The notes under the pieces: generated by a model
What the model saw: only the letters and a program-made list of their open reading frames with translations
What the model was told of the DNA's origin: nothing
Database searches by the model: none
Assembly (NCBI GenBank): GCA_945865375.1
Contig: CAMBEJ010000007.1
Coordinates: 1,870-65,869, forward strand
Direction: 5' to 3'
Source of the DNA: Akkermansia muciniphila
Lineage (GTDB): Bacteria > Verrucomicrobiota > Verrucomicrobiia > Limisphaerales > F1-80-MAGS106
Length of the DNA stretch: 64,000 nucleotides
In this document: positions 1 to 64,000 of the stretch, in pieces
Position numbering within the stretch: the first letter of the stretch is position 1
Layout: the number at the start of each line of letters is the position of its first letter
Program-made: the position numbers and the translations under genes

Positions 1-335
1 AGGGTATTGGGGCAGCTCGCCGGCATCTGGAGCAGGGCCAAGAGGCAACAAACCATCGCCCCGAGGGGCGTCTTGAGATGAAGTTCGAACCATGTTGAAA
101 GTTGAGGCACCAGGGCTGTTGAGAAGGGAAGTTTAAGTGGGTTCAATGGATGGGACACATCCAAACTTTGGACGTGAGTCGAGGCCATGATTCTGGGAGT
201 GCCAGCATGAACGACGTCGGCTCCACCCGCGCCTGCGAGGCTCTTGGAAGAGAGGCCGACACTCCCAGTGAAAAGTTCATGAGACATGCGAATATGACAA
301 GCTGGTGAGCGGGTATTGGCAGCGGGAACCGGGGA

Positions 336-397
336 GGGGACGGCTCGTCCCCACATTCCTTTCCGATAGCCACTCGAACCGGGGACGAGCCGTCCCC
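336..397. repeat. Inverted pair of a 17-nt GC-rich motif (GGGGACGGCTCGTCCCC ... GGGGACGAGCCGTCCCC) with a 28-nt spacer. Each copy is itself a 7-bp-stem mini-palindrome. Possible terminator or REP-like element after the thuA-like gene.
   Basis: Read directly: copies at 336-352 and 381-397 are exact reverse complements. They lie 23 nt downstream of the minus-strand stop at 420. No U-tract follows. Confidence 0.6.
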
Positions 398-419
398 GCC
401 CCGCAGTTCATGGAAAGGG

Positions 420-1436
420 TTACTTCGCCTCTGGTGCCCAGTCGTGGGCGGAGGGTTTGATGCCTTTTTTGAAGCCGTTAAAGCCAAATTGGGTGGGTTT
501 GTATTCGCCCACGATGGCCACATCGGAATCGGCTTTGATTTTTTTCTCCAGACCGAGTGCCCAGTAGGCACCGTTGACCAGCAGGCGGCGAAGTCCCTCG
601 CTTTCGAGATCCGTTGCCGCACCCATCGTGGTTGTGAGAATCTTCGAAATCTTACCCTTATCGCCTGTGAATTCACGGGTCCAAATCAACGGTGCCATAG
701 GATCGTTCCGTTTGTCGGTGACAGGGCCGTCGGTGGGTTTCATGCCGGTCAGGATTTGGCCATGCGCCAGGACGTTGGCGTTGGGGGGCAGGTGGATGAT
801 TCCGTAAACATCCGTGGGGCCCCAGACATCGGTGACACCCTTGAGAATCGGATGGTCTTTGAACGCCGGATTGAAGGCCGCGCGTGTGCTTTCTTTGCCG
901 TGGTTTCCGTGGTGGCTGATCCACGTGTCACCTAGAACCTGCTGTCCGAAGCCTCCTGTCCAGTCCTTGCTGCGCCAGTCGTATTTGAGATAGGTGGATT
1001 GCTTGTTTTTGTCGTAAGAAAACGCGTGAGTGCTCGTGCGGAGAGCGATGATGGGTTTGCCTGCGTTCAGGTAGTTCACGAAATGCTTCATCTTGTCGTC
1101 GGCCGGCTCTCTGAACCGCCATAACATGATGCAGAGATCGGCGGAATCGAGGGCTTCCATCCCCGGGAGGTTGACATGCTCGTTGGGGTCGATCGCACCC
1201 GTTTCGGGGTTTACCGAAAAGAGCACGGTGCATTTGAACCCATGTCGCGCAGACAGAATCTTGCCTAATTGAGGAAGACCCTCTTCGGATCTGTATTCAT
1301 CGTCGCCCGACAAGAGGACGATATGTTTGCCCTTCCCGGGGCCGCGCTGACCGTCGTATTGGACCCAATCCTTGGCAGAAAGGGTGGCAGAGATGCCTAG
1401 TAGCGTCGAGAGTGCGATAGTGAGGAGTGGCTTCAT
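420..1436 (-). CDS. Secreted ThuA-like (class I glutamine amidotransferase-like fold) protein
   Basis: 338-aa ORF with signal peptide MKPLLTIALSTLLGISATLSA. General resemblance to ThuA-domain proteins (HIVLLSGDDEYRSEE...). Confidence 0.5.
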   Translation of the reverse strand: MKPLLTIALSTLLGISATLSAKDWVQYDGQRGPGKGKHIVLLSGDDEYRSEEGLPQLGKILSARHGFKCTVLFSVNPETGAIDPNEHVNLPGMEALDSADLCIMLWRFREPADDKMKHFVNYLNAGKPIIALRTSTHAFSYDKNKQSTYLKYDWRSKDWTGGFGQQVLGDTWISHHGNHGKESTRAAFNPAFKDHPILKGVTDVWGPTDVYGIIHLPPNANVLAHGQILTGMKPTDGPVTDKRNDPMAPLIWTREFTGDKGKISKILTTTMGAATDLESEGLRRLLVNGAYWALGLEKKIKADSDVAIVGEYKPTQFGFNGFKKGIKPSAHDWAPEAK

Positions 1437-1510
1437 GGTGGGGGCTGGGTTTGCTTATTTTACGATGGATCGGGACAACGTGTCAGGGTGGGGGAATTTT
1501 CAACTCGCCA

Positions 1511-2407
1511 TCACCACTTGATTTTCGCCGGGAAAAACTCAGCGATCAGGTCTTGGTAGAAGGGCTTGAGCTCTTGGACGTTCGGGGCTCCGTGGCTTTT
1601 GGTGTAGAGGTCGTAGGGATTGAAAGCTCGAACCCATTTCAGCATTTCGCGATCCTGGCCATTGGTCAAATAGCCGTAAGCCTCTTCCCTGTGCCATGGG
1701 TAAAACGAGTGGTAACGGAGCATGTAGAGCGCCTCCATTGGCATGTATTCCTTGGCCACCTGATAAATATATTCATCGTGTCCCCAGGACATCTGGACTT
1801 TGTCGAGACCGCACCCCGCAGAATACAGGCCCAAGCGGTCCTGATACTGCGGGTTCTGGCTGTCCGGGTTTGACTCGAAGAATTTGGTGAACACGACTGT
1901 GTCCGAATAAGCGCATCCGACCGGGAATGTGTCGCCTACTACCGCCCATTGCGGTTGGCCGTAGAGGCACAGAATTTTGCCAAGATCATGAATGAACCCT
2001 GCGAGGATGAACCACCGCGGCTGGCCGTCCCTGCGGATGTGCTCAGCGGTTTGTAACAAATGTTGCAACTGGGTGAGGTCCGTGTCGGGGTCGCTGTCAT
2101 CGACCAGGGTATTGAGATACTCAGCGGCTTCCCAGACACTCATTTCACGGTGGTTGAGCGAAGCGAACTCGCGGCGTTTGGACTGGCCAAAATCGACAGT
2201 TTGATGAGCGTGGTTCAGTCGATAAAACTCCCTGACTGAAGGCCGCGCATCCGCCTCATAATTTCTGAATTGCTCCTGCTTCTTTTCAGGATCGATGGCT
2301 TTGAAAGCCTTCGCGGGAGCGGAATCGGCTGCCGGCTCAGGGTAGCGCTCCTTCATGAAGTCTTCCCATTCATCAAGGCTTTTCAACGGGGCGTCGGTCG
2401 TTTTCAT
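1511..2407 (-). CDS. myo-Inositol oxygenase (MIOX, HD-domain di-iron oxygenase)
   Basis: Motifs [44 protein letters not shown] and C-terminal KIKW. The track ORF (to 2677) runs over thiS. ATG at 2407 (MKTTDAPL) is chosen; an alternative GTG at 2494 overlaps the thiS stop by 8 nt. Confidence 0.85.
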
Positions 2408-2486
2408 GTGAATCAGGTTGGGGTCGTCATCTACTGTTGGAAGATAAGAGGCCAGAGTGGCGGCGTCAATCACCTCGTCTTTGATT

Positions 2487-2690
2487 TTATCCACCCGCGA
2501 CGATGCAGACGATCTCAAGCCGGTCGTTCTCGCAGAGCGTTCTTCCAGAAAATTCAGAGGGAGCAACCGCTTCGCCGTTTTGTTCGACAACCACACTGCG
2601 GGGGAGCAGATGCTGGCGCACAAGAAATTCCTCGATCGAGCATGGAAACTGGACCTGAGCGGGCTTTCCGTTGGCAATGATCGATCCCAT
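2487..2690 (-). CDS. thiS: ThiS/MoaD-type ubiquitin-fold sulfur-carrier protein
   Basis: 67-aa ORF ending in the diagnostic ...IVCIVAGG-stop. Size and pattern match ThiS. Confidence 0.75.
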
Positions 2691-2959
2691 TTTCAGGCAC
2701 TTTGCAAACCTTCGCGATCCCCGTCAACGAGCGCTTCCATATTTTTGCTTCGGGAATTCAATTGACTGCTGTCTTGCACCCACACTAGAACGTCCGTGCC
2801 GCATGATTATTTGCCCGATGTTCGGGGCTGCGAGCGCCATTAGCGATGGTTACCCTAATATTAATGACAGGAAAACTTGCGCTAATCCGCTGGCTTGACT
2901 TGCCTCGCAGCGTGGGTTTGATAATACATCCGGTGTTGGAAGCAGTGTTTCTAATTCTG

Positions 2960-2989
2960 TTGACACACTGGTGCATGAGGATTTAGAAG
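2960..2989 (+). promoter_or_regulatory. Candidate sigma70-type promoter of the act operon (weak call)
   Basis: Exact TTGACA at 2960-2965, an 18-nt spacer, then TAGAAG (4/6 to TATAAT) at 2984-2989, about 80 nt upstream of the actA ATG. Lies in the AT-richer divergent intergenic region. Confidence 0.25.
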
Positions 2990-3068
2990 ACTTAAGTTGG
3001 TAGGGCGTTCTGGGTTCGGGGTGGAAGTGGGGACACGATGTCTTCAGAATCCCGGTGAGGCGAAGCGC

Positions 3069-3719
3069 ATGTCAGACATTTTCCCGAAGTGGACAAACAA
3101 GTTGCCGCTCCAAATTGCGGTGGGTGCCCTATTGATGGGGACGGCCGTTTCGGCGGGCTGCTGGTATTATCTTACCCCGAAGTATACGAGGGTGGGGTAT
3201 CAGCCCATTCAACCTGTGGGTTTTTCCCACGCGACGCACGCCGATCAGTTGGGCATTGACTGCCGTTACTGCCACAACGGAGTCGAAAAGTCTTGGTATT
3301 CGAACGTGCCGGCTGCTGCCACATGCCTCAACTGTCACAACGCGGTGTTGTCCACAGACCCAAGATTGGAGTTAGTCCGGGAGAGCGGGCGGACGGGCAA
3401 GCCCATTCCGTGGGTGCAGGTTCACAAGACGCCTGACTATGTGTATTTCAATCACTCCGTGCATGTGGCTCGCGGTGTGAGCTGTGTGCATTGTCATGGT
3501 CAGGTTAACAAGATGGACGAAGTGCAGCACGCCAAACCACTGAGCATGGCCTTCTGTTTGGAGTGCCATCGGGAACCTGAGAAATTCATACGGCACCCCA
3601 AGGAAGTTTACAATATGGACTGGGCTGTGGCGCCCGAGGTTCAAGCGAATGCGGGGGAGCGGTTTGTCCGTGAGTGGAAGATTGAGGCGTCCCAGAACTG
3701 TTCGGCCTGTCATCGATGA
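3069..3719 (+). CDS. actA: Alternative complex III subunit ActA (pentaheme cytochrome c)
   Basis: Five CxxCH motifs (CRYCH, CLNCH, CVHCH, CLECH, CSACH) and an N-terminal TM anchor. Start moved to MSDIFPKW. 4-nt overlap with actB. Confidence 0.9.
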   Translation: MSDIFPKWTNKLPLQIAVGALLMGTAVSAGCWYYLTPKYTRVGYQPIQPVGFSHATHADQLGIDCRYCHNGVEKSWYSNVPAAATCLNCHNAVLSTDPRLELVRESGRTGKPIPWVQVHKTPDYVYFNHSVHVARGVSCVHCHGQVNKMDEVQHAKPLSMAFCLECHREPEKFIRHPKEVYNMDWAVAPEVQANAGERFVREWKIEASQNCSACHR

Positions 3720-6700
3720 AAACCATTCCCCCTCCCTGCCGCGAGCCGGAAGTCGGCCCAACGTATTGGCGCAGCCTAGATCAACTAGCTGAAACACCCG
3801 AGTTTCGCGCGTGGATGCAGCGTGAGTTCCCTGCGGGCGCTAGCGAGCTCCCCCCGGATTTCGACCGGCGCGACTTCATGAAACTGATGTCGGCGTCTTT
3901 CCTTTTGGCGGGCGTGGGCTTGACGGGTTGTCGCAAACCGGAAGAACACATCTATCCTTTCGGTAAGATGCCGGAAGACTACATCCACGGCGTGCCTCAG
4001 TATTATGCAACCGCCATGCCCACCCGAGGCGGGGCAGTGCCATTGGTGGTCAAATCGCACGAAGGCCGACCAGTGAAGGTGGAGGGAAATCCTCAGCACC
4101 CCGATAGCAATGGCGGCACGGATGTCTTCGCTCAAGCGTCGATTTTGGGGCTTTACGATCCTGACCGGGCCACGCGTTTCGCCAAAGACGGTGTGGGCAT
4201 CCCGAAAGATCAGGCTGCCACCGCGCTGGCCGCGATCGCGTCAGAGGTGTTCTCGAACCGTGGAACTGGCTTGGCGGTGTTGCTTGACCGGTCGACGTCT
4301 CCAACCCGAGCGCGCCTGATAGAGATGATCACGAGGCGATGTCCGGGATCAAAAATTTACTCGTATGAGCCCCTTGACCCCACCACGGGCCAACGGGCCG
4401 TGGCGCTCGCTTTTGGTATTGAGGGGACTTTGTATTACAACCTGGATCGCGCGAAGGTGATTCTTTCGCTCGATTGCGATTTCCTAGGGACCGAAGAGGA
4501 CCCGCATCGATCGATCCGGGGTTTTGCTAAAGGGCGCAAGATTTCCAAGCCGGGTGATGGAATGAACCGGCTTTATGCCGTGGAAGGCTTGATGACCCTG
4601 ACAGGGGCGAATGCGGATCATCGGATGCGTCTGGCTCCTGGATTGGTGGGCCAAGTGGCTGCGCAGATTGCTGTCGAGGTCTTAAAGGAAGCCGGCGGGT
4701 CGGATCCTGGTCTTGTTCGGGCTTTGGAAGCCGCTGCCGGGGGGCCTGTTGCAGGCGTGAACGCCGCTTGGGTCAAAACTTGCGCCAAAGATTTACTGGC
4801 GAACAAAAGTGGCGGGGTGGTGATGGTGGGGCATCGTCAGCCGCTTGGTGTGCATCTGATTGCTCTGGCGATAAACGTGGCGCTCAAGAGCGTTGGCGGC
4901 GTGCTGGAGATCCGAACAGCTCCCCCTCTTGGAGGGGGCACAATTACGGATCTCGCCCAAGCTCTGGACCAACGGCAGGTGACGACTTTGGCCATCGTGG
5001 GTGGAAACCCATCGTACAACGCGCCCGCCGAATTGAATTGGGACAAGGCCGTTGCGAAGGCCACGACGGTGCTTCGCTTGAGTTACTACGAAGACGAGAG
5101 TTTTGCGGCCTCGCACTACCATTTCGCTGCCTCACATTTTCTCGAATCCTGGGGGGACGCACGGACCACCGATGGCACGTTGGTGGCGGTGCAGCCATTG
5201 GTTCAACCTCTGTTCGAAGGGATGACGGATATCGAGTTCCTGGCGACGCTCGCGGGTTTTTCGAGCAGCAATCCCTACGATTTGGTGCGTGATACGGTGA
5301 AAGGTTTGGCGGGCGGTGGCGGTGCCTTTGAGGCCTTGTGGAAAAACTTTCTCCACGACGGTTTTTTGCCCGGAACCACATCGACTCACGCGGCGGTCTC
5401 CCTGAACGGCCCCGCTCTGATCCCTCATTTGCAGGATCTGAAGGGCTTGGCTCCGACTGCCTCGTCTCTTGAAGTCGCTTTCGCGAGGGATTACAGCGTT
5501 GACGACGGACGTTACGCGAACAACGGATGGCTTCAAGAGCTTCCGGATCCCGTGACGAAGATGACATGGGACAACGCCATCTTGATGAGTCGCAAGACGG
5601 CTCGTGAGCTGAGGGTTGAAAATTCGGATGTCATCACAGTCGAGCTGGAGGGGCGAAAAGTGACCGGCCCAGTGTGGACGCAACCTGGGATGGCTGACTT
5701 CACTCTTGGGTTGCAACTCGGCTATGGACGTTCCAAAGGCGGGAGGATTGCCCAGTTCAAGGGCAAGTCAGTCGGTTATAACGCCTATGCCCTCCGAACC
5801 GCAAAAGCTCCCTACATTGCTCGCGGCGCGAAAGTGACGAAGACCGGCGCCACCTATTCGATTTCATGCACGCAGGATCACTGGTCGATGGAGGGGCGTC
5901 CCATTGTTCGCGAGGCGAACCTAGCACAATTTGAAGCCAAGCCTGGTTTTGCGAAGAACATGGATCTGGAGGCGCACGCGGCCCACATCCCGATGGGCAA
6001 GGACGGCAAGCCGGCGGTGATTTACACGCATCCTTATGTCTCGAATCCCGAGCTTAAGAGCGAGGTTCATCAATGGGGGATGTCGATAGATTTGAGCTCG
6101 TGTGTGGGCTGTTCCGCCTGTGTGATTGCGTGCCAAAGCGAGAATAACATTCCCATCGTAGGCAAGGAACAGGTGGCGAAAGGCCGTGAGATGCACTGGA
6201 TCCGCATTGATCGCTACTATGCAGGCGACCTCAAGCTGAGGGCGTTGCAGAAGGACACCGAAACAGACGAAGCACAGCAGTTCAAGGAGTGGATCGATGA
6301 CCCCCAGATGGTCACCCAACCCATGATGTGCCAGCACTGCGAGAACGCCCCTTGCGAGAGCGTGTGTCCTGTGAACGCTACCGTCCATGACGAGGAAGGG
6401 TTGAACGTCATGGCCTACAACCGTTGCGTCGGGACCCGCTACTGCTCGAACAACTGCGCTTACAAGGTCCGTCGGTTTAACTTTTTTGATTATAATAAAC
6501 GCCCTATCGAAAGCCTCTATAAGGGACCGCTGGCAACCCGACCTCGCGATGAATGGGAACTGACGAAGCTGGCCAAAAACCCGAACGTGTCGGTTCGGAT
6601 GCGCGGGGTGATGGAGAAGTGTACGTTCTGCGTGCAGCGGATTGAACAGGCAAAAATCGCCCAAAAGGTGAAGGCCGGCCCGACAGATGCGGTGCGTGTT

Positions 6701-7042
6701 GAGAGGGACGCCATCAAGACCGCGTGCCAGCAGGCCTGCCCTGCGGAGGCTATTGTGTTCGGCAACATCCTCGATCCTGAGTCCGAGGTTTCAAAGCTGA
6801 AACAGCAGCAGCGGGATTATTCGGTCCTCGGATTTTTGGACACACGTCCCCGGCTCACGTACCTGGCAAAAATTCGAAACCCGAACCCGGCGATGCCCGA
6901 TTATTACGAGTATCCCTTGAGCATGAAGGAGTACAGCGACAGCATGGGAAGCCCGTTTGAATCGCCTCACTCGGGCGGAGCTCCGCATGAAGCTGGATCG
7001 CCTGCGCCGGCGCATGGGGCGGCGAAAAAGGGACTGTATTAA
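3716..7042 (+). CDS. actB: ACIII subunit ActB (fused molybdopterin-oxidoreductase-like B1 and 4Fe-4S ferredoxin-like B2)
   Basis: 1108 aa. Tat-like signal [23 protein letters not shown]. Cys clusters [36 protein letters not shown] and CTFCVQR. Confidence 0.92.
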
Positions 7043-8466
7043 TGGACGCCACAGCCGACAGGATGGCGGTCAAGGTGGCGGCGCCCCCCGCTGAGTTGGA
7101 GCGGGAGCCGCTGGTTCTCAAGCACCGGTCGCTCGCCTGGGTTTCTGACACGGTGGCGGGGATTGCGGAGGGCAAGACACCGACTTGGTGGTGGGCTGCT
7201 TTCGTGCCTAGCTTCCTAGGGATGCTCATGTGCTTTCTGATGATCGGCTATCTCTTTTCCACAGGGATAGGCGTTTGGGGGTTGAACAATCCCGTCGGTT
7301 GGGCGTGGGACATTACGAACTTCGTGTTTTGGATCGGGATCGGCCACGCGGGAACGCTGATCTCCGCGGTGCTGTTTCTTCTGCGCCAGAAATGGCGGAC
7401 TTCAATCAACCGTTCTGCGGAGGCCATGACTTTGTTTGCGGTGGTTTGCGCCATGATTTTTCCTGCGATCCATGTGGGGCGCGTCTGGCTTGCGTGGTGG
7501 TTGTTCCCGCTGCCCAACTCGAACGGGATCTGGCCGCAGTTTCGTTCCCCCCTTCTGTGGGATGTGTTCGCGGTCTCGACCTACGGCACCGTGTCCTTGC
7601 TGTTCTGGTATGTGGGGTTGATTCCTGATCTGGCGACCATGCGGGACCGGGCGAAGAGCGCGGTTCGCAAGTTCTGCTATGGATTCTTCGCGCTGGGATG
7701 GACAGGCTCGAACCGGCACTGGAGAAACTATGAGAAAGCCTACCTTCTTCTGGCGGGGCTTTCCACCCCTCTCGTTTTGTCGGTTCATAGTATCGTGTCG
7801 TTCGACTTCGCCGTGTCGCAGGTGCCCGGCTGGCACACGACCATTTTCCCGCCTTATTTTGTTGCGGGTGCCATTTTTTCAGGGTTTGGCATGGTGTTGA
7901 CCCTCCTGATCCCTTTGCGAACGCTTTGCAAGCTGGAGGATGTGATTACGGTGCGGCACGTTGAATTGATGGGAAAGGTCATTCTGGCGACGGGTTCCAT
8001 CGTGGGCTATGCGTATGGGATGGAGTTTTTCATTGCCTGGTATGGTGGCAATCCCTATGAGCTCTACGCCTTCAAGAATCGTGCGTTTGGTCCTTATTGG
8101 TGGGCTTATTGGACGATGATCAGTTGCAACGTGATTTCGCCGCAACTCTTCTGGTTCAAGAAGATCAGAACCAACATCGTCGCTGTGTTTATCCTCTCTA
8201 TCTTCGTGAACATCGGGATGTGGTTCGAGAGGTTTGTCATCATCGTCACGTCGTTGCATCGCGATTATCTTCCCTCGAACTGGGGTTACTTTAAGCCGAC
8301 AATCGTGGATATTCTCACTTTCGTCGGCTCCTTTGGATTGTTCCTCACGCTTTTTTTATTGTTCATAAGGTTCCTTCCGCTCATTGCGATCTCTGAAGTA
8401 AAAGGTGTGACACCATTGGCCGATCCCCACCATCCGCTTGGGGGATCCAAGGGAGGACATCATTGA
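7042..8466 (+). CDS. actC: ACIII subunit ActC (NrfD/PsrC-like quinol-interacting membrane subunit)
   Basis: 474-aa polytopic membrane protein in the canonical position. Its ATG overlaps the actB stop (TAATG). Confidence 0.9.
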
Positions 8467-9008
8467 TGAGTGCTGCCACGTCAAGAACTTACGGGATACT
8501 GGCGGAGTTCGAAACCCCCGCCGATGTGATGCACGCCGCCGAGCAGGTGCGCGATGCCGGATACAAGAAGTGGGATGTGCATACGCCGTTTCCAGTCCAC
8601 GGAATGGATCAGGCGATGGGCTTGAAAAACTCGGTCGTGGGCTATTTCACTTTTGTCGGCGGAGCGACTGGGCTGACTCTCGGGATGAGCATGATCTGGT
8701 TCATGAACAAGTTTGACTACGCGATCGTGGTCGGTGGCAAGCCTCTGTTCAGTCCGCTTTACGCGTTTCCTGTCAGTTATGAACTCACTATTCTGCTGGG
8801 TGCCTTCGCGACTTTGTTCGGCATGTTCGCCCTGAACCGGCTTCCCCGGTTGCATCATCCGCTGTTGAAGCATCCGCGATTTCGCGGGGCGACTCATGAT
8901 AAGTTTTACATTGTGATCGAGTGCGTCGATTCAAATTATTCAGGTGTTGAGACGAAGGCTCTTTTGGAAAAGGCCGGAGGCAAGCACATTGAAATGGTGG
9001 AGGAGTGA
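8463..9008 (+). CDS. actD: ACIII subunit ActD (DUF3341)
   Basis: 181 aa. N-terminal [38 protein letters not shown] is typical of ActD. Two TM helices. 4-nt overlaps on both sides. Confidence 0.88.
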
Positions 9009-9655
9009 CCATGCGTTATTTCCTTTTAGCATTGATGTTGGCGACGGTGGCGGCCGTGGGCGTAGCTGGGTTTCGTGGCACGCTTTCACGCAAGCCCCCC
9101 ATTGAAGTGTTCCCTGACATGGACCGCCAGGCAAAGCTGCGTCCGCAGGTTCCCAATGCGTTTTTCCCGGATGGACGGAGCTCCCAGTTGCCTCCCTCGG
9201 GCACCGTCGCCCGGAGTCGGAAGATGGTGGCGGGCAACGAATCGGTTTACCCTTTCGAGGAGGGTCCGCTGACGACGGGTCGCATCACGGGCACCACAAA
9301 TTTTATCGAGCTCAATCCATTCCCCGTCAATGTCAGTTTCATTGCGAGGGGTCAAGATCGTTATCAGATCACTTGCTCCCCATGTCACGGGGCGCAGGGC
9401 GACGGCAAGGGATCGATCAGCAAGTACGGTTTCGCAACCATCGCAAATCTCCATGACAAGCGCATTTCGACGCAGCCGGATGGCGAACTTTTTAACACGG
9501 TGGGCCATGGCAAGAATACCATGAGCGGTTACGCTTCGAACGTGAGCATCGATGATCGGTGGGCAATTGTAGCGTATCTGAGGGCGTTGCAGCTAAGCCG
9601 AGTGGCCGTCATCGAGGATGTTCCCGCCGATAAACGCGCCCTTTTAAAAAAGTAA
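9005..9655 (+). CDS. actE: ACIII subunit ActE (mono-heme cytochrome c)
   Basis: Single CSPCH motif, an N-terminal hydrophobic anchor and the canonical operon position. Confidence 0.85.
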   Translation: MTMRYFLLALMLATVAAVGVAGFRGTLSRKPPIEVFPDMDRQAKLRPQVPNAFFPDGRSSQLPPSGTVARSRKMVAGNESVYPFEEGPLTTGRITGTTNFIELNPFPVNVSFIARGQDRYQITCSPCHGAQGDGKGSISKYGFATIANLHDKRISTQPDGELFNTVGHGKNTMSGYASNVSIDDRWAIVAYLRALQLSRVAVIEDVPADKRALLKK

Positions 9656-9668
9656 GACCTCACGAGGT

Positions 9669-10883
9669 ATGGCTTCACAAGGATCGATTCAAAATAAAGT
9701 GGCACCCCTGACGATTCCTGGGTGGGTCAAGCAATTGCCACTCCTGATGATGGGAGGCGGGGGCTTGCTGGCGCTCGTGGGCGCATTCGTGGATACCAAG
9801 CAGTTTGGCTATTCGTATCTGGTCGCATTCATGGTCTTCCTGAGCCTCTCCCTGGGCTCGCTTTTCTTGCTTATGATGCATCATCTGTTTGATGCGAATT
9901 GGTCTGTGCCGATCCGGCGTTTCGTGGAGCATCTGGCTTGCCTCTTCCCGGTCTTGGCGATTCTTTTCCTGCCGATCGCCATTCTCGCCAAAACGATTTA
10001 TCCTTGGATGACCCTGGACCCGGCCCTGGATCATTCCCTACACGTCAAGAAGGTGCTCTTCAATCAGGTTTCTTTTTACGTGGTTGCCGCCGCCCTTTTT
10101 GGCATCTGGACGTTTTATGCGCGTGGGTTCAGGAAGGCTTCTTTGGAGCAGGACAAAACGGGTGCTGCCTCCTGCACCCAGACCATGAGGCGTTACGCGG
10201 CCTCGGGTGTTTTCGTGTTCGCATTGAGTCTGACGTTAGCTGTGATCTTCTGGATGAAATCGTTGGAGCACCAATGGTTTTCGACCATGTATGGTGTCTA
10301 CTATTTTGCGTCAAGCGTCTGGCTGGCCCTCGCGACGACCTATGTGATCGCGCTTGTGTTGAAGCGAACAGGTCCGCTGGAACATGTCGTCGGCAATAGG
10401 CAGTTTCACGATATCGGCGTCTTATTTTTAACGTTCACAGTTTTTTATGCCTACATCACTTTCTCGCAATATTTTTTGATCTGGAACGCGGCGATTCCGG
10501 AGGAGACGTTCTGGTATGTCAAGCGCGAGCGCGGTTCGTGGTGGGGCATCGGGATGTTGATTTTATTTGGGCATTTCGTCGTTCCTTTCCTGTTGTTGTT
10601 GCGCATCGACTTCAAGCTGAACGCGGCCGTGATGATTCCCCTGTGCGTTTGGGCGTGGATGATGCATTTCTGTGACATGTCCTTCAATATCATGCCGGTG
10701 CTGCATCCTGAGGGTTTTAAATTGAATTGGATCGATGTCGCGTGCATGGCTTTTTTTGCCGGCGTCCTGTCCAAGGTTTTTCTTAAGGACCTGAATTCGC
10801 ACCCCGTTTACCCTCAGCGCGATCCTCGGATTGCCGAAACGATGGGAGTTTACGTGGAGCCAGCCGGATCCCATTCCAAATAG
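9669..10883 (+). CDS. actF: ACIII subunit ActF (second NrfD-like membrane subunit)
   Basis: 404-aa polytopic membrane protein following actE. Confidence 0.85.
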   Translation: MASQGSIQNKVAPLTIPGWVKQLPLLMMGGGGLLALVGAFVDTKQFGYSYLVAFMVFLSLSLGSLFLLMMHHLFDANWSVPIRRFVEHLACLFPVLAILFLPIAILAKTIYPWMTLDPALDHSLHVKKVLFNQVSFYVVAAALFGIWTFYARGFRKASLEQDKTGAASCTQTMRRYAASGVFVFALSLTLAVIFWMKSLEHQWFSTMYGVYYFASSVWLALATTYVIALVLKRTGPLEHVVGNRQFHDIGVLFLTFTVFYAYITFSQYFLIWNAAIPEETFWYVKRERGSWWGIGMLILFGHFVVPFLLLLRIDFKLNAAVMIPLCVWAWMMHFCDMSFNIMPVLHPEGFKLNWIDVACMAFFAGVLSKVFLKDLNSHPVYPQRDPRIAETMGVYVEPAGSHSK

Positions 10884-10929
10884 GGCATTAATGCTTTTGC
10901 CATAAAGGTTTACAATCACCAGTAAAATC

Positions 10930-11286
10930 ATGAACGCGTCGCCTTCTTCCAAGTTTTCGTGGGGAGTGTATCTGCTGGGCGGGATGGGCGTCCTCTTGAT
11001 CATGGCCGCCGTGGTTCAGATTGCGATTCGAGAAATGCAACCTCTGCCAGTGGGTCAGCGGCGTGCCGACGAGCGTCGGAAAAATATGGCCGACCTCCGC
11101 CAATCCAACATGGACGTCCTAAACAACTACGCTTGGATGGATCAGCCCAAAGGCGTTGTGCGCATTCCCATCGAGCAGGCGATGGAGTTGATGCGGCAGG
11201 AGTGGCAAAATCCTGCTGACGGGCGCAAGAAGCTTCTGGCGCGTATAGAAAAAGCGACAGCCGTGGCTCCGAATGCGTACGAGTAG
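10930..11286 (+). CDS. Small single-TM protein, possible ACIII/oxidase accessory subunit
   Basis: 118 aa with one TM (VYLLGGMGVLLIMAAVVQIAI) and a soluble tail (GVVRIPIEQAMELM). Position between actF and the oxidase-like genes. Function not recognised. Confidence 0.5.
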   Translation: MNASPSSKFSWGVYLLGGMGVLLIMAAVVQIAIREMQPLPVGQRRADERRKNMADLRQSNMDVLNNYAWMDQPKGVVRIPIEQAMELMRQEWQNPADGRKKLLARIEKATAVAPNAYE

Positions 11287-11312
11287 ACTCGTCCATTGAG
11301 TTCGCGCTCGCA

Positions 11313-12794
11313 ATGATGACAACGACCGCAACAGAGATCGTTTCGACGCCGGACGACCGCTCCGGAGAGCACGACCGTGTTCTGCCGGGTGAGATTGACG
11401 CAAGCTGCCGGTGGACAGTTCTGGCACTTTTCGTGGGTGCGTTGTTTTGGCTCGTTGCCGCCAGTGGTCTGCAAGCTTTGTCGTCGGTGAAACTGCTGAT
11501 GCCGGGGCTCTTGGCACCCTGGGAGTTTCTGACTTACGGGCGGCTCGAGGGAGCGGTGTCCTGCGGTTTGGTTTTTGGTTTCGCGATTCCGGCCTTGATG
11601 GCTCTTTTGACCTGGATTCAATGCAGGCTGGGAGGTCAAAGCCTAGCTGGCTCACTCGGCTTTTGGATCTTTGGTTCGATGTGGAACCTGGGGGTCTTAG
11701 GCTCGGTCCTCGGAATTCTTGCGGGGGATGGCAGTGGCCTCGCGTGGTTTGAGCTTCCACTTTACGGCGCGGCACCGATGGCGGCGGCTTACATCGTTGG
11801 AGCGGGCGTGCTTTTGCTGAATGTGAAATTGCGCGCCGTTCGGGAGATGCATGTGTCGCAGTGGTTTCTCCTCCTCGCGGTGATATGGTTCGGTTGGGCA
11901 TTTACCGTGGCGGTTCTTTTGAATCAGACGCTGTCTTCTGGATTGGTCCATTTGTTGGTGGGCTACTGGTTCAAACAACAAATGTTCTTCATGACCCTGC
12001 TGCCGGGTGCTCTGGCTGTCGTGTTTTATGTCCTGCCCAAAGTGGCTGAGGCTCCTGTTCGTCCGCGCTCTCTGGTTTTGTTCGCATTTTGGACATTCGT
12101 GTTCATAGGCCCATGGGGAGGGATTCCCCAGTCGGCGCCTCTGCCGGCCTGGATGGTCAGCGTGGGGGTGGTTGCCAGCACCCTGGTGTTGGTGCCAATT
12201 TTGGCAACGATCCTCACCGTTTATGAAACGCTGGGTGGAAACTGTGGCTCATTGAGAAAAACGAGCGAAGGATCTCTTGTCATGGGCTCGGTATTGGCTC
12301 TAGCTCTATTTGCAGTCATGAATTGGGTTCGGAATTGGTCCGGCGTTGCGGGAGTTGTCGAGTTGAGCGTCTTTTCCAAGGGAATGTCCCTCCTTTTGGT
12401 GCTCGGTGTTTGCGGCTTGGGCGTCCTGGGTGGCATCCATCACGTGGTTCCCAAACTGACCCACTCCCAGTGGCTCCAGCCTTCGTGGGCCCGAATCCAT
12501 GGCACCGCGTCCATCCTCAGCGTGGCGGCGGTCGTCGCGGGCTTGATTCTGGCCGGAATGTTCCAGGGATTGCAAAGTAACAAGCTCGGTTCCACGGCCT
12601 CTGAAATTGCGGGGGCAGCACGGCCGATGCTCGCTTTGTCTGCCTTGGGTTGCCTGAGTTATTTCCTGGCTCAATCGGCTCTTTTCGGGGCCGTGTTGTG
12701 GCAGAGCGCGCTGGCTTGTCGCGCCTGCTGTGTTCCGTGCCTTGTTGACTGGGCAAAGGATCAGAGGGTCGAGAAGGCGGAGGTTGGCCGATGA
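11313..12794 (+). CDS. CcoN-like (cbb3 oxidase subunit I-like) polytopic membrane protein that apparently lacks the heme/CuB histidine ligands
   Basis: 493 aa, about 12 TM. Colinear similarity to CcoN blocks (YGRL..., VFYVLPK, IHHVVPK). 4-nt overlap with the CcoO-like gene. See the finding for the ligand analysis. Confidence 0.65.
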   Translation: MMTTTATEIVSTPDDRSGEHDRVLPGEIDASCRWTVLALFVGALFWLVAASGLQALSSVKLLMPGLLAPWEFLTYGRLEGAVSCGLVFGFAIPALMALLTWIQCRLGGQSLAGSLGFWIFGSMWNLGVLGSVLGILAGDGSGLAWFELPLYGAAPMAAAYIVGAGVLLLNVKLRAVREMHVSQWFLLLAVIWFGWAFTVAVLLNQTLSSGLVHLLVGYWFKQQMFFMTLLPGALAVVFYVLPKVAEAPVRPRSLVLFAFWTFVFIGPWGGIPQSAPLPAWMVSVGVVASTLVLVPILATILTVYETLGGNCGSLRKTSEGSLVMGSVLALALFAVMNWVRNWSGVAGVVELSVFSKGMSLLLVLGVCGLGVLGGIHHVVPKLTHSQWLQPSWARIHGTASILSVAAVVAGLILAGMFQGLQSNKLGSTASEIAGAARPMLALSALGCLSYFLAQSALFGAVLWQSALACRACCVPCLVDWAKDQRVEKAEVGR

Positions 12795-13516
12795 AACACG
12801 GTCCTTTTATCCTCGTGGGCTTGCTCCTGGCGTCCGCTTCCTCTTGGTGCGGCATGGTTTTGGCCCCGTTGGTTCAATGGCGCGATCTTCAGCCGGAGAA
12901 GGACGAGGGCACTGCCACTTACTATCCGTCAAGGAGGTCGGGCTTGGCGGAGCAGGGGAGCGAGGTTTATCGTGCCATGGGTTGTTTCCATTGTCATACC
13001 CAGATCATCCGGGGCAGGGGGCTCGGAATGGATTTGGAGAAGGGTTTGGGGACCCGTCGGAGCGTTGCCATTGATTTCCTGTACGATCATACCGTGATGC
13101 CGGGCGAAACACGGCTGGGGCCTGATCTCGCGAATTTCGGGGTTCGTTCCAGGAAGGCCGGTGACACGAATGGGGCCTTGGCGCGGCGCTCTATTCTTGT
13201 GAAACTGTTTGACCCTCGTTCTGTGAATTCGGCCTCCATCATGCCTTCCTATGCGCATCTTTTCGAGGTCCGCAAGATCAGTCGAACACCCTCGCCGGAG
13301 GCCCTTGTTTTGTCTCCAGGAGCCGGGGCCCAATCCGGATTCGAAGTCGTGCCCAAACCTGAAGCGATAGCGCTCGCAGCGTACTTAACCAGTTTGGATT
13401 CTCAGAAGTCAGTCTTTGTCGCACCCGTCCCCAAGCCCGTTAAAAAGGGGGGCGAAAAGGGAACCAATGCGTCCCCGTCTGTGGTTGTGGAAACCCACTC
13501 AGCACCCCCTAAATGA
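12791..13516 (+). CDS. ccoO: CcoO-like mono-heme cytochrome c subunit of a cbb3-type oxidase
   Basis: N-terminal TM. GSEVYRAMGCFHCHTQIIRG, RLGPDLANFGVR and SIMPSY blocks match CcoO/FixO. Confidence 0.8.
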   Translation: MKHGPFILVGLLLASASSWCGMVLAPLVQWRDLQPEKDEGTATYYPSRRSGLAEQGSEVYRAMGCFHCHTQIIRGRGLGMDLEKGLGTRRSVAIDFLYDHTVMPGETRLGPDLANFGVRSRKAGDTNGALARRSILVKLFDPRSVNSASIMPSYAHLFEVRKISRTPSPEALVLSPGAGAQSGFEVVPKPEAIALAAYLTSLDSQKSVFVAPVPKPVKKGGEKGTNASPSVVVETHSAPPK

Positions 13517-14172
13517 AGGGTCGAGATTTGTCCGTGACCATGAAAAGTTCCGATGATAATAGGCCACGAGAAGGCCGTCCGCGTGATACCGAGCCTCGCC
13601 TAGAGGCTGGCTCTTCGCCTCAACTCTACTGGTTGATGGCTCTGCTCGGCGTGTTGGCGGTATGGGGCGATCACTATCTTGTGAACCGCGCAGCGGACTA
13701 TCATCCCCAGGTTTATACGCCGTATTTATCCTTTTATGAAGTGGACGCGCTGAATCCCAAGTCCCCAGGAGACGTGCTGGCCGCGAAGGGTCGGTTGATT
13801 TATCAAAACTACTGTCAGCCGTGTCACCAGCCGAACGGTGGCGGACTCCCGGGTCAGTTCCCTCCTTTAGCGGGTTCCGATTGGGTTGCCGTCCCCGGCC
13901 CTAACAGGATCATCCGCATCGTCCTGAACGGCTTGGCGGGCCCGGTCACGGTGAATGGGGCCGTGTTTAGCAACGCGATGTTCGATTTCGGGAAGAGCCT
14001 CACGGATAATGATATCGCGGCGGTGCTCACGTTCGTCCGGAGCAACGCGGAGTGGAATAATTCGTCGGCGCCTGTCACCCCAGAGCAAGTGGCTGCGATT
14101 CGCAAGAAAACCTCTGACCGGGGCGAACCCTGGTCCGCTGAGGAATTGCTGAAGGTTCCAGATAGCGATTGA
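13513..14172 (+). CDS. Membrane-anchored class I cytochrome c (mono-heme, in the CcoP position)
   Basis: 219 aa with one TM, a single CQPCH motif and FPPLAGSDWV. Overlaps the ccoO-like stop by 4 nt. Confidence 0.75.
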   Translation: MKGRDLSVTMKSSDDNRPREGRPRDTEPRLEAGSSPQLYWLMALLGVLAVWGDHYLVNRAADYHPQVYTPYLSFYEVDALNPKSPGDVLAAKGRLIYQNYCQPCHQPNGGGLPGQFPPLAGSDWVAVPGPNRIIRIVLNGLAGPVTVNGAVFSNAMFDFGKSLTDNDIAAVLTFVRSNAEWNNSSAPVTPEQVAAIRKKTSDRGEPWSAEELLKVPDSD

Positions 14173-14196
14173 TTTCCGTTGAGTTCAAGGGATCCC

Positions 14197-15540
14197 ATGC
14201 TGGAAGCACCTTCACAACGACTGGGTCCAGCGAGGGAGAGCTCCCCGCTCAAAGCTCTCGACTACTCTGTGGTGCAGCAATGCATGCACTGCGGTTTGTG
14301 CCTTCCAACCTGTCCGACGTACGACGTCACAAAGCTGGAGAAGAACAGTCCTCGCGGACGCATTGCCCTGATGCGTTCAATCGCCGATGGAGAGCTCGAA
14401 CCCGGCAAAGCGTTCGCTGACGAGATGTATTTTTGCCTGGGCTGTCTGGCCTGCATGACGGCCTGTCCCGCAGGCGTGAATTACGCGGAGCTTTTTGAGC
14501 ATGCGCGCGCCGAGGCTGAGCAAAGCCAGGCCCTGGATAGTGGGTGGCGGAGGTTTTTGCGTGGTTTGACTCTGCGCTGGCTGTTCGGGGACTTGAGCCG
14601 ATTGCAGTTGCTTGGCCGGGCCATCCGGTTCTACCAGCAGCTTGGGCTTGAGGACTTTGTGCGCAAGTCTGGCATCATGCGACTCATGCCTGCACGGTTG
14701 CAAGGGCTGGAGTCCATGTCCCCCCGTATTTGTTCCGAGTTCTCCGAAGACTTGATCGCTCTACGGACGAGAGCTCATGGGGAGAAACGCCACCGGGTTG
14801 CGGTCTTGACGGGGTGCGCTCAGGATTTGATTTTCAGCGATGTCAATCGCGACACGGTGGAGGTGCTTGCACAAAACGGGTGCGAGGTCATCACGCCGCG
14901 CGACCAGGCTTGTTGTGGATCGTTGCACGCACACAACGGGGAACTGGAGCTGGCGCGGGCGCTCGCACGCAAACAGTTGGACATGGTTCCCCCTGAGGAA
15001 TTTGACGCCATTATCACGAATGCGGCCGGGTGTGGATCGCATTTGAAGCACTATTCGAGTCTGCTGAAAGACGATCCGGCTTATGCGCGCCGGGCGGCCC
15101 TGTGGGACGCGAAGGTGAAAGACATCCACGAGTGGCTCGTGGAGATAGGGATCAGGAGGCCCTCTCCATCCGGGGCGCCGGAACAAACGGTCACTTACCA
15201 CGAGGCGTGTCACTTGTGTCATGGCCAGAAAATCACGGCACAACCTCGTGAGCTGTTGAAGTCGATTCCTGGATTGAATCTCGTCGAGATGGCGGAGAGC
15301 ACGTGGTGCTGTGGTAGCGCCGGCATCTACAACATCATCCAGCCTGAGATGGCAGGAGACCTGTTAACCCGCAAGTTGAACCATGTGCGATCGACCGGCG
15401 CCAACATCGTGGCGACAGGCAACCCTGGATGCCTCCTCCACATGGTGAATGGAGCGCGGAAGCAGGGCTTGAATGTGCGATTAGCGCATCCTGTGACGTT
15501 GCTCGCCGAGGCCTATCGCAGGGAGATCTTGAAGGGTTGA
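14197..15540 (+). CDS. GlcF/GlpC/HdrD-like (Fe-S)-binding oxidoreductase with two CCG domains
   Basis: CMHCGLCLPTCP and CLGCLACMTACP ferredoxin motifs, then CCGS...CCGSAG cysteine-rich repeats. ATG at 14197 is preferred to the TTG at 14179. Confidence 0.8.
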   Translation: MLEAPSQRLGPARESSPLKALDYSVVQQCMHCGLCLPTCPTYDVTKLEKNSPRGRIALMRSIADGELEPGKAFADEMYFCLGCLACMTACPAGVNYAELFEHARAEAEQSQALDSGWRRFLRGLTLRWLFGDLSRLQLLGRAIRFYQQLGLEDFVRKSGIMRLMPARLQGLESMSPRICSEFSEDLIALRTRAHGEKRHRVAVLTGCAQDLIFSDVNRDTVEVLAQNGCEVITPRDQACCGSLHAHNGELELARALARKQLDMVPPEEFDAIITNAAGCGSHLKHYSSLLKDDPAYARRAALWDAKVKDIHEWLVEIGIRRPSPSGAPEQTVTYHEACHLCHGQKITAQPRELLKSIPGLNLVEMAESTWCCGSAGIYNIIQPEMAGDLLTRKLNHVRSTGANIVATGNPGCLLHMVNGARKQGLNVRLAHPVTLLAEAYRREILKG

Positions 15541-15618
15541 AGTTTGAAAGCTTGGAACTCAGTAATGCAACCTTGTTAAGCCTGATGTTAAAACAGCTCC
15601 GAGTCGCTGCTTCGACTC

Positions 15619-16623
15619 TCATTCCTTGAACAGTTTCACCGTGATCGCGCCCTCTCGCGTGACGTAGGCTCGGAAAAGGCCGTCGGTGTTGAAGGCGCTG
15701 GCCATGTTGCCACGTTTGTCCAAGCAAATCACGCCGCCTTCTCCCCCTGCGGCTTTGAGCTTGCGATTGATGACTTCATCCGCCGCGTCCTGCACCGAGA
15801 GGCCTTTATATTTCATGAGAGCTACGATGTCGTGCGTGACCGCATAACGGATGAAAAACTCCCCGTGCCCCGTGGCCGAGACTCCGGCCGCCTCGTTGTC
15901 GGCGTACGTCCCCGCGCCGATGATCGGCGAATCGCCAACGCGGCCCCACCGTTTGTAAGCCATGCCCCCGGTGGAAGTGCCAGCTGCGAGATCCCCATTT
16001 CGATCTCGCGCCACGGCACCGACGGTGGACCACATGCCGTCCGGCTGTTGGGGAATTTCGGAGCGTGCCTTTTCCTTGGCGAGGTATTCCTGAAGTTCTT
16101 GCCAGCGCGGCTCGGTCCGGAAGTAGGACGGGTCAACGATCTCTAGCCCGTTCTCGCGGGCAAACGTATTCGCGCCCTCGCTCACGAGCAGCACGTGCTT
16201 GGACTTTTCCATCACCGCGCGGGCCGCCGTGATCGGGTTCTTGACCACGGTGACTCCAGCCACGGCGCCGGCCTTCAAGCCACGGCCTTCCATGATGGAC
16301 GAATCGAGTTCGTTGTTACCTTGGAGAGTGAACACTGCGCCCTTGCCGGCATTGAACACGGGATTGTCTTCCATCACGCGAATGGAGGCTTCCACCATAT
16401 CGAGGCTCGATCCTCCTTTTTTGTAAACTTCGTAGCCTTTTTGGATCGCCGCCCTCAAGCCTTCGCGAGAGAGCCGTTCCGACTCGGGTGTGTTGATCTT
16501 GTCGCGCCGGGAGGCAGCGCCGCCGTGGATGACGAGGACGACATTGGAATCTTGGGCCTGGGCCGGCAGCAGGCCGGCGATGAGGCATGCCAAACTGATG
16601 AAGGGAGCGGTTTTCATTGTCAT
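15619..16623 (-). CDS. Isoaspartyl peptidase / L-asparaginase (Ntn hydrolase, plant-type)
   Basis: Signal peptide, then VLVIHGGA, the autocleavage region WSTVGAVARD and GAGTYADNEAAGVSATGHGE. Confidence 0.88.
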   Translation of the reverse strand: MTMKTAPFISLACLIAGLLPAQAQDSNVVLVIHGGAASRRDKINTPESERLSREGLRAAIQKGYEVYKKGGSSLDMVEASIRVMEDNPVFNAGKGAVFTLQGNNELDSSIMEGRGLKAGAVAGVTVVKNPITAARAVMEKSKHVLLVSEGANTFARENGLEIVDPSYFRTEPRWQELQEYLAKEKARSEIPQQPDGMWSTVGAVARDRNGDLAAGTSTGGMAYKRWGRVGDSPIIGAGTYADNEAAGVSATGHGEFFIRYAVTHDIVALMKYKGLSVQDAADEVINRKLKAAGGEGGVICLDKRGNMASAFNTDGLFRAYVTREGAITVKLFKE

Positions 16624-16692
16624 TTTGGATTGGAAACTTGTGTGGCTGGCGGTGGAAACTAAGCAAAGAGTTTTAAATTTTAACCGCGGACG

Positions 16693-16762
16693 ACACGGAT
16701 TCCACGGATATGATCTTGAATGCGCGCACTCTGAAGGCCGCGTTTATCCGTGTTATCCGTGG
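16693..16762. repeat. Hairpin-forming intergenic element with tandem CACGGAT units (ACACGGATTCCACGGATA - 34 nt - TATCCGTGTTATCCGTGG)
   Basis: Read directly: arms at 16693-16710 and 16745-16762 are 15-16/18 complementary. Lies between two same-strand genes. Its right arm recurs at 40447-40464. Confidence 0.7.
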
Positions 16763-16806
16763 TCAAATTCTGAAAGAACATTCATCGAGAGTTGAGATTT
16801 CAGGAA

Positions 16807-18270
16807 CTAATTGGGGCGCGGCCTCACCTGAGGTTTAGCGTCAGCGGGCAATTTCGACAAGTAGCCTCTCCCACCGCGGCGTTTCTCGAAGCTCTTCCTT
16901 GCTTCTTCAACGAGAGCGGGCTGCTGCAATAAGTCGAGAGCGGTGAGGGCTATGGTTTTCGCGGCGACCAACATGCCTTTCTGGCCAATACTCATGCCGG
17001 CGCACGCGGTCGATTGCCAGGTGTGAGGCACGACGCCCGGAACAAATGTGGCGGCGCGTATTTCGCCGGTCGGAATCTGCCAACTGACGTCGCCGACATC
17101 GGTTGACCAAAACGTCACTCCTTCCTGAACATCCAAGACCTGGGAGGCGGAATTCAAATCGGGCAAGCCGTCCTGCGGCAGGAGGGCTCGGATCTTTTCC
17201 GCGAACTCCCGCTCGTCCGCAGTGTAGCGAACGCCGCCTACAAGGCGCATGTTTATCTCAGACAATTTGGCCAATGTGTCGTTCGGCAAGACATTCGCGA
17301 GAGCACCAATGATCTCGATTTCGAGCGTGGTCTCGGTCGCGAGAGCGCCCGCTTCGGCGCATTTGACGACGCGCTTCCAGATTGCGTCCAACGTGGGCGC
17401 GTCAGGATGGCGTACTGTGAGCCGGAGTTCGGAGAACTCAGGCACGATATTGGCGGAGGCGCCACCGCTGGAAACGTAGTAGTGGATTCGGGCTTCGGAC
17501 GGTACGTGCTCTCGCAACATATCCACGGCATGGCCCATCAACATGACCGCATCAAGGGCTGAGCGGCCCTTTTCGGGAGCGCGGGCCGCATGAGCCGCCG
17601 TGCCCCTGAAGCGGAAGCAAGCGCCCTCATTGGCCAGCGTCGTTCTCATGCCCGGTTCATTGCGATCATCGGGATGCCACGTCAGGGCTATGTCGCAACC
17701 CTTGAAAGCCCCGGCTCGTGACATGTGAACTTTGCCACTGCCATTTTCTTCGGCCGGGCAACCGTAAAACCGGATGGTGCCCCCAAGGGAATGGGACAGC
17801 ATAAACTCCTTTGCGGTGATCGCCGCGAAGGCGGACGCAGTGCCAAGAAGATTGTGGCCACAGCCATGACCCGCGCCCAGCATTCCAATGGGGCGCTTCT
17901 CAGGAATGGCTTCCTGCCGCAAGCCCGGCAAGGCATCGTATTCGCCCAGGATCGCAATCACGGGTTTGCCTGCACCCCATGAAGCGATGAACGAAGTCGG
18001 CATGCCGCCGATGTTGGTTTGAATCTGGAAACCAGCGCCGCGCAACTCTGAAGCAATCAGCTCGGAACTTTGGTATTCCTCGAAGCTGATCTCAGCGATT
18101 TCCCAGATGCGGCGGGATAAAGCGGTGAAATGGGCTGAACGTTGACCCATGCTTGTCAGCACTTCCGTTTTCCACTCCGGCGGTGTTTGATCCTGAGCCG
18201 AGGCAAGCTGCGAATGAAACGAATGAAGCAGCAGGAGCCACCCAAGGAAGCCCAAAAGATTGATAGGCAT
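16807..18270 (-). CDS. M20-family amidohydrolase (AbgB/aminobenzoyl-glutamate utilisation-like), secreted
   Basis: Motifs GEYDALPGL, GHGCGHNLLG and GCPAEE. Start moved to MPINLLGFLGWLLLL (signal peptide). Confidence 0.8.
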   Translation of the reverse strand: MPINLLGFLGWLLLLHSFHSQLASAQDQTPPEWKTEVLTSMGQRSAHFTALSRRIWEIAEISFEEYQSSELIASELRGAGFQIQTNIGGMPTSFIASWGAGKPVIAILGEYDALPGLRQEAIPEKRPIGMLGAGHGCGHNLLGTASAFAAITAKEFMLSHSLGGTIRFYGCPAEENGSGKVHMSRAGAFKGCDIALTWHPDDRNEPGMRTTLANEGACFRFRGTAAHAARAPEKGRSALDAVMLMGHAVDMLREHVPSEARIHYYVSSGGASANIVPEFSELRLTVRHPDAPTLDAIWKRVVKCAEAGALATETTLEIEIIGALANVLPNDTLAKLSEINMRLVGGVRYTADEREFAEKIRALLPQDGLPDLNSASQVLDVQEGVTFWSTDVGDVSWQIPTGEIRAATFVPGVVPHTWQSTACAGMSIGQKGMLVAAKTIALTALDLLQQPALVEEARKSFEKRRGGRGYLSKLPADAKPQVRPRPN

Positions 18271-18341
18271 TTGGTTTCTAATTGTTGTTCCATGATAGAT
18301 CTTGGAGGTGGGCTGGGGCAAGAAAGAACGCTGGGAAACCA

Positions 18342-18563
18342 ATGAGAAACCGGATTGAACAAAAGGCGAAGGGATTGGTGCTGGAGGAATTGCGGCATCA
18401 CGGGTGGACGGGGCAGGACATGGAGAAGCAACGCAAACCCCGTGCCGCCAGAGTCAGGATGGCGACGCGATTGAGATGTGAGACGGTGATGGCGTGGGAT
18501 TGGAGTGCGGAACGTTCGCGCTTGGGGTGTCGGCACACCATGGCCAGTTGTTTGAAAGGATAG
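18342..18563 (+). pseudogene. Relic: C-terminal fragment of a Y1 (IS200-like/RAYT-like) transposase-like family common in PVC genomes
   Basis: LRHHGWTGQDMEKQRKPRAARVRMATRLRCETVMAWDWSAERSRLG resembles the family C-terminus (LGWTE.DL..R.KGD..K..IA.RLR.ETTMTL.WIA.RL.MG). No N-terminal catalytic part precedes it. Confidence 0.45.
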
Positions 18564-18607
18564 TATTTTCTAGAATAGCCGCGATTGGTCCCAATCCAAC
18601 GGGGGAA

Positions 18608-18892
18608 TTATCCACCGACTTTGTGGGCCTTGCGTCGGGTGCCGGGCTGGATAGAGACCACGTGGAGAGGATCAATGATGTCCAGCAGCCCTTCGGCATC
18701 TTCGATGACGATGTTGTGGTGGCCAATCAAGACGAATTCGGGATGCAGCACTGGGAACTCCAGGCCATCGGAAGTGCGAATGAGAAATGGACCCTGCCCG
18801 ACCAACTGCTGCCGGATTAATTCACGGTTCAAGCTCTCGTTATCAACGCCTGAGAGCACACCGTCAAGCGTCAAAAAGGAGTCACCAACCAT
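18608..18892 (-). CDS. Hypothetical protein (94 aa)
   Basis: Protein-like composition and no overlap with other calls. No family recognised. Confidence 0.35.
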   Translation of the reverse strand: MVGDSFLTLDGVLSGVDNESLNRELIRQQLVGQGPFLIRTSDGLEFPVLHPEFVLIGHHNIVIEDAEGLLDIIDPLHVVSIQPGTRRKAHKVGG

Positions 18893-19007
18893 GGTTTCCG
18901 GCAGCGTAGTAGCGTGCCCTCAACATGACGAGCAAGAAGCTGGGGCAGGGTGAAAGAGGTCACCCATTGATGTTGATACAGGAGGCGGCACCGGACATTT
19001 TTCCGAC

Positions 19008-19320
19008 ATGCCCCGCAAGTTGAGAGTCGAGTATCCCGACGTGATAAATCGCGTCATGAATCGCGGTGGTGGGAGCGAGCCGGTCTTCAATGATGATGCG
19101 GATCGCCAGTGCTTCATCGAATCCCGCAGGCGAGAGATCGATTGAGGTGCGGGGCGAACTGGCGTTTCTTACTGGCGGAGGGCTTCTCATTCTCGACGTT
19201 CCTGATTCTGGAAGCATCCGGCAAGTAGGTCATGACGCGTCTCTGGAGAGAACCGAACGCGGACTTGCGGTCGAAGGGAATCGTGCCTTGCTGGGAACTT
19301 ATTGGACCGGGCTCTGTTTA
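19008..19320 (+). pseudogene. Relic: frameshifted N-terminal part of a Y1 transposase-like gene
   Basis: The ATG at 19008 gives MPRKLRVEYPDVINRVMNRGGGSEPVFNDDADRQCFIES..., then a stop at 19143-19145. Similarity continues in other frames (ANWRFLLAEGFSFSTFLILEASGK, LLGTYWTG). Compare the family consensus LRLEYPGAIYHVMNRG..REPIF.DD.DR..F....GW.VHAY.LM.NHFHL..ET....LLGTYT. Confidence 0.55.
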
Positions 19321-19438
19321 GTCGGCGATTGCGACAAAGAAGTATTGCGCCCCATGGAACAGGCTTTCAAAGTGCTTTTCGGCGAAGGGAATTTCCTCGG
19401 CGGCAGCATCGTCGGCGAGATTCGACTGCCGATTTCTA

Positions 19439-20098
19439 ATGCAACCTTTGAACGTCCTCAGGACTTCGTTGATCGAGTCCGGCGTGGTCGCCGTGATCCG
19501 AACGGACAGCGCCGAACCGATTCCTGAGATCGCGCGCGCTCTTCTGAGAGGCGGCGTGCGCGCCGTCGAGATCACACTCACGGTCCCCGGCGCGGTGGAG
19601 GTGATCCGGGATCTGTGCATCGAATGGGGGGAGCGCGCTCTCATTGGCGCTGGCACGGTGCTGGATGCCAAAGCGTGCGACAGTGTGATTGCCGCCGGCG
19701 CCCAGTTTGTGGTCAGCCCCATCGCCAGGACTTCGCTCGTGCCGATCGCGCACGAAGCAGGGAGGGTGCTGATGCTGGGTGCCTACACACCCACGGAGGC
19801 CCAAGCGGTCCACGAGTCTGGAGCGGATTTTGTGAAGGTGTTTCCCTGCGACACTCTTGGTGCGGCTTATATCAGATCGCTGCGGGCTCCACTCCCTCAC
19901 CTGAGGATCGTACCCACGGGAGGAGTGGATTTAAAAACCGCGCCAGAGTTCATTCGTGCGGGATGCGCCGCCGTGGGAGCGGGGTCGTCGTTGATGCCGA
20001 AAGCCCTGGTGCGCGACCGGCGATGGGACGATCTGACGGCTCTGGCGTCGGAGTTTTCACGCGTCGTTGCGGAAGCGCGATCGCCCGTGCATGAGTAA
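19439..20098 (+). CDS. eda: 2-dehydro-3-deoxyphosphogluconate (KDPG) aldolase
   Basis: VVAVIR, GGVRAVEITLTVPGA, GAGTVLD, FVVSP and the KVFP Schiff-base Lys context. Confidence 0.88.
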   Translation: MQPLNVLRTSLIESGVVAVIRTDSAEPIPEIARALLRGGVRAVEITLTVPGAVEVIRDLCIEWGERALIGAGTVLDAKACDSVIAAGAQFVVSPIARTSLVPIAHEAGRVLMLGAYTPTEAQAVHESGADFVKVFPCDTLGAAYIRSLRAPLPHLRIVPTGGVDLKTAPEFIRAGCAAVGAGSSLMPKALVRDRRWDDLTALASEFSRVVAEARSPVHE

Positions 20099-20170
20099 AA
20101 AAAGAAGCATCAGCGCAGATCATCCGCCGATGATATTTGATGAGAAAACTCTTTCCTGCTCCCACTATCA

Positions 20171-20199
20171 GATTCGCGTCCATTCGCGTGATTCGCGGG
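20171..20199. repeat. Triple tandem ATTCGCG motif (GATTCGCGTCCATTCGCGTGATTCGCGGG) in the eda-glucokinase spacer
   Basis: Read directly. Same tandem-heptamer design as the other intergenic elements in this window. Confidence 0.55.
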
Positions 20200-20243
20200 C
20201 ATCCTCCTGACTACCTCAAAAGAAAGAGATCTGATTCGTGGGC

Positions 20244-21164
20244 ATGAAACGTTATCTGGCGGTCGAGATCGGGGGCACAAAGCTTCAGGTGGCACTCGGC
20301 GATGGCGGGGGCGTGGTGTTGGCGCGCTGGCGCGCTGAGGTGCGGCGGGACCTGGGGGGAGAAGGGATTCGGGAACAGCTATCCAGGATGATTCCTGAGG
20401 CGCTAGGTTGCTGTGAAATTGAGGCAATCGGCGTTGGTTTTGGAGGTCCCGTCGATTGGAGCACCGGCAGGATCTGTTGTTCGCATCAAATCGAGGGGTG
20501 GTCGGAGTTTCCCTTGGGGGATTGGATTCGATTGAAAGCCGAGGTTCCGGTGTTCGTCGACAACGATGCGAATGTCGCCGCCTTGGGCGAAGCTTTGAAC
20601 GGCGCAGGCAAGGGCAGGGATCCTGTTTTTTACATCACCCTTGGAAGTGGCGTGGGGGGTGGGTTGGTTGTTCAAAGACGAATTTATCACGGCGCAAAAC
20701 CAGGTGAATCGGAAATTGGTCACGTGCGTTTGGATCGAGCGGGGGCCATTGTGGAATCGCGTTGTTCGGGATGGGCCGTGGACGGGCGGATCCGGGAAGG
20801 GATCGCGCGGCATCCATCCAGTCTGTTAGCCGAGTTGTGCCGAGGGATCGAGCGAGGGGAGGCGCGGCATCTGGCGCGTGCGGTCAAAGCCGGGGATGAA
20901 CTGGCCTGTTCGATCCTGAACTATACTGCAGGCGACCTCGCGTTTGCCCTGTCTCATGTGATCCATCTGATGCACCCTTCCGTAGTGGTGGTGGGGGGCG
21001 GGTTGTCTTTGGTGGGGGAGTTGCTGAGAGGGGCGCTGGCTGAGGCGTTGCCGGGCGCTGTGATGGAAGCTATGCATCCCGTGCCGGAGGTTGCATTGGC
21101 CGCTCTGGGCGAGGATTCAGTTCCTGTCGGTGCGCTGCTGCTGGCAGCGAACGGTGGAGGCTGA
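20244..21164 (+). CDS. ROK-family glucokinase
   Basis: LAVEIGGTKLQVAL ATP-binding motif, VDNDANVAALGE, ITLGSGVGGG and GESEIGH. Confidence 0.85.
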   Translation: MKRYLAVEIGGTKLQVALGDGGGVVLARWRAEVRRDLGGEGIREQLSRMIPEALGCCEIEAIGVGFGGPVDWSTGRICCSHQIEGWSEFPLGDWIRLKAEVPVFVDNDANVAALGEALNGAGKGRDPVFYITLGSGVGGGLVVQRRIYHGAKPGESEIGHVRLDRAGAIVESRCSGWAVDGRIREGIARHPSSLLAELCRGIERGEARHLARAVKAGDELACSILNYTAGDLAFALSHVIHLMHPSVVVVGGGLSLVGELLRGALAEALPGAVMEAMHPVPEVALAALGEDSVPVGALLLAANGGG

Positions 21165-21246
21165 GGAATTTCAGACGAAAAATCCTCTGGCCCTACTTGT
21201 CGGGATCATGCAGAGTGTTGCCAGGATTTTTGTAAAAGGACCGACT

Positions 21247-21549
21247 ATGGCCAAAGTGAAACATATCGTGCTGTTAAAGTTTAAGAGTTCTGTCGCCGAC
21301 GACCAAGTGAACCAGGTCTTCGACTCGCTTCTCGACCTGTCTGAGACAATCCCCGGCGTTGAGGACTACGTTTCCGGTGCCAACATGAGTCCTGAAGGGC
21401 TGAACAACGGTGCCACGCATGCATTCGTCATCACCTTTACAGACGCGACTGCCCGGGACGCTTACCTGGTTCATCCCGAGCACGAAAAAGTCAAAACACT
21501 GTTGTTGTCCGCCGTGGATTCGGTGACGGTGGTGGACTTCGAAGTTTGA
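21247..21549 (+). CDS. Dabb (stress-responsive dimeric alpha/beta barrel) family protein
   Basis: MAKVKHIVLLKFK..., ATHAFVITF, YLVHPEH and a VVDFEV terminus. Start moved to the ATG at 21247. Confidence 0.8.
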   Translation: MAKVKHIVLLKFKSSVADDQVNQVFDSLLDLSETIPGVEDYVSGANMSPEGLNNGATHAFVITFTDATARDAYLVHPEHEKVKTLLLSAVDSVTVVDFEV

Positions 21550-21582
21550 CGCCGACGATTCAAACGGCCGTTATTTCGACTC

Positions 21583-22305
21583 ATGGGTGCCCAGTGGAAA
21601 CAGGCGGGACGCGTCGCGAACGCAACAAAACGGGGGGCGTTGATCGGCAAGATCGTGAAGGAAATCACGGTTGCCGCGAAGGTGGGGGATCCGAACCCGG
21701 AAAACAATCCGCGGCTTGAGGCTGCCGTGGAGATGGCCCGGAAGAACTCGGTCCCACGGGACACCATAGACCGAGCGTTAAAAAAAGGCGCGGGTCTTTT
21801 GGATGAGAAGGTGACCTACGAGACGGTGCTCTACGAGGGATTTGCTCCCTTCAAAGTGCCGGTGATTGTCGAATGTCTCACGGACAATAAGAACCGCACC
21901 GCCTCGGACATCCGGGTTTTTTTCAAGAAAGGGCACCTCGGAAGCATCGGCAGCGTGGCATGGATGTTCGATCATCTCGGGGTTGTGGAAGCCAGGCACA
22001 AGGATAGGACGAAAGATGTGGAGGGAGCTGCCATCGAAGCCGGAGCGCAGAATGTCGAGCCCCTGCCGGCGGAAGAGGAAGGCGACGCCACGGTGGGAGC
22101 CCGGTTCTTCACGGAGCTCACGGATTTGAACGCGGTTGCCAAGGCGCTCTCAGCCGACGGTTGGTCCATCACAGTCTCGGAATTGCGTTATCAAGCAAAG
22201 AACTTGGTGGAAGTGACAAGGGATCAGCGCGCGGAAGTGGTGGAGTTCTTGACCGAAGTGGACGAGCACGACGACGTCCATCGGGTTTACGCGGCTCTGA
22301 AGTAG
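21583..22305 (+). CDS. yebC: YebC/PmpR-family transcriptional regulator
   Basis: MGAQWKQAGR..., NPRL..A...A...S.P...I..A and an ...HDDVHRVYAALK terminus. Confidence 0.9.
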   Translation: MGAQWKQAGRVANATKRGALIGKIVKEITVAAKVGDPNPENNPRLEAAVEMARKNSVPRDTIDRALKKGAGLLDEKVTYETVLYEGFAPFKVPVIVECLTDNKNRTASDIRVFFKKGHLGSIGSVAWMFDHLGVVEARHKDRTKDVEGAAIEAGAQNVEPLPAEEEGDATVGARFFTELTDLNAVAKALSADGWSITVSELRYQAKNLVEVTRDQRAEVVEFLTEVDEHDDVHRVYAALK

Positions 22306-22318
22306 GAGACTTCGGGAG

Positions 22319-22331
22319 GATTTGCGATTTG
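22319..22331 (+). repeat. 13-bp direct repeat GATTTGCGATTTG (left copy)
   Basis: Exact match with 22888-22900. It is itself a tandem GATTTGC/GATTTG. Confidence 0.7.
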
Positions 22332-22375
22332 ACCATTAGGTTGGCACCGCCAACTTGACTTCACACCATTCAACG

Positions 22376-22861
22376 ATGCCCACAGTGATGCGCATAGGTC
22401 CGTATCGCTTTCACTTTTACAGCCGTGAAGGGAACGAGCCGCCGCACATTCACGTGGCGCGAGAGGACATGGAAAGCAAATTCTGGCTGCGCCCGGTGGC
22501 GCTTGCCGCCAACCACGGATTTGCCAGGACCGAGTTGTTCCGCATCGAGAAATTGGTGGAGGAGCATTGCCAGACCTTGATAAATGCCTATATTGTGAGC
22601 GCCATGGAAACTAAAGAGACCGTGGCTGTGCGTTGCTGGGTGGAAGACCGCCGCGTCTGGCTGGAGCTTGCCGATCAACGGCTGGTAAGTTTCCCCGCAA
22701 GCAAATATCCGCTGCTGGCGAAAGCTTCCCAGCGACTTCTCGAAAAGGTCACACTCGGCGTGCAAGGATTGGCTTTGCGTTGGGAAGAACTCGATGAGGA
22801 TATTTGGGTGGAGGACGCAGTCTGCGGACGCTTTCCCCATGCGCTCTTGTTGGTGACCTAG
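22376..22861 (+). CDS. DUF4160-DUF2442 fusion protein
   Basis: N-terminal half MPTVMRIGPYRFHFYSREGNEPPHIHV...KFWL matches DUF4160. C-terminal half V.VRCWVEDRRVWLELADQRLVSFP..YPLL..AS...L..V.L...GLALRWEELDEDIWVE matches DUF2442. One uninterrupted frame. Confidence 0.7.
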   Translation: MPTVMRIGPYRFHFYSREGNEPPHIHVAREDMESKFWLRPVALAANHGFARTELFRIEKLVEEHCQTLINAYIVSAMETKETVAVRCWVEDRRVWLELADQRLVSFPASKYPLLAKASQRLLEKVTLGVQGLALRWEELDEDIWVEDAVCGRFPHALLLVT

Positions 22862-22887
22862 AACCGCATCCTCAAAGCAGTTTTTTT

Positions 22888-22900
22888 GATTTGCGATTTG
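22888..22900 (+). repeat. 13-bp direct repeat GATTTGCGATTTG (right copy)
   Basis: Exact match with 22319-22331. Lies 27 nt after the cassette stop. Confidence 0.7.
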
Positions 22901-22978
22901 GTGGATCAAGCGAAGCGGACGGGTCGAGATGTGGAAGGCTTGCCCAGGTCCACCTGCCAAACTTCACCGCTTTTGGCT

Positions 22979-25900
22979 TCAGTGCTCCGTCAGGAACTTG
23001 AGCAATTCGATTTGTTCTCTTTCGGGCAGCGCTTCAAGCAACCCTTCGGGCATCAGCGATTTCTCGCTTGTGGCTCGCCTTACGGCGTCGGTCTTGGCCA
23101 CCAAGACCTGGTCGGCGATCGTCCGCAGGGTGATCGAGCTGGGGGTTTCCGAAACCAGCAATCCTGACAACACTTCGCCCTTGGAAGTTTCGATCGTGGT
23201 CATCTGAAAGTCGGTTCCAATCACGGCGTCGGGGTCGACGATGTTTTCCAGGTAATAGCGGATGCCATGGGCTCCCGCGCCTGTGAGCTCGGGTCCGATG
23301 CGGTTGCCGTCGTCGCCAAGCTTATGGCACGAGGCACAGATTTTTTGAAAGTGTTTGCGGCCCTCGCGCCCGTCGTACGCCCAGAGTGGCGCTTCATCAA
23401 AAACTTTTTCGAGCCTTGTAATCTGGGTTTGTCTTTCCGCCGGAGTCTTCAGGATTCGGCCCCACGTCTTGGTGAGCCGACTATCGACTTCCGGATTGTG
23501 CAACTGACCCAACTGGCGCACGTGATAAGCGGTCAGTTGGTCCCGTTTTAACGCCCCTTTCGCGACGGCTTCCAACAGGGGCACCGCCAGGGAAGCCCGG
23601 CTTGTCAGGGCATTGATGGCGGCAGTCTTTTCAGCCGGCGCGAAGGATTGGAATCGGTCCAGGATCGCCGGAGTGATGGATGCATCGTCGAACCGTCCCA
23701 AGAGCGTGAGTGCGCGACCCCGATAGGATGGTTCGTCCAGCAGCTTGATGAACGCTGAGAGCGAGTTCAGGTCGGGGCTGCGGCCTAGAACGTCGAGGGC
23801 GTGGCGTCGCGCGTCCTTGTCGGCTCCTGGATCCAACAGTTCCTTTCTGAGCCTCGCAAACACGGAAGTATCGCCGAACACCGAAGCGAGCCGCTCCGCC
23901 TGCCGTCGTACTCGCGGGTCTTCGCTGGCATAGAGTATGGGGGCGACACTTTTCCATCCCGAGGGTTCGGGGGTATTGACGCGACTTTCCATTGCCAGAG
24001 AGAGGCCAGCCAACCTGCGGCGTTGAGTTTCGCCCGTGGTTTTTCCGATCAAGATTATCACCTGATTCAGAGATATGGCTTTCAGAGTGGCGGCATACCA
24101 GTAAATCCAATCGGCCAACTGTGGAATCGGAGTGATGGCCGCGAGATCCATCGCGCGTGCCGGATTCTTTTCCATGCGTGGTCCGAGCCCGTGCCAGAGG
24201 AGCAGGGGCAGGTTGCGGTCTTCTCTGTCCTCGTGCCTGGAAGCTAGGCCTTCGATCAGATCCCAGGCTGGTTTCTCGGGGATCCGTTGGATGGCTGAGG
24301 CAAGATAGCGGCGCACGATGGGCGATGGGTCCACTCTGGCAAGGCTGACCAGACGGTCGATGACAGCGCCCGTGATGGGGGCCCGTTCAGTCGCCAATTG
24401 AACCGACCACGCGCGCAGCACTTCATCTTTGTCGTTCAGAAGTCGCGGCAAAATATCGCTGGAGACGCCGATCCCATGGAGGGTCCAGAGAGTGTTCAAC
24501 CTAGTGGCGCGATGGGCGTCGGTGGAGAGCTGGGTTCGCAGTCCGGAAACGGCCTCTTTATCGATGGGCTTTGCACTGGCACGTTCCATCAACACACGCC
24601 GGGCAGTCCTGGGATACCATTGGTTTTTATGGGACATGAGCTTGACGAGATCCAGGTCGTTCAACGCGGTGAGGTTCACTCTTGCCGGTTTATAGCCTGC
24701 CGCATGCTCAAGCCTGTAGATGCGCCCATTGGCCCGGTCCCATCGCTCGGAGATCGGGTTGTGACAATGCTGTTGATCGTACCAGTCGATCACATAGACG
24801 GCACCGTCGGGACCGTATTGGAGGTCGATGGCGACGTATTTTGGGTCCGTGCAAAAGAAGACATCCTTTCCTGCGTGGACGGTGTCGTAGCCTGAGCCGA
24901 GGGGCTTATTGATCTGCTGGTTGATCTGGTGGCCGCCCAGGTTGTGTGTGAACAGATGACCCCTGTAATCATCCGGCCAATTGTCTCCGAGGTAGATCAT
25001 GGTGCCGACATGCGAATGGCCGCCGTAGATTGCGTCACTCCCTTTTGGTCCGGCACCCCCGGCCCCATGGTCATAGCGTGCTGAGGCGAGCAGAAAGTTT
25101 TGGTAGTTAGGAAAGTCACTCGAGGGATCGGAGACGATAAAGGGCGGGTAATTGGCATTGGCTTGGTTCCAGAACTGGCCGCCTTGGAGCACATGAGTGG
25201 TGAGTCCACGTCCCCAGTAACTGCGGCAGTGGGTCATGAACAACTGGCCGGTTTCGTCATAGTCCAAGCCCCAGGGATTGCTGCCCCCGTGAGCGAACAC
25301 TTCAAACTCATGACGCAACGGGTGGTAGCGCCAGACGCCCGCGCGCAGTTCGGTTCGTTGTTCCGTGGCCGTGCCTGGCTTGCCGATGCGGGCGAAGTTG
25401 AACACCCCCTGGTTGCCGTAAAGCCAGCCATCGGGACCCCAGGTGAAACTGTTCAAACATTCGTGTGTGTCCTGGTATCCAAACCCTTCCAATAACACCT
25501 GCGGGCTCGAATCAGGCACGTCGTCACCATCCTTGTCAGGAATGAACAGGAGCTCGGGTGCCGCTCCGATCCACACGCCGCCGAACCCCACTTCGATGCC
25601 TGACACAAGATTCAGACCCGTGGTGAACACCTTACGGGATTCGAAACGACCATCGCCATCCGCATCCTCGAAGATCACGACCCTGTCGAGGCCCTTTCCG
25701 GGAGGCTGCTTTTGAGGGTAGCTGTAGGCTTCGGCCACCCAGAGACGTCCGCGGGCGTCGATGGCAAACGCGACGGGCTGCCGCACCTCGGGTTCGGAGG
25801 CGACAAGCACGGCGCGAAAGCCCTCTGGCAAATACATCTGCGCGAGCGTTTTCTCGGCTGGCGTGCGCGCTTCCGACGCCATAGGGTTCGGCTTGAGATC

Positions 25901-26041
25901 ACGGAGCACCGGGCTTGATTGCAACCGCTTCACATCGGGCAAAGGTTCTTCGGCGCGCACTGCTGCGCAAGCGAGGGCAAGGGCAAGACCGATGCGTCCG
26001 GCAGATAAGGCCATTGGTCGAGTGAGCTGATGGGATCGCAT
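22979..26041 (-). CDS. PVC-type membrane-bound dehydrogenase-domain / HEAT-repeat / heme-binding CxxCH protein
   Basis: Signal peptide, beta-propeller-like N-terminal half, HEAT-like middle and a C-terminal cytochrome c (KICASCHKLGDDGNRIGPELTG). Start moved to MRSHQLTRPMALS. Confidence 0.8.
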   Translation of the reverse strand: MRSHQLTRPMALSAGRIGLALALACAAVRAEEPLPDVKRLQSSPVLRDLKPNPMASEARTPAEKTLAQMYLPEGFRAVLVASEPEVRQPVAFAIDARGRLWVAEAYSYPQKQPPGKGLDRVVIFEDADGDGRFESRKVFTTGLNLVSGIEVGFGGVWIGAAPELLFIPDKDGDDVPDSSPQVLLEGFGYQDTHECLNSFTWGPDGWLYGNQGVFNFARIGKPGTATEQRTELRAGVWRYHPLRHEFEVFAHGGSNPWGLDYDETGQLFMTHCRSYWGRGLTTHVLQGGQFWNQANANYPPFIVSDPSSDFPNYQNFLLASARYDHGAGGAGPKGSDAIYGGHSHVGTMIYLGDNWPDDYRGHLFTHNLGGHQINQQINKPLGSGYDTVHAGKDVFFCTDPKYVAIDLQYGPDGAVYVIDWYDQQHCHNPISERWDRANGRIYRLEHAAGYKPARVNLTALNDLDLVKLMSHKNQWYPRTARRVLMERASAKPIDKEAVSGLRTQLSTDAHRATRLNTLWTLHGIGVSSDILPRLLNDKDEVLRAWSVQLATERAPITGAVIDRLVSLARVDPSPIVRRYLASAIQRIPEKPAWDLIEGLASRHEDREDRNLPLLLWHGLGPRMEKNPARAMDLAAITPIPQLADWIYWYAATLKAISLNQVIILIGKTTGETQRRRLAGLSLAMESRVNTPEPSGWKSVAPILYASEDPRVRRQAERLASVFGDTSVFARLRKELLDPGADKDARRHALDVLGRSPDLNSLSAFIKLLDEPSYRGRALTLLGRFDDASITPAILDRFQSFAPAEKTAAINALTSRASLAVPLLEAVAKGALKRDQLTAYHVRQLGQLHNPEVDSRLTKTWGRILKTPAERQTQITRLEKVFDEAPLWAYDGREGRKHFQKICASCHKLGDDGNRIGPELTGAGAHGIRYYLENIVDPDAVIGTDFQMTTIETSKGEVLSGLLVSETPSSITLRTIADQVLVAKTDAVRRATSEKSLMPEGLLEALPEREQIELLKFLTEH

Positions 26042-26194
26042 AGAATTTAAAAATCCCAAACCTTCAGGAATGTTGAGGCTGAGGCCAGACGCGGAAACCA
26101 AGGCAGAGCAGGGGTTCAACCAGCCAGGAAACCGCGTCCTGACTTTGGGGGCACACCCAAGCCTCGTGATCGTGACTGTGGCTGAGCTTTCGTC

Positions 26195-27073
26195 TCAGGG
26201 TGGCCACCCGCCGTTTTTGGTGGAGGGACAGTACCACGCATCGTTGGGGCCCTCGAAGGAAGGGGCGGCAGGCCACACCGTGGTGCCCGCGTATTGCTTC
26301 GTGAACCAGGTGCCGAATCGCAAGGCGAAAGCCCGACCGGAGAGGTCGCCAAAAGTGGCAATGCCACCCACGTTCTGGGTTTGAGTTGCGGCTTTGCGCG
26401 ACGCGGCGTGACGTTGGGAGATGCCTTCAAAGGGAGAACTGCCGACATCGTTGAAGTTGAAATCAGTCATTTCCGCAGGCGCCTCCCAGACGAGCATGCC
26501 TGTGGGGCGCATGTCCGACAATTTGAAAAGCGACGTGGCTTCTGGCTTGCCGGACGTCGTAAACGCGATGGTGGAGCCGTTCCAGAGGTAGCTGCTGATT
26601 TTGATGTTCCGCTTCTTGTAATCCGCAGCGCCTTTTCCGTTGCTGCGTTCAGCGAGATCTCTGGGGCAGGTAAGCACTTTTTCGGTCCCAAGATAGGACC
26701 CGAGCTGGCTTCGCTTGAAGTAAGCGACCTGGTTGGTCCAGATCGCGTTATCCGATTTTCCTTCTCCGTTGGGAATCCCCTTCGAGGTGCACCAGGAATC
26801 CCGTTCGCTGCAATCCCCCCAGCTCGCGTAAGGGATGTAGTCGTTGTTGTCGCCAGCAAACAGGTTGGCACCCAGGACAATCTGTTTGATGTTGTTCAGG
26901 TCGTTCGCCATCAAAGCCCGATCTTTAGCTTTGCTAAGCGCTGGCAGGAGCATTCCGGCGAGGATCGCGATGATCGCGATGACAACAAGGAGTTCGATCA
27001 ACGTGAACGCGCAACAGCTGCCGGGTGCTGCTTTCCTCGAATGCTTCCATGGCGGAGTTATATGTGTTTTCAT
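26195..27073 (-). CDS. Prepilin-type N-terminal cleavage/methylation domain protein (DUF1559/H-X9-DG-like)
   Basis: [28 protein letters not shown] motif 23 aa after MKTHITPP. The upstream in-frame extension of the track ORF was rejected. Confidence 0.8.
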
Positions 27074-27409
27074 GAGTGAGGGGGAGTAACAGGTTTGGAG
27101 GGTATTCTCTTCGCCCAGGGAATCAAGTATGGATTCCAGAGTTTTCTTTGAGTTGCGTGCTTTGCCCAATTCCCTGTCCGTCATTTTCAGAGCAGCCTCA
27201 ATAGGCAGTTCAAAGGGTTCCATAATGACTTGTTCCCCGTCGGCAAATTGGGCAGCGTCTGGAACCTGCAACGATCGCCCGAATGAACGTGAACTTTCGA
27301 CTATTCCTCTCCACGCGAATTTCGGCGTGGTTCATTTCGTTGGTGATGCTGTCGGAATCGGCCGACGCCGACCGCCTGGAGCGCCTGCGCCGCGAGCAGG
27401 ACGCTTCGC

Positions 27410-27760
27410 TTAAGCGCTGATCTTGCGGGAAAGGATCGCTTCCACTTGATGTGCGAGGGACTCCAATTCGTGTTCTACGACAGACCACAGAATGTCGTAA
27501 TCCAGGGCATCGTAGCCGTGATTGATGCGGTTGCGCATACCGATGATTTTGGCCCAGGGCACTTCTTGATGTCGGGCACGGAAATCTTCAGGCAACCGGC
27601 TTGACGCTTCACCGATCAATTCGATTAACCGTTCGATGGTCAGCTGCAATTTTCGATCTGTTCCAAATTGTTCGCGTGAATGCCCTTCGGTGTAGCCTCG
27701 GGCCTCAGAACAAAAGGCCAGGATTTGGCGGAGGGTCTCCGCTGTCTCATGCCTGCTCAT
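27410..27760 (-). CDS. hepT: HepT (DUF86) RNase toxin of a type VII toxin-antitoxin pair
   Basis: R-x4-H-x-Y motif RNRINHGY. Size about 116 aa. Overlaps the mntA stop by 14 nt. Confidence 0.85.
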   Translation of the reverse strand: MSRHETAETLRQILAFCSEARGYTEGHSREQFGTDRKLQLTIERLIELIGEASSRLPEDFRARHQEVPWAKIIGMRNRINHGYDALDYDILWSVVEHELESLAHQVEAILSRKISA

Positions 27761-28058
27761 AGATCGGCAGCGCCTCATTCACTGCCTTCTCCCGAAAGAA
27801 CTTGCTCAGACAACGTGGAGTGTTCAAGTCAACTTTCGTTCCAAAAACTTGGGCAAGTTCAGACTGGTGGCCAATGAAGTCGAAACCGGGTATCCGGCCA
27901 GGAAGATATTCGATGAGAACATCGACGTCGCTTCGGGCCGGGTCAAAGTCCCCACGCAACACGGACCCAAACAAACTGAGTCGCCGGATTCCACGCGCGC
28001 GGCAGAATTGCTCCAGAATTTCGCGGTCCAAAAGGATCGGCAGTTCAGCGATGCTCAT
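27747..28058 (-). CDS. mntA: MntA nucleotidyltransferase antitoxin
   Basis: GSVLRGDFDPARSDVDVLIEY (GS-x10-D-x-D minimal NTase motif). Start moved to MSIAELPILL. Confidence 0.85.
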   Translation of the reverse strand: MSIAELPILLDREILEQFCRARGIRRLSLFGSVLRGDFDPARSDVDVLIEYLPGRIPGFDFIGHQSELAQVFGTKVDLNTPRCLSKFFREKAVNEALPIYEQA

Positions 28059-28098
28059 GGGTTCAAGAAGAAGGCGTGAGTGTCGAGCAGCAAGGGCA

Positions 28099-28332
28099 TC
28101 ACTGGTAGGGTGTGAAATCCTCCAAAGGCTCATCCCAGATTGGGTGAAAAACAATCTGGCCCTTGAACAAACCGGGAACGCGGCGCTGGCCGGAAATGGT
28201 CGGCGCAGGCAACGGCACAACGTTGGCGACACTCCTATTATCGCGCGTGATCACGATTTCCTGCTCCGCCAGGAGGGTGAGGATGAGTTCCGGCAATTTC
28301 GCCTGGGCTTCCCCTAAAGTTACCGTTTGCAT
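28099..28332 (-). CDS. Phd/YefM-type antitoxin-like protein with no cognate toxin gene
   Basis: MQTVTLGEAQAKLPELI....IVITRDNRSVANVVPL is a typical Phd/YefM N-terminus. The next gene downstream is mntA, not a PIN/RelE/Doc toxin. Confidence 0.7.
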   Translation of the reverse strand: MQTVTLGEAQAKLPELILTLLAEQEIVITRDNRSVANVVPLPAPTISGQRRVPGLFKGQIVFHPIWDEPLEDFTPYQ

Positions 28333-28343
28333 GGTTTGACGCT

Positions 28344-28387
28344 AACCCCAAGAGCCCGTGCTGAAGAGCAGGAATTGTTTTGGGGTT
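28344..28387. promoter_or_regulatory. 8-bp inverted repeat AACCCCAA-N28-TTGGGGTT just upstream of the phd-like start; possible operator
   Basis: Read directly. The location fits antitoxin autoregulation. No other support. Confidence 0.2.
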
Positions 28388-28571
28388 GTGGGAAACTTTC
28401 CAGCGCCCTTCCCCGGGCACCAGAATTCCGCAACGATACCCAGGGGCCGCGCGACGCTTGCCACTGGCTAATATCCAGGCCCCTTCCAGGGGAGCCGAAG
28501 AATCCTGTCTGACACCCTCCCGGTTTTCATCCGTGCCTACTATGATTGCCCGCTTCAGCTAGGCCGATCGG

Positions 28572-28690
28572 ATTTGAACCACAGAGGCACAGAGGCACAG
28601 AGAGGAACACACCTCCAAACTGGATTTATCCCGCCGTTATTTTCGGACGCTTTCCCCCCTCTGTGTCTCTGTGCCTCTGTGGTTCAAATG
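28572..28690. repeat. REPIN-like element: imperfect 34-bp inverted arms carrying tandem CACAGAGG units, about 51-nt spacer
   Basis: Left arm ATTTGAACCACAGAGGCACAGAGGCACAGAGAGG (28572-28605). Right arm CCCCTCTGTGTCTCTGTGCCTCTGTGGTTCAAAT (28657-28690). 32/34 complementary. Confidence 0.75.
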
Positions 28691-28894
28691 TCAAATCTGT
28701 TTGGCTAGGATTAGGAGCGGGGAATTGGAGTTGCGCGAGCATCAAAACAGGGTCGTTTTACTGAGTTCAATGGATATGGAATCAGGGGATCGCGGCAGGC
28801 AAATAATTCGGGGCCTCCTTTTTCCAGAAGACTAGGATGGCTTGGATGCGCGGTGAAAAGCCACAGCCGCCACGCCCGGGATGGCTGCCTGCCC

Positions 28895-29020
28895 TCAAAC
28901 ACTGGCTTTCTCGTCGGGATTCGATTCCTTGAGCATCTCCTCGATCGTGACGAGCAGCACCGGCAAATCTTTCTGCACCGCATCCCACAAAACTTGGTGA
29001 TCCACTTCATCCATTCCTCC
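28895..29020 (-). pseudogene. C-terminal fragment of a second HepT/DUF86 gene
   Basis: DEVDHQVLWDAVQKDLPVLLVTIEEMLKE resembles the DUF86 C-terminus. Compare ALDYDILWSVVEHELESLAHQVEAIL in the intact hepT at 27410. No R-x4-H-x-Y region precedes it. Confidence 0.5.
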
Positions 29021-29660
29021 CCCCATTTGCCGCGTTGTTGGGAATCGCGATAAACTTTCTCCAGGTATCTTTGAGCCTGCTCTGAGCATGTTTCACATCC
29101 TCCTGGTAAGCCGCCAGAGCCCGCTGGATGCCCAAAGCCGCGTGAACGGCTCGCCGCGCGTGGTCCTCGTGGGCGATGGGAGCGCCGAAGAGCGCCATGA
29201 CTCCATCTCCCAGGAATTGGTTGATCGTGCCTTCGTAACGATGAATGGCCTCGAACATCAGGTCAAAAAACGGGGCCATGAGTCCATGCACGGCCTCCGG
29301 ATCGAGCTTCTCTGAAATCGATGTATACCCCGACACGTCCACGAACAGCACGGTGACCTGTTTGCGCTCCCGCTCCATCGTGGGCCGGGCAGCCAGGATT
29401 TTCTTCGCAAGATGCTGGGGGGTGTAGCTGGAAGGCGAAACAAACCGAGCCCCAGAAGTCATTCCCTCGGAAGGACGAGTTAAGCAAGTCCCATCCGCCT
29501 TCTCGGCCTCGACCATCGACTGGCCGCACTGAAAGCAGAACTTGTTTGTTGGAAGATTGGCAGCGCCGCAGCTTGGGCACAAGCGTTCGAGCTTGGTGCC
29601 GCATTCGCCGCAGAATTTGGCTTCAGCGAGGTTCTCGTGACCACAGTTCTGACACTTCAT
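29007..29660 (-). pseudogene. Truncated double-zinc-ribbon / class III adenylate-guanylate cyclase gene
   Basis: CQNCGHEN..CGECG and CPSCGA..CFQCG zinc ribbons. The cyclase domain begins KQVTVLFVDVSGYT...GDGVMALFGAP and ends after about half a domain (ALGIQRALAAYQ), followed by unrelated residues. Relatives are much longer. Confidence 0.6.
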
Positions 29661-29750
29661 GGGATAGCGGGCACTTCAGACCCAGCGCCTTCCGATACAC
29701 AAGCATCTGCTTTAGATTCTCACAGCATCAGACCTCAGTATAATCGGTTG

Positions 29751-29926
29751 GACCGAGGCGGAGTTGGAACAGCGTCCCACGACCGATGCAACAAAGTTGG
29801 AGATTACTTTGCGGTTGCGCCGGGAGACGGGCGGTGATGACGTTGGAATGGATTGCAGCGGGTTTGCGCCTGGGCTGTCGCTACACCGTGGCCAACGGCC
29901 TTAAGGCTGAGCGAATTCAACAATAG
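29751..29926 (+). pseudogene. Relic: frameshifted C-terminal fragment of the Y1 transposase-like family (third copy)
   Basis: WTEAELEQRPTTDATKLEITLRLRRET, then after a frameshift MTLEWIAAGLRLGCRYTVANGLKAERIQQ-stop. Same motif as 18342-18563. Confidence 0.5.
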
Positions 29927-29976
29927 CCGGGACTGACCCCTTCTCCTCAGAAATACGGTTCTGAGACCTGAGGAAA

Positions 29977-31458
29977 TCAGGGAAGGTTCGTGGTGCCCAT
30001 GAGGTAGCGATCGCACTCCCGCGCCGCTCCCCGCCCTTCGTTGAACGCCCAAACGACCAAACTCTGACCGCGGCGCGCATCCCCAGCGGCAAAGACACCC
30101 TTGAGGTTCGTCTGGTAACTACCGTGATCTGCCTTGGCATTCGAACGGGCATCGCGTTCGACGCCGAGTTGCTCCAACAACGGTTGGTCAGGTCCGAGAA
30201 ACCCCATCGCGAGCAGGACGATTTGGGTCTCATGAACACGCTCGGTACCGGGGATTTCTTGGGGAAAAAACTGGCCTTTCTCGTTTTTTTTCCACTCGAT
30301 TTGGACAAGGCGGATGGCCTTCACACGACCTTCAGGGTCGGATTCAAATCCTTTTGCGGTTGTCATGTAAACGCGAGGGTCCGCGCCGTATTTGGCAGCG
30401 GCTTCCTCCTGCCCGTAATCCATTTTGTAAACCTTCGGCCATTCAGGCCACGGATTGTCCTGGGCGCGGTTCATCGGAGGTTTCGGAAGGATTTCGACCT
30501 GGAGCAGGGATTTGCAACCGTGTCGCATGGAGGTGCCGACACAATCGGTGCCGGTATCGCCGCCGCCGATGATCACCACATCCTTGCCTTCGGCGGAAAT
30601 GAAATCCGCAGTGGCGTGCCCATCCAGGAGACTCTTGGTGTTCGCCTGGAGAAATTCCATGGCAAAGTGAATGCCGCGCAAGGATCGCCCCTCGATTGGG
30701 AGGTCGCGCGGTTTGGTGGCGCCGGTGCAAAGGACGACCGCGTCGAACTCCTTTAGCAACCGTTCAGCAGCATAAGTTTTGCCCACCTCGGTATCTGTCA
30801 GGAATGTCACTCCTTCTTTGGTGAGGATGTCAACCCGGCGTTGGACGAGAGATTTGTCGAGCTTCATGTTGGGGATGCCGTACATCAGCAACCCGCCGAT
30901 GCGGTCGGTCCGCTCGAACACCGTCACGCTGTGTCCCACCTTGTTCAACTGAGCGGCCGCGCACAGCCCAGAAGGGCCCGAGCCGACGACGGCCACCTTT
31001 TTCCCGGTTCGAATCGACGGGGCATCGACTGTGATCCAGCCTTCATCCCAGCCTCGATCCGCAATCGAGCATTCGATGTTCTTGATTGTGACGGGCGGGC
31101 TGTTCAAGCCCAGGACGCAGGACCCTTCACATGGGGCAGGGCACACGCGGCCAGTGAACTCGGGGAAGTTGTTGGTTTTGTGAAGCCGGTAGAGGGCCTC
31201 GTGCCATAGCCCTCGGTAGACCAGATCGTTCCACTCCGGAATGAGATTGTTGATGGGGCATCCAGATGCCATCCCGCCCAGCAAGTTTCCAGTGTGACAG
31301 AACGGGATGCCGCAGTCCATGCAGCGCGCCCCTTGCTCCCGGAGTTTGGCTTCGTCCAAGTGGAGGTGGAACTCCTGCCAATCTTTGATGCGCTCTTGAG
31401 CGGACCTGTCGAGTGGCAGCTCTCGGAGGTAATCGATGAATCCAGTAGGCTTACCCAT
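29977..31458 (-). CDS. gltD: Glutamate synthase (NADPH) small subunit
   Basis: 493 aa. [10 protein letters not shown]..., Fe-S Cys motifs, [11 protein letters not shown] and the GDTGTDC FAD/NAD motifs. Confidence 0.95.
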
Positions 31459-31512
31459 TGTGGTTCAGATTAGAGGTCTCTTCTTGTTGGTAATCGGTTT
31501 GGTTGTGGTCGA

Positions 31513-34500
31513 TCAGCCCCCTCCGACGCGGGCAGCATCGCGAGAGTTTTCCTCGAAAGCAGCCATGATGGCATCTTCGCCGGTGAGGCCGGCTTCGACG
31601 ACCCTTCTCAATGACTGCAGCACTCGCTTGTAATCCTTGGGCATGACGCGCACAAATTTCGGCACCATCTCATCCCAGAGGGCAAGGACTTTCCAAGCTT
31701 TTTGGCTGTGCGTGGTGTCGGCGTGTCTCTTGATCATCTGGCGGAGATCCTCGATTTCCGCTGGGTCATCAAGCTTTTCCAAGGCCACAAGCTGCATGTT
31801 GCAATGTCGTGGGAATTGGCCGGATTCGTCCAGGATATAAGCCACTCCACCTGACATGCCCGCTGCGAAGTTTCGACCGGTAGCGCCCAGAACCACCACT
31901 TTGCCACCGGTCATGTATTCGCAGCCGTGGTCACCGACGGCTTCGACGACGGCGTTGACACCGCTGTTGCGGACACAGAACCGTTCTCCCGCCATGCCCC
32001 GGATGTAGGCTTGCCCGGACGTAGCGCCGTAGAAGGCCACGTTGCCGATGATGATATTTTCCTCGGCGATGAATGTGGCAGACACCGGTGGAGCGACGAT
32101 GATAGTGCCGCCTGATAGCCCCTTGCCCACGTAATCGTTCGCATCCCCTTCGAGTCTGATCGTGATGCCCTTGGGAATAAACGCGCCGAGACTTTGCCCT
32201 GCCGAACCTTTGAAGTTGAGCTGGATGGTATTATCAGGAAGTCCGTCCACACCGAAGCGGCGTGTCACCTCGCTACCGAGGATGGTGCCCACGACGCGGT
32301 TGATGTTCCGAATGCTGAGGTTGACAACCACTTTCTCGCGTCGTAGGAGCGCGGGTTCGCACAACCCAAGCAGGACGGTTTTGTCGAGGGACTGGTCCAG
32401 TCCGTGATCTTGGGCCATCTGACAATAGCGGCCCACATCCGCTCCGGCCTTCGGTTGGTACAGGATGGCACTGAAGTCCAGACCCCGTGCCTTCCAGTGA
32501 TCGATGGCTTTGCGCGGTTCGACGCAGTCGACCCTGCCTACCATTTCATTCACCGTTCGAAAACCCAACAGCGCCATGATTTCCCGGACCTCCTGCGCGA
32601 TGAACTTCATGAATCGAACGGCATGCTCGGGATCTCCCGTAAAGTTTTTTCGCAGTTTGGGATCCTGGGTCGCGACGCCGACTGGGCAGGTGTTCAGGTG
32701 GCACACCCGCATCATGATGCAACCGAGCGAGACCAAGGGCGCGGTGGCGAATCCGAACTCTTCAGCTCCCAGGAGCGCGGCGATAACGACGTCTCGTCCA
32801 GTCTTGAGTTGGCCATCAGTTTCCACCGCGATTCGGCTTCGAAGATTGTTGAGAACCAAGGTTTGATGGGTCTCAGCGAGGCCGAGTTCCCAGGGAATGC
32901 CCGCGTGTTTGATGCTGGTTTGTGGGGAAGCCCCTGTGCCGCCATCGTACCCACTGATCAAAACCACATCCGCATGGGCTTTGGCAACACCTGCCGCGAC
33001 GGTCCCGACACCGACTTCAGACACCAGCTTGACGCTGATTCGCGCGTCCTGGTTCGAGTTTTTGAGATCGTGAATGAGTTCGGCCAGATCTTCGATGGAG
33101 TAGATATCGTGATGGGGGGGCGGTGAGATCAGACCGACGCCGGGGGTGGCATGCCGGACCTTGGCGATCCAGGGGTAAACCTTTCCTCCGGGGAGTTGAC
33201 CTCCCTCGCCTGGCTTCGCGCCCTGCGCCATCTTGATTTGCAGCTCCTGAGCATTCACCAAATAGAGGCTTGTCACCCCGAACCGCCCCGAAGCCACCTG
33301 CTTGATGGCGCTGTTTTTCGAGTCGCCGTTGGCCTCCAAGACATAACGAGAGGGATCTTCGCCACCCTCGCCTGTGTTGCTTTTTCCGCCCAACCGATTC
33401 ATCGCGATGGCTAAGGCCTCGTGGGCTTCCTTGCTGATGGAACCATAGGACATGGCACCAGACTTGAACCGTTTAAGGATCTTCTCCAACGGTTCAACCT
33501 CGTCGATTGGAATAGGATTCGAGGCGAGCTTCAGATCGAACAGCCCGCGCAAGGTTCCCAGCCTCTTGGTCTGATCGTTGACCAGCGCCGAGTATTGTCT
33601 AAACAGTTCAAAACTTCCCTGGCGAACGGCTTGTTGGAGTTTGTGAACGGTCTGTGGACTGAACAGATGGAGCTCGCCATCATGCCGCCATTGATACTGG
33701 CCGCCCACGTCCAAAACTTGTCCGTTCACGTGCCGACTTGGGAATGCCGTTTCGTGCCGTATCAGGACCTCTTTGGCGATGATGTCCATGCCGATGCCTT
33801 CAAGCCGGGATGGGGTCCACGTGAAATACTTGTCGATCACTTTGCTGCTCAGCCCGATCGCTTCAAAAATCTGAGCTCCCCTATAGCTTTGAATCGTCGA
33901 GATACCCATCTTGGAAGCGACCTTGACGACCCCCTTGACGGCTGCTTTGACGAAGTTTTTACAGGCTTGCTTGTGAGTAATATCCTTCAGCATCCCCTGG
34001 CGAATCATGTCGTCGAGGGTCTCAAACGCTAAATACGGATTCACCGCCCCAGCCCCGTAGCCTATCAGGAGTGAGAAATGGTGGACTTCGCGGGGTTCGC
34101 CGCTTTCCAACACCAACCCGACCTTCGTCCGTGTTCCCTCCCTGACAAGGTGATGATGGAGTCCCGCAACCGCGAGCAGGGCAGGGATGGCCGCATTGTC
34201 GCGATCGAGGCCACGGTCTGAAAGGATGAGGATGTTGACTCCATCCGCGATGGCCCTGTTGGCTTGAGAAAATAACTCAGCCATGGCCTTTTCAATCCCC
34301 TGATCGGATTCAGAAGCCTTGAAAAGAATGGGCAACGTGGCGGATTTGAAGCCTTTTTGGTTGATGTGCCGCAGCTTTGCCAGTTCTTCGTTGGTCAAAA
34401 CGGGGGTCTTCAACTCGATCATCCGGCAACTCTCCGGCTCAGGTTTCAGAAGGTTCCGTTCCGACCCGATCGTGGTTTCTGTGGATGTGATGATCTCTTC

Positions 34501-36126
34501 CCGGATGCAATCAATCGGGGGATTCGTGACCTGTGCAAAGAGCTGGTGGAAATAATTATACAGAGTCTGGGGCTTGTCAGAAAGCACCGCCACCGGGGTG
34601 TCGGTCCCCATGGAACCGACAGCCTCCACGCCGGTGGTGGCCATGGGTGCCATCAGAATACGCTGATCTTCGAATGTGTATCCAAAGGCATGTTGCCTTT
34701 GCAAAACAGTTTCGTGGCTTGGCTCAGGGACCTCATCGACCTCCGGGAGATGGTCGAATTTGATCAGGTGTTGATCGAGCCATTTTCTGTAAGGTTGGGC
34801 TCGCACAACTCTGTCCTTTATTTCCTCGTCCGAAACGATCCGCCCTTCCTCGGTGTCCACAAGGAACATGCGTCCTGGCTGGAGACGTCCTTTTTGAAGG
34901 ATTCGGTCGGGAGGGATTTCAACCACACCCACCTCGGAAGCCATGATCACCAAGTCGTCCTTGGTCACGTAGTAGCGGCTTGGCCTGAGTCCATTTCGAT
35001 CGAGCACAGCCCCGATTCGAATGCCGTCGGTGAAGGCGATGGAGGCAGGGCCGTCCCAAGGCTCCATCAGGCAGCTGTGGTATTCATAAAAGGCCTTCTT
35101 CTCATCGCTCATGCTTTCATGGCCGGCCCAGGGCTCAGGGATCATCATCATGATTGCGTGGGGCAGGGAGCGGCCTGCGAGCACAAGAAGCTCCAGGCAG
35201 TTGTCGAACATGGCTGAATCGCTGCCGTTGGTGTTGATGATCGGGAGGACCTTTGGCAGGTCTTGTCCGAATTCCTGAGACTGGAACATCGACTGTCGAG
35301 CGTGGATCCAGTTTATATTCCCTCGCAACGTGTTGATTTCTCCGTTATGCGCCACGTAGCGGTAAGGATGCCCCCGCTCCCAGCTTGGGAAGGTGTTGGT
35401 GCTGAACCGCGAATGGACAAGCGCCAAAGCGGACTCCATATCGGGATCCAAGAGGTCGGGATAGTAGCACTCAACTTGCATCGGCATCAGCATGCCTTTA
35501 TACACGATCGTCCGGCCTGAGACGCTGGCCATGTACCAATATTTCCCGCCAGCGAGCTTTCCTCCAACAATCGTGTTGACGGCGCGTTTCCTGATGACAT
35601 AGAGCTTTCTCTCAAATCCGAGATCGTCCTTGAGCTCAGGATTTCTCCCAATGAACACCTGTCGCATGAAAGGTTCTGAAGCCTTGGCCGTTTTGCCAAG
35701 CGACGAGTGGTCGGTCGGAATATCGCGCCAACCGAGCACGGATTGACCCTCTTCGACAACAATCTGTTCAAACGCCCTCTCGCAGGCAAGCCGATCTTTG
35801 GGATGAGGTGAGGAGAACACCATGCCCACTCCGTATTGCCCTTTAGGGGGGAGGGTGATGCCAATCCGCAATGCGGCTTTTGAAAGAAATTTATGCGGGA
35901 GCTGCAGCAGGATGCCGGCACCGTCACCCGTGTTTGGCTCGCAACCACAGGCGCCCCGGTGGTCGAGGTTCAAAAGCAGCGTCAATGCTTGACGCACGAT
36001 GTGATGGGATTTTTTTCCTTTGACCTGAACAACGAAACCCACACCGCATGAGTCGTGTTCGAACTGTGGATCATAAAGACCTTGCTTGGGTGGTAACCCA
36101 ATCGGATTCAGGCTGCTGCCATTCAT
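31513..36126 (-). CDS. gltB: Glutamate synthase large subunit
   Basis: 1537 aa. Ntn-amidotransferase N-terminus ([11 protein letters not shown]), FMN/3Fe-4S central domain and a GXGXG C-terminal domain. Confidence 0.97.
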
Positions 36127-36395
36127 TGCCGTGTTATTCGTAATCGTCGTTTAGGATGCTTTCCTGTCATCAGGCGCGTCTCAACCCGGTCTTTTTACTC
36201 AAAACCGCGCGCGGTGCAATAGTGTAGATTCAAATTCGATGAAACTGTCTAAGAAACCGCAAACCGTCCGGGCGCGTTCAGGAGCGCAATCAGTGCGGCG
36301 GTTTATGTGCTCAGAATTTTCAGTGCTTTCTGAGGGTTTTGACCCTGAGAAGAAGCAGGCGCTTTCTCGCGTTTGGACTGTTCGCACACCTCGAG

Positions 36396-36932
36396 TTACG
36401 AAGGCGCCGGCGTTTGTTGGAGGAGCTTAGACACGATCTGAACTTCCGGAAGCGGATAGGTGCCTCTAAACTCAACGGGGTTCTGCGTCGCGATGACGAA
36501 GAATGGATCCGGTAGCGAGTACCGATTTCCCTCAACGCTCACCTGACTCTCCGCCATGGCTTCAAGGAGGGCGGATTGTGTCCGCGGGGAGGCCCGGTTT
36601 ATCTCATCTCCCAGCAAGATGTTGGTGAAAATGGGGCCTTTGTGAAACGCGAAATTCTGATCGCGCTGGTTGTAGATGGAAACCCCAAGGATATCCGTCG
36701 GAAGGAGGTCGGGCGTGAACTGAACTCTTTTGAACTCGGCATGAATCGACTTCGCGAGGGCTTTGGCGAGCGTGGTTTTCCCGGTTCCTGGATAGTCTTC
36801 CAGAAGCACATGTCCGCCGCTTGCGAGCGACGCCAGGAGTTTCCTTAGAGCCGGGCTCTGGCCGTGGATGACCTTTTGAATGTTTGCCAACAGTCGGGAG
36901 TAAACTCCCCGGGCGTCAAAGTTGTGCGGCAT
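36396..36932 (-). pseudogene. 3'-truncated MoxR-type AAA+ ATPase
   Basis: Walker A (DYPGTGKT) and Walker B (LLGDEINRA) are intact. Homology stops after TYPLPEVQ, where the family continues LDRF. It is replaced by 13 unrelated codons abutting the gltB upstream region. No DUF58/vWA partners follow. Confidence 0.65.
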
Positions 36933-37276
36933 GAGTGGTGTGGGTGACCTCAACCAGAAGGCGGCTGTCCAGGGACGCCACGACAAGAGAGAAAGCATGC
37001 ATGGATCTTGAAATTCGGTCTGTCGTTCGATCTGGGCCGGCAGGATAGCGGCTCTCAGCCCCGGTGGCAAGCGAACCCAGCGAATGGCAACGATTTGGTC
37101 GTGCATCCCGGTGTCGGCAAAGTGGCAGAACCGTCTCGGCTCTGCCCGGAGCAGCGGCGAGACGCCGCAGCCACTTTAGGATCGCCCCGTAAAAATCTGA
37201 GAAACGCATCCCGACGCCTGGATCCCGCGAACGTCCGATTGACGGACCCTTTTCCTCCAATCATAGTTCGCCCCCA

Positions 37277-40273
37277 GTGACCCCTCAACCAAACCCTCGG
37301 AAGCCACCCGCCTTGCTTTGGTGGATTGCGCTGCACATGACATTGTGTCTTTCGCAAGCCGAGCCTTTGGTCGCGGTCGGGGATGTTTGGAGATTTTTGA
37401 AAGCCTACCGTGATCCTCTAGCCGTGCCTGTCGGCTGGCAATCGTTGGGGTTCAACGATTCGGCGTGGGAGGCGGGTCCATCGGGTTTTAGCATCGGTTC
37501 ATCCGGATATTACAGGGAAGCCACCTTGCTAGGCAGTTCTGAATACGCCTCGCCGGAGTTCGCTTCCGTTCTCTTCAGGCGCGAGTTCAGCGTCCTGGAC
37601 CGGAACCAGGTCCGGTGGCTCGTGTTGCGCGTGGATTATGACGATGGCTTCGTGGCCCATTTGAACGGGGTGGAAATTGCGCGCCGCGGGCTGGGCGACA
37701 TCCCTGGAACACCGGTCGCCCACACGGTTTCCGCGACGACTACGCACGCGTCAGGGAACACTGAGGAAATTGACGTGAGCGCGCACGCGAACCTGCTCCG
37801 CGATGGGCCTAACTTGCTGTCGATCCAGTTGCACAATGTCTCGCAGGATGGAACCGACTTCATACTGGTCCCCGAGTTGTTCAGCAATTTTCAACGGGGG
37901 CCGTTGGTTCAAAACGCCAGCGCGCGGTCGATACAAATCATTTGGAAAACTCCCTTGCTCACAGACGCGATGGTGGAGTTTGGCGTGGCTCCCAGCCTGG
38001 GCTCAAGTTTGGTTGAACTCGCTCGAACGACCGTTCATGCCCTCACGCTCACAAACCTGGCTCCCGGGACGCGGTATCACTATCGTGTTTCGAGTTCTTC
38101 GGCATCCGGGACTCGAGCTGTTTCAGAGGTCGAGAGCTTCACCACTTTAAGCGACGCCGGGGATGTCCATTTCGCCGTGATCGGGGACAGCGGCCAAGGT
38201 TCAGTGGGACAGTATCGGGTGGCGGGGGTCCTGGACCGCCTGAATCCTGATCTGGTGCTGCACACTGGGGATGTCATCTATCCTTCATTCACTGAGGCGC
38301 GGGCGGACACCCGGTGTTTCAGTGTTTATCACAAACAGATGAAACGCGCGCCGTTTTATTTCACGATCGGAAATCATGACATCTACTCGGGTGTTTCCTA
38401 CTACTTGGACGCCTTTTTCCTCCCTACAAACTCGGTTCCAACCGCCGTGCATGGCATCGACACCACACCAGAACATTATTACTCCTTCGACCACGGCGAC
38501 GCCCACTTTGCAGTCGTCTACCAACCCATTGTCAGTCAGTATAAAATGCAGGTCGGCGATCCCCAATACCAATGGCTAACGAATGATCTGGCGAGAACCA
38601 CCAAGCCTTGGAAGTTCATGCTGTTTCACATGCCGATGCGGACATCATCCGTTCACCGATTCGACAATTATAACCTGAACGGGATCTATGATCGGCTTGA
38701 AGTCCAGGATGTCCTCTGGCCGATCGCCGCCCAGTATGGGGTTCAGTTGGTCATGACTGGCCACGATCACACTTATGAGCGATTTTCACCCGTCAACGGA
38801 GTTCACTGCATCGTCACCGGAGGCGGGGGCGGAATCTCCTATCCGTTTCAAGAAAGAGATCCTCTGAGCGCCCAGTTCAGATCGATGTACCATTGCGTCG
38901 ATGTCAGGATTTCAGGCGGGACGCTCTCGCTGCGAGCTCTGGATGACTCAGGCCGGGAGTTTGACTCCATGGTGATTCAACGGGCGCTGCCTCCTCAAAG
39001 GATTTCGGTGGCCAGATGGCATCATCCAGCACTCCCTATCGGGACTGCCGACGATGGGGATGGGAACATCCGCTCGCAGGTCTTTGACGTGATTGGTGAA
39101 GCAATTCCCACTCTCACGGGTCAGTTTTCCAACCTCGGCCAGGTATTTGTCAATAGCGACACCACGAATCTGCACGTCGGGTTTTCGAAGGTCATGATTG
39201 CCTCGGGCCAGGATCTTTTCCTTTTCGTTGGCACCTCCGGCAAGGTGGGCGTTCCGAGTTTAAAAGGGCTTGGAAACGGACTTGTCGATGCGGCAGGAGG
39301 GCAGGGGGTCGATGGGCTGGATTTTCTGGAGAACCTGCGCTTCAACGGTTTTGAGCCTTGCGTCGGCGCTATTCTTGGGGACGAATTTGCGGACGGAACC
39401 TTTCGCGAATTTGCCCGCAAGGAAGGCCCTCTCGCCGCGTCTGGACAAGGAATCTTCCGGCTGGACGCCGGATTTGCAACGATCCCGGGGGCGCGACTCC
39501 AACAATTCAATCTGCCTCAGATGCCTCTCGACAATTCCACGATCGGCGATCAAAGGGCCTCGCTGTTGGAGGAAAACGCCGACTTCATCGTGGTATCCAT
39601 CCCGCTGTCAGAATTGGGTGTGGGCCCTGGCGACATCGTGAAACTCGCCGCCGTTGTCGGTTTGCTTCGTGTGAACACCCACGCCACCTTTCAAGGCCGC
39701 CTTTTAGACACGAGCTTTCTGGGGACGGCTTTGGTTGCTGAAGCGACCAATTCCTGGGTCTTGAGTCCCATTGATGTCCGGCTAGCCAGCTCGCCCGATT
39801 CCGATGGCGATGGCCTTGTGGACGCCGACGAGGCGGTCTTTGGAACGCGGATCGATCTTCCTGACACCGATGCCGATGGATTGCCCGACGGATGGGAGGT
39901 TGCTTACGGGTTGAACCCGCTTTCAGCATTGGGTGTCGATGGCGCTGCGGGCGATCCCGATCACGATAGTTTGAGCAACCGTGATGAACACGGCGTGGGA
40001 ACCAGTCCTGTGGATCCGAGTTCGACGTTCTGGTTGAGAGGGAAATGGGTCTCACCGTCGAGGATTCGACTCGAGTGGAGGGCAAAACCAGGGCTGAATT
40101 ACACCCTCGAAAGAGCAGACGAAGCAATGGGCCCGTACGAGTCCTATCCGAACGCAGGATTTGTTCGGAAGGCTGAGGCGGAGATCGAGTCGTTCGAGCT
40201 CGAGCTCAACCCGAATCCGCAAGCCACGACAAGAGAAGCCGCCGGATTCTTCAGAATACGAGCGCAGCGATGA
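37277..40273 (+). CDS. Secreted multidomain calcineurin-like metallophosphoesterase (purple-acid-phosphatase-like)
   Basis: Signal peptide. N-terminal jelly-roll-like domain shared with the two CotH proteins. Fn3-like PAP N-domain. Phosphoesterase motifs GDSGQG, GDVIYP, GNHD and GHDHTYER. TSP3-like DxDxDG repeats. C-terminal beta-domain ending FFRIRAQR. Confidence 0.8.
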   Translation: MTPQPNPRKPPALLWWIALHMTLCLSQAEPLVAVGDVWRFLKAYRDPLAVPVGWQSLGFNDSAWEAGPSGFSIGSSGYYREATLLGSSEYASPEFASVLFRREFSVLDRNQVRWLVLRVDYDDGFVAHLNGVEIARRGLGDIPGTPVAHTVSATTTHASGNTEEIDVSAHANLLRDGPNLLSIQLHNVSQDGTDFILVPELFSNFQRGPLVQNASARSIQIIWKTPLLTDAMVEFGVAPSLGSSLVELARTTVHALTLTNLAPGTRYHYRVSSSSASGTRAVSEVESFTTLSDAGDVHFAVIGDSGQGSVGQYRVAGVLDRLNPDLVLHTGDVIYPSFTEARADTRCFSVYHKQMKRAPFYFTIGNHDIYSGVSYYLDAFFLPTNSVPTAVHGIDTTPEHYYSFDHGDAHFAVVYQPIVSQYKMQVGDPQYQWLTNDLARTTKPWKFMLFHMPMRTSSVHRFDNYNLNGIYDRLEVQDVLWPIAAQYGVQLVMTGHDHTYERFSPVNGVHCIVTGGGGGISYPFQERDPLSAQFRSMYHCVDVRISGGTLSLRALDDSGREFDSMVIQRALPPQRISVARWHHPALPIGTADDGDGNIRSQVFDVIGEAIPTLTGQFSNLGQVFVNSDTTNLHVGFSKVMIASGQDLFLFVGTSGKVGVPSLKGLGNGLVDAAGGQGVDGLDFLENLRFNGFEPCVGAILGDEFADGTFREFARKEGPLAASGQGIFRLDAGFATIPGARLQQFNLPQMPLDNSTIGDQRASLLEENADFIVVSIPLSELGVGPGDIVKLAAVVGLLRVNTHATFQGRLLDTSFLGTALVAEATNSWVLSPIDVRLASSPDSDGDGLVDADEAVFGTRIDLPDTDADGLPDGWEVAYGLNPLSALGVDGAAGDPDHDSLSNRDEHGVGTSPVDPSSTFWLRGKWVSPSRIRLEWRAKPGLNYTLERADEAMGPYESYPNAGFVRKAEAEIESFELELNPNPQATTREAAGFFRIRAQR

Positions 40274-40431
40274 TGTGCTGATCCCATCTGTCCGCGACGC
40301 AGATTTGTTTCGCACAATGTATGTTATATTTAATACGAACTCACGTTCTTCTGGCAGGTTGTCGCGGCTCGCGACGCCAAAAAATGGTGGCATGCCGCGG
40401 AAGTTGGCTTTGTGTCTCGTTCTTTGGAGTT

Positions 40432-41082
40432 TTACCGCGACCCTGTTTTATCCGTGTGATCCGTTCGCGCGGATCGGGACCGGGTCCGGACTTTGGCAAG
40501 CGATTCCTTTGTGATCACGCCGGCGGAAAACAGTTTTTCCGCGTGCGACAACTGGCGCGCGCCCACGCGGTTTGATTTCGACCGGTTCAATTCTTGGGGC
40601 AGCATTTCAAGATTGGCCAGTTCATTGCCCGCTTCAGGGGCTAGGCTGTAAGGCACGATGTGATCGATCTCGACCTTGGTTCTCGCGTAAGGGCCCTTCG
40701 TGATTACGCCCGCTTTTCCATTCCGTAGCAGGTTCCCGTTGTTCTCCTCAAAAAGGCCCAAGCCGCGCGCAATGTTGAGATTTCGGAGGAGCGATTCCTT
40801 TATCAGGCTCGCACGGGTATCGCTGGTGCCATGGATGAATTGTGCCATGCCAATCGCGGTTTCAGGTGGCACAAGCCGCTGGTCCGCCACGTGCAGCCAA
40901 TAGACGATCTTATTGAGTCGAGGGTTGGCCCCTCGCTCGCCGAGGGTGGCCAGCTTGGCTGGATCGCTCAAGCTGGCGATGGCGTAAACGGCTTGGAATG
41001 GGCCGAACTGCCAAAGCAACCCGCCTGCGAAGATTCCAATGAGACAGAAAAGTGAGCGCGCTTTGCGCCGGTGTTTAGCCAC
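40432..41082 (-). CDS. Membrane-anchored HNH endonuclease-domain protein
   Basis: GTG start. One N-terminal TM (LFCLIGIFAGGLLW). HNH signature EIDHIVP...GNELANLEMLPQELNRSK. The last ~12 codons are encoded by a dispersed repeat. Confidence 0.65.
   Translation of the reverse strand: MAKHRRKARSLFCLIGIFAGGLLWQFGPFQAVYAIASLSDPAKLATLGERGANPRLNKIVYWLHVADQRLVPPETAIGMAQFIHGTSDTRASLIKESLLRNLNIARGLGLFEENNGNLLRNGKAGVITKGPYARTKVEIDHIVPYSLAPEAGNELANLEMLPQELNRSKSNRVGARQLSHAEKLFSAGVITKESLAKVRTRSRSARTDHTDKTGSR
40447..40464. repeat. Solo copy of the TTTATCCGTGTKATCCGT repeat
   Basis: 17/18 identical to 16743-16760. Lies inside the 3' end of the HNH ORF. Confidence 0.6.
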
Positions 41083-41232
41083 CCCTCAAGAATTCACAAC
41101 CGGTCGCCAATTCGCAAGCGGAACGCAAGCACAACCCGCCATTCTCATTGTTCGGCTCAAAAGCCCTCAACTGGCTTTGCTGTGGTCCACACTCGAAACG
41201 ATCGCCAACAGATAGACCCGTTCCAGATCGAA

Positions 41233-41478
41233 TCACGACGATTTATCCGGCTCCAAAGCACGCTTCACAGCGATCAGAACATCTCCATTTTGTGGGAGCA
41301 AAAACCACCCTTTCTGAGCGATGATAAGGTCGCCAAGCAGAACCTTGTACTCACCCGTGGAACCATGCACAAGTTCCGCTTTGATACCCAATTGCTGCTG
41401 GAGGAGTGCGGCCAAACTGGCCGCACGTTCGCGATAAGACCCTCAGATCTTGCAATGGCGAATGGTCACCGTATTCAT
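41233..41478 (-). CDS. SelW/Rdx-family selenoprotein (81 codons, UGA-Sec at 41443-41445)
   Basis: ATG at 41478, in frame with the 60-aa track ORF, gives MNTVTIRHCKI-U-GSYRERAASLAALLQQQLGIKAELVHGSTGEYKVLLGDLIIAQKG.... This carries the CxxU redox motif and the Rdx-like layout, with a SECIS-like hairpin downstream. Confidence 0.7.
41406..41426 (-). promoter_or_regulatory. Bacterial SECIS-like hairpin
   Basis: On the mRNA: GUGCGGCCA-GUU-UGGCCGCAC, a perfect 9-bp stem with a 3-nt G-first loop, starting 16 nt after the in-frame UGA. Confidence 0.6.
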
Positions 41479-41516
41479 GGCGTTCAGGTTTGGAAAGTCT
41501 GAGTCGAGCTTGGTGA

Positions 41517-43127
41517 TTAGCTAAGTTTAAACTTTGAAATGGCGTCCCAAAGCCGGCTCACCGCCTCGGTCAATTGGTCTATGGCCACGTTGGATTGATT
41601 GGCCGCCTCGGCGATCTGCTGACCTGCCTCGCTCAAGTGCGACAAGGCTTCGCTGGTCTGGCGCGCTCCCGTGGCTTGTGCGTTCATGCCTCCGTTGACG
41701 CTTTCAAATCGGGGCGTCAGAGTCTGAACCTGAATGATGATCTCGTTCAGTTGAGTTCCTACCTGTGACACTTCAGTGACCCCCCGGCGCACTTCGTCAG
41801 AGAATTTGTCCATGCCCATCACTCCAGCTGCGACAGCCGATTGCATCTCTTTGACGGTCTGCTCAATGTCGTAGGTCGCCACCGCAGTTTGGTCGGCGAG
41901 ACGCCTGATTTCGGTCGCGACAACGGCAAAACCCCGGCCATACTCCCCTGCTTTTTCCGCTTCAATTGCCGCGTTTAACGAAAGCAGGTTGGTTTGATCC
42001 GCCACCTTCGTAATGGTCGCCACGACTTGATTGATATTCGCCGCCTTCTCATTCAGCACGTTCAGTTTATTGCTGATCGCGGAGGCAGCTTCGGTGATTT
42101 GTCGGATTGTGTGCTCCATTCTCGACAAGGCGGTCTGGCCTGTGTTCGCCAGGGCGGCCGTGTGCTCCGCAACTTTCGCAACCTCCGCCACGGACCGTTG
42201 AAGTTCAATGGATGTCGCCGCGATTTCCTTGGCAGTGGCTCCGATCTCCGTCGTGGTCGCGGCGATCTCGTTTGCGGTTGCCTGCTGCTCACGAGCCGTC
42301 GCCGAGATCTGCGTGAGCGATGTGTTCACCTGAATTCCAGAACGCTGAACCTGCCCCACAAGAACACCCAGATCATCGCACGTACGGTTCAACCCATCCG
42401 CAAGCACACTGAACTCATCCATTCCCTCCACCTTCATTTTTTGAGAAAAGTCCCCGCTCCTCAACCGCTGCATTGCCTCTCCCAGATCGCGAAGCGGCTT
42501 TTGGATTGAATTGTTCAGAGAACGCCCCAGCCACGCGCTCATGATAAGGATCAAAATAATGATCCCAAGACCCACCATCTGAGCTGCACTGGACCTATCG
42601 CTCTGCCGGACCGAGGCTTTCTCAACTCGAATGTTGAACTGAGTGACAAAACGATCCAGATGCTCGCGCGCCAAGAGATAGTCGGTCGCGTAAGTTTCCG
42701 CCGCGCCTGTAGGGTTCTTGTCAAGGAGCTTCATGACCTTCGTGACGGTGACGGTCAGATTCTTGTCATTGTAATCGCTGAGCACGTCCAGCGAGTTCTT
42801 CAGTTCTGATTCACCGGTCGCATCCACCGCCACCCGCATCTCCCTGATGGCTTTGCCCATGTCTGCGTCGCCTTGGCTTTTTCTGCTGTTTTCGACAGTA
42901 CTCCCGGGAGATAGCAAAAGGCCGCGAAGGGCGTCGCTCACCTGCAAAATGGCGTACTTGATCCGGGCAGCATTGAGCAGCAGCTTGTCACGGGTGGCAT
43001 TTGCTCGGAGTTCTTCTTGAGCGAATCGCCGTTCGATAAACCATGAAACGATCTGCCCCACCATCAACAGAGTGATGATCACGAGCAGGGTGGCGGAAAG
43101 CCGACGCGAAAGTGTCCAATTTTTCAT
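41517..43127 (-). CDS. Methyl-accepting chemotaxis protein (two TM, periplasmic helical sensor, HAMP, MA domain)
   Basis: Signalling hairpin motif EQQATANEIAATTTEIGATAKEIAATS...LLSLNAAIEAEKAGEYGRGFAVVATEIRRLADQT. Start moved to MKNWTLSRRL. Confidence 0.88.
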   Translation of the reverse strand: MKNWTLSRRLSATLLVIITLLMVGQIVSWFIERRFAQEELRANATRDKLLLNAARIKYAILQVSDALRGLLLSPGSTVENSRKSQGDADMGKAIREMRVAVDATGESELKNSLDVLSDYNDKNLTVTVTKVMKLLDKNPTGAAETYATDYLLAREHLDRFVTQFNIRVEKASVRQSDRSSAAQMVGLGIIILILIMSAWLGRSLNNSIQKPLRDLGEAMQRLRSGDFSQKMKVEGMDEFSVLADGLNRTCDDLGVLVGQVQRSGIQVNTSLTQISATAREQQATANEIAATTTEIGATAKEIAATSIELQRSVAEVAKVAEHTAALANTGQTALSRMEHTIRQITEAASAISNKLNVLNEKAANINQVVATITKVADQTNLLSLNAAIEAEKAGEYGRGFAVVATEIRRLADQTAVATYDIEQTVKEMQSAVAAGVMGMDKFSDEVRRGVTEVSQVGTQLNEIIIQVQTLTPRFESVNGGMNAQATGARQTSEALSHLSEAGQQIAEAANQSNVAIDQLTEAVSRLWDAISKFKLS

Positions 43128-43195
43128 TGCTGAAGTGTGTGCAACGAACTCATGATAGGCGAACCTCGGGGCGCACACAAGCCAAGAGAACAAAA

Positions 43196-46100
43196 TCAAC
43201 GTTTTGGGGTGATCACCCTGTAAAAGCCCGCCTGACGGATGTCCCAACGGACCCCGCGAGCTTGCTTGGAACTTCCTACTGCCGAATTCAACTCCCATGT
43301 TCCAACGTCCGCGGCATCCCTTCGTTCGATGGAGTAGCTCTTGCCAGGCTGGGCGATGAACTCCACGGACACCGCTCCGTTTGAGTTCAACGTCCAGGAT
43401 AATCGGAGTGTGCTCTCCCGCAGAAAAGGATCCGTCCCCGCCAGAAACTCCTGAAGATTGGTCATGCCGTCCTTGTCCTCATCCAATGAGGCGTCGGCCG
43501 CTTCCGCCGGGTTCAAGCCATGCGCGCGTTCCCAATCGTCGGGGATCCCATCCTTATCCGCATCCAATTCCTCCACGATCCGAGTATTTTTCCCAGGAGT
43601 CGGCACCGCAGCCAACCAATTCCGTGGTTCATTCCCGAAGCCTGTGAGGGACAGGCGCTGCAAAGATCGGGTTTGATCGACCGCTCCAAAGGGCCAGGGT
43701 GACGCTGCGGAGTACGCAATTCTTTCGACCAGTATGGCGGGCACGAATCCTGCATCGGGATGCGGCGGCTGTTGCGGCGGGTCGGGTTTATAGAGTTCCA
43801 AGGAATCGCCGTCGTTGTTGAGTTTGCCTTTGAACGGACCCAGGATCTGTGTTCCGGTTGGGATCGCATATTGACGACGGAACTCACTCAGCAAAGCCGG
43901 GTTGGCAGCCGGATCGAAACCGACCACCAACAGGAACTCCCCTGCCCCCAGGACCGTGGCACCGGGGAACTCAAATTCGATCGCATTGGCCAGTTTCCAA
44001 CGGTTACCCGGGACGGCTGGATCGAACAAAGCCACGGTGGCTGACAAAGGATTATACAACTCAATGAACTCAGGCCCCGCCGATGGCGCGGTGCCAACCG
44101 TGACATCGCTCGCGGAGTAATGAATCTCTGAAATGACGAGTGGCCCGACCTTGGGAGAACTGTTCAACCCACCTCTGCCCAAACGAAATTGCTGGAGCGT
44201 TTGGGGCGTATCAACCCCAAATGAGCGCCGATCCATCGCCACAAATTGCGGGCCAACCGACGTTTCATATCTCCCGAAAGAAACCCCGTTCTCCGAGGCG
44301 CCAAAGGGCATGCGAAGTCTGAGCCCGGTGAAATTGCCCGCCGCATCGGCGGACGACAAGATGGCCTCATCACCATGCGCGGCGTTGAAGGTGAAATCGT
44401 TCGCCGAATCCGTGCTCCGGTTAAATGCAAACTCGTAGAGGACGAGGAATGCGCCCGGAGCCAGGACTGTTCCGTCTGGGATGCGGTATTTTCGAAAGTT
44501 CTTGGGAGCATTGCTCAAGAACCATCCGCTGATGTCAAGAGGCTCCTGTCCCGTGTTCGCGAGCTCGAGAGCATCTTCCAGTGGGGGGTCGGTATGCGCC
44601 AGCACCTCGCTGACAACGAGGCCCGGGGGCAAAGCATAGTTCGCCTCACCCGGACTTCCGCTCCCCGGAAATGCAAGAATCCGCGCGCCGCCATCGGGGA
44701 GACGACCTTGCGAAACACCGATGGCCTGGGAACCGAAGTCCACGGAATCAAGGACTTGAAGGCTCTTGCTTGAGAGCCGGATGGCCCCTCCCAATTCGTC
44801 CAAGTTAAAGCGGAGATGGTTTGGCCCCAGATCGGTTCGTCCGTCCGCTTCGAACACGACCCATCCTCCGGCAGTAATAAAGCTCAAAGACCCGATGACA
44901 AAGTTCGTTTGCCCCGCGATGGAGGGGTTGTCGGTGAGAGCCAATCCTTCCATGTTCAGTGGGGATGTGTCCGAGTTGTAAATCTCCAGCCAGCCCGTTC
45001 CTGACCGAGGTGCCGCCATCCATTCGTTGAGACGGAGCTTGGAGAGGTCTCCTAGGGCTGGAGCGGTGGCATTCGAAGCGCCGGGCGTGGGGTTCGATAG
45101 CAATCCCCAGGCACCATTTGATTTGCCAATGGAAAGGTCCGTGATTTGGAATCCAAAATTCACTGAGTCGACCAACTGATCCGACACATTGAACAAAAAC
45201 AACCCGCCCCCGGAAGGAAGCAAACCGCGACCCAAATGTGGCATATCCAAAACCTTTGTGGATTCGGCTGCGCCGGGATCACAACGGAGCACGAGAAACC
45301 CACCGGCCTGGATCTTCGAACCAGCGGGGAACACCCATTGGCCTGGATTTTTTTCGTTCACGCTCATGCTCATTCCGCTCAAGTCGAAAGCGATGGCTTT
45401 GGGGTTGTATAACTCGACCCACGCCACGGTGCCTGCGTTTGGCAATTTAAACGCTTCCGGTGAAACAAGGACCTCGTTCAACAAAGGGCCATCGTATCCG
45501 GTGAGATAGTTCTTGGCTCCGGGGCTCGCACTCGAAGTGAATCTCTGAATGGCTCCCGTTCCATCCGGGATGCGACCCTCGGAAACACCCTCCATCTGTG
45601 AACCGTAGGTGAGGGTTGAAGCCAGGCTTCCAAGGGAATCGTGGATGACAAGGCTACCCCCGGCCGCTGGCAACTTGAAATCAAGATTCTCAGGCCCGCT
45701 TCCTTCGTCGGCAAAGAGCTGAACAAAGCCTGAGGGCAGCACCACGATGTGGCTCATGATGCGTTCCGTCACAGTGCTTGTCCCCAAATACATGCCAAAA
45801 AGATCTACAGGGAATTGCTTGTCCGAATTGTAGAGTTCGAGCCAATCCGGCTCCCCCGTTATCGCGTTAGCCAGGTACTCATTGATGATCAAGCCGCTTT
45901 GAGACCCCACCTGAGCGGCTTCGTTTGGACCTCCAGGAGTCGGCTTCGCCATCGCCCATCCACCCTCGGCGGAGCGGATTCGGCCCAGGGACACATCAGC
46001 GATCTGAGGTCCGAAGCGCAAGCCGTCCACACGGTTCGTTTTCGAGTCATAAAGAGAGATCGAATCCCCTTTCTTGCTCAGCGCGAAGCCCGTATGGAAC

Positions 46101-49100
46101 CCGGGAGCGAGCGTGTCGGTGTCGCACCACACGACGAGATAGCCGCCCGCTGGGATGCGAGAGCCGGCTGGAAAGAGGAACTTCCGCGGATTGGTCCCGT
46201 CAGAAAGGCTCCATCCGGTCAGGTCCACACCCGACGTGGTCAGGTTCCTCAGCTCAGCCCAGTCGGAGCGCGTGCCCGCGTTCACCACACCGGAGAGGTT
46301 CTCGGTCAAAATTTCATTCAAGACGATCGTTTCCGAAGGTTTCGAATCGTTGACCAGCCCTGGGCTTCCGCCGTTTAGCGCGCTGGCCTGCCAACTGTTC
46401 GGATCGTTTGGATCGCCGCTTTCGGTAAGCAACTCAAGGGAATACCCCAGGCCGTCCGCTGCCGTTGGCCAACCCTGGCTGTCCTTGTAGTCGACGGAGC
46501 CAACAATATTCCCATTCCGATCTTTCAAGGAGAGCTTCTCACCGCCGTTGGACAAAGTGCCCCCGTAACGGTCGAACACGGCCACCCCAGGGTAGCGCTG
46601 GCTGAACAAGGCAGGGTTCAGTGAGGAGCTCAAGACGATTTTGGCACCGGGAGCCAGCGAACCAGCAGTCTCCGAGAACCGGTAGTCGATCCCTCCAAAG
46701 TTCAGGCCCGCAAGCGGCGCTGGAGCGCGACCGGTGTTGGCCAGTTCCACAAACTCAAAAGCATCCCCCCCGGGTGGGTTATACAGGATCTCGCTGATCC
46801 GAATGGGGGTGCCCAACTCCTCCACCTGGAAGGATGCCTCCACCAAAGCGCTCCAGTTCGTGCCCGCGAGCGCCCTGGCTTTGATCTGTAACGATTCGGT
46901 CAAAACCGGCGGGGCCGCAGGGAGATAACCGATCGCGTTGCTGGAGACCGTCGCCAGTATGGGAACACGCGGGTCTGTTCCGTTGACCGTGAAATAAATA
47001 GTCCCTTCCAGGTTCGTCATCACCAGTGGAAAGCCCGAGGCAACACGCCCGCCGAATTGGATGAGGGCAGGCGCGTTCGAGGACATCAAGAGTTTCGCAG
47101 CATTCATGTGGTTCATGATGTTCTTGCGACGGTTGGCAAGCCAGGAGGTCGAAAGCGGGCTCCTGAACCCGGATATCGTAGTGCCCATCTCCGCTCTCTG
47201 TTCCTCGGCGCGAGCCTTGATGCGCTCGTCCGTCAGGGCTCCTCCATTGAAATACTGTTTGTGAACACGGTCCGCGAAGAGTTGACGAAACTCGGCACTC
47301 AGTTTCAACCGCTTATAAAACGTCGCAATTTCGGAATCGCCTCCCAATTCCGTGGTCAGGGTGTTGTTGCCGACCGATCTCCCCTGGTTTTCGAACGCCC
47401 ACTCCGCATCCCAGATGTAGAAGCGATATTTTCCGCCGAGCACACGCTCCTTCGCGGCGCGCCAGTTGTTGTGCGGCCAGTCCCCCGTCCCGGCATAGAT
47501 GTTTGCCAGCAGATAATCCACGTAGTTGACGAGGTCCAAGCGCTTGGAGATCTCCGTGTAAATGGCGGGGTCGGCCGGCCCTTTGCCGCTGCTCACCATG
47601 GTTTTTAAACTGTTCCAGGCTGTTCCATCCCCCTCGCGGACCTCTCCCCCTTGCGCGATCACGTCCCATTTACCACGGCCTCCGTGCCAAGACTTCAGGA
47701 ACCCCTCATCAATCCGCTCCGTGGGGTTGTAATATCCCTTGTATTGACCGTTTAAAAATAGATGCACGTACATGCCATGGCTCGAAGGCTGGCCTGTGTC
47801 CCCGTAAACTCGCCGCACCAGCTCATCCACCACAAACGGATTCGTCGGATCGTTCATGCCCGCACGCAACACCAGGCTGTCAAACGACGTCACAGGAATG
47901 CCATGAATCAATCGGTAATTCAGCCGTCCCGAGCCGTAATCGCCACGAAAATAAAGTCGGAAAGAATATTTTCCCGCCGGAGGGGCCGAGCCTCGATAGT
48001 TATAAAGCCCCCGGATGTAGGCGCCCCCTTGCACCCTCAATCCCGCCTCCAAAGCGAACCCCTCCTCCCCATCAGGCCGGATATACTCCACAGAAACCGG
48101 GCGCTCCCAGGCGAGGCCGTGTTTCGTGGTGTTACGAGGGCTAGACTCCATGATCCCCGTGGCACCGTATAAGTTATTCGTTGCTGTGGTCAGAGAGATG
48201 ACGGGAATGTTCCGCCGATTTTGCGGCAGGCCATACAGATAGGTATGCGTGGACGCACGCGAAGGAAGGAGATTGTCAGCGAACCCTGCGGCGCGTAGCA
48301 CCCGCGTGGAGCTGATCTGGATGGGGTCCGTATAGAGCACCCCGTTGGTTGCGGATGGTAAACTGCCGTTTGTCGTATAGCGAATCGTCGATCCCTGAGT
48401 GGCGGTCGACAATGAAACCGCGAAAGGCGAGTTGAAATAGCCTCTTTTCACACTGAAATGAATCGCCTCAACCGACCCAGTGATCACGCTCAATGGGTTC
48501 GGCGCTCCGGGGGTGCCCTTCGAATAAAATCGCCAGCTCCCGCCGGGATCTCGCCCGTAAGAAAAGTCCGGGCGCTGCTCAGGGCGGCTTCCATCCACGG
48601 AGCTGACCTCGAGCCTCGGGGAATCGGCGCTGTAGAGCCCTATGAATTCCCCCGCACCGAGCTTAAAGTTTGTGTGCAACTTTCCATTGACTGTGACCGG
48701 GGTCCGATTCTTCGCTGAAGCAAACACCACGAGATACTTCTTCGCCGCTAACGTGATCGCTGGAAAAATCCATCTCCCGGGATCCTCCTTGTCATCGGTC
48801 AAACTCCATCCACCGAGCGACGTGGCCGAATCGCCCCGGTTGTAGATCTCGATCCAATCAGGCGTATCCTGTTCCTCGTCTTTGAGCCCAGTCCCGTTCT
48901 CCTCCATAAATTCCGTGATCACCAAATCGGGGAGCGGCGCGCTGGGATCGTAGAGGGCACGCCAGGATGCCCCTTGAAAGCGGTTTCCTGATTCATCCCG
49001 GATCTGGTGGCTTGGGGCCCATGAAAACGCCACCTCGCCCGGGCTAGGTGCAATAAAGTGAAAAACATAGGGCCCCGCACCCGCGCCGGTCAGCTCTGTA

Positions 49101-50185
49101 GCCGTCCGTCCGTTTATAAGAAGATCCGTGGGCTTGATCGCGAACACAGGCTCATTAAAGAGCACCTCCACCTCACTCAACTGACGCACGGTCACAGACG
49201 CTGCGGGACGCGTCGCATTCACAACAGGCCCGTCCGGATCCGCAAGCTCGTAAAGCCATACCGAACCCGCTGCATCGCCGTTGAATCCATTCGGGGGCGT
49301 CGCCAGATCCGTAATCCCGTGGGCGGTGTTCCAAAAGCACTGAATCGATCCGATTGAGGGCGCTTCAAAACTGAACGTGTAAGCACGCTCCGAACCCACA
49401 ACCGCCGTGGCCGGCGCGCCGTTCACAAAAAAATCACTAGCGTCCACACCTCTGACGGACTCCGAGAACTCGACGGAAACCGAGGTCAGCGAAGAAACCA
49501 CACCCGGCGCTGGGGACACTTTGACAATGGTCGGAGGAATCTGCTCCCTTTCTACAGCGCGCAGTTGCGCATCGAAAACGATGTCGCTGCTCGTTAAATT
49601 CACATTGAACACTTGGATCGCCAACACGTTTTCGCCCTCAATGAGAGCCAAAACCCCCGTTGAAAGCTCATACTCGGTCATCTGGACAGGCTCTGCCGCG
49701 TTGGCGGACGCAAGCGAGTTGAACAAAGGTTCTCCCCCTGGCGAGGACAAACTCGCAATTCGAACCCCGTTGATCCACGCGATGAAACCGTCGTCGCAAA
49801 CCGCCGAAAAAGCCAGGGATGCCACATCGCTCAGCTTGGTCACCATGAACTTCCGCCTTAAAAACACCGTGGAATAAGCGTTCGACATGTCTGACAGAAG
49901 CGTGCCGGGGACCAGCGCTTCACCATAATAAAACGGGGCGGCTCCCGTGAGCCAATTGGAGTCGTTGAACGCGCGGCTCCGCCAAGCGGCCTCGTCCGGC
50001 AGCGAAGCCTCGGTCTTACCCTTAAAATAGCGCCAAACCGCATTGGTCGAGACCAGCTCCGTGGCCAGGACATCCCACGACGGACCAAGAAGCAAGCACG
50101 CAGTCAGAGCCGCCCACAGATCGCGGCGCCTCCCAACGTTGCCGCGCGTCCCTCTCACACAACCGTCCAACAATTTTTTAATCAT
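43196..50185 (-). CDS. Giant secreted CotH-kinase-family protein with about eight lamin-tail domains (2329 aa)
   Basis: Signal peptide, N-terminal jelly-roll-like domain and two Ig-like domains. CotH region (...HNNWRAAKE...FYIWDAEWAF). Eight LTD-like segments (e.g. DWIEIYN, DWLELYN, AWVELYN, GWLEIYN, EFIELYN). TSP3-like repeat and a C-terminal beta-domain ending GFYRVITPKR. Confidence 0.8.
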   Translation of the reverse strand: MIKKLLDGCVRGTRGNVGRRRDLWAALTACLLLGPSWDVLATELVSTNAVWRYFKGKTEASLPDEAAWRSRAFNDSNWLTGAAPFYYGEALVPGTLLSDMSNAYSTVFLRRKFMVTKLSDVASLAFSAVCDDGFIAWINGVRIASLSSPGGEPLFNSLASANAAEPVQMTEYELSTGVLALIEGENVLAIQVFNVNLTSSDIVFDAQLRAVEREQIPPTIVKVSPAPGVVSSLTSVSVEFSESVRGVDASDFFVNGAPATAVVGSERAYTFSFEAPSIGSIQCFWNTAHGITDLATPPNGFNGDAAGSVWLYELADPDGPVVNATRPAASVTVRQLSEVEVLFNEPVFAIKPTDLLINGRTATELTGAGAGPYVFHFIAPSPGEVAFSWAPSHQIRDESGNRFQGASWRALYDPSAPLPDLVITEFMEENGTGLKDEEQDTPDWIEIYNRGDSATSLGGWSLTDDKEDPGRWIFPAITLAAKKYLVVFASAKNRTPVTVNGKLHTNFKLGAGEFIGLYSADSPRLEVSSVDGSRPEQRPDFSYGRDPGGSWRFYSKGTPGAPNPLSVITGSVEAIHFSVKRGYFNSPFAVSLSTATQGSTIRYTTNGSLPSATNGVLYTDPIQISSTRVLRAAGFADNLLPSRASTHTYLYGLPQNRRNIPVISLTTATNNLYGATGIMESSPRNTTKHGLAWERPVSVEYIRPDGEEGFALEAGLRVQGGAYIRGLYNYRGSAPPAGKYSFRLYFRGDYGSGRLNYRLIHGIPVTSFDSLVLRAGMNDPTNPFVVDELVRRVYGDTGQPSSHGMYVHLFLNGQYKGYYNPTERIDEGFLKSWHGGRGKWDVIAQGGEVREGDGTAWNSLKTMVSSGKGPADPAIYTEISKRLDLVNYVDYLLANIYAGTGDWPHNNWRAAKERVLGGKYRFYIWDAEWAFENQGRSVGNNTLTTELGGDSEIATFYKRLKLSAEFRQLFADRVHKQYFNGGALTDERIKARAEEQRAEMGTTISGFRSPLSTSWLANRRKNIMNHMNAAKLLMSSNAPALIQFGGRVASGFPLVMTNLEGTIYFTVNGTDPRVPILATVSSNAIGYLPAAPPVLTESLQIKARALAGTNWSALVEASFQVEELGTPIRISEILYNPPGGDAFEFVELANTGRAPAPLAGLNFGGIDYRFSETAGSLAPGAKIVLSSSLNPALFSQRYPGVAVFDRYGGTLSNGGEKLSLKDRNGNIVGSVDYKDSQGWPTAADGLGYSLELLTESGDPNDPNSWQASALNGGSPGLVNDSKPSETIVLNEILTENLSGVVNAGTRSDWAELRNLTTSGVDLTGWSLSDGTNPRKFLFPAGSRIPAGGYLVVWCDTDTLAPGFHTGFALSKKGDSISLYDSKTNRVDGLRFGPQIADVSLGRIRSAEGGWAMAKPTPGGPNEAAQVGSQSGLIINEYLANAITGEPDWLELYNSDKQFPVDLFGMYLGTSTVTERIMSHIVVLPSGFVQLFADEGSGPENLDFKLPAAGGSLVIHDSLGSLASTLTYGSQMEGVSEGRIPDGTGAIQRFTSSASPGAKNYLTGYDGPLLNEVLVSPEAFKLPNAGTVAWVELYNPKAIAFDLSGMSMSVNEKNPGQWVFPAGSKIQAGGFLVLRCDPGAAESTKVLDMPHLGRGLLPSGGGLFLFNVSDQLVDSVNFGFQITDLSIGKSNGAWGLLSNPTPGASNATAPALGDLSKLRLNEWMAAPRSGTGWLEIYNSDTSPLNMEGLALTDNPSIAGQTNFVIGSLSFITAGGWVVFEADGRTDLGPNHLRFNLDELGGAIRLSSKSLQVLDSVDFGSQAIGVSQGRLPDGGARILAFPGSGSPGEANYALPPGLVVSEVLAHTDPPLEDALELANTGQEPLDISGWFLSNAPKNFRKYRIPDGTVLAPGAFLVLYEFAFNRSTDSANDFTFNAAHGDEAILSSADAAGNFTGLRLRMPFGASENGVSFGRYETSVGPQFVAMDRRSFGVDTPQTLQQFRLGRGGLNSSPKVGPLVISEIHYSASDVTVGTAPSAGPEFIELYNPLSATVALFDPAVPGNRWKLANAIEFEFPGATVLGAGEFLLVVGFDPAANPALLSEFRRQYAIPTGTQILGPFKGKLNNDGDSLELYKPDPPQQPPHPDAGFVPAILVERIAYSAASPWPFGAVDQTRSLQRLSLTGFGNEPRNWLAAVPTPGKNTRIVEELDADKDGIPDDWERAHGLNPAEAADASLDEDKDGMTNLQEFLAGTDPFLRESTLRLSWTLNSNGAVSVEFIAQPGKSYSIERRDAADVGTWELNSAVGSSKQARGVRWDIRQAGFYRVITPKR

Positions 50186-50188
50186 AGA

Positions 50189-53100
50189 TCACTGAACTTT
50201 GGGACTGACAACCCGGTAGTATCTCTCGCCAGCCGTGCCCTTGACGACATCGCGAACCGACAATTCAACGGGGCTTGGACTCGCGACTGCGGCTGCATCC
50301 ACATCAAAAAACTTCAACCATGGGGCTTGCGCGCTGTTCACCGTTTCACGGTACTGGACGGAATAGCTGTTCCCCATGACGCCATTCCACTTCACCAGCA
50401 CCTCTCGGGCCAACGACAAACCGACGCTCAACCGAATCTCCCCTCCCGGAACCGAGCCCACGCCCCCGCCAGGCGAAGGCGCGGCGACAACCCACGAACC
50501 CGGCAGGCTGCCGTCCCCGCCAAAATCGATCCTGTTCAATGAGGATCCCTTGCCATCGGCCTCCGTGGGCCAAGGAGGGTCGTCGTCGTAAGCAACTTCT
50601 TCGATCACCGCCCCGCCAGCCGCCGCGCGCAACCTCAAGGTCTCTCCTCCATGGTCGAGTTTGCCCGCGAAAGGCCCTTGCACCCAGCTCCCTGGATCCA
50701 TTCGATAGCGCGCGCGAAAAAGTTCAGGCGTCGTGTTCGCGACCACCAAGAACGCGCCTGGCACCAACCAGCCTTGGAGATCGAAGTCAATCCCCCCGGA
50801 AATCTTGACTCCATTGAGATCCAGTGTCGCCGAGGTGCTGATGTTCTTCAGTTCGACAAACTCGAAGGATTCCGAATCCGCGGCGTGATAATGAATCTCC
50901 GAGATCCTCAGAAAAGCCTTCAAATCACCCGCCTGCTCAGGCTCCCCTGCCACGAACTCGACGGGCTGTGACCATTGGCTCCATCGGCCTGTCACGTCTT
51001 TCATCCTCACTCGTGTCCGATAGGAACGGCCCACTTTAATCGAATCCGGAGGCAGCGTCATGACGTGAGCCTCATTCGTCAGTTCGCCGCTTTCCCACAC
51101 CGGTTCGATCTCGTATTTTCGGGGCTTCGCGGGGTCGAAAGCCGGGAGGTTTGTTCCGCTTATTTCCGCGAGCCGCCATTGCATCGCCGCGAACGCCGCG
51201 CTGCCGGCGTACGTGGAGGCGCCAAGAACGATTCTGTTGACGGGGAAATTTGCGGAACTCTGAACGCTTAAGATTGGGCGCTGCGGTATCGCCGTGTCCC
51301 GGGCTAGGGAATCGAGGAACGCGCCTCGCGTGTTCACGTACGCCTTCATTTTCGCGATCATGCCGTTGAAATCCTTCGTACCAACACCTGCCTGATAGAA
51401 ACGGCCCTGCCCCGCCTTCGACGAGTTCACGATGGCCGTGTTGCGCATCACCGGGTTGAAATCCCACTGCGAGCGATCGGGGTCGATGAACGAAGGACCA
51501 CCTGCTGGATCGCGGATCATCGCGGCGTACTCGTCGATCAGCTTGCCTGTCTCATCCGCGTTGAACAGCAAATCCCGCAGCTCTCGGACCCTGTTTCGAT
51601 ACTCCATGACAAGCGATGGTCGCGTGTTCGCCAGGACCCGGCTCTTGAACGGCTCCTGCCCGCCGCCATACATATTGTCCGACCATGTCAGATCCAAATC
51701 CCACGGATGCACCGACCACAGGCCAGTTGCCGGGTTTCTGTAGTAAAAATAGTTCTTCCCGGCTCCCTCATCGATATCGTAATGATGGATCGCCTCAACG
51801 ATGGCACGATAGCTATAATATTTCCCAAGGTTCAGATTGGTTCGCCACCAGGCGTCGGTGACGTTCCCTCCGCGGTAAGTGGCAATGAACCCATTCAAAT
51901 CGGTCTTGTCCGAAGGGCCGGCTAAGCCCAAGTTGTTCAGCTCCCCCGTGCCTCCCTCCATCTTGTAGAGATTTCCATCCGGCATCCCGTGCTCATCGAG
52001 GAATCGCCCGTCCTCCTGCTCCAAAGCCAGATACAAACCCCAAAAATCGCCCTCATACTGACTCTGTGCACTCGACTCGGCTTGATCGTCGATGATCCGG
52101 AACTGGACGAATGAGACGCGCGGCGCTTCGACCCCTGCCATCTGAAACAATCGAAACCCCACCGACTCGAACATCCCTTGCTCGCCCCGATGAAAGAAGT
52201 CACCTTGCTGGATGCAAGCGCCTAAGTTCAGTTTGCTCCATTGGGTGCCGTATTTACGGCCGTAATTGTCACGCCCTTGAAAATCGTGGCCGGGGTTGAA
52301 ATCGAATTTCCACATGTTCTTGCCCATCGCGTAGCGCCAAACTCCTCCGCGGGCTCGGTATCGGATGTGATCGTAAACAACGCCGTCGTAAACGAGCGTT
52401 CCCCACCATTTGTAAAGGTCGCCACCGTACTTTTCCTTCCAGGTCGCTGTCTCGACGGAATCCCGCTTGGAAATCAGGTGATAAACGGGGAATCGCCGCA
52501 TCAAGTTTGTCCCATACGTCACGGGAACAGTTCCCACGCCAGGGATGACCGATCCATTCCAGGCCGGCACGCCATCATACACAAAATAAGCAAAGTTGGG
52601 CTGGGGATCTTCAGCGAAAGGCGCCACCGTCTCCGCCCCATCCCCGTTGACCGCGCGGATCCGGTATCGGACCAGGCGCCTATGCTTCTGAATCTCCGAA
52701 CCCAGTGTGACGGCGTACACCCCATCCGCCGCGGTCGCGTCCCCCGCAAGACCCGCGTCGTTCATGTCGACAGCAGTCCAGGCGGCGCGATACGCCGCGT
52801 CGCTCAATTCCACGTAGGCGCCCGGATCTACCATTTGATACTCCAATCGCGCGCTCCGAACTCCCCGTGGGTCCGTGATTTTGGCGGTGATCAGCACCCT
52901 TTGGGCGCTGGCCGGCTGCTGGGGCTCATGGTTGACCTGGCGGACCGCCGGAGGCAGGCTGCTTGAATACACCGAATTCTGCCTTCCCGGAGTCGGCCCT
53001 TTTCCACCGGTTCCACCCTGTCCTTGCTGCAGTGAAAGGATCATGTCGACAAAAAAGTCGCTGCTGGCCGCAAGACTTGAATTGAAGCCCTGCACGGCGA

Positions 53101-54082
53101 TGACGTTGACCCCCTTCACAAGCGCCTGGACGGGCGCCACCAAGGGGATATCTTTGAAATTCGCATCCTCAAGCGCTGCCAAAGCCGTGCCGTCCAGTCC
53201 CACTTCCCCCTCCGGCATGTTCACGCTCGCCACAGCCTTGCCATTGATCCAAACCTTTAAACCATCATCATACTGCGCCGCCAGAAGAACGCCTGATATC
53301 TTCGCCGGATCCTCCACCACAAAAATCTTGCGAAACAATACCGATGTGTAACCCGACCGCATGTCGGCCAGTGTGGTCACGATGAAATTCTCTCCGTAGC
53401 CTAAGGGCAACTTTGCTTTTATCCACTGAGAATCATCGAATGATACCGATCTCCACGAAGTTCCGAGCGGCAAAGCTGCTGCCGTCCCTTTGAGCGTCAG
53501 CCAGCCGTCGCCTTTGGGGATCACAACGCTCGCAGGCTCGATCGCAGCCACAGCAGAAGGCCGCCAATGGCCACCTAAATCGTTGTCGAATGCGGGATGG
53601 ACCAGCTCGATGGATCTCTCCGCATCCCCCGTGAGTGTCGGCCAGGGAAATCCTCCTTTATAGTTCACCTCATCGACCAGAGCACCCCCGAGACCTCGCA
53701 AAACCAACCGTTCACCATCCTGCGACAAACGGCCTCGAAAAGCTCCCAGCGCCGCCACACCAAAACGGAGCTTCAATGCCGATGGATACTCTCCCACCAC
53801 CACGTAGCCGCGACCCGGAATCACAGCGCCCTCAGGAAACACGTATTCGACGCCCCCTTCCAACCGCCACCCCGACACCAAAATAGCCTGGGATTCGGTA
53901 TTATACAGTTCCACGAACTCCGTCCGGTCGGTTTTAAGAGCTGGCTTGTAATGAAGTTCGTTGATGAGAACGCCGGCTTGCGCAACGGACACTGCATCGA
54001 TCCCAAGCACGATCGCCGCAAAGCAAGCAGCTAAAAGCACGGCCCGTGAAGGGCCCAGTGTCTGAAATCGATTGCGGCTCAT
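50189..54082 (-). CDS. Secreted LTD-CotH-LTD protein (1297 aa)
   Basis: Start moved to MSRNRFQTLGPSRAVLLAACFAAIVLG (signal peptide). LTDs VLINELHYKP...EFVELYN and LRISEIHYHA...EFVELKN. CotH core YRARGGVWRY...KNYFYYRNPATGLWSVHPWDLDLTW. C-terminal beta-domain ending RYYRVVSPKVQ. 3-nt gap to the next gene. Confidence 0.8.
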   Translation of the reverse strand: MSRNRFQTLGPSRAVLLAACFAAIVLGIDAVSVAQAGVLINELHYKPALKTDRTEFVELYNTESQAILVSGWRLEGGVEYVFPEGAVIPGRGYVVVGEYPSALKLRFGVAALGAFRGRLSQDGERLVLRGLGGALVDEVNYKGGFPWPTLTGDAERSIELVHPAFDNDLGGHWRPSAVAAIEPASVVIPKGDGWLTLKGTAAALPLGTSWRSVSFDDSQWIKAKLPLGYGENFIVTTLADMRSGYTSVLFRKIFVVEDPAKISGVLLAAQYDDGLKVWINGKAVASVNMPEGEVGLDGTALAALEDANFKDIPLVAPVQALVKGVNVIAVQGFNSSLAASSDFFVDMILSLQQGQGGTGGKGPTPGRQNSVYSSSLPPAVRQVNHEPQQPASAQRVLITAKITDPRGVRSARLEYQMVDPGAYVELSDAAYRAAWTAVDMNDAGLAGDATAADGVYAVTLGSEIQKHRRLVRYRIRAVNGDGAETVAPFAEDPQPNFAYFVYDGVPAWNGSVIPGVGTVPVTYGTNLMRRFPVYHLISKRDSVETATWKEKYGGDLYKWWGTLVYDGVVYDHIRYRARGGVWRYAMGKNMWKFDFNPGHDFQGRDNYGRKYGTQWSKLNLGACIQQGDFFHRGEQGMFESVGFRLFQMAGVEAPRVSFVQFRIIDDQAESSAQSQYEGDFWGLYLALEQEDGRFLDEHGMPDGNLYKMEGGTGELNNLGLAGPSDKTDLNGFIATYRGGNVTDAWWRTNLNLGKYYSYRAIVEAIHHYDIDEGAGKNYFYYRNPATGLWSVHPWDLDLTWSDNMYGGGQEPFKSRVLANTRPSLVMEYRNRVRELRDLLFNADETGKLIDEYAAMIRDPAGGPSFIDPDRSQWDFNPVMRNTAIVNSSKAGQGRFYQAGVGTKDFNGMIAKMKAYVNTRGAFLDSLARDTAIPQRPILSVQSSANFPVNRIVLGASTYAGSAAFAAMQWRLAEISGTNLPAFDPAKPRKYEIEPVWESGELTNEAHVMTLPPDSIKVGRSYRTRVRMKDVTGRWSQWSQPVEFVAGEPEQAGDLKAFLRISEIHYHAADSESFEFVELKNISTSATLDLNGVKISGGIDFDLQGWLVPGAFLVVANTTPELFRARYRMDPGSWVQGPFAGKLDHGGETLRLRAAAGGAVIEEVAYDDDPPWPTEADGKGSSLNRIDFGGDGSLPGSWVVAAPSPGGGVGSVPGGEIRLSVGLSLAREVLVKWNGVMGNSYSVQYRETVNSAQAPWLKFFDVDAAAVASPSPVELSVRDVVKGTAGERYYRVVSPKVQ

Positions 54083-54141
54083 TGTAATCAGCAAGACAGA
54101 CCCTAAGCAAATATCGGGCCGAGACCATTCAAACATGCTGG

Positions 54142-54366
54142 TTAGCAGTAACCCTGTCTGAGGAGCCAATGCACCGTCAGGATGAGTCCGATCGAGAGAA
54201 GCGACATGACCCAAGCGGAGCTCGCCAGATAGGAAGCGACTAGGATGAGAACTCCGCCGACCATCGGCACGAATGACTGTTGCTTCTTTCCATAGATGAA
54301 ATAGCCAAATCCCACCGAACCCCATATTAAGGAGGCAAACAGGAAGCTCGAGTCGGAGAGTTCCAT
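54142..54366 (-). CDS. Small integral membrane protein (74 aa, 2-3 TM)
   Basis: LIWGSVGFGYFIYGKKQQSFVPMVGGVLILVASY pattern of a conserved small membrane-protein family. Conflicts with, and is preferred over, the N-terminal extension of the 50189..54373 track ORF. Confidence 0.6.
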   Translation of the reverse strand: MELSDSSFLFASLIWGSVGFGYFIYGKKQQSFVPMVGGVLILVASYLASSAWVMSLLSIGLILTVHWLLRQGYC

Positions 54367-54388
54367 GAGTCAACAGGGCGTCATTGCT

Positions 54389-55609
54389 TCAGACGCCGTA
54401 ATAGGTCTCGTAAACATGGGCCGCTCGCCGTCGTGCGTCGTCCCAATCCCAAGCGGTTTCGGTGAAACGATCGGGGCTGAGACTCCTCACGTAGGGCGAC
54501 GGGTTTGCATCCTTCAACGATTCGACCAGAAGCTTGCCGATGCCGCCCGAACCGGAGATGCCATGCGCGTTGCAACCCCCTGCCATCACGAACCCCTTCA
54601 CGCGCGCGCTCTCCCCGATGATAAAGCGTCCGTCCGGCGTGAAGGTTGGCCAACCCTTCCCGACCCAACTCTTCTCAGCAGTCCTCGCTGTTGGAAATAA
54701 CGCCGATAAACCTTCCACGAATGAAGAGAGCACCGGCCAATCTGTCGCGACAGGAGGCGCAGCAGCGTCGAGGTTGAATTCCCCAGGGTCGAGGTGCAAG
54801 GACCGAGGTTCCCACCCTCCCAGCAAAAGACCCCCATCGCGGACGCGGCCGTAAAGGGTGAGCTCTGGGATCCGGAAGCACGGCAAGTCCGCCGTGAGGC
54901 CGTCCATCGGAACGGTGACGAAATACTCATGGCGCACGGGGAAAATTGGCAAAACGAGGCCCACCTGTTTAGCAACGTGATGGGCGTGGGCACCGGCGGC
55001 GTTGACAACGAAGCGGCACCCGGCATTTCCGCGGTTGGTTTTGACCCCCGAAACACGACCGTTTTCGACGACCACTTCCTCCAGAGCCGTGCCCGTGGCA
55101 AATCGGGCGCCGAGACGTTCTGCGTTGTGCCGATAGGATGCTGCGATGGATCGCGGCGTCACATACCCATCCGTGGGACACCAGAGGATGGCGGTTGCGG
55201 TGGAAAAATCCATGAGCGGGAACCGGCGTGTCGCCTCCGCAACGTCGATCAGCTCAGTCTCCAATCCCGCCTCGTCGGCCGTCTGCTTGAGACGACGGAA
55301 TTCATCGGCTCGGCGATCGCTGAGCGCGACGCGAAGGGATCCCACTTCGTTCCAGTCGGGCTTGACCGGACTACGCTGAAGTTCCCGGAAAGTCATCACC
55401 GAATGCATCGCGAGCTTCGTGCGCTCTGCCGAGTCACGCACCTGGCCGCACAACCCGGCACCTTGCGACGTTGTGATGGCCCCTACTTCATCAGCGCGTT
55501 CCAGCACAAGGATGTCGGTCCAGCCTGCCTTGGCCAGCGCGTAGGCACACCCGACCCCGACGGCACCTCCGCCGATGATGATTATCTCCGCATCCGGGAC
55601 CGATTTCAT
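54389..55609 (-). CDS. FAD-dependent oxidoreductase (DAO family; sarcosine/D-amino-acid oxidase-like)
   Basis: IIIIGGGAVGVGCAYALAK dinucleotide-binding motif and C-terminal GGCNAHGISGSGG. Confidence 0.75.
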   Translation of the reverse strand: MKSVPDAEIIIIGGGAVGVGCAYALAKAGWTDILVLERADEVGAITTSQGAGLCGQVRDSAERTKLAMHSVMTFRELQRSPVKPDWNEVGSLRVALSDRRADEFRRLKQTADEAGLETELIDVAEATRRFPLMDFSTATAILWCPTDGYVTPRSIAASYRHNAERLGARFATGTALEEVVVENGRVSGVKTNRGNAGCRFVVNAAGAHAHHVAKQVGLVLPIFPVRHEYFVTVPMDGLTADLPCFRIPELTLYGRVRDGGLLLGGWEPRSLHLDPGEFNLDAAAPPVATDWPVLSSFVEGLSALFPTARTAEKSWVGKGWPTFTPDGRFIIGESARVKGFVMAGGCNAHGISGSGGIGKLLVESLKDANPSPYVRSLSPDRFTETAWDWDDARRRAAHVYETYYGV

Positions 55610-55679
55610 GGTGGCAGCCGATTGTTAACTCAATAATCTTGGAGGATTTATCCCCCAGATTGCAGTGCTGAAAGCGGTT

Positions 55680-56993
55680 TCAAATGAACTCGTTGATCAA
55701 GTTTTCCAAGAATTCCTGACGTCCACTGGTGTTGTTTCTGATTTCACCCAGCTTCAAGGCGTGCTTCTCGAGCTCGGAGAATCCGACTTTGCCCGCTTCA
55801 ATCTGCTTCCCAATTCCTGAGTCCCAGGAGGCATAGCGATTCTTCACGAAATCGCCGAGCCGTCCATCCTTGCGTATCGCCGCAGCGATCCTGAGACCAC
55901 GAGCGAAGGTGTCCATACCCGCGATGTGAGCGTAAAACAAGTCCACCGGCTCGAAGCTTTCACGACGCACTTTTGCGTCGAAATTAGTGCCCCCCGTTGT
56001 GAGCCCTCCCATTCTCAGAATCGTCAGCATCACTTGGGTCGTGAGGTAGAGGTCTGTTGGAAACTGATCTGTGTCCCAACCCAGGAGCACGTCTCCCATG
56101 TTGGCGTCGATGGACCCGAGGGCATTGGCTGCGGCGGCCACCTCCAGTTCGTGCTGCATGCTGTGCCCCGCGAGGGTTGCATGGTTGGTTTCAATGTTCA
56201 GCTTGAAGTCGTTCAGCAGATCATATTGCCTCAGAAAGTTGAGGCATGCCGCCGCGTCTGAATCATATTGGTGCTTGGTCGGCTCCTTGGGTTTTGGCTC
56301 AATATAGAAGGGGCCCGTGAATCCAATCTCCTTTTTGTAGTCCACCGCCATGTGCAGAAACCGGCCGAGATGGTCCACCTCACGCGCCAGATCCGTGTTG
56401 AGCAAGGTGGTGTATCCCTCGCGGCCTCCCCAGAAAGTGTATCCTGCGCCCTTCAGTTCGTGGGTGACTTCGATGGCTTTCTTAACCTGGGCGGCGGCGT
56501 AGGCGAAGACATCCGCGTTACAACTGGTCGAGGCACCGTGCATGTAGCGCGGATGGACAAACAGGCAGGCGGTTCCCCATAGCAGTTGAATGCCGGTGCG
56601 TTGTTGCTCGGCTTTCAGGACTTTGACGACCGCATCAAGGTTCTTGTTGCTCTCAGACAGGCTCTTTCCTTCTGGAGCGACATCCCGGTCATGGAACGCG
56701 TAAAATGGGACGCCGAGCTTTTCCATGAATTCAAAGGCTACTCGGACGCGTTTTTGAGCCATCTTCACCGAGTTCGTCCCATTCTCCCAGGGTCTGACCG
56801 CCGTGCCTGTCCCGAACATGTCCGCCCCTTGACCTCTGAACGTGTGCCAATAAGTGACAGCGAACCGGAGATGGTCCTTCATGGATTTCCCTTCCACAAG
56901 TTCGTCTGGATTATACTGGCGAAAGCAAAGCGGGTTCCTGGAATCCGGGCCTTCGTAAACTATTTTGGAGATTTTTGGGAACGCGGCCGCCAT
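55680..56993 (-). CDS. xylA: Xylose isomerase
   Basis: 437 aa. FRQYNPDE..., [32 protein letters not shown] and NHATLAGH. Confidence 0.95.
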
Positions 56994-57262
56994 AGGGGTG
57001 ATCGTTAATTCGTTAATTTTGTCGGGTCAACATGCTCGAATAATGAGCAGCGATCAGCGACGCTAACCCAGTCTTCTGAGCGTTGCAATCCTCCAAAACG
57101 TCATTGAGAATGCCCGGCAGCCATCATCCTTGAGCCGTCATTCCTCATTGCCGGGCAAGAAACAGCCAGCTCCTTCTAACCCTGGTGAGGACATGCCGAC
57201 GTCATTCAGAGACAAATATGTCCCTGATTGCAAGTTGCGCAGGAGTTTAGTGAGATACAACC

Positions 57263-58660
57263 ATGACCACGACCAAGAGCAGCCGCAGGAAATGGCCAAT
57301 TATCTGCGGAACGGACTTCTCGATCCATGCTGCCGAAGCCGCCGATGTGGCTGCGGCCATCGCCAAGCGCGACGGCAGCGAATTGCGACTCATCCATGTC
57401 GAGGAGCATGGCGGGCTGGGCGCGAGCCATCCGGACGCTTTTTTGGCCGTGCTCGACAGAACACGCGAGCATCTCGAAAAGGAGGCTGGACGGTTGCGCA
57501 GCCTCGGTGTCGTGGTGAAAAGAGAAATCCTCTCCGGCTCCCCGTATGAAGGCTTGGTCAACGCAGCCACCGCATCAAGCGCAAGGCTGGTGGTTGTGGC
57601 GTCGATTGGGCATGTTGCCGTGGGTCGGTTGCTGGCGGGTAGCGTGGCCGAGCGCACAGCGGAAACCTCCCCAGTGCCCACGCTCGTCGTGCGACAAGGT
57701 GGTGCCTTGGCGTCATGGGCTCGCGGGGAGCTTCGGCTGAAGGTGCTTGTTGGGTACGATTTTTCCATGAACGCCGACGCCGCGCTTCGCTGGATTCTCG
57801 AGTGGCAAAACATCGGCCCGTGCGACATCACGGTGGCTCACGTAGCCTGGCCCCCGGCGGAGCTTGAACGGTTGGGCCTGCAGGGGCCCATTTCGTTGAA
57901 CGAAAACCATCCCGAGGTGGCGCGCGTGCTGCAACGCGACCTCAAAGAGAGAGTCGTCGGGATCCTCGGTGACCAGCCGGTTTCGCTCCGCATCGTGCCC
58001 GGCTGGGGTCGTTCTGATGCCCATCTCCTTCAATTGGCCCAGGAGGAAAAGTCCGACTTGCTGGTGGTAGGCACTCATCAGCGCCATGGCTTCAACCGGT
58101 TTTGGCTTGGCTCGGTATCGCGCAGCGTTCTGCATCACGCGTCCATGAGCGTGGCTGTCGTTCCGCTGACCGGAGCCAGCGAGCAGGCCGTTGATCGGAT
58201 TCCTGAAATCAAACGCGTGCTAGTCGCCGTGGACTTTTCAGAGTTGAGCAAACGGGCCGTCCCTTATGCTTATGCGGCTCTGCGACGCGGTGGACGCGTC
58301 AGGCTCATTCACATCATCCCTCCTCGGAAATTGCCTGGACCCTGGGTGCCTGAGCACGGACCGAAGCGGTTGACCGAGAAGCAGCACAAGCAGATCGCCG
58401 CTGATTTGCTCGCACAACTTCGCGCGTCCATCCCGGCTGAACCTGAATCTCGAGTCATCGCGACCGAGGTTGAGTTGCTAGAGCATAGCGACGTTGCAGA
58501 GGCGATTTGTCAGGATGCGGAACGGTTCAGCGCGGATGTCATTTGCCTGGGCTCTCACGGACGCGGTGGACTTTCCAAAGCCGTCCTCGGCTCCGTGGCG
58601 GAAAGGGTGATGCAGCGCAGCTCGCGTCCGCTCCTGGTCGTGCGCTCACCCAAACGATAA
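57263..58660 (+). CDS. Universal stress protein with three tandem Usp domains
   Basis: Three repeats, each ending in a G-x2-G-x9-GS-like ATP motif context (ASIGH...GSVAERTA; VGTHQRHG...GSVSRSVL; LGSHGRGG...GSVAERVM). Confidence 0.85.
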
Positions 58661-58667
58661 GCTCCAT

Positions 58668-61463
58668 ATGACCCCTATCCGTCCTCCATCGCCCGAACGT
58701 CCGCACGACATCCTCCGCCACGCGCGGAGCAGCCCCCTCGAGGCATTGTTTTCGCCGAAACGGCTCGCCGTCATCGGCGCCACTGAAAAAGAAGGCAGCG
58801 TCGGCTGGGCTGTCTTCAAAAATCTGGGCGCGTTCGAGGGCACGGTTTATCCCGTGAATCCAAAGCGCGATACGGTGCTCGGGATTCGGGCGTTCCCGAA
58901 CATCGCGGCGTTGCCAGAGAGGATTGACCTGGCTGTCATCGCCACGCCGGCGCCGACCGTTCCTGGCATCCTCCGCGAATGCGCCAAAGCTGAGGTCCCA
59001 GCAGCTATCATTATCTCTGCGGGCTTTAAGGAATGCGGAAAGGCTGGTGCGGCGCTGGAGCAGGAGTGCCTGTTCGAAGCCCGACGTGCCAGGATGCGAT
59101 TGCTTGGTCCGAATTGCCTCGGCCTCATGGTGCCCCGCGCACGCCTGAACGCGACCTTCGCCGATGGCATCGCTCAGCCAGGAAGCGTCGCCTTCATCAG
59201 CCAAAGCGGTGCGCTGTGCTCCGCCGTGCTCGACTGGAGCTTCCGCGAGAAGGTGGGGTTCAGCGCGTTTGTTTCGGTCGGCTCCATGCTCGATGTCGAT
59301 TGGGGCGATCTCATCACGTACTTCGGCGACGATCCCGATACCCAAAGCATCGTCTGCTACATGGAGTCGGTTGGCGATGCCCGGAGCTTCCTGTCAGCGG
59401 CGCGCGAGGTGGCTCTCACGAAGCCCATCATCGTTCTCAAGGTGGGACGTACGATCGCCGCAGCCAAGGCAGCCGCCTCGCATACGGGTGCCCTCACAGG
59501 CAGCGACGCGGTCCTCGATGCCGCTTTTCACAGGGTCGGAGTGTTGCGCGTGAACACAATCGCTGAGTTGTTCAACATGTCTGAGCTGCTCGCCAAGCAG
59601 CCGCGTCCGCGGGGCCCTCGTCTTGCCATCGTGACCAACGCGGGCGGGCCGGGTGCCCTCGCCACGGATGCCCTCGTTCCCAGCGGAGGTCAATTGACCG
59701 AGTTGCGGCCTGAAACGCTAGAGGCTCTTGATGAACTCCTCCCTCCTCATTGGAGTCACGGCAACCCCATCGATGTGCTCGGCGACGCCGATGCGACGCG
59801 TTACGCGAAAGCCGTCGAACTCGCCCTCCACGACCCGCAATCCGACGGCGTGCTCGTCATCCTCACCCCGCAAGCCATGACAGACAGCGCCGGCACAGCG
59901 GAAGCAATCCGGTCTCTCCCGAACCTCACCGGCAAACCGCTGCTCTCAAGCTGGATGGGCGGTGCTGGCGTGGATGCCGGCAGAGGGCTGTTCAACGCCG
60001 CCGGCATCCCTACGTTCGACTACCCCGACACTGCCGCCCGAGCCTTCGCCTTGATGTGGCGCTACAGCGAGAACCTTCGCGCACTCTACGAGATTCCCGC
60101 GCTCGCTGCTGAACACTTGCCGACCGGCCTGAGGGGGCTCGCTTTTCATTCCAACACGGAGCCAGGGCATCCTCAACTCGACTCTTCCAAAGAACAGGCC
60201 GACGCGCTCATCACCGCGGTTCGCAAAGCGGGTCGCACGCTTCTAACCGAGGTCGAGTCCAAGCAACTCTTGTCCGCATATGCCATTCCAACCGTGGAGA
60301 CACTCGTCGCTCTCACAGAGGATCAAGCGGTGGATCATGCTCAGAAACTGGGTTTCCCGGTTGTCCTGAAACTCTTTTCACAGACGATCACGCACAAGAC
60401 CGACGTGGGCGGGGTACAACTCGATCTGCGTGATATCACGGCCGTCCGCCTGGCGTGGAAGCACATTCACGAGTCTGTACGCGAGAGGGTTGGGATCCAG
60501 CACTTCCTCGGCGTCACCGTCCAGCCGATGGTCCCGCGGGATGGCTACGAGCTCATCCTGGGCAGCAGTATCGATCTCCAGTTTGGCCCCATGTTGTTGT
60601 TTGGGGCCGGCGGCCAGCTCGTGGAGGTTTTTCAAGACCGCGCCCTTGGCCTCCCTCCCCTCAACGCCACGCTAGCGCGGGCGCTGATGGAACAGACCCG
60701 GATCTTCGCAGCACTCAAAGGCGTGCGCGGTCGTAAGGCCGTCGATCTCGCCTCCCTCGAGCAGCTCCTAGTCCGCTTCAGCCACCTTGTGGCCGAACAA
60801 CGGTGGATTGCCGAGATCGATGTGAACCCGTTGCTCATCTCGTCCAGCCGCATCGTCGCGCTAGACGCCCGCATCTTGCTGCACCCGTTGGGGACCGCGG
60901 AACATCAGCTTCCACAACTCGCGATTCGTCCTTACCCGACGCGCTACGTCACGCCATGGAGGCTGCGCGACGGCGTGTCCGTGACAGTTCGCCCCATCCG
61001 GCCTGAGGACGAGCCGTTGATGGTGAGGTTCCACGAGACGCTCTCGGAGCGCAGCGTGTATCTCCGCTACTTCACCCCATTGAAGCTGGATCACCGAATC
61101 GCTCACGAGCGACTCAGTCGAATCTGCTTCATCGACTACGATCGCGAGATGGTGCTGGTGGTCGAACATCGCAACAAAACCACCCTCGAGGCAGACATCC
61201 TCGGCGTCGGCCGACTCAGCAAGTGTCGCGACGCGAACGAGGCCGAGTTCGCCTTGACCGTCAGCGACCCATGGCAGGGGCGTGGCCTCGGCACGCAACT
61301 CTTGAATCTGCTGATCCAGATCGGCCGCGAAGAAAAATTGGAGCGCATCACCGCTACGATACTGGCTGACAACCATGAAATGCAACGCGTCGCCCGCAAG
61401 CTGGGCTTCACGGTTGAACTCATTCCAGGGACAAACAAATACCGGGCGGGGCTGGTTTTTTAA
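58668..61463 (+). CDS. Pat-type bifunctional protein: ADP-forming acyl-CoA synthetase-like domain plus C-terminal GNAT acetyltransferase
   Basis: 931 aa. CoA-binding N-terminus ([15 protein letters not shown]), succinyl-CoA-synthetase-like and ATP-grasp regions, and a GNAT motif ([16 protein letters not shown]). 7-nt gap after the usp gene. Confidence 0.85.
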
Positions 61464-61575
61464 AACGACAAGGAGTCTCCGACCTGTCGGTTCAGCAAGT
61501 GCTCCAATCTGTGAGGGGAAGACCCCCACCCCACAGATTGTGGTCCTGGTTCTTACAGGCGCTCCGTGCCTCCCC

Positions 61576-61905
61576 TCACACGTCGATTGCCGCGCGCCGC
61601 TCCTTTTTCCGCAGCACGATGACGGCCGCGACACACGCCGTCCAGGTCGGGAGCATGTCCACGATCGGAATCAGCTCCACCACGAAACTGGGCAGCAACA
61701 GCCAATGAAAGCCGAGTGTGCAACTCACCAGGACCGCCGCGATGACGTCGATCGCTTGCACCAGAAACACCCACCCGAACGGCCCCAAGAGCAATTGCGC
61801 CCCGTCCGCGACCACAGCGATCGCCATCGCGCACATCATGCGACGTCGCGTCAATCGCGGCACGCGAAGCAGCAGCTTCAGCTTGTTTTGCAGGTTAGCG
61901 GGCAT
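61576..61905 (-). CDS. Small hydrophobic membrane protein (hypothetical)
   Basis: About 3 TM helices. Start set at MPANLQNKL. No family recognised. Confidence 0.4.
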   Translation of the reverse strand: MPANLQNKLKLLLRVPRLTRRRMMCAMAIAVVADGAQLLLGPFGWVFLVQAIDVIAAVLVSCTLGFHWLLLPSFVVELIPIVDMLPTWTACVAAVIVLRKKERRAAIDV

Positions 61906-61963
61906 CGACACAACCCAACATAACTCACAACCGCGGATTGTTCCACGGTGAGGATAGAACGAT

Positions 61964-62785
61964 TCAGCGGCCGAGGGCTTCAAACGGCAGGTTGAGGATG
62001 TGGTATTGCTTCCAATCCTTGTAGTCGAAGTGCCACCATTCCGCCGAATAGACCGTGAATCCCTCCGCTTCCATCGCTTTGCGGAGCAGATCCCTCAAGG
62101 CCCTCGCTTCGAAAGCCCCGCCCGCATAGGTCGGAAAAGCTCGCTCCGTAAACTCGTCATATTCGCTCGGCATTGCTACGGCCAACCCCGTCTTCAGATC
62201 TATCAGGCTGAGATCGACCGCACAACCCCGATTGTGCCTGGATCCCTTGCGGGGGTTCGCCACGAACTCGATCTTCCTCTCCGCATCCGTTGCTGAATCC
62301 CAGAATATCTTTGTCACGGACCAGGGACGATAACCATCGAACAACAACACGCCGTAACCCTGTGATTTGAGAGCTTTTTGCGCCCGCACCAGGGCTTCCG
62401 CAGCAGGTCTTTGCAAAAACGCCCGAGCCTGCGCATAGACCGGGCGGTGTAGAAAATTGTTCGTGGTAGCATACCGGATATCGAGATGAATGGTGGAGTC
62501 CAGCTTGACCACCTCCACAAGGTCGGATTCCTTAAATTGACCCCGCTCCTTGGGTGGCCCGTGCTGGCAGCCCGCAAACAGAGCCGCGAAAAGAATCGCA
62601 ACGGAACACAAAGTGGACAGGGTTGAGGACGGAATACGCTTCTGGATCACCTCGCCAGAGATGAACCCGGAAACGGGAGTGGATCCAGGGATAACCGAGG
62701 ATGAAAGCGGATCATGAGGCTTTGTGACGGATGGCCTCTGCACCCGGGTAGTGAGCTGATCTCGGTTCTCAGAATCTGTGTTCAT
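61964..62785 (-). CDS. D-alanyl-D-alanine dipeptidase (peptidase M15D, VanX/DdpX-like), probable lipoprotein
   Basis: DIRYATTNNF, GYRPW, SRHNRGCAVDL and EWWHFDY zinc/catalytic motifs. Lipobox-like LFAGC. Start at MNTDSEN abuts the upstream stop. Confidence 0.82.
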   Translation of the reverse strand: MNTDSENRDQLTTRVQRPSVTKPHDPLSSSVIPGSTPVSGFISGEVIQKRIPSSTLSTLCSVAILFAALFAGCQHGPPKERGQFKESDLVEVVKLDSTIHLDIRYATTNNFLHRPVYAQARAFLQRPAAEALVRAQKALKSQGYGVLLFDGYRPWSVTKIFWDSATDAERKIEFVANPRKGSRHNRGCAVDLSLIDLKTGLAVAMPSEYDEFTERAFPTYAGGAFEARALRDLLRKAMEAEGFTVYSAEWWHFDYKDWKQYHILNLPFEALGR

Positions 62786-63537
62786 CCGGCCGCTTCTGCT
62801 TCTAATTGTCTCAGAACCTCCGGGTCTCGCACGTCGACCCATCGACCCTGGATGCGGCATCCCGCGAGCGCGTGCCCCGCGTCCACGAGCGCGGAGATGG
62901 CATCGGTAATTTCATACTCACCGCGGGGAGATTTGTGAAGACGCGCTGTGAATTCGAACACGACCGGTTTGAAAATGTAAATCCCCGCGTTGTACCAGGC
63001 TGGGTCGCCGCTTTTCAGCCAGCCTTGCTTTTGAAGTGCCTCAAGCTGAGAGATGCTCGGTTTTTCAACGATTTTCTTCAGGCGAAACGCCTCGTCGAAG
63101 AAGTTGATGGCGCCCTTCGTCACATCCTCTCCTTGCGTGACTGTGAGCAGACCTGAAAAAGCATCTTCCCCAAACCGAGAGATCATCTCCGCGTAAGTTT
63201 CGGGCCGGACGAGGATGTCTCCGTAGGTCAGCAGGAAGGAGTCCGATCCGATAAATGCCCTGGCAACCTCGGGCGCCTTACCGGTGCCGTCCTGGACTTC
63301 TTGATGGGCGTACTCGATGCGCATCCCGAGTCGCGAACCGTCTCCAAAACAGGCTTTGATTACCTCCGATTTCCAGCCCACGACGATGCAGGCATCGAGA
63401 ATGCCAGCCATCTTGAGTCCTGTTAGAATGTGCTCGAGGATGGGTTTCCCGTGGACGCGTAGCATGGGCTTCGGCAGCTCGTCTGTGAGCTCGCGCATAC
63501 GAGTTCCTTTGCCTGCGGCGAGGATTACGGATTTCAT
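62782..63537 (-). CDS. Sugar-phosphate nucleotidyltransferase (NTP_transferase family)
   Basis: MKSVILAAGKGTRMRELTDELPKPML signature. Start moved to this Met. Confidence 0.78.
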   Translation of the reverse strand: MKSVILAAGKGTRMRELTDELPKPMLRVHGKPILEHILTGLKMAGILDACIVVGWKSEVIKACFGDGSRLGMRIEYAHQEVQDGTGKAPEVARAFIGSDSFLLTYGDILVRPETYAEMISRFGEDAFSGLLTVTQGEDVTKGAINFFDEAFRLKKIVEKPSISQLEALQKQGWLKSGDPAWYNAGIYIFKPVVFEFTARLHKSPRGEYEITDAISALVDAGHALAGCRIQGRWVDVRDPEVLRQLEAEAAG

Positions 63538-63593
63538 TGGGTAGGCTGAGCAACGGGGATGGTTCAGGATGGTTGAACGGTTGCATCTTGAAT

Positions 63594-64000
63594 TCAAGCG
63601 CCGAACTTGTCGAACATTCGCGCGTTGGCCTGCATGTAACGCATCAAAAAACGGGCTTCAAAAACCCCAAGAGACCCCAAGTTGGCGCCGGTCTCTGAAA
63701 AACGCTCCAGTTTGTCCGACCCAGAACAGTCGGAGTGCAGCAGGACCGGCTGTGGATGCCAGGAATGGCCTTTCATGAAACAGGGTGTCGAATGATCTCC
63801 CGTGATGACCAGCACGTCCGGCTTTTTCCGCAGCAAAATCGGCAGGGCTGCGTCAAACTCTTCGATCGCCCGTTTCTTGGCTTCAAAGTTTCCATCCTCG
63901 CCGTGCATGTCCGTGTACTTGTAGTGGATGAAAAAAAAGTCGTAATTGTCGTGCTCCGCGAGATAAGTCTCGAACTGCTCGCTGATGGTTTCTGCCCCTT
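63594..64000 (-). CDS. Cofactor-independent phosphoglycerate mutase, ApgM-type / metalloenzyme superfamily (3' part; gene continues beyond the window)
   Basis: The frame stays open to position 64000 (...DNYDFFFIHYKYTDMHGEDGNF...ITGDHSTP...). Confidence 0.7.
   Translation of the reverse strand, partial: GAETISEQFETYLAEHDNYDFFFIHYKYTDMHGEDGNFEAKKRAIEEFDAALPILLRKKPDVLVITGDHSTPCFMKGHSWHPQPVLLHSDCSGSDKLERFSETGANLGSLGVFEARFLMRYMQANARMFDKFGA

Follow-up and report, generated by a model that had tools for sequence, protein, structure and literature searches.

The analysed stretch of DNA (64,000 nt, hereafter the window) carries on its + strand a gene cluster that is predicted to encode all six core subunits of ACIII, ActABCDEF, in this order. 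ActA, the multiheme cytochrome c subunit (2,997–3,719), matched the Pfam Cytochrome_C7 and c3 families and a QrcA-like NCBIfam model, and it is syntenic in every related locus long enough to show it. It is followed by the large Fe-S subunit ActB (3,716–7,042; 1,108 aa; Fer4_7 and Fer4_11), which keeps its position in all related loci, the NrfD-type quinol-binding membrane subunit ActC (7,042–8,466; Pfam NrfD, E = 2.2e-23), ActD (8,463–9,008; Pfam PF11821 ActD, E = 1.6e-64), the monoheme cytochrome c ActE (9,005–9,655; PDB 6f0k_E, E = 1.2e-36), whose CxxCH motif was found in 79/79 orthologues, and the second NrfD-like membrane subunit ActF (9,669–10,883; PDB 6f0k_F (ActF), E = 2.9e-66). ActC is 55–93% identical across the loci, and the window copy has its closest relatives in Limisphaerales and Verrucomicrobia MAGs (85–88% identity). 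PVC-typical domains are present among the window proteins, and on these two grounds the window is assigned to a Verrucomicrobiota-like lineage. Downstream of actF lies a gene for a conserved 118-aa single-helix membrane protein (p118, 10,930–11,286), which had no match in Pfam, NCBIfam or PDB and whose gene separates actF from the CcoN-like gene in nearly all loci; homologues of 111 aa (Opitutaceae TAV1, E = 5e-15) and 98 aa (an Opitutales MAG, E = 1e-12) occupy the same place. The next gene, at 11,313–12,794 (+), encodes the CcoN-fold protein lacking the heme and CuB ligands that is the subject of this work (psN). It is followed by a CcoO/FixO-like membrane-anchored monoheme cytochrome c (psO, 12,791–13,516, +), a membrane-anchored monoheme class I cytochrome c in the CcoP position (13,513–14,172, +) and a GlcF/HdrD-like Fe-S protein (14,179–15,540, +). 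A scan for promoters and terminators yielded no signal beyond that expected from shuffled sequence, and a terminal oxidase was looked for in the 64-kb window and not found.

The psN gene is an intact ORF of 493 aa (492 aa in public gene calls, which use the start at 11,316), and its product contains only seven histidines (positions 20, 180, 213, 376, 377, 384, and 396), as stated by the initial annotation. The protein scored 66.4 bits against Pfam COX1, above the cut-off of 34.8, while it remained far below the threshold of the NCBIfam ccoN equivalog TIGR00780 (57.7 bits, cut-off 583.15). The AlphaFold2 model was confident (pLDDT 91.4, pTM 0.90), and its top Foldseek match was 3mk7_A (TM 0.82/0.86, rmsd 2.4 Å). 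CcoN chains in general gave TM scores of 0.82–0.88, while NorB and the A- and B-family subunits scored lower. The model thus predicts the 12-helix fold of heme-copper oxidase subunit I, and the possibility that psN belongs to a transporter family was dismissed by the Foldseek comparison. The colinearity with CcoN proposed earlier was likewise confirmed by the COX1 match, by the predicted fold and by phmmer against PDB, which aligned psN residues 41–426 with Pseudomonas stutzeri CcoN (3mk7_A). The C-terminal tail of psN is Cys-rich (CRACCVPC).

In the phmmer alignment, H60 of the P. stutzeri protein is replaced by V82 in psN, H207 by Q222, Y251 by G266, H257 by P272, H258 by Q273, H345 by M358, and H347 by L360. 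In P. stutzeri, H60 and H347 ligate heme b, H345 ligates heme b3, H207, H257, and H258 bind CuB, and Y251 is the cross-linked active-site tyrosine. MAFFT alignments that included the P. stutzeri sequence gave ligand columns identical to those of phmmer, and three independent alignment methods concurred on these columns in psN. A profile alignment, searched for overlooked conserved histidines, had none at the ligand positions either, and all seven histidines of psN fall outside them. The replacement of the His ligands, which had been read by eye from the sequence, was thus upheld by profile, sequence, and structure comparison for all six histidines, and the cross-linked tyrosine is gone as well. 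Only the earlier reading of the GPHH block needed correction: the ligand loss stands there, while its register had been displaced by a few residues. Loss of catalysis in psN is well supported by these substitutions.

The ligand loss is not limited to the window. None of the 83 distinct orthologues from related loci (28–82% identical, nearly all full-length ORFs of 460–530 aa) has the ligand set, and among 184 family sequences checked (183 from databases and that of the window) 118 keep none of the six histidines and 50 keep one; a few family members retain one to four. Across 119 ligand-complete relatives of the same clade the six histidines are 100% conserved, while 241 ligand-less relatives do not have them, a pattern that is not due to chance. 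Only 39 of the 172 columns with at least 90% conservation in the former set keep 80% or more in the latter. The lost columns include R57, T215, Y223, S240, Y317, and H337, and the invariant G211, G324, and G349, where bulky residues have taken over, and the canonical proton pathway has A, F or G where it had polar residues. At the Y251 column the ligand-less family has Gly (67%) or Ala (21%) and never Tyr; Ala predominates in the H60 column and Gln is frequent where H345 and H347 stood, H345 being represented by Q, L, R, M or V. None of the ligand columns has a conserved residue type. Inspection of the invariant columns of the family revealed no new polar or metal-binding residue. A Cys-rich tail (at least two Cys in the last 45 residues) occurs in 113/241 ligand-less sequences versus 2/118 ligand-complete ones, and CxxC or CC motifs in 88/241 versus 1/118. 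The family profile matched 753 representatives of 50%-identity clusters at E ≤ 1e-30, and a search of the protein database with a profile from a 34-sequence alignment added only two new members. IMG and NCBI name these ligand-less proteins “cytochrome c oxidase cbb3-type subunit I.” No earlier description of a ligand-less CcoN was found in the searchable literature, which left out subscription papers (e.g., Refojo 2010; Ducluzeau 2008; Sousa 2012).

The two cytochrome genes following psN have kept their heme sites. psO scored 56.3 bits against Pfam FixO (cut-off 29.6) and 58.6 bits, below the cut-off of 200.65, against the NCBIfam equivalog, and it matched the CcoO chains in PDB with E values of 1e-9 to 1e-7. 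Its CFHCH and SIMPSY motifs, the latter containing the Met ligand, align with the heme motifs of Rhodobacter capsulatus CcoO, and the CxxCH and MP motifs are conserved in all orthologues with a recovered N-terminus. psO thus has a FixO domain with a CxxCH heme c site and a distal Met ligand. The next protein (Pfam Cytochrome_CBB3 and Cytochrom_C) is similar to Thermus c552 and to the cytochrome domain of NirK, and its CQPCH corresponds to a CxxCH motif found in 73/73 orthologues. Both heme motifs had been pointed out before, as had the 4-nt overlap between psN and psO, which proved to be an ATGA; a second ATGA overlap joins psO to the cytochrome c gene. Five natural psN–psO fusion proteins were found. 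In the AlphaFold2 model of one of them (P0074) the psO half has a pLDDT of 35–58 over much of its length, and because of this low confidence no psN–psO interface is claimed. The GlcF-like gene does lie close downstream as the initial annotation said, at 7 nt if translation starts at TTG or at 25 nt if it starts at the first ATG. Its product contains two CCG domains (Pfam CCG, E = 2.8e-32) and a ferredoxin domain, scored 255 bits against NCBIfam GlcF (under the cut-off of 333), and shows a dN/dS of 0.07. This gene occurs only in the window and at loci L092, L004/L005, and L009 and is missing from the other loci; judged from this distribution, it is an addition specific to the clade of the window and lies outside the conserved module.

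The order ActABCDEF, 118-aa protein, CcoN-like protein, CcoO-like protein, cytochrome c was recovered from about 90 loci, almost all of them from Verrucomicrobiota, and all loci of sufficient length show it unchanged. Refojo et al. 2010, as cited in PMC8498564, had already pointed out the linkage of ACIII to cbb3 oxidase in Verrucomicrobia, and in Methylacidiphilum the ACIII genes are reported to adjoin a cbb3 oxidase (PMC8498564; PMC6688271). In the planctomycete Telmatocola sphagniphila the order is ACIII, ccoS, ligand-complete CcoN, CcoO, cytochrome c, and ccoI, and Opitutaceae TAV1 has the same arrangement without ccoI, its CcoN being also ligand-complete. In the Opitutales-type clade 117/122 sequences are ligand-complete, and one Opitutales protein, P0080, is partly degenerate with four of the six histidines kept. 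A ccoS-like gene was present in all three ligand-complete loci and ccoI in two of them (L090 and L094 have both, L093 only the ccoS-like gene), while tblastn searches that used the ccoS-like proteins of Telmatocola and TAV1 and two ccoI proteins as queries detected neither gene within about 10 kb in any of roughly 90 ligand-less loci, the window included. In a neighbor-joining tree the ligand-complete forms were basal, a placement that may be affected by long-branch attraction in such a crude distance tree. An ACIII–cbb3 operon of the Opitutaceae/Telmatocola type is the probable ancestral state. A single loss event is not claimed, and P0080 speaks for the ligands having been lost separately, and more recently, in at least one case. 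A different arrangement was seen at L095, a Verrucomicrobiales-type locus, where ACIII, psN, psO, and cytochrome c are followed by COX1, COX3, COX4, COX2, and CtaA. The COX2 of this locus has the CuA motif and lacks a cytochrome c domain, and among about 95 loci this is the only one with an aa3 operon after the psN module.

Pairwise Nei–Gojobori dN/dS of psN was 0.09–0.22 in five clean pairs (0.14 between the window and L092), and the ACIII core subunits gave 0.01–0.13 in the same pairs. Two pairs (L056–L067, 1.57; L014–L064, 0.63) were discarded after their values had been traced to a truncated MAG copy or to codons out of register. Within the operon psN evolves fastest (45% identity where ActC has 91%), and since it diverges much faster than its neighbors, the constraint acting on it is weak. 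This fast evolution, a few truncated MAG copies (e.g., L064 and L055) and the very low ccoN equivalog score (57.7 vs. 583) could indicate a simple pseudogene in decay or a misalignment artefact, to which we give practically no credence: nearly all of the 83 orthologues preserve ORFs of 460–530 aa despite an identity of 28–82%, the low dN/dS of the clean pairs and the retained translational coupling of psN with psO speak for maintenance, and the confident AlphaFold2 model and the agreement of three alignment methods on the ligand columns exclude an alignment error. Decay and misalignment were consequently refuted, and the view that the gene is maintained rather than decaying held up. The idea of a non-oxygen-reducing pseudo-oxidase beside ACIII is also supported, as far as gene data go, by the ligand loss and the conserved ACIII-adjacent order.

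Considering these results, we hold it rather probable that psN is a noncatalytic relic of an ancestral ACIII–cbb3 unit, kept as a membrane platform for two heme-c carriers; the platform role, like the scaffold or electron-exit role put forward in the initial annotation, is what we infer. The ancestor would have been an operon joining ACIII, a quinol:cytochrome c oxidoreductase, to a working cbb3 oxidase. In the lineage of the window and in most other sampled Verrucomicrobiota, psN has lost heme b, heme b3, and CuB, together with the proton-pathway polar residues and the heme-packing glycines, while its 12-helix fold, psO, and the second membrane-anchored monoheme cytochrome c are still under purifying selection. 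In the solved ACIII structures quinol is oxidized and the electrons pass via ActB and ActA to ActE. If psO docks on psN as CcoO does on CcoN, two further c-type hemes would be placed beside ACIII, and since psN cannot reduce O2, the electrons would leave through these psO and cytochrome c hemes to a separate terminal oxidase. This oxidase may be the aa3 enzyme encoded directly downstream in one Verrucomicrobiales-type clade, and that of the window organism would have to be encoded outside the 64 kb. Several observations run against this reading. In canonical cbb3 oxidases the CcoO heme faces heme b of CcoN, and without heme b the onward route from the psO heme is problematic; the downstream aa3 operon is confined to L095, the 64-kb window has no oxidase, and the fast divergence of psN points to weak constraint. 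A more specific version, which we offer tentatively and think somewhat doubtful, is that the empty CcoN shell now serves as an adaptor that couples ACIII physically to a different terminal oxidase, with psO and the c552-like heme protein as a built-in electron wire and the Cys-rich cytoplasmic tail as a functional element gained anew. The gene order of L095 suggests that the partner in this case could be an A-family aa3 oxidase.

The same facts can be read otherwise. It is unlikely, in our judgment, that psN, perhaps with psO and the cytochrome c, is a purely structural relic that conducts no physiologically important electrons and is kept, by constructive neutral evolution, only because ACIII has come to need its former oxidase partner for assembly or stability. 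The conserved position beside ACIII, the weak purifying selection and fast divergence of psN, the lack of an encoded acceptor nearby in most loci, and the dead end that the psO heme represents in the canonical geometry (3MK7) would all fit such a role. What it does not predict is the strict retention, in more than 70 orthologues, of the CxxCH and Met of psO and the CxxCH of the cytochrome c, which counts against it, as does the aa3 oxidase with a COX2 devoid of a cytochrome c domain that directly follows in L095. The enrichment of the Cys-rich tail in ligand-less proteins (113/241 vs. 2/118) and, in the clade of the window, the CCG-domain Fe-S gene directly downstream with its dN/dS of 0.07 could rather point to a new function, for instance an ACIII-coupled path for ions or protons, the binding of a lipid or quinone in the vacant heme pockets, or a thiol function of the tail, in this clade possibly together with the HdrD/GlcF-like protein. 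We find this quite improbable: about half of the family lacks the Cys tail and most of it lacks the GlcF-like gene, the polar residues of the proton pathway have become A, F or G, and the invariant columns contain no new polar or metal-binding residue. Heme-copper relatives with altered CuB sites have been reported, for example the proposed NO dismutase, and this precedent, the Gln residues common at the H345 and H347 columns, and the few members holding one to four His would be compatible with psN being still a redox enzyme that binds heme or metal via Met, Gln, Lys or Tyr and reduces O2, NO or another substrate. This is very hard to reconcile with ligand columns where no residue type is conserved (the six sites of the window protein carry V, Q, P, Q, M, and L), with bulky residues in place of the heme-packing glycines, and with the absence of ccoS and ccoI within about 10 kb in the ligand-less loci, and its probability appears very low.

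The platform reading can be set beside known systems. Like the cbb3 oxidase of P. stutzeri (3MK7), the window module has a CcoN fold, an adjoining CcoO/FixO homologue with a heme c site, a membrane-anchored cytochrome c in the CcoP position as third gene, and translational coupling of the genes. Unlike that enzyme, its psN has no ligands for heme b, heme b3, and CuB, no cross-linked Tyr and no proton-pathway residues, its third subunit is monoheme and c552-like instead of a diheme CcoP, and ccoS, ccoI, ccoG, and ccoQ are missing from the locus. Judged by its residues, the window module cannot be an oxidase. The ACIII–cbb3 operons of TAV1 and Telmatocola share with it ActABCDEF, the small membrane protein, CcoN, CcoO, and the monoheme cytochrome c, all being homologous, but their CcoN has the six His and the Tyr, a ccoS-like gene lies upstream, and in Telmatocola ccoI also lies downstream. 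Pseudoenzymes are catalytically dead paralogues kept as scaffolds, and psN resembles them in that catalytic residues are lost while fold, gene position, and purifying selection are kept; a pseudoenzyme case for heme-copper oxidase subunit I was not found described in the searchable literature. In the ACIII–caa3 supercomplex of Flavobacterium johnsoniae (Sun et al. 2018, cited in PMC8498564 and PMC8407424), according to these citing papers, ACIII is joined genetically and physically to a heme-copper oxidase and built-in c-type hemes make a soluble carrier unnecessary. By analogy, this supercomplex may serve as a working model for the relation of the window module to ACIII, with the difference that its partner is an active A-family oxidase, while in the window the putative partner has an empty shell as its catalytic subunit.

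To the initial annotation, the alignments and gene orders add a large ligand-less family across Verrucomicrobiota, apparently descended from a functional ACIII–cbb3 operon that Opitutaceae and Planctomycetes still have, the joint lack of ligands and nearby ccoS and ccoI genes, and the aa3 operon that follows the module in one clade. Verrucomicrobiota are an abundant phylum of soils and fresh waters. If the adaptor reading were true, a three-part respiratory supercomplex would be built around a dead enzyme, and much of the “cbb3 oxidase” signal of this phylum in genomes and metagenomes would not mean high-affinity oxygen respiration. Metagenome surveys in the literature commonly take CcoN as a marker of microaerobic, high-affinity respiration. 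Should the ACIII-linked copy be no oxidase, CcoN-based inferences on respiration in Verrucomicrobiota are overstated, and a check of the seven columns would correct them. The module would also be a natural case in which a heme-copper core has lost all its cofactors while the cytochrome c subunits and the link to ACIII persisted, and as such it may offer a way to probe the noncatalytic contribution of an oxidase to a supercomplex. Cultured relatives exist (Prosthecobacter, possibly Pedosphaera and Limisphaera), which makes the idea directly testable, and since functional (Opitutaceae, Telmatocola), partly degenerate (P0080), and ligand-less forms all exist today, the route from enzyme to pseudoenzyme should be reconstructable.

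The region at 2997-15540 is occupied by eleven tightly packed genes on the + strand, several of which overlap. The first six encode ACIII (alternative complex III, the quinol:cytochrome c oxidoreductase): the multihaem cytochrome ActA, ActB with Fe-S domains, the NrfD-type ActC, ActD (PF11821, E 1.6e-64), and ActE and ActF, which match 6f0k_E (E 1.2e-36) and 6f0k_F (E 2.9e-66), respectively. ActF is followed by p118 (10930-11286), a single-helix protein of 118 aa that matched no family in Pfam or NCBIfam and no PDB entry, by the 493-aa CcoN-fold protein psN (11313-12794), by psO (12791-13516), a FixO-like monohaem cytochrome c of 241 aa carrying a CxxCH motif, and by a 219-aa cytochrome c (13513-14172) with CxxCH and an N-terminal membrane helix. 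The last gene of the row (14179-15540) encodes a GlcF/HdrD-like Fe-S protein with two CCG domains and a ferredoxin domain. The 4-nt overlap of psN with the next gene, reported in the initial annotation, was found as ATGA, and a second ATGA overlap joins psO and the cytochrome c gene.

The reading of psN as a CcoN homologue stripped of its haem and CuB ligands was borne out by phmmer comparison with solved structures and by the columns of MAFFT alignments. psN passed the heme-copper oxidase subunit I profile (Pfam COX1, 66.4 bits; threshold 34.8) without histidine in the ligand columns, and its score against the curated ccoN model was 57.7 bits, far under the cut-off of 583. In the phmmer alignment, which covers residues 41-426 of psN and is numbered here according to P. 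stutzeri CcoN (3MK7), the haem b ligands H60 and H347 are replaced by V82 and L360, the haem b3 ligand H345 by M358, the CuB ligands H207, H257 and H258 by Q222, P272 and Q273, and the cross-link tyrosine Y251 by G266. The same ligand columns were obtained from MAFFT alignments that included the P. stutzeri sequence. The count of seven histidines also held, and none of them lies at a ligand column. psN cannot bind haem b, haem b3 or CuB by the established mode. Its predicted fold is nevertheless intact: the AlphaFold2 model reached a pLDDT of 91.4 and a pTM of 0.90, and the top ranks of the Foldseek search were taken by seven cbb3 CcoN chains (TM 0.82-0.88, rmsd 2.2-2.6 Å), with NorB and the A-family and B-family subunits below them.

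The first protein search returned 34 relatives of psN at 28-100% identity, among which none had the ligand set and no histidine was invariant. A scan for related loci, restricted to one genome per species, yielded 80 loci, nearly all from Verrucomicrobiota (Limisphaerales, Pedosphaera and "subdivision 3"), and the order ActA-F, small protein, psN, psO, cytochrome c was found at every locus of sufficient length; the ligand set was missing in all 83 distinct psN orthologues. At E <= 1e-30, 753 of 1.84 billion cluster representatives matched the family profile. When retention of the six histidines was counted in 184 family sequences (183 database proteins and that of the window), 118 kept none, 50 kept one and three kept all six. 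Pairwise dN/dS of psN was 0.09-0.22 in five clean pairs, among them 0.14 for the window and L092, a related locus whose psN is 82% identical; in the same five pairs, the ACIII core subunits gave 0.01-0.13 and psO 0.07-0.26. psN is the fastest-evolving gene of the operon, with 45% identity to its counterpart at the related locus L009 compared with 91% for ActC and 75% for ActF. Considering the low dN/dS together with this divergence, selection on psN is relaxed yet clearly purifying.

Alignment columns were compared between 119 ligand-complete relatives and 241 ligand-less ones. Of 172 columns conserved to at least 90% in the former, only 39 are conserved to at least 80% in the latter. The lost columns include all ligands and R57, as well as T215, Y223, S240, Y317 and H337, polar residues that line the proton pathway according to work on 3MK7; in the ligand-less group, G, F, A, F and Q, respectively, predominate in their place. 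In place of the invariant glycines G211, G324 and G349 there are now bulky residues, in the window F226, N337 and L362, a pattern suggesting that the haem pockets of psN have become filled and are not empty. Columns retained in the ligand-less group are mainly Gly, Pro and Trp and short motifs such as YGR, PxPAW and VPK. As for the partner proteins, psO kept CxxCH and a Met-Pro motif in every case with a recovered N-terminus, and CxxCH is present in all 73 orthologues of the downstream cytochrome c, whose domain resembles Thermus c552. Natural fusions of psN and psO occur among the cluster representatives in five cases, in each of which the N-terminal half is ligand-less and the C-terminal half carries CxxCH.

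Three ligand-complete proteins were among the best profile matches, including CcoN of the planctomycete Telmatocola sphagniphila, whose locus has the order ACIII, small protein, FixS (ccoS), CcoN, FixO, cytochrome c and P-type ATPase (ccoI). In the Opitutales-type clade, retrieved with P0080 (the CcoN of an Opitutales MAG), 117 of 122 sequences are ligand-complete; one is that of Opitutaceae bacterium TAV1, where the genes after ACIII encode a protein of 111 aa, a ccoS-like protein of 81 aa, CcoN, FixO and cytochrome c. In a MAG of "Verrucomicrobia subdivision 3" (L094:9786-15654), a ligand-complete operon of ccoS-like, CcoN, FixO/CcoO, cytochrome c and ccoI genes stands alone without ACIII, and true and dead versions of CcoN may thus coexist within this group. 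By tblastn, each of these ligand-complete loci (Telmatocola, TAV1 and L094) has a ccoS-like gene and two also have ccoI, and both were absent from every ligand-less locus and from the P0080 locus. These maturation genes are missing from the ligand-less psN operons. p118 keeps its place between ActF and the CcoN gene in ligand-less and functional operons alike. Since it is homologous to the small proteins that TAV1 and the Opitutales MAG encode there, it belongs to the ancestral operon, and it may be an undescribed subunit of ACIII or a linker subunit.

P0080 itself (L091:5791-7251) kept H60, H207, H345 and H347 and lost Y251, H257 and H258, it shares 50-57% identity with relatives that have the full ligand set, and no ccoS-like gene lies 5′ of it. 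It may represent a transitional form or a separate loss. In its clade, four further sequences have one or two substitutions among the tyrosine and CuB-histidine columns, and another has lost most of the ligand set. P0080 indicates that ligand degeneration occurred more than once. In a crude neighbour-joining tree, the ligand-complete forms were basal and the clade of the window occupied the longest branches, a placement that is possibly a long-branch artefact.

psN ends in a Cys-rich tail C-terminal to the last helix (CRACCVPC, residues 468-475, window 12714-12737). At least two cysteines in the last 45 residues were found in 113 of 241 ligand-less proteins versus 2 of 118 ligand-complete ones; the tail was gained by the dead branch. 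The GlcF/HdrD-like gene, which starts 7-25 nt 3′ of the cytochrome c gene, was found in the row only in the clade of the window (the window and related loci L092, L004/L005 and L009); there its product is 80-91% identical, with a dN/dS of 0.07 in one pair, and no GlcD or GlcE partner is encoded nearby.

The initial annotation had proposed a maintained pseudo-oxidase rather than a decaying gene, and family-wide retention, the dN/dS values and the kept fold support this, making a pseudogene less likely. The operon has preserved the fold, both haem c sites, its gene order and the translational coupling. We propose that psN would act as a membrane platform on which psO docks, that psN/psO and the anchored c552-like cytochrome would keep two c-type haems beside ActE, the exit haem of ACIII, and that electrons would finally reach a distinct terminal oxidase. 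The last step is best supported by locus L095 (L095:10001-19977), where a ligand-deficient module is directly followed by the gene for a copper-binding-like protein of 274 aa and a full aa3-type operon for COX1, COX3, COX4, COX2 and CtaA. COX2 of this locus carries a CuA motif and lacks a fused cytochrome c, and the 90% cluster of the locus contains a Prosthecobacter sp. MAG protein.

The main rival explanation is that the psN module is merely a structural dependency of ACIII: a downstream aa3 operon was seen at only 1 of about 95 loci and no oxidase lies within the 64-kb window, while the persistence of both CxxCH sites favours electron transfer. A new function of psN, for which the Cys-rich tail might speak, is less likely, as is unconventional cofactor binding, given the bulky residues at the pocket glycines. 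The window does encode, on the opposite strand and close upstream of the ACIII operon (1511-2677, -), the O2-dependent enzyme myo-inositol oxygenase (Pfam MIOX, E 8.6e-112), so the organism meets O2, implying an aerobic or microaerobic lifestyle.

The ACIII-cbb3 operon is already known, as PMC8498564 (citing Refojo 2010) and PMC6688271 place ACIII genes next to "cbb3 oxidase" genes in Verrucomicrobia. No mention of ligand loss in these proteins was found in the searchable literature, and a widespread, selected, cofactor-less catalytic subunit of this operon appears not to have been described previously. Public databases label the cofactor-less psN family as oxidase.

Elsewhere in the window, a 1046-aa protein (22979-26119, -) combines DUF7133, HEAT repeats and a C-terminal cytochrome c motif, an architecture common in Planctomycetes and Verrucomicrobia, and it could be a further periplasmic electron donor or acceptor. 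Ordinary housekeeping genes at 29977-36126 (-) encode the large (1537 aa; GATase_2, Glu_syn_central, Glu_synthase, GXGXG) and small (493 aa; Fer4_20, Pyr_redox_2) subunits of glutamate synthase. Two adjacent giant genes at 43196-54373 (-) encode proteins of 2329 and 1394 aa with CotH kinase-like and multiple lamin-tail domains, the larger one additionally with Fn3-associated and CHB_HEX_C domains, which are probably surface proteins.

Follow-up and report, generated by a model that had tools for sequence, protein, structure and literature searches.

The minus-strand segment 41478–41233 is very probably a functional gene, encoding a SelW-like (Rdx) selenoprotein of 81 residues, and the sequence evidence indicates that the UGA at 41445–41443, with the hairpin that follows it, most likely encodes selenocysteine (Sec). 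The gene lies in the window, by which we mean the whole 64-kb stretch of DNA that was analyzed. In window coordinates, the features of the locus are:

41233–41478, minus strand: full selW-like (Rdx family) selenoprotein gene, predicted; 81 codons plus the terminal TGA, with Sec as codon 12.
41476–41478, minus strand: ATG start; of 76 distinct relatives, 66 have ATG and 5 have GTG at the aligned position.
41452–41454, minus strand: Cys9 codon (TGC), first residue of the CxxU motif, found in 76 of 76 distinct relatives.
41443–41445, minus strand: in-frame UGA, predicted Sec codon, residue 12; TGA in 93 of 93 homologous loci.
41406–41426, minus strand: SECIS-like hairpin inside the coding sequence, with a 9-bp stem (GUGCGGCCA/UGGCCGCAC) and a GUU loop at 41415–41417.
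41401–41445, minus strand: UGA plus SECIS region, the match of the family covariance model R1.
41233–41415, minus strand: artefactual 60-aa ORF, whose TTG start is a Leu codon in the hairpin loop/3′ arm; no family match.
41233–41235, minus strand: true stop TGA, as given by translation of the frame.

Re-reading of the minus strand bore out all the coordinates and sequences that the first-pass annotation had given for the ORF, the TGA, the ATG and the TTG. The frame from 41478 to 41233 contains a single UGA, at codon 12, and is otherwise open, with 69 codons between the in-frame TGA and the terminal TGA. Translation with read-through yields 81 residues, MNTVTIRHCKI-U-GSYRERAASLAALLQQQLG.... Upstream lies an MCP gene (41517–43298; Pfam MCPsignal and HAMP), the stop of which (41517–41519) precedes the selW-like ATG by 38 nt, and inspection of the upstream sequence revealed no obvious Shine-Dalgarno sequence before the ATG at 41478. 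The window is an ordinary chromosomal region, with genes for alternative complex III, a cbb3-type oxidase, sugar metabolism, the MCP and very large secreted proteins. When its intergenic gaps were scanned for an in-frame TGA together with redox motifs, a second convincing selenoprotein was not found. A search against plasmids gave no match, and exact look-ups of the 60-aa ORF and of the MCP matched no contig, but a YebC 100% identical to that of the window is present in NCBI, ENA and Logan. The closest relatives that carry a name, at ∼70% identity, divide between Oligoflexia/Bdellovibrionales and Verrucomicrobiae.

The 81-aa product, with U written as C, was compared with curated family models. 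It matched Pfam Rdx (PF10262) with an E value of 2e-4 (21.9 bits, cut-off 22.6) over profile positions 1–52 of 74, NCBIfam NF041051 with 8e-7 (29.2 bits, cut-off 88) and NCBIfam TIGR02174 with 6.5e-5 (23.2 bits, cut-off 34.2). These matches begin at profile position 1, and they do so only with the N-terminal extension; the truncated 60-aa ORF matched no Pfam or NCBIfam family. Alignment to PF10262 had been proposed as a check of the family assignment, and the assignment holds: six of the seven aligned subfamily members, which share 43–49% identity with the window protein, match the Pfam model individually (best E value 7.1e-11). Searched against the PDB, the subfamily profile matched over its full length 3dex (3.4e-7), 2ljk (MIEN1), 2oka, 2fa8, 2ojl and 2obk, the last of which is entitled "SelT/selW/selH selenoprotein domain". 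The CxxC of the matched Rdx proteins aligns with the CxxU of the window protein, so that the earlier placement of this motif at the redox centre of the family is upheld by the alignment with 3dex and 2ljk.

The AlphaFold (AF2) model of the Cys form P0027, which is 44% identical to the window protein, has a pLDDT of 93.2 and the topology b1-a1-b2-b3-b4-a2, with b1 at residues 4–8, the motif at 9–12 and a1 at 15–30. Foldseek with this model returned bacterial SelW-related proteins or MIEN1 as the top 21 hits (TM 0.82–0.86, rmsd ∼1.8 Å) and mouse SelW at rank 22, with thioredoxins appearing only below. These data indicate that (i) the subfamily of the window protein, judged by profile comparison, clearly belongs to the Rdx family; and (ii) the fold predicted for its close relatives is the thioredoxin-like one of Rdx proteins.

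Relatives were collected by a HMMER scan in which only the post-UGA part served as the query, and 24 cluster representatives were obtained; a word-indexed search for homologs, with the read-through protein as the only query, gave no match. Most of the 24 representatives are 54–62 aa long and start exactly where the truncated ORF of the window starts, and the few of greater length have IRYC-x-x-C or IRYC-x-x-W upstream. DNA was examined for 93 loci, namely 4 derived from the HMMER scan, 9 from reference genomes (2 Verrucomicrobia, 3 Acidobacteria-type, 3 Desulfobacterales-type and 1 Dehalococcoidia MAGs) and 80 from metagenomes, where the scan confirmed 351 relatives, most of them from soil. 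The codon aligned with the UGA of the window is TGA in 93 of the 93 loci, with search patterns for the genome and metagenome loci that left out the UGA codon, and nearly all loci have an ATG or GTG ∼11 codons upstream of it.

The peptide encoded before the UGA is conserved among the distinct sequences at Cys9 (76/76), Ile6 (74/76) and Arg7 (72/76). Over the ten upstream codons, entropy is 0.82, 0.74 and 1.35 at the first, second and third codon position, respectively; the third is the highest, and the same third-position pattern is seen in the downstream codons (0.76, 0.46 and 1.44). By this measure, the ten codons upstream of the UGA evolve as coding sequence. The first-pass annotation had conceded that its reading would fall if orthologs began at the TTG or if the upstream codons lacked conservation. 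What the relatives have instead is a TGA with a start ∼11 codons before it, an invariant Cys9 and variation concentrated at third positions.

It is very unlikely that the UGA acts as a real stop and that the products are the 60-aa protein started at TTG, an 11-residue leader peptide, or both. Hundreds of database calls for a 'hypothetical protein' of 52–62 aa do share the TTG-equivalent start, but the start that they suppose is an internal Leu/Val codon inside the hairpin, and a protein begun there would lack both b1 and the redox motif; it has no family match. The pre-UGA peptide, in turn, is under purifying selection in the frame of the downstream part, and it can be aligned with the b1-CxxC segment of solved Rdx structures.

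The state of the databases follows the same pattern. About 100 of the best 120 subfamily clusters are fragments of 52–62 aa, annotated as 'hypothetical protein' and lacking a Pfam hit, and they include NCBI nr entries from Acidobacteriota and Pyrinomonadaceae MAGs. Their false start is a Val or Leu codon (GTG/TTG) within the hairpin. That standard gene callers would miss or truncate the gene had been predicted, and these clusters bear the prediction out. Most entries of full length read CxxW or CxxG, with the TGA translated by another code table. This near-universal truncation of the subfamily is what is new here, and it is somewhat new.

A CxxU-like motif is easily found by chance. The window contains 84 TGY-N6-TGA strings, hence the motif by itself is not significant; the significance lies in the combination of hairpin and motif and in the conservation among relatives. 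Among perfect hairpins whose stem has 9 bp or more and whose loop has 3–8 nt, the one at 41426–41406 is alone in the 64-kb window; the probability that such a hairpin lies downstream of a given UGA at a SECIS-like distance is then ∼3e-4. In the local 66-nt segment the folding energy is unexceptional (z = -1.1 relative to GC-matched shuffles), so the case rests on position and conservation and not on energy.

TGA is the commonest stop in the window, where it ends 22 of the 35 confident genes, and the GC content is 57%; the genome is therefore not recoded, and under the standard code read-through at 41445–41443 requires a dedicated mechanism. This bears on whether the UGA could be read as a standard amino acid, either by a reassigned code (Trp or Gly) or by near-cognate read-through (Cys or Trp). 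That some metagenome gene callers gave CxxW or CxxG for relatives might be taken in its favor, but at the DNA level these residues stem from the code table that the callers chose. TGA also ends the selW-like gene itself, and the in-frame UGA falls where the family has its catalytic Cys/Sec. We regard a standard amino acid at this codon as extremely improbable.

The description of the hairpin in the first-pass annotation (a perfect 9-bp stem 16 nt past the UGA and a loop beginning with G) proved exact. The element, GUGCGGCCA-GUU-UGGCCGCAC at 41426–41406 on the minus strand, has nine perfect pairs and a dG of -16.3 kcal/mol, and it places the stem 16 nt and the loop 25 nt from the UGA. Folded alone, the window hairpin (MFE -16.3) is stronger than those of most relatives, for which the family mean is -10.8.

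Covariation was analyzed in 68 distinct sequences aligned without gaps, the U of the UGA being column 1. In the helix formed by columns 20–27 and 33–40, 86.4% of the cells are paired when compared with 79.8 ± 0.8% in column shuffles, and the covariation score is 0.296 when compared with 0.175; none of 500 shuffles reached either observed value, and all slid registers scored below this helix. Three of its pairs join codon third positions and are consequently free of protein constraint. Pair 27–33, a wobble–wobble pair, is formed in 68 of 68 sequences (C-G in 47, U-A in 19 and U-G in 2), and pair 24–36 is formed in 66 of 68 by five types (C-G, U-G, U-A, G-C and A-U). On a tree derived from the remainder of the gene, parsimony counted several independent pair changes.

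Pairing also survives amino acid replacement. In the relative L011, Ser UCG occurs with Glu GAA and a U-A pair results, and in the window the change of Arg-Val to Ser-Leu (AGU UUG) yields one more A-U pair and a loop reduced to GUU; most relatives have CG[U/G]GU as the apical loop. The G of the loop (column 29) is invariant in 68 of 68 sequences, including the window, where Arg CGU is replaced by Ser AGU. A small apical loop with a conserved G is a criterion for a bacterial SECIS (PMC1088965).

A covariance model had been proposed as a check on the hairpin. The model R1, built from 55 distinct sequences with the window left out, picked only the segment 41401–41445 on the minus strand as a significant match in the window (29.1 bits, E value 2.4e-6; next best 9.7 bits), a score to which coding similarity contributes besides structure. 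The match is full length, and eight of its eight pairs are standard. Rfam gave no match to a SECIS family at gathering or permissive thresholds.

A register shifted by 3 nt also pairs, in 70% of the cells, and is the one favored by RNAalifold. That register (22–26/31–35) was dropped for 20–27/33–40 because the latter is paired in 86% of the cells, compared with 70%, and its pair 27–33 is never unpaired.

Three Cys forms (L098, L094 and L099) have TGT or TGC at the aligned UGA position. Both wobble pairs are intact in 66 of 68 Sec forms and in 1 of 3 Cys forms (Fisher p ∼0.007): L094 retains the hairpin, and L098 and L099 have broken wobble pairs. The direction of this difference fits relaxed constraint after loss of the UGA, as far as a set of three Cys forms, which is tiny, may suggest.

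The hairpin might be mainly a by-product of the Ala-Ala-Arg-Val-Ala-Ala peptide, in which case any signal for Sec insertion would be another one. GCN GCN ... GCN GCN is indeed self-complementary, and four G-C pairs at the core of the stem are fixed because the stem consists of the Ala-Ala...Ala-Ala codons; the shifted register chosen by RNAalifold and the hairpin retained in the Cys form L094 point in the same direction. Peptide constraint does not account for the covariation of synonymous third positions (GCC with GUG, GCU with GUA), which no shuffle out of 500 matched, for the occurrence of G-C, U-A and A-U at pair 24–36, for pairing that outlasts the replacements in L011 and in the window with the loop G kept, or for the broken wobble pairs in two of the three Cys forms. 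An alternative conserved structure was not seen in the alignment of relatives. We consider such an origin of the hairpin unlikely, and the reading of it as a candidate SECIS is preferred.

Bacterial SelW-like selenoproteins (PF10262, formerly PF05169; TIGR02174 CXXU_selWTH; NF041051 SelTWH_Campy) are among the most abundant known selenoprotein families, and the gene type has been known since 2005. With them the window protein shares size (∼75–85 aa), a CxxU after the N-terminal strand, the UGA, a hairpin within the coding sequence with a small G-containing apical loop, an excess of Sec over Cys forms and the predicted b1-a1-b2-b3-b4-a2 thioredoxin-like fold. Published surveys describe SelW-like CxxU selenoproteins as abundant, with few Cys homologs (PMC1088965, PMC1794560, PMC2398784); in organisms that use Sec, such homologs are few or lacking (PMC1794560), in agreement with the TGA in 93 of 93 loci.

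The window protein differs from these in being divergent, scoring just below the curated cut-offs, and its clade comes mostly from soil metagenomes and from Acidobacteria and Verrucomicrobia MAGs, whereas the emphasis in the papers cited here is on marine samples, Deltaproteobacteria and Clostridia. Compared with the clade consensus Pro-Arg-Ala-Ala-Arg-Val, the window has Glu-Arg-Ala-Ala-Ser-Leu, which results in a longer stem and a 3-nt loop. SelW and the phyla of the clade are not mentioned in the main texts of BSepDB, deep-Sep and the 2016 ISME survey.

The Cys-form Rdx structures (3dex SAV_2001, 2fa8 Atu0228, 2obk, 2ojl, 2oka and 2p0g) have the same fold and motif position, but they carry CxxC, are ∼100 aa long with extra termini and are 19–29% identical. 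Mammalian SelW (2npb) and MIEN1/C17orf37 (2ljk) share the family and the fold at about 21–24% identity, and SelW has its CxxU at the same place. Given the dedicated NCBI models and the six Cys-form crystal structures, the kind of gene found in the window was already known; the gene is a divergent member of a mostly soil clade, and its novelty is low.

The paradigm of bacterial Sec decoding is E. coli fdhF, from the Boeck laboratory. Its SECIS is a SelB-binding hairpin immediately past the UGA, and that of the window is a candidate by sequence. In contrast to the fdhF type, the window stem is perfect, without a bulged U, and its spacing and stem sequence are family-specific. Eukaryotic SECIS elements differ in their location in the 3′ UTR and in structure (PMC1088965). 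In bacteria, SelB with GTP and Sec-tRNA(Sec) acts on a hairpin just past the UGA (PMC1088965). By analogy, at the ribosome that has reached the UGA of the window, SelB with GTP and Sec-tRNA(Sec) would bind the hairpin 16–38 nt downstream, and Sec would be inserted at codon 12 in place of termination. As in other family members, Cys9 and Sec12 would then lie in the b1–a1 loop and cycle between the reduced thiol/selenol and a selenenylsulfide, and the protein would be a small thiol-dependent oxidoreductase.

No tRNA genes, and so no tRNA-Sec gene (selC), were found in the window, and selA, selB and selD were absent among the genes scanned in the 64 kb. The flanking DNA of the relatives contained no tRNA-Sec, and sel-gene motifs were absent from ∼410 kb of window and related loci, which is a weak test. 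To our knowledge, linkage of sel genes to their clients is not to be expected, so finding none in 64 kb carries little weight; likewise, the negative scans of the relatives' flanks for tRNA-Sec and sel motifs are uninformative and not evidence of absence. Several relatives come from groups known to use Sec; among these, Deltaproteobacteria are the richest, and Acidobacteria possess the trait (PMC1794560).

The machinery is relevant to whether the gene might be a relic, that is, a recent, intact-looking pseudogene in a genome that has lost Sec machinery and in which translation ends at codon 12. Bacteria have commonly lost selenoproteins and the Sec trait during evolution (PMC1794560), Sec machinery was not seen in the window, and the window is without the gene neighborhood of the Verrucomicrobia-like clade. 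In lineages that lose Sec, however, the usual outcome is a Cys codon in place of the UGA or deletion of the gene (PMC1794560). Here the ATG, Cys9, the UGA, the frame and the stop are intact, the 9-bp hairpin is perfect and above that of most relatives, and a 64-kb stretch tells little about sel genes that are not expected near their clients. A relic is in our judgment quite unlikely when compared with a functional selenoprotein gene.

Other branches of the relatives show features of their own. On three independent contigs, members of a small UxxU clade have TGA at both motif positions (H-U-x-x-U-A-G-I-A); the GOS paper reported UxxU only for a Prx-like family (PMC2398784). In at least 20 loci of a Verrucomicrobia-like soil clade, the selW-like gene lies 8 nt after a gene for a MoeB/ThiF-type adenylyltransferase with a rhodanese domain and is followed by nusB; the context in the window differs. 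The CxxC form P0030 sits in a cluster with a lipoxygenase and a fatty-acid desaturase.

Tentatively, these sequences may make up a distinct, near-exclusively Sec-using clade, with its own SECIS type on the Ala-Ala-Arg-Val-Ala-Ala codons, a UxxU branch, which would form a diselenide and has no SelW-like counterpart in the papers cited here, and a branch tightly linked to MoeB/ThiF-rhodanese; we regard this as a possibility that is rather doubtful. If it were true, the clade would be common among the Acidobacteria and Verrucomicrobia-like bacteria of soils, and it would hardly show in protein databases, as its members are cut to 'hypothetical proteins' of ∼56 aa. The MoeB/ThiF-rhodanese linkage would then hint at a role in sulfur or selenium transfer and not in general antioxidant defence.

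The understanding of how selenoproteins work is unchanged by the gene described here. For the source genome, the annotation is corrected to an 81-aa selenoprotein instead of a 60-aa orphan ORF, and the gene implies that the source organism would decode UGA as Sec, which predicts selA, selB, selC and selD elsewhere in its genome. Since hundreds of clusters are cut in the same way, selenium use by soil bacteria is probably under-counted by annotation-based surveys, and the family alignment together with the SECIS covariance model could recover the truncated genes.

The Sec forms of the selW-like gene (TGA at codon 12) had a common gene context in the Verrucomicrobia-like soil clade. A MoeB/ThiF-type adenylyltransferase with a C-terminal rhodanese domain was encoded upstream on the same strand, separated by an 8-nt gap, and nusB and a gene for a PHP-domain protein were found downstream, with all three identities judged by eye from the sequences. 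The flanking genes, in coordinates relative to the start of the selW-like gene, and the homologous loci in which the MoeB/ThiF-rhodanese context was observed are as follows:

about -1160 to -8, same strand: MoeB/ThiF-type adenylyltransferase with rhodanese domain
about +140 to +800: nusB and PHP-domain protein genes
loci: L002, L005, L014-L016, L018, L019, L023, L034, L036, L037, L039, L043, L051, L055, L062, L064, L066, L071, L079

In many Verrucomicrobia-like relatives (L005, L006, L017, L036, L037, L043, L055, L062, L064, L066 and others) a conserved stretch directly followed the selW-like stop codon, and its in-frame translation reads V*TTNGHE, TTNRHE or TTTDEHE. This stretch could be a conserved intergenic element, an RNA element or a repeat.

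The MoeB/ThiF-rhodanese/nusB neighbourhood was absent around the selW-like gene in the window. Three other genes or stretches of the window were considered:

40432-41082 (-), gene downstream of the selW-like gene, encoding a 216-aa protein
18608-18920 (-), stop-free stretch of ~100 aa, including ...MVGDSFLTLDGVLSGVDNESLNRELIRQQLVGQGPFLIRTSDGLEFPVLHPEFVLIGHHNIVIEDAEGLLDIIDPLHVVSIQP
21583-22302, YebC

The 216-aa protein gave no Pfam match at an E value of 1e-5; an HNH-like motif (EIDHIVPYSLAPEAGNELANLEMLPQELNRSKSN) and a hydrophobic N-terminal segment were noted in it by eye. The stop-free stretch lies within a 1.1-kb gap (18343-19438) and looks like a real small protein between confident genes; it is no candidate for a selenoprotein. 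The source lineage is uncultured; a YebC identical to that of the window (P0140) is present in public assemblies (NCBI/ENA/Logan), and the nearest named relatives (~70% identity) were split between Oligoflexia/Bdellovibrionales and Verrucomicrobiae MAGs.

The Cys form (CxxC) has a different gene context from the Sec forms. At L099:4827-8907 and L094:353-1547, one codon is deleted after the motif, and the gene shares an apparent operon with those for an 803-aa lipoxygenase, an unknown protein of 125 aa and, overlapping its 3' end, a fatty-acid desaturase.

In a small clade, TGA occupies both redox positions, codons 9 and 12 (IRH-U-x-x-U-AGIA), whereas codon 9 is an invariant Cys in the family relatives outside it. 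The members come from three independent short contigs:

L095:58-288
L096:50-304
L097:354-584

The double-TGA motif would be a UxxU, diselenide-type motif; gene callers translated it as WxxW. The GCC-GYC-CGU-GUG-GCG hairpin is again found 3' of the motif. In the GOS paper, UxxU is described for a Prx-like family only (PMC2398784).

Among the subfamily's protein clusters (P0003-P0139; NCBI nr examples P0077, P0092 and P0101), ~100 of the best 120 database clusters are 52-62 aa 'hypothetical protein' fragments without a Pfam match, starting at a Val or Leu codon within the hairpin. Most full-length entries show CxxW or CxxG, which is the TGA decoded with another code table. These entries reflect a systematic annotation error, and this error conceals selenoproteins of soil bacteria.
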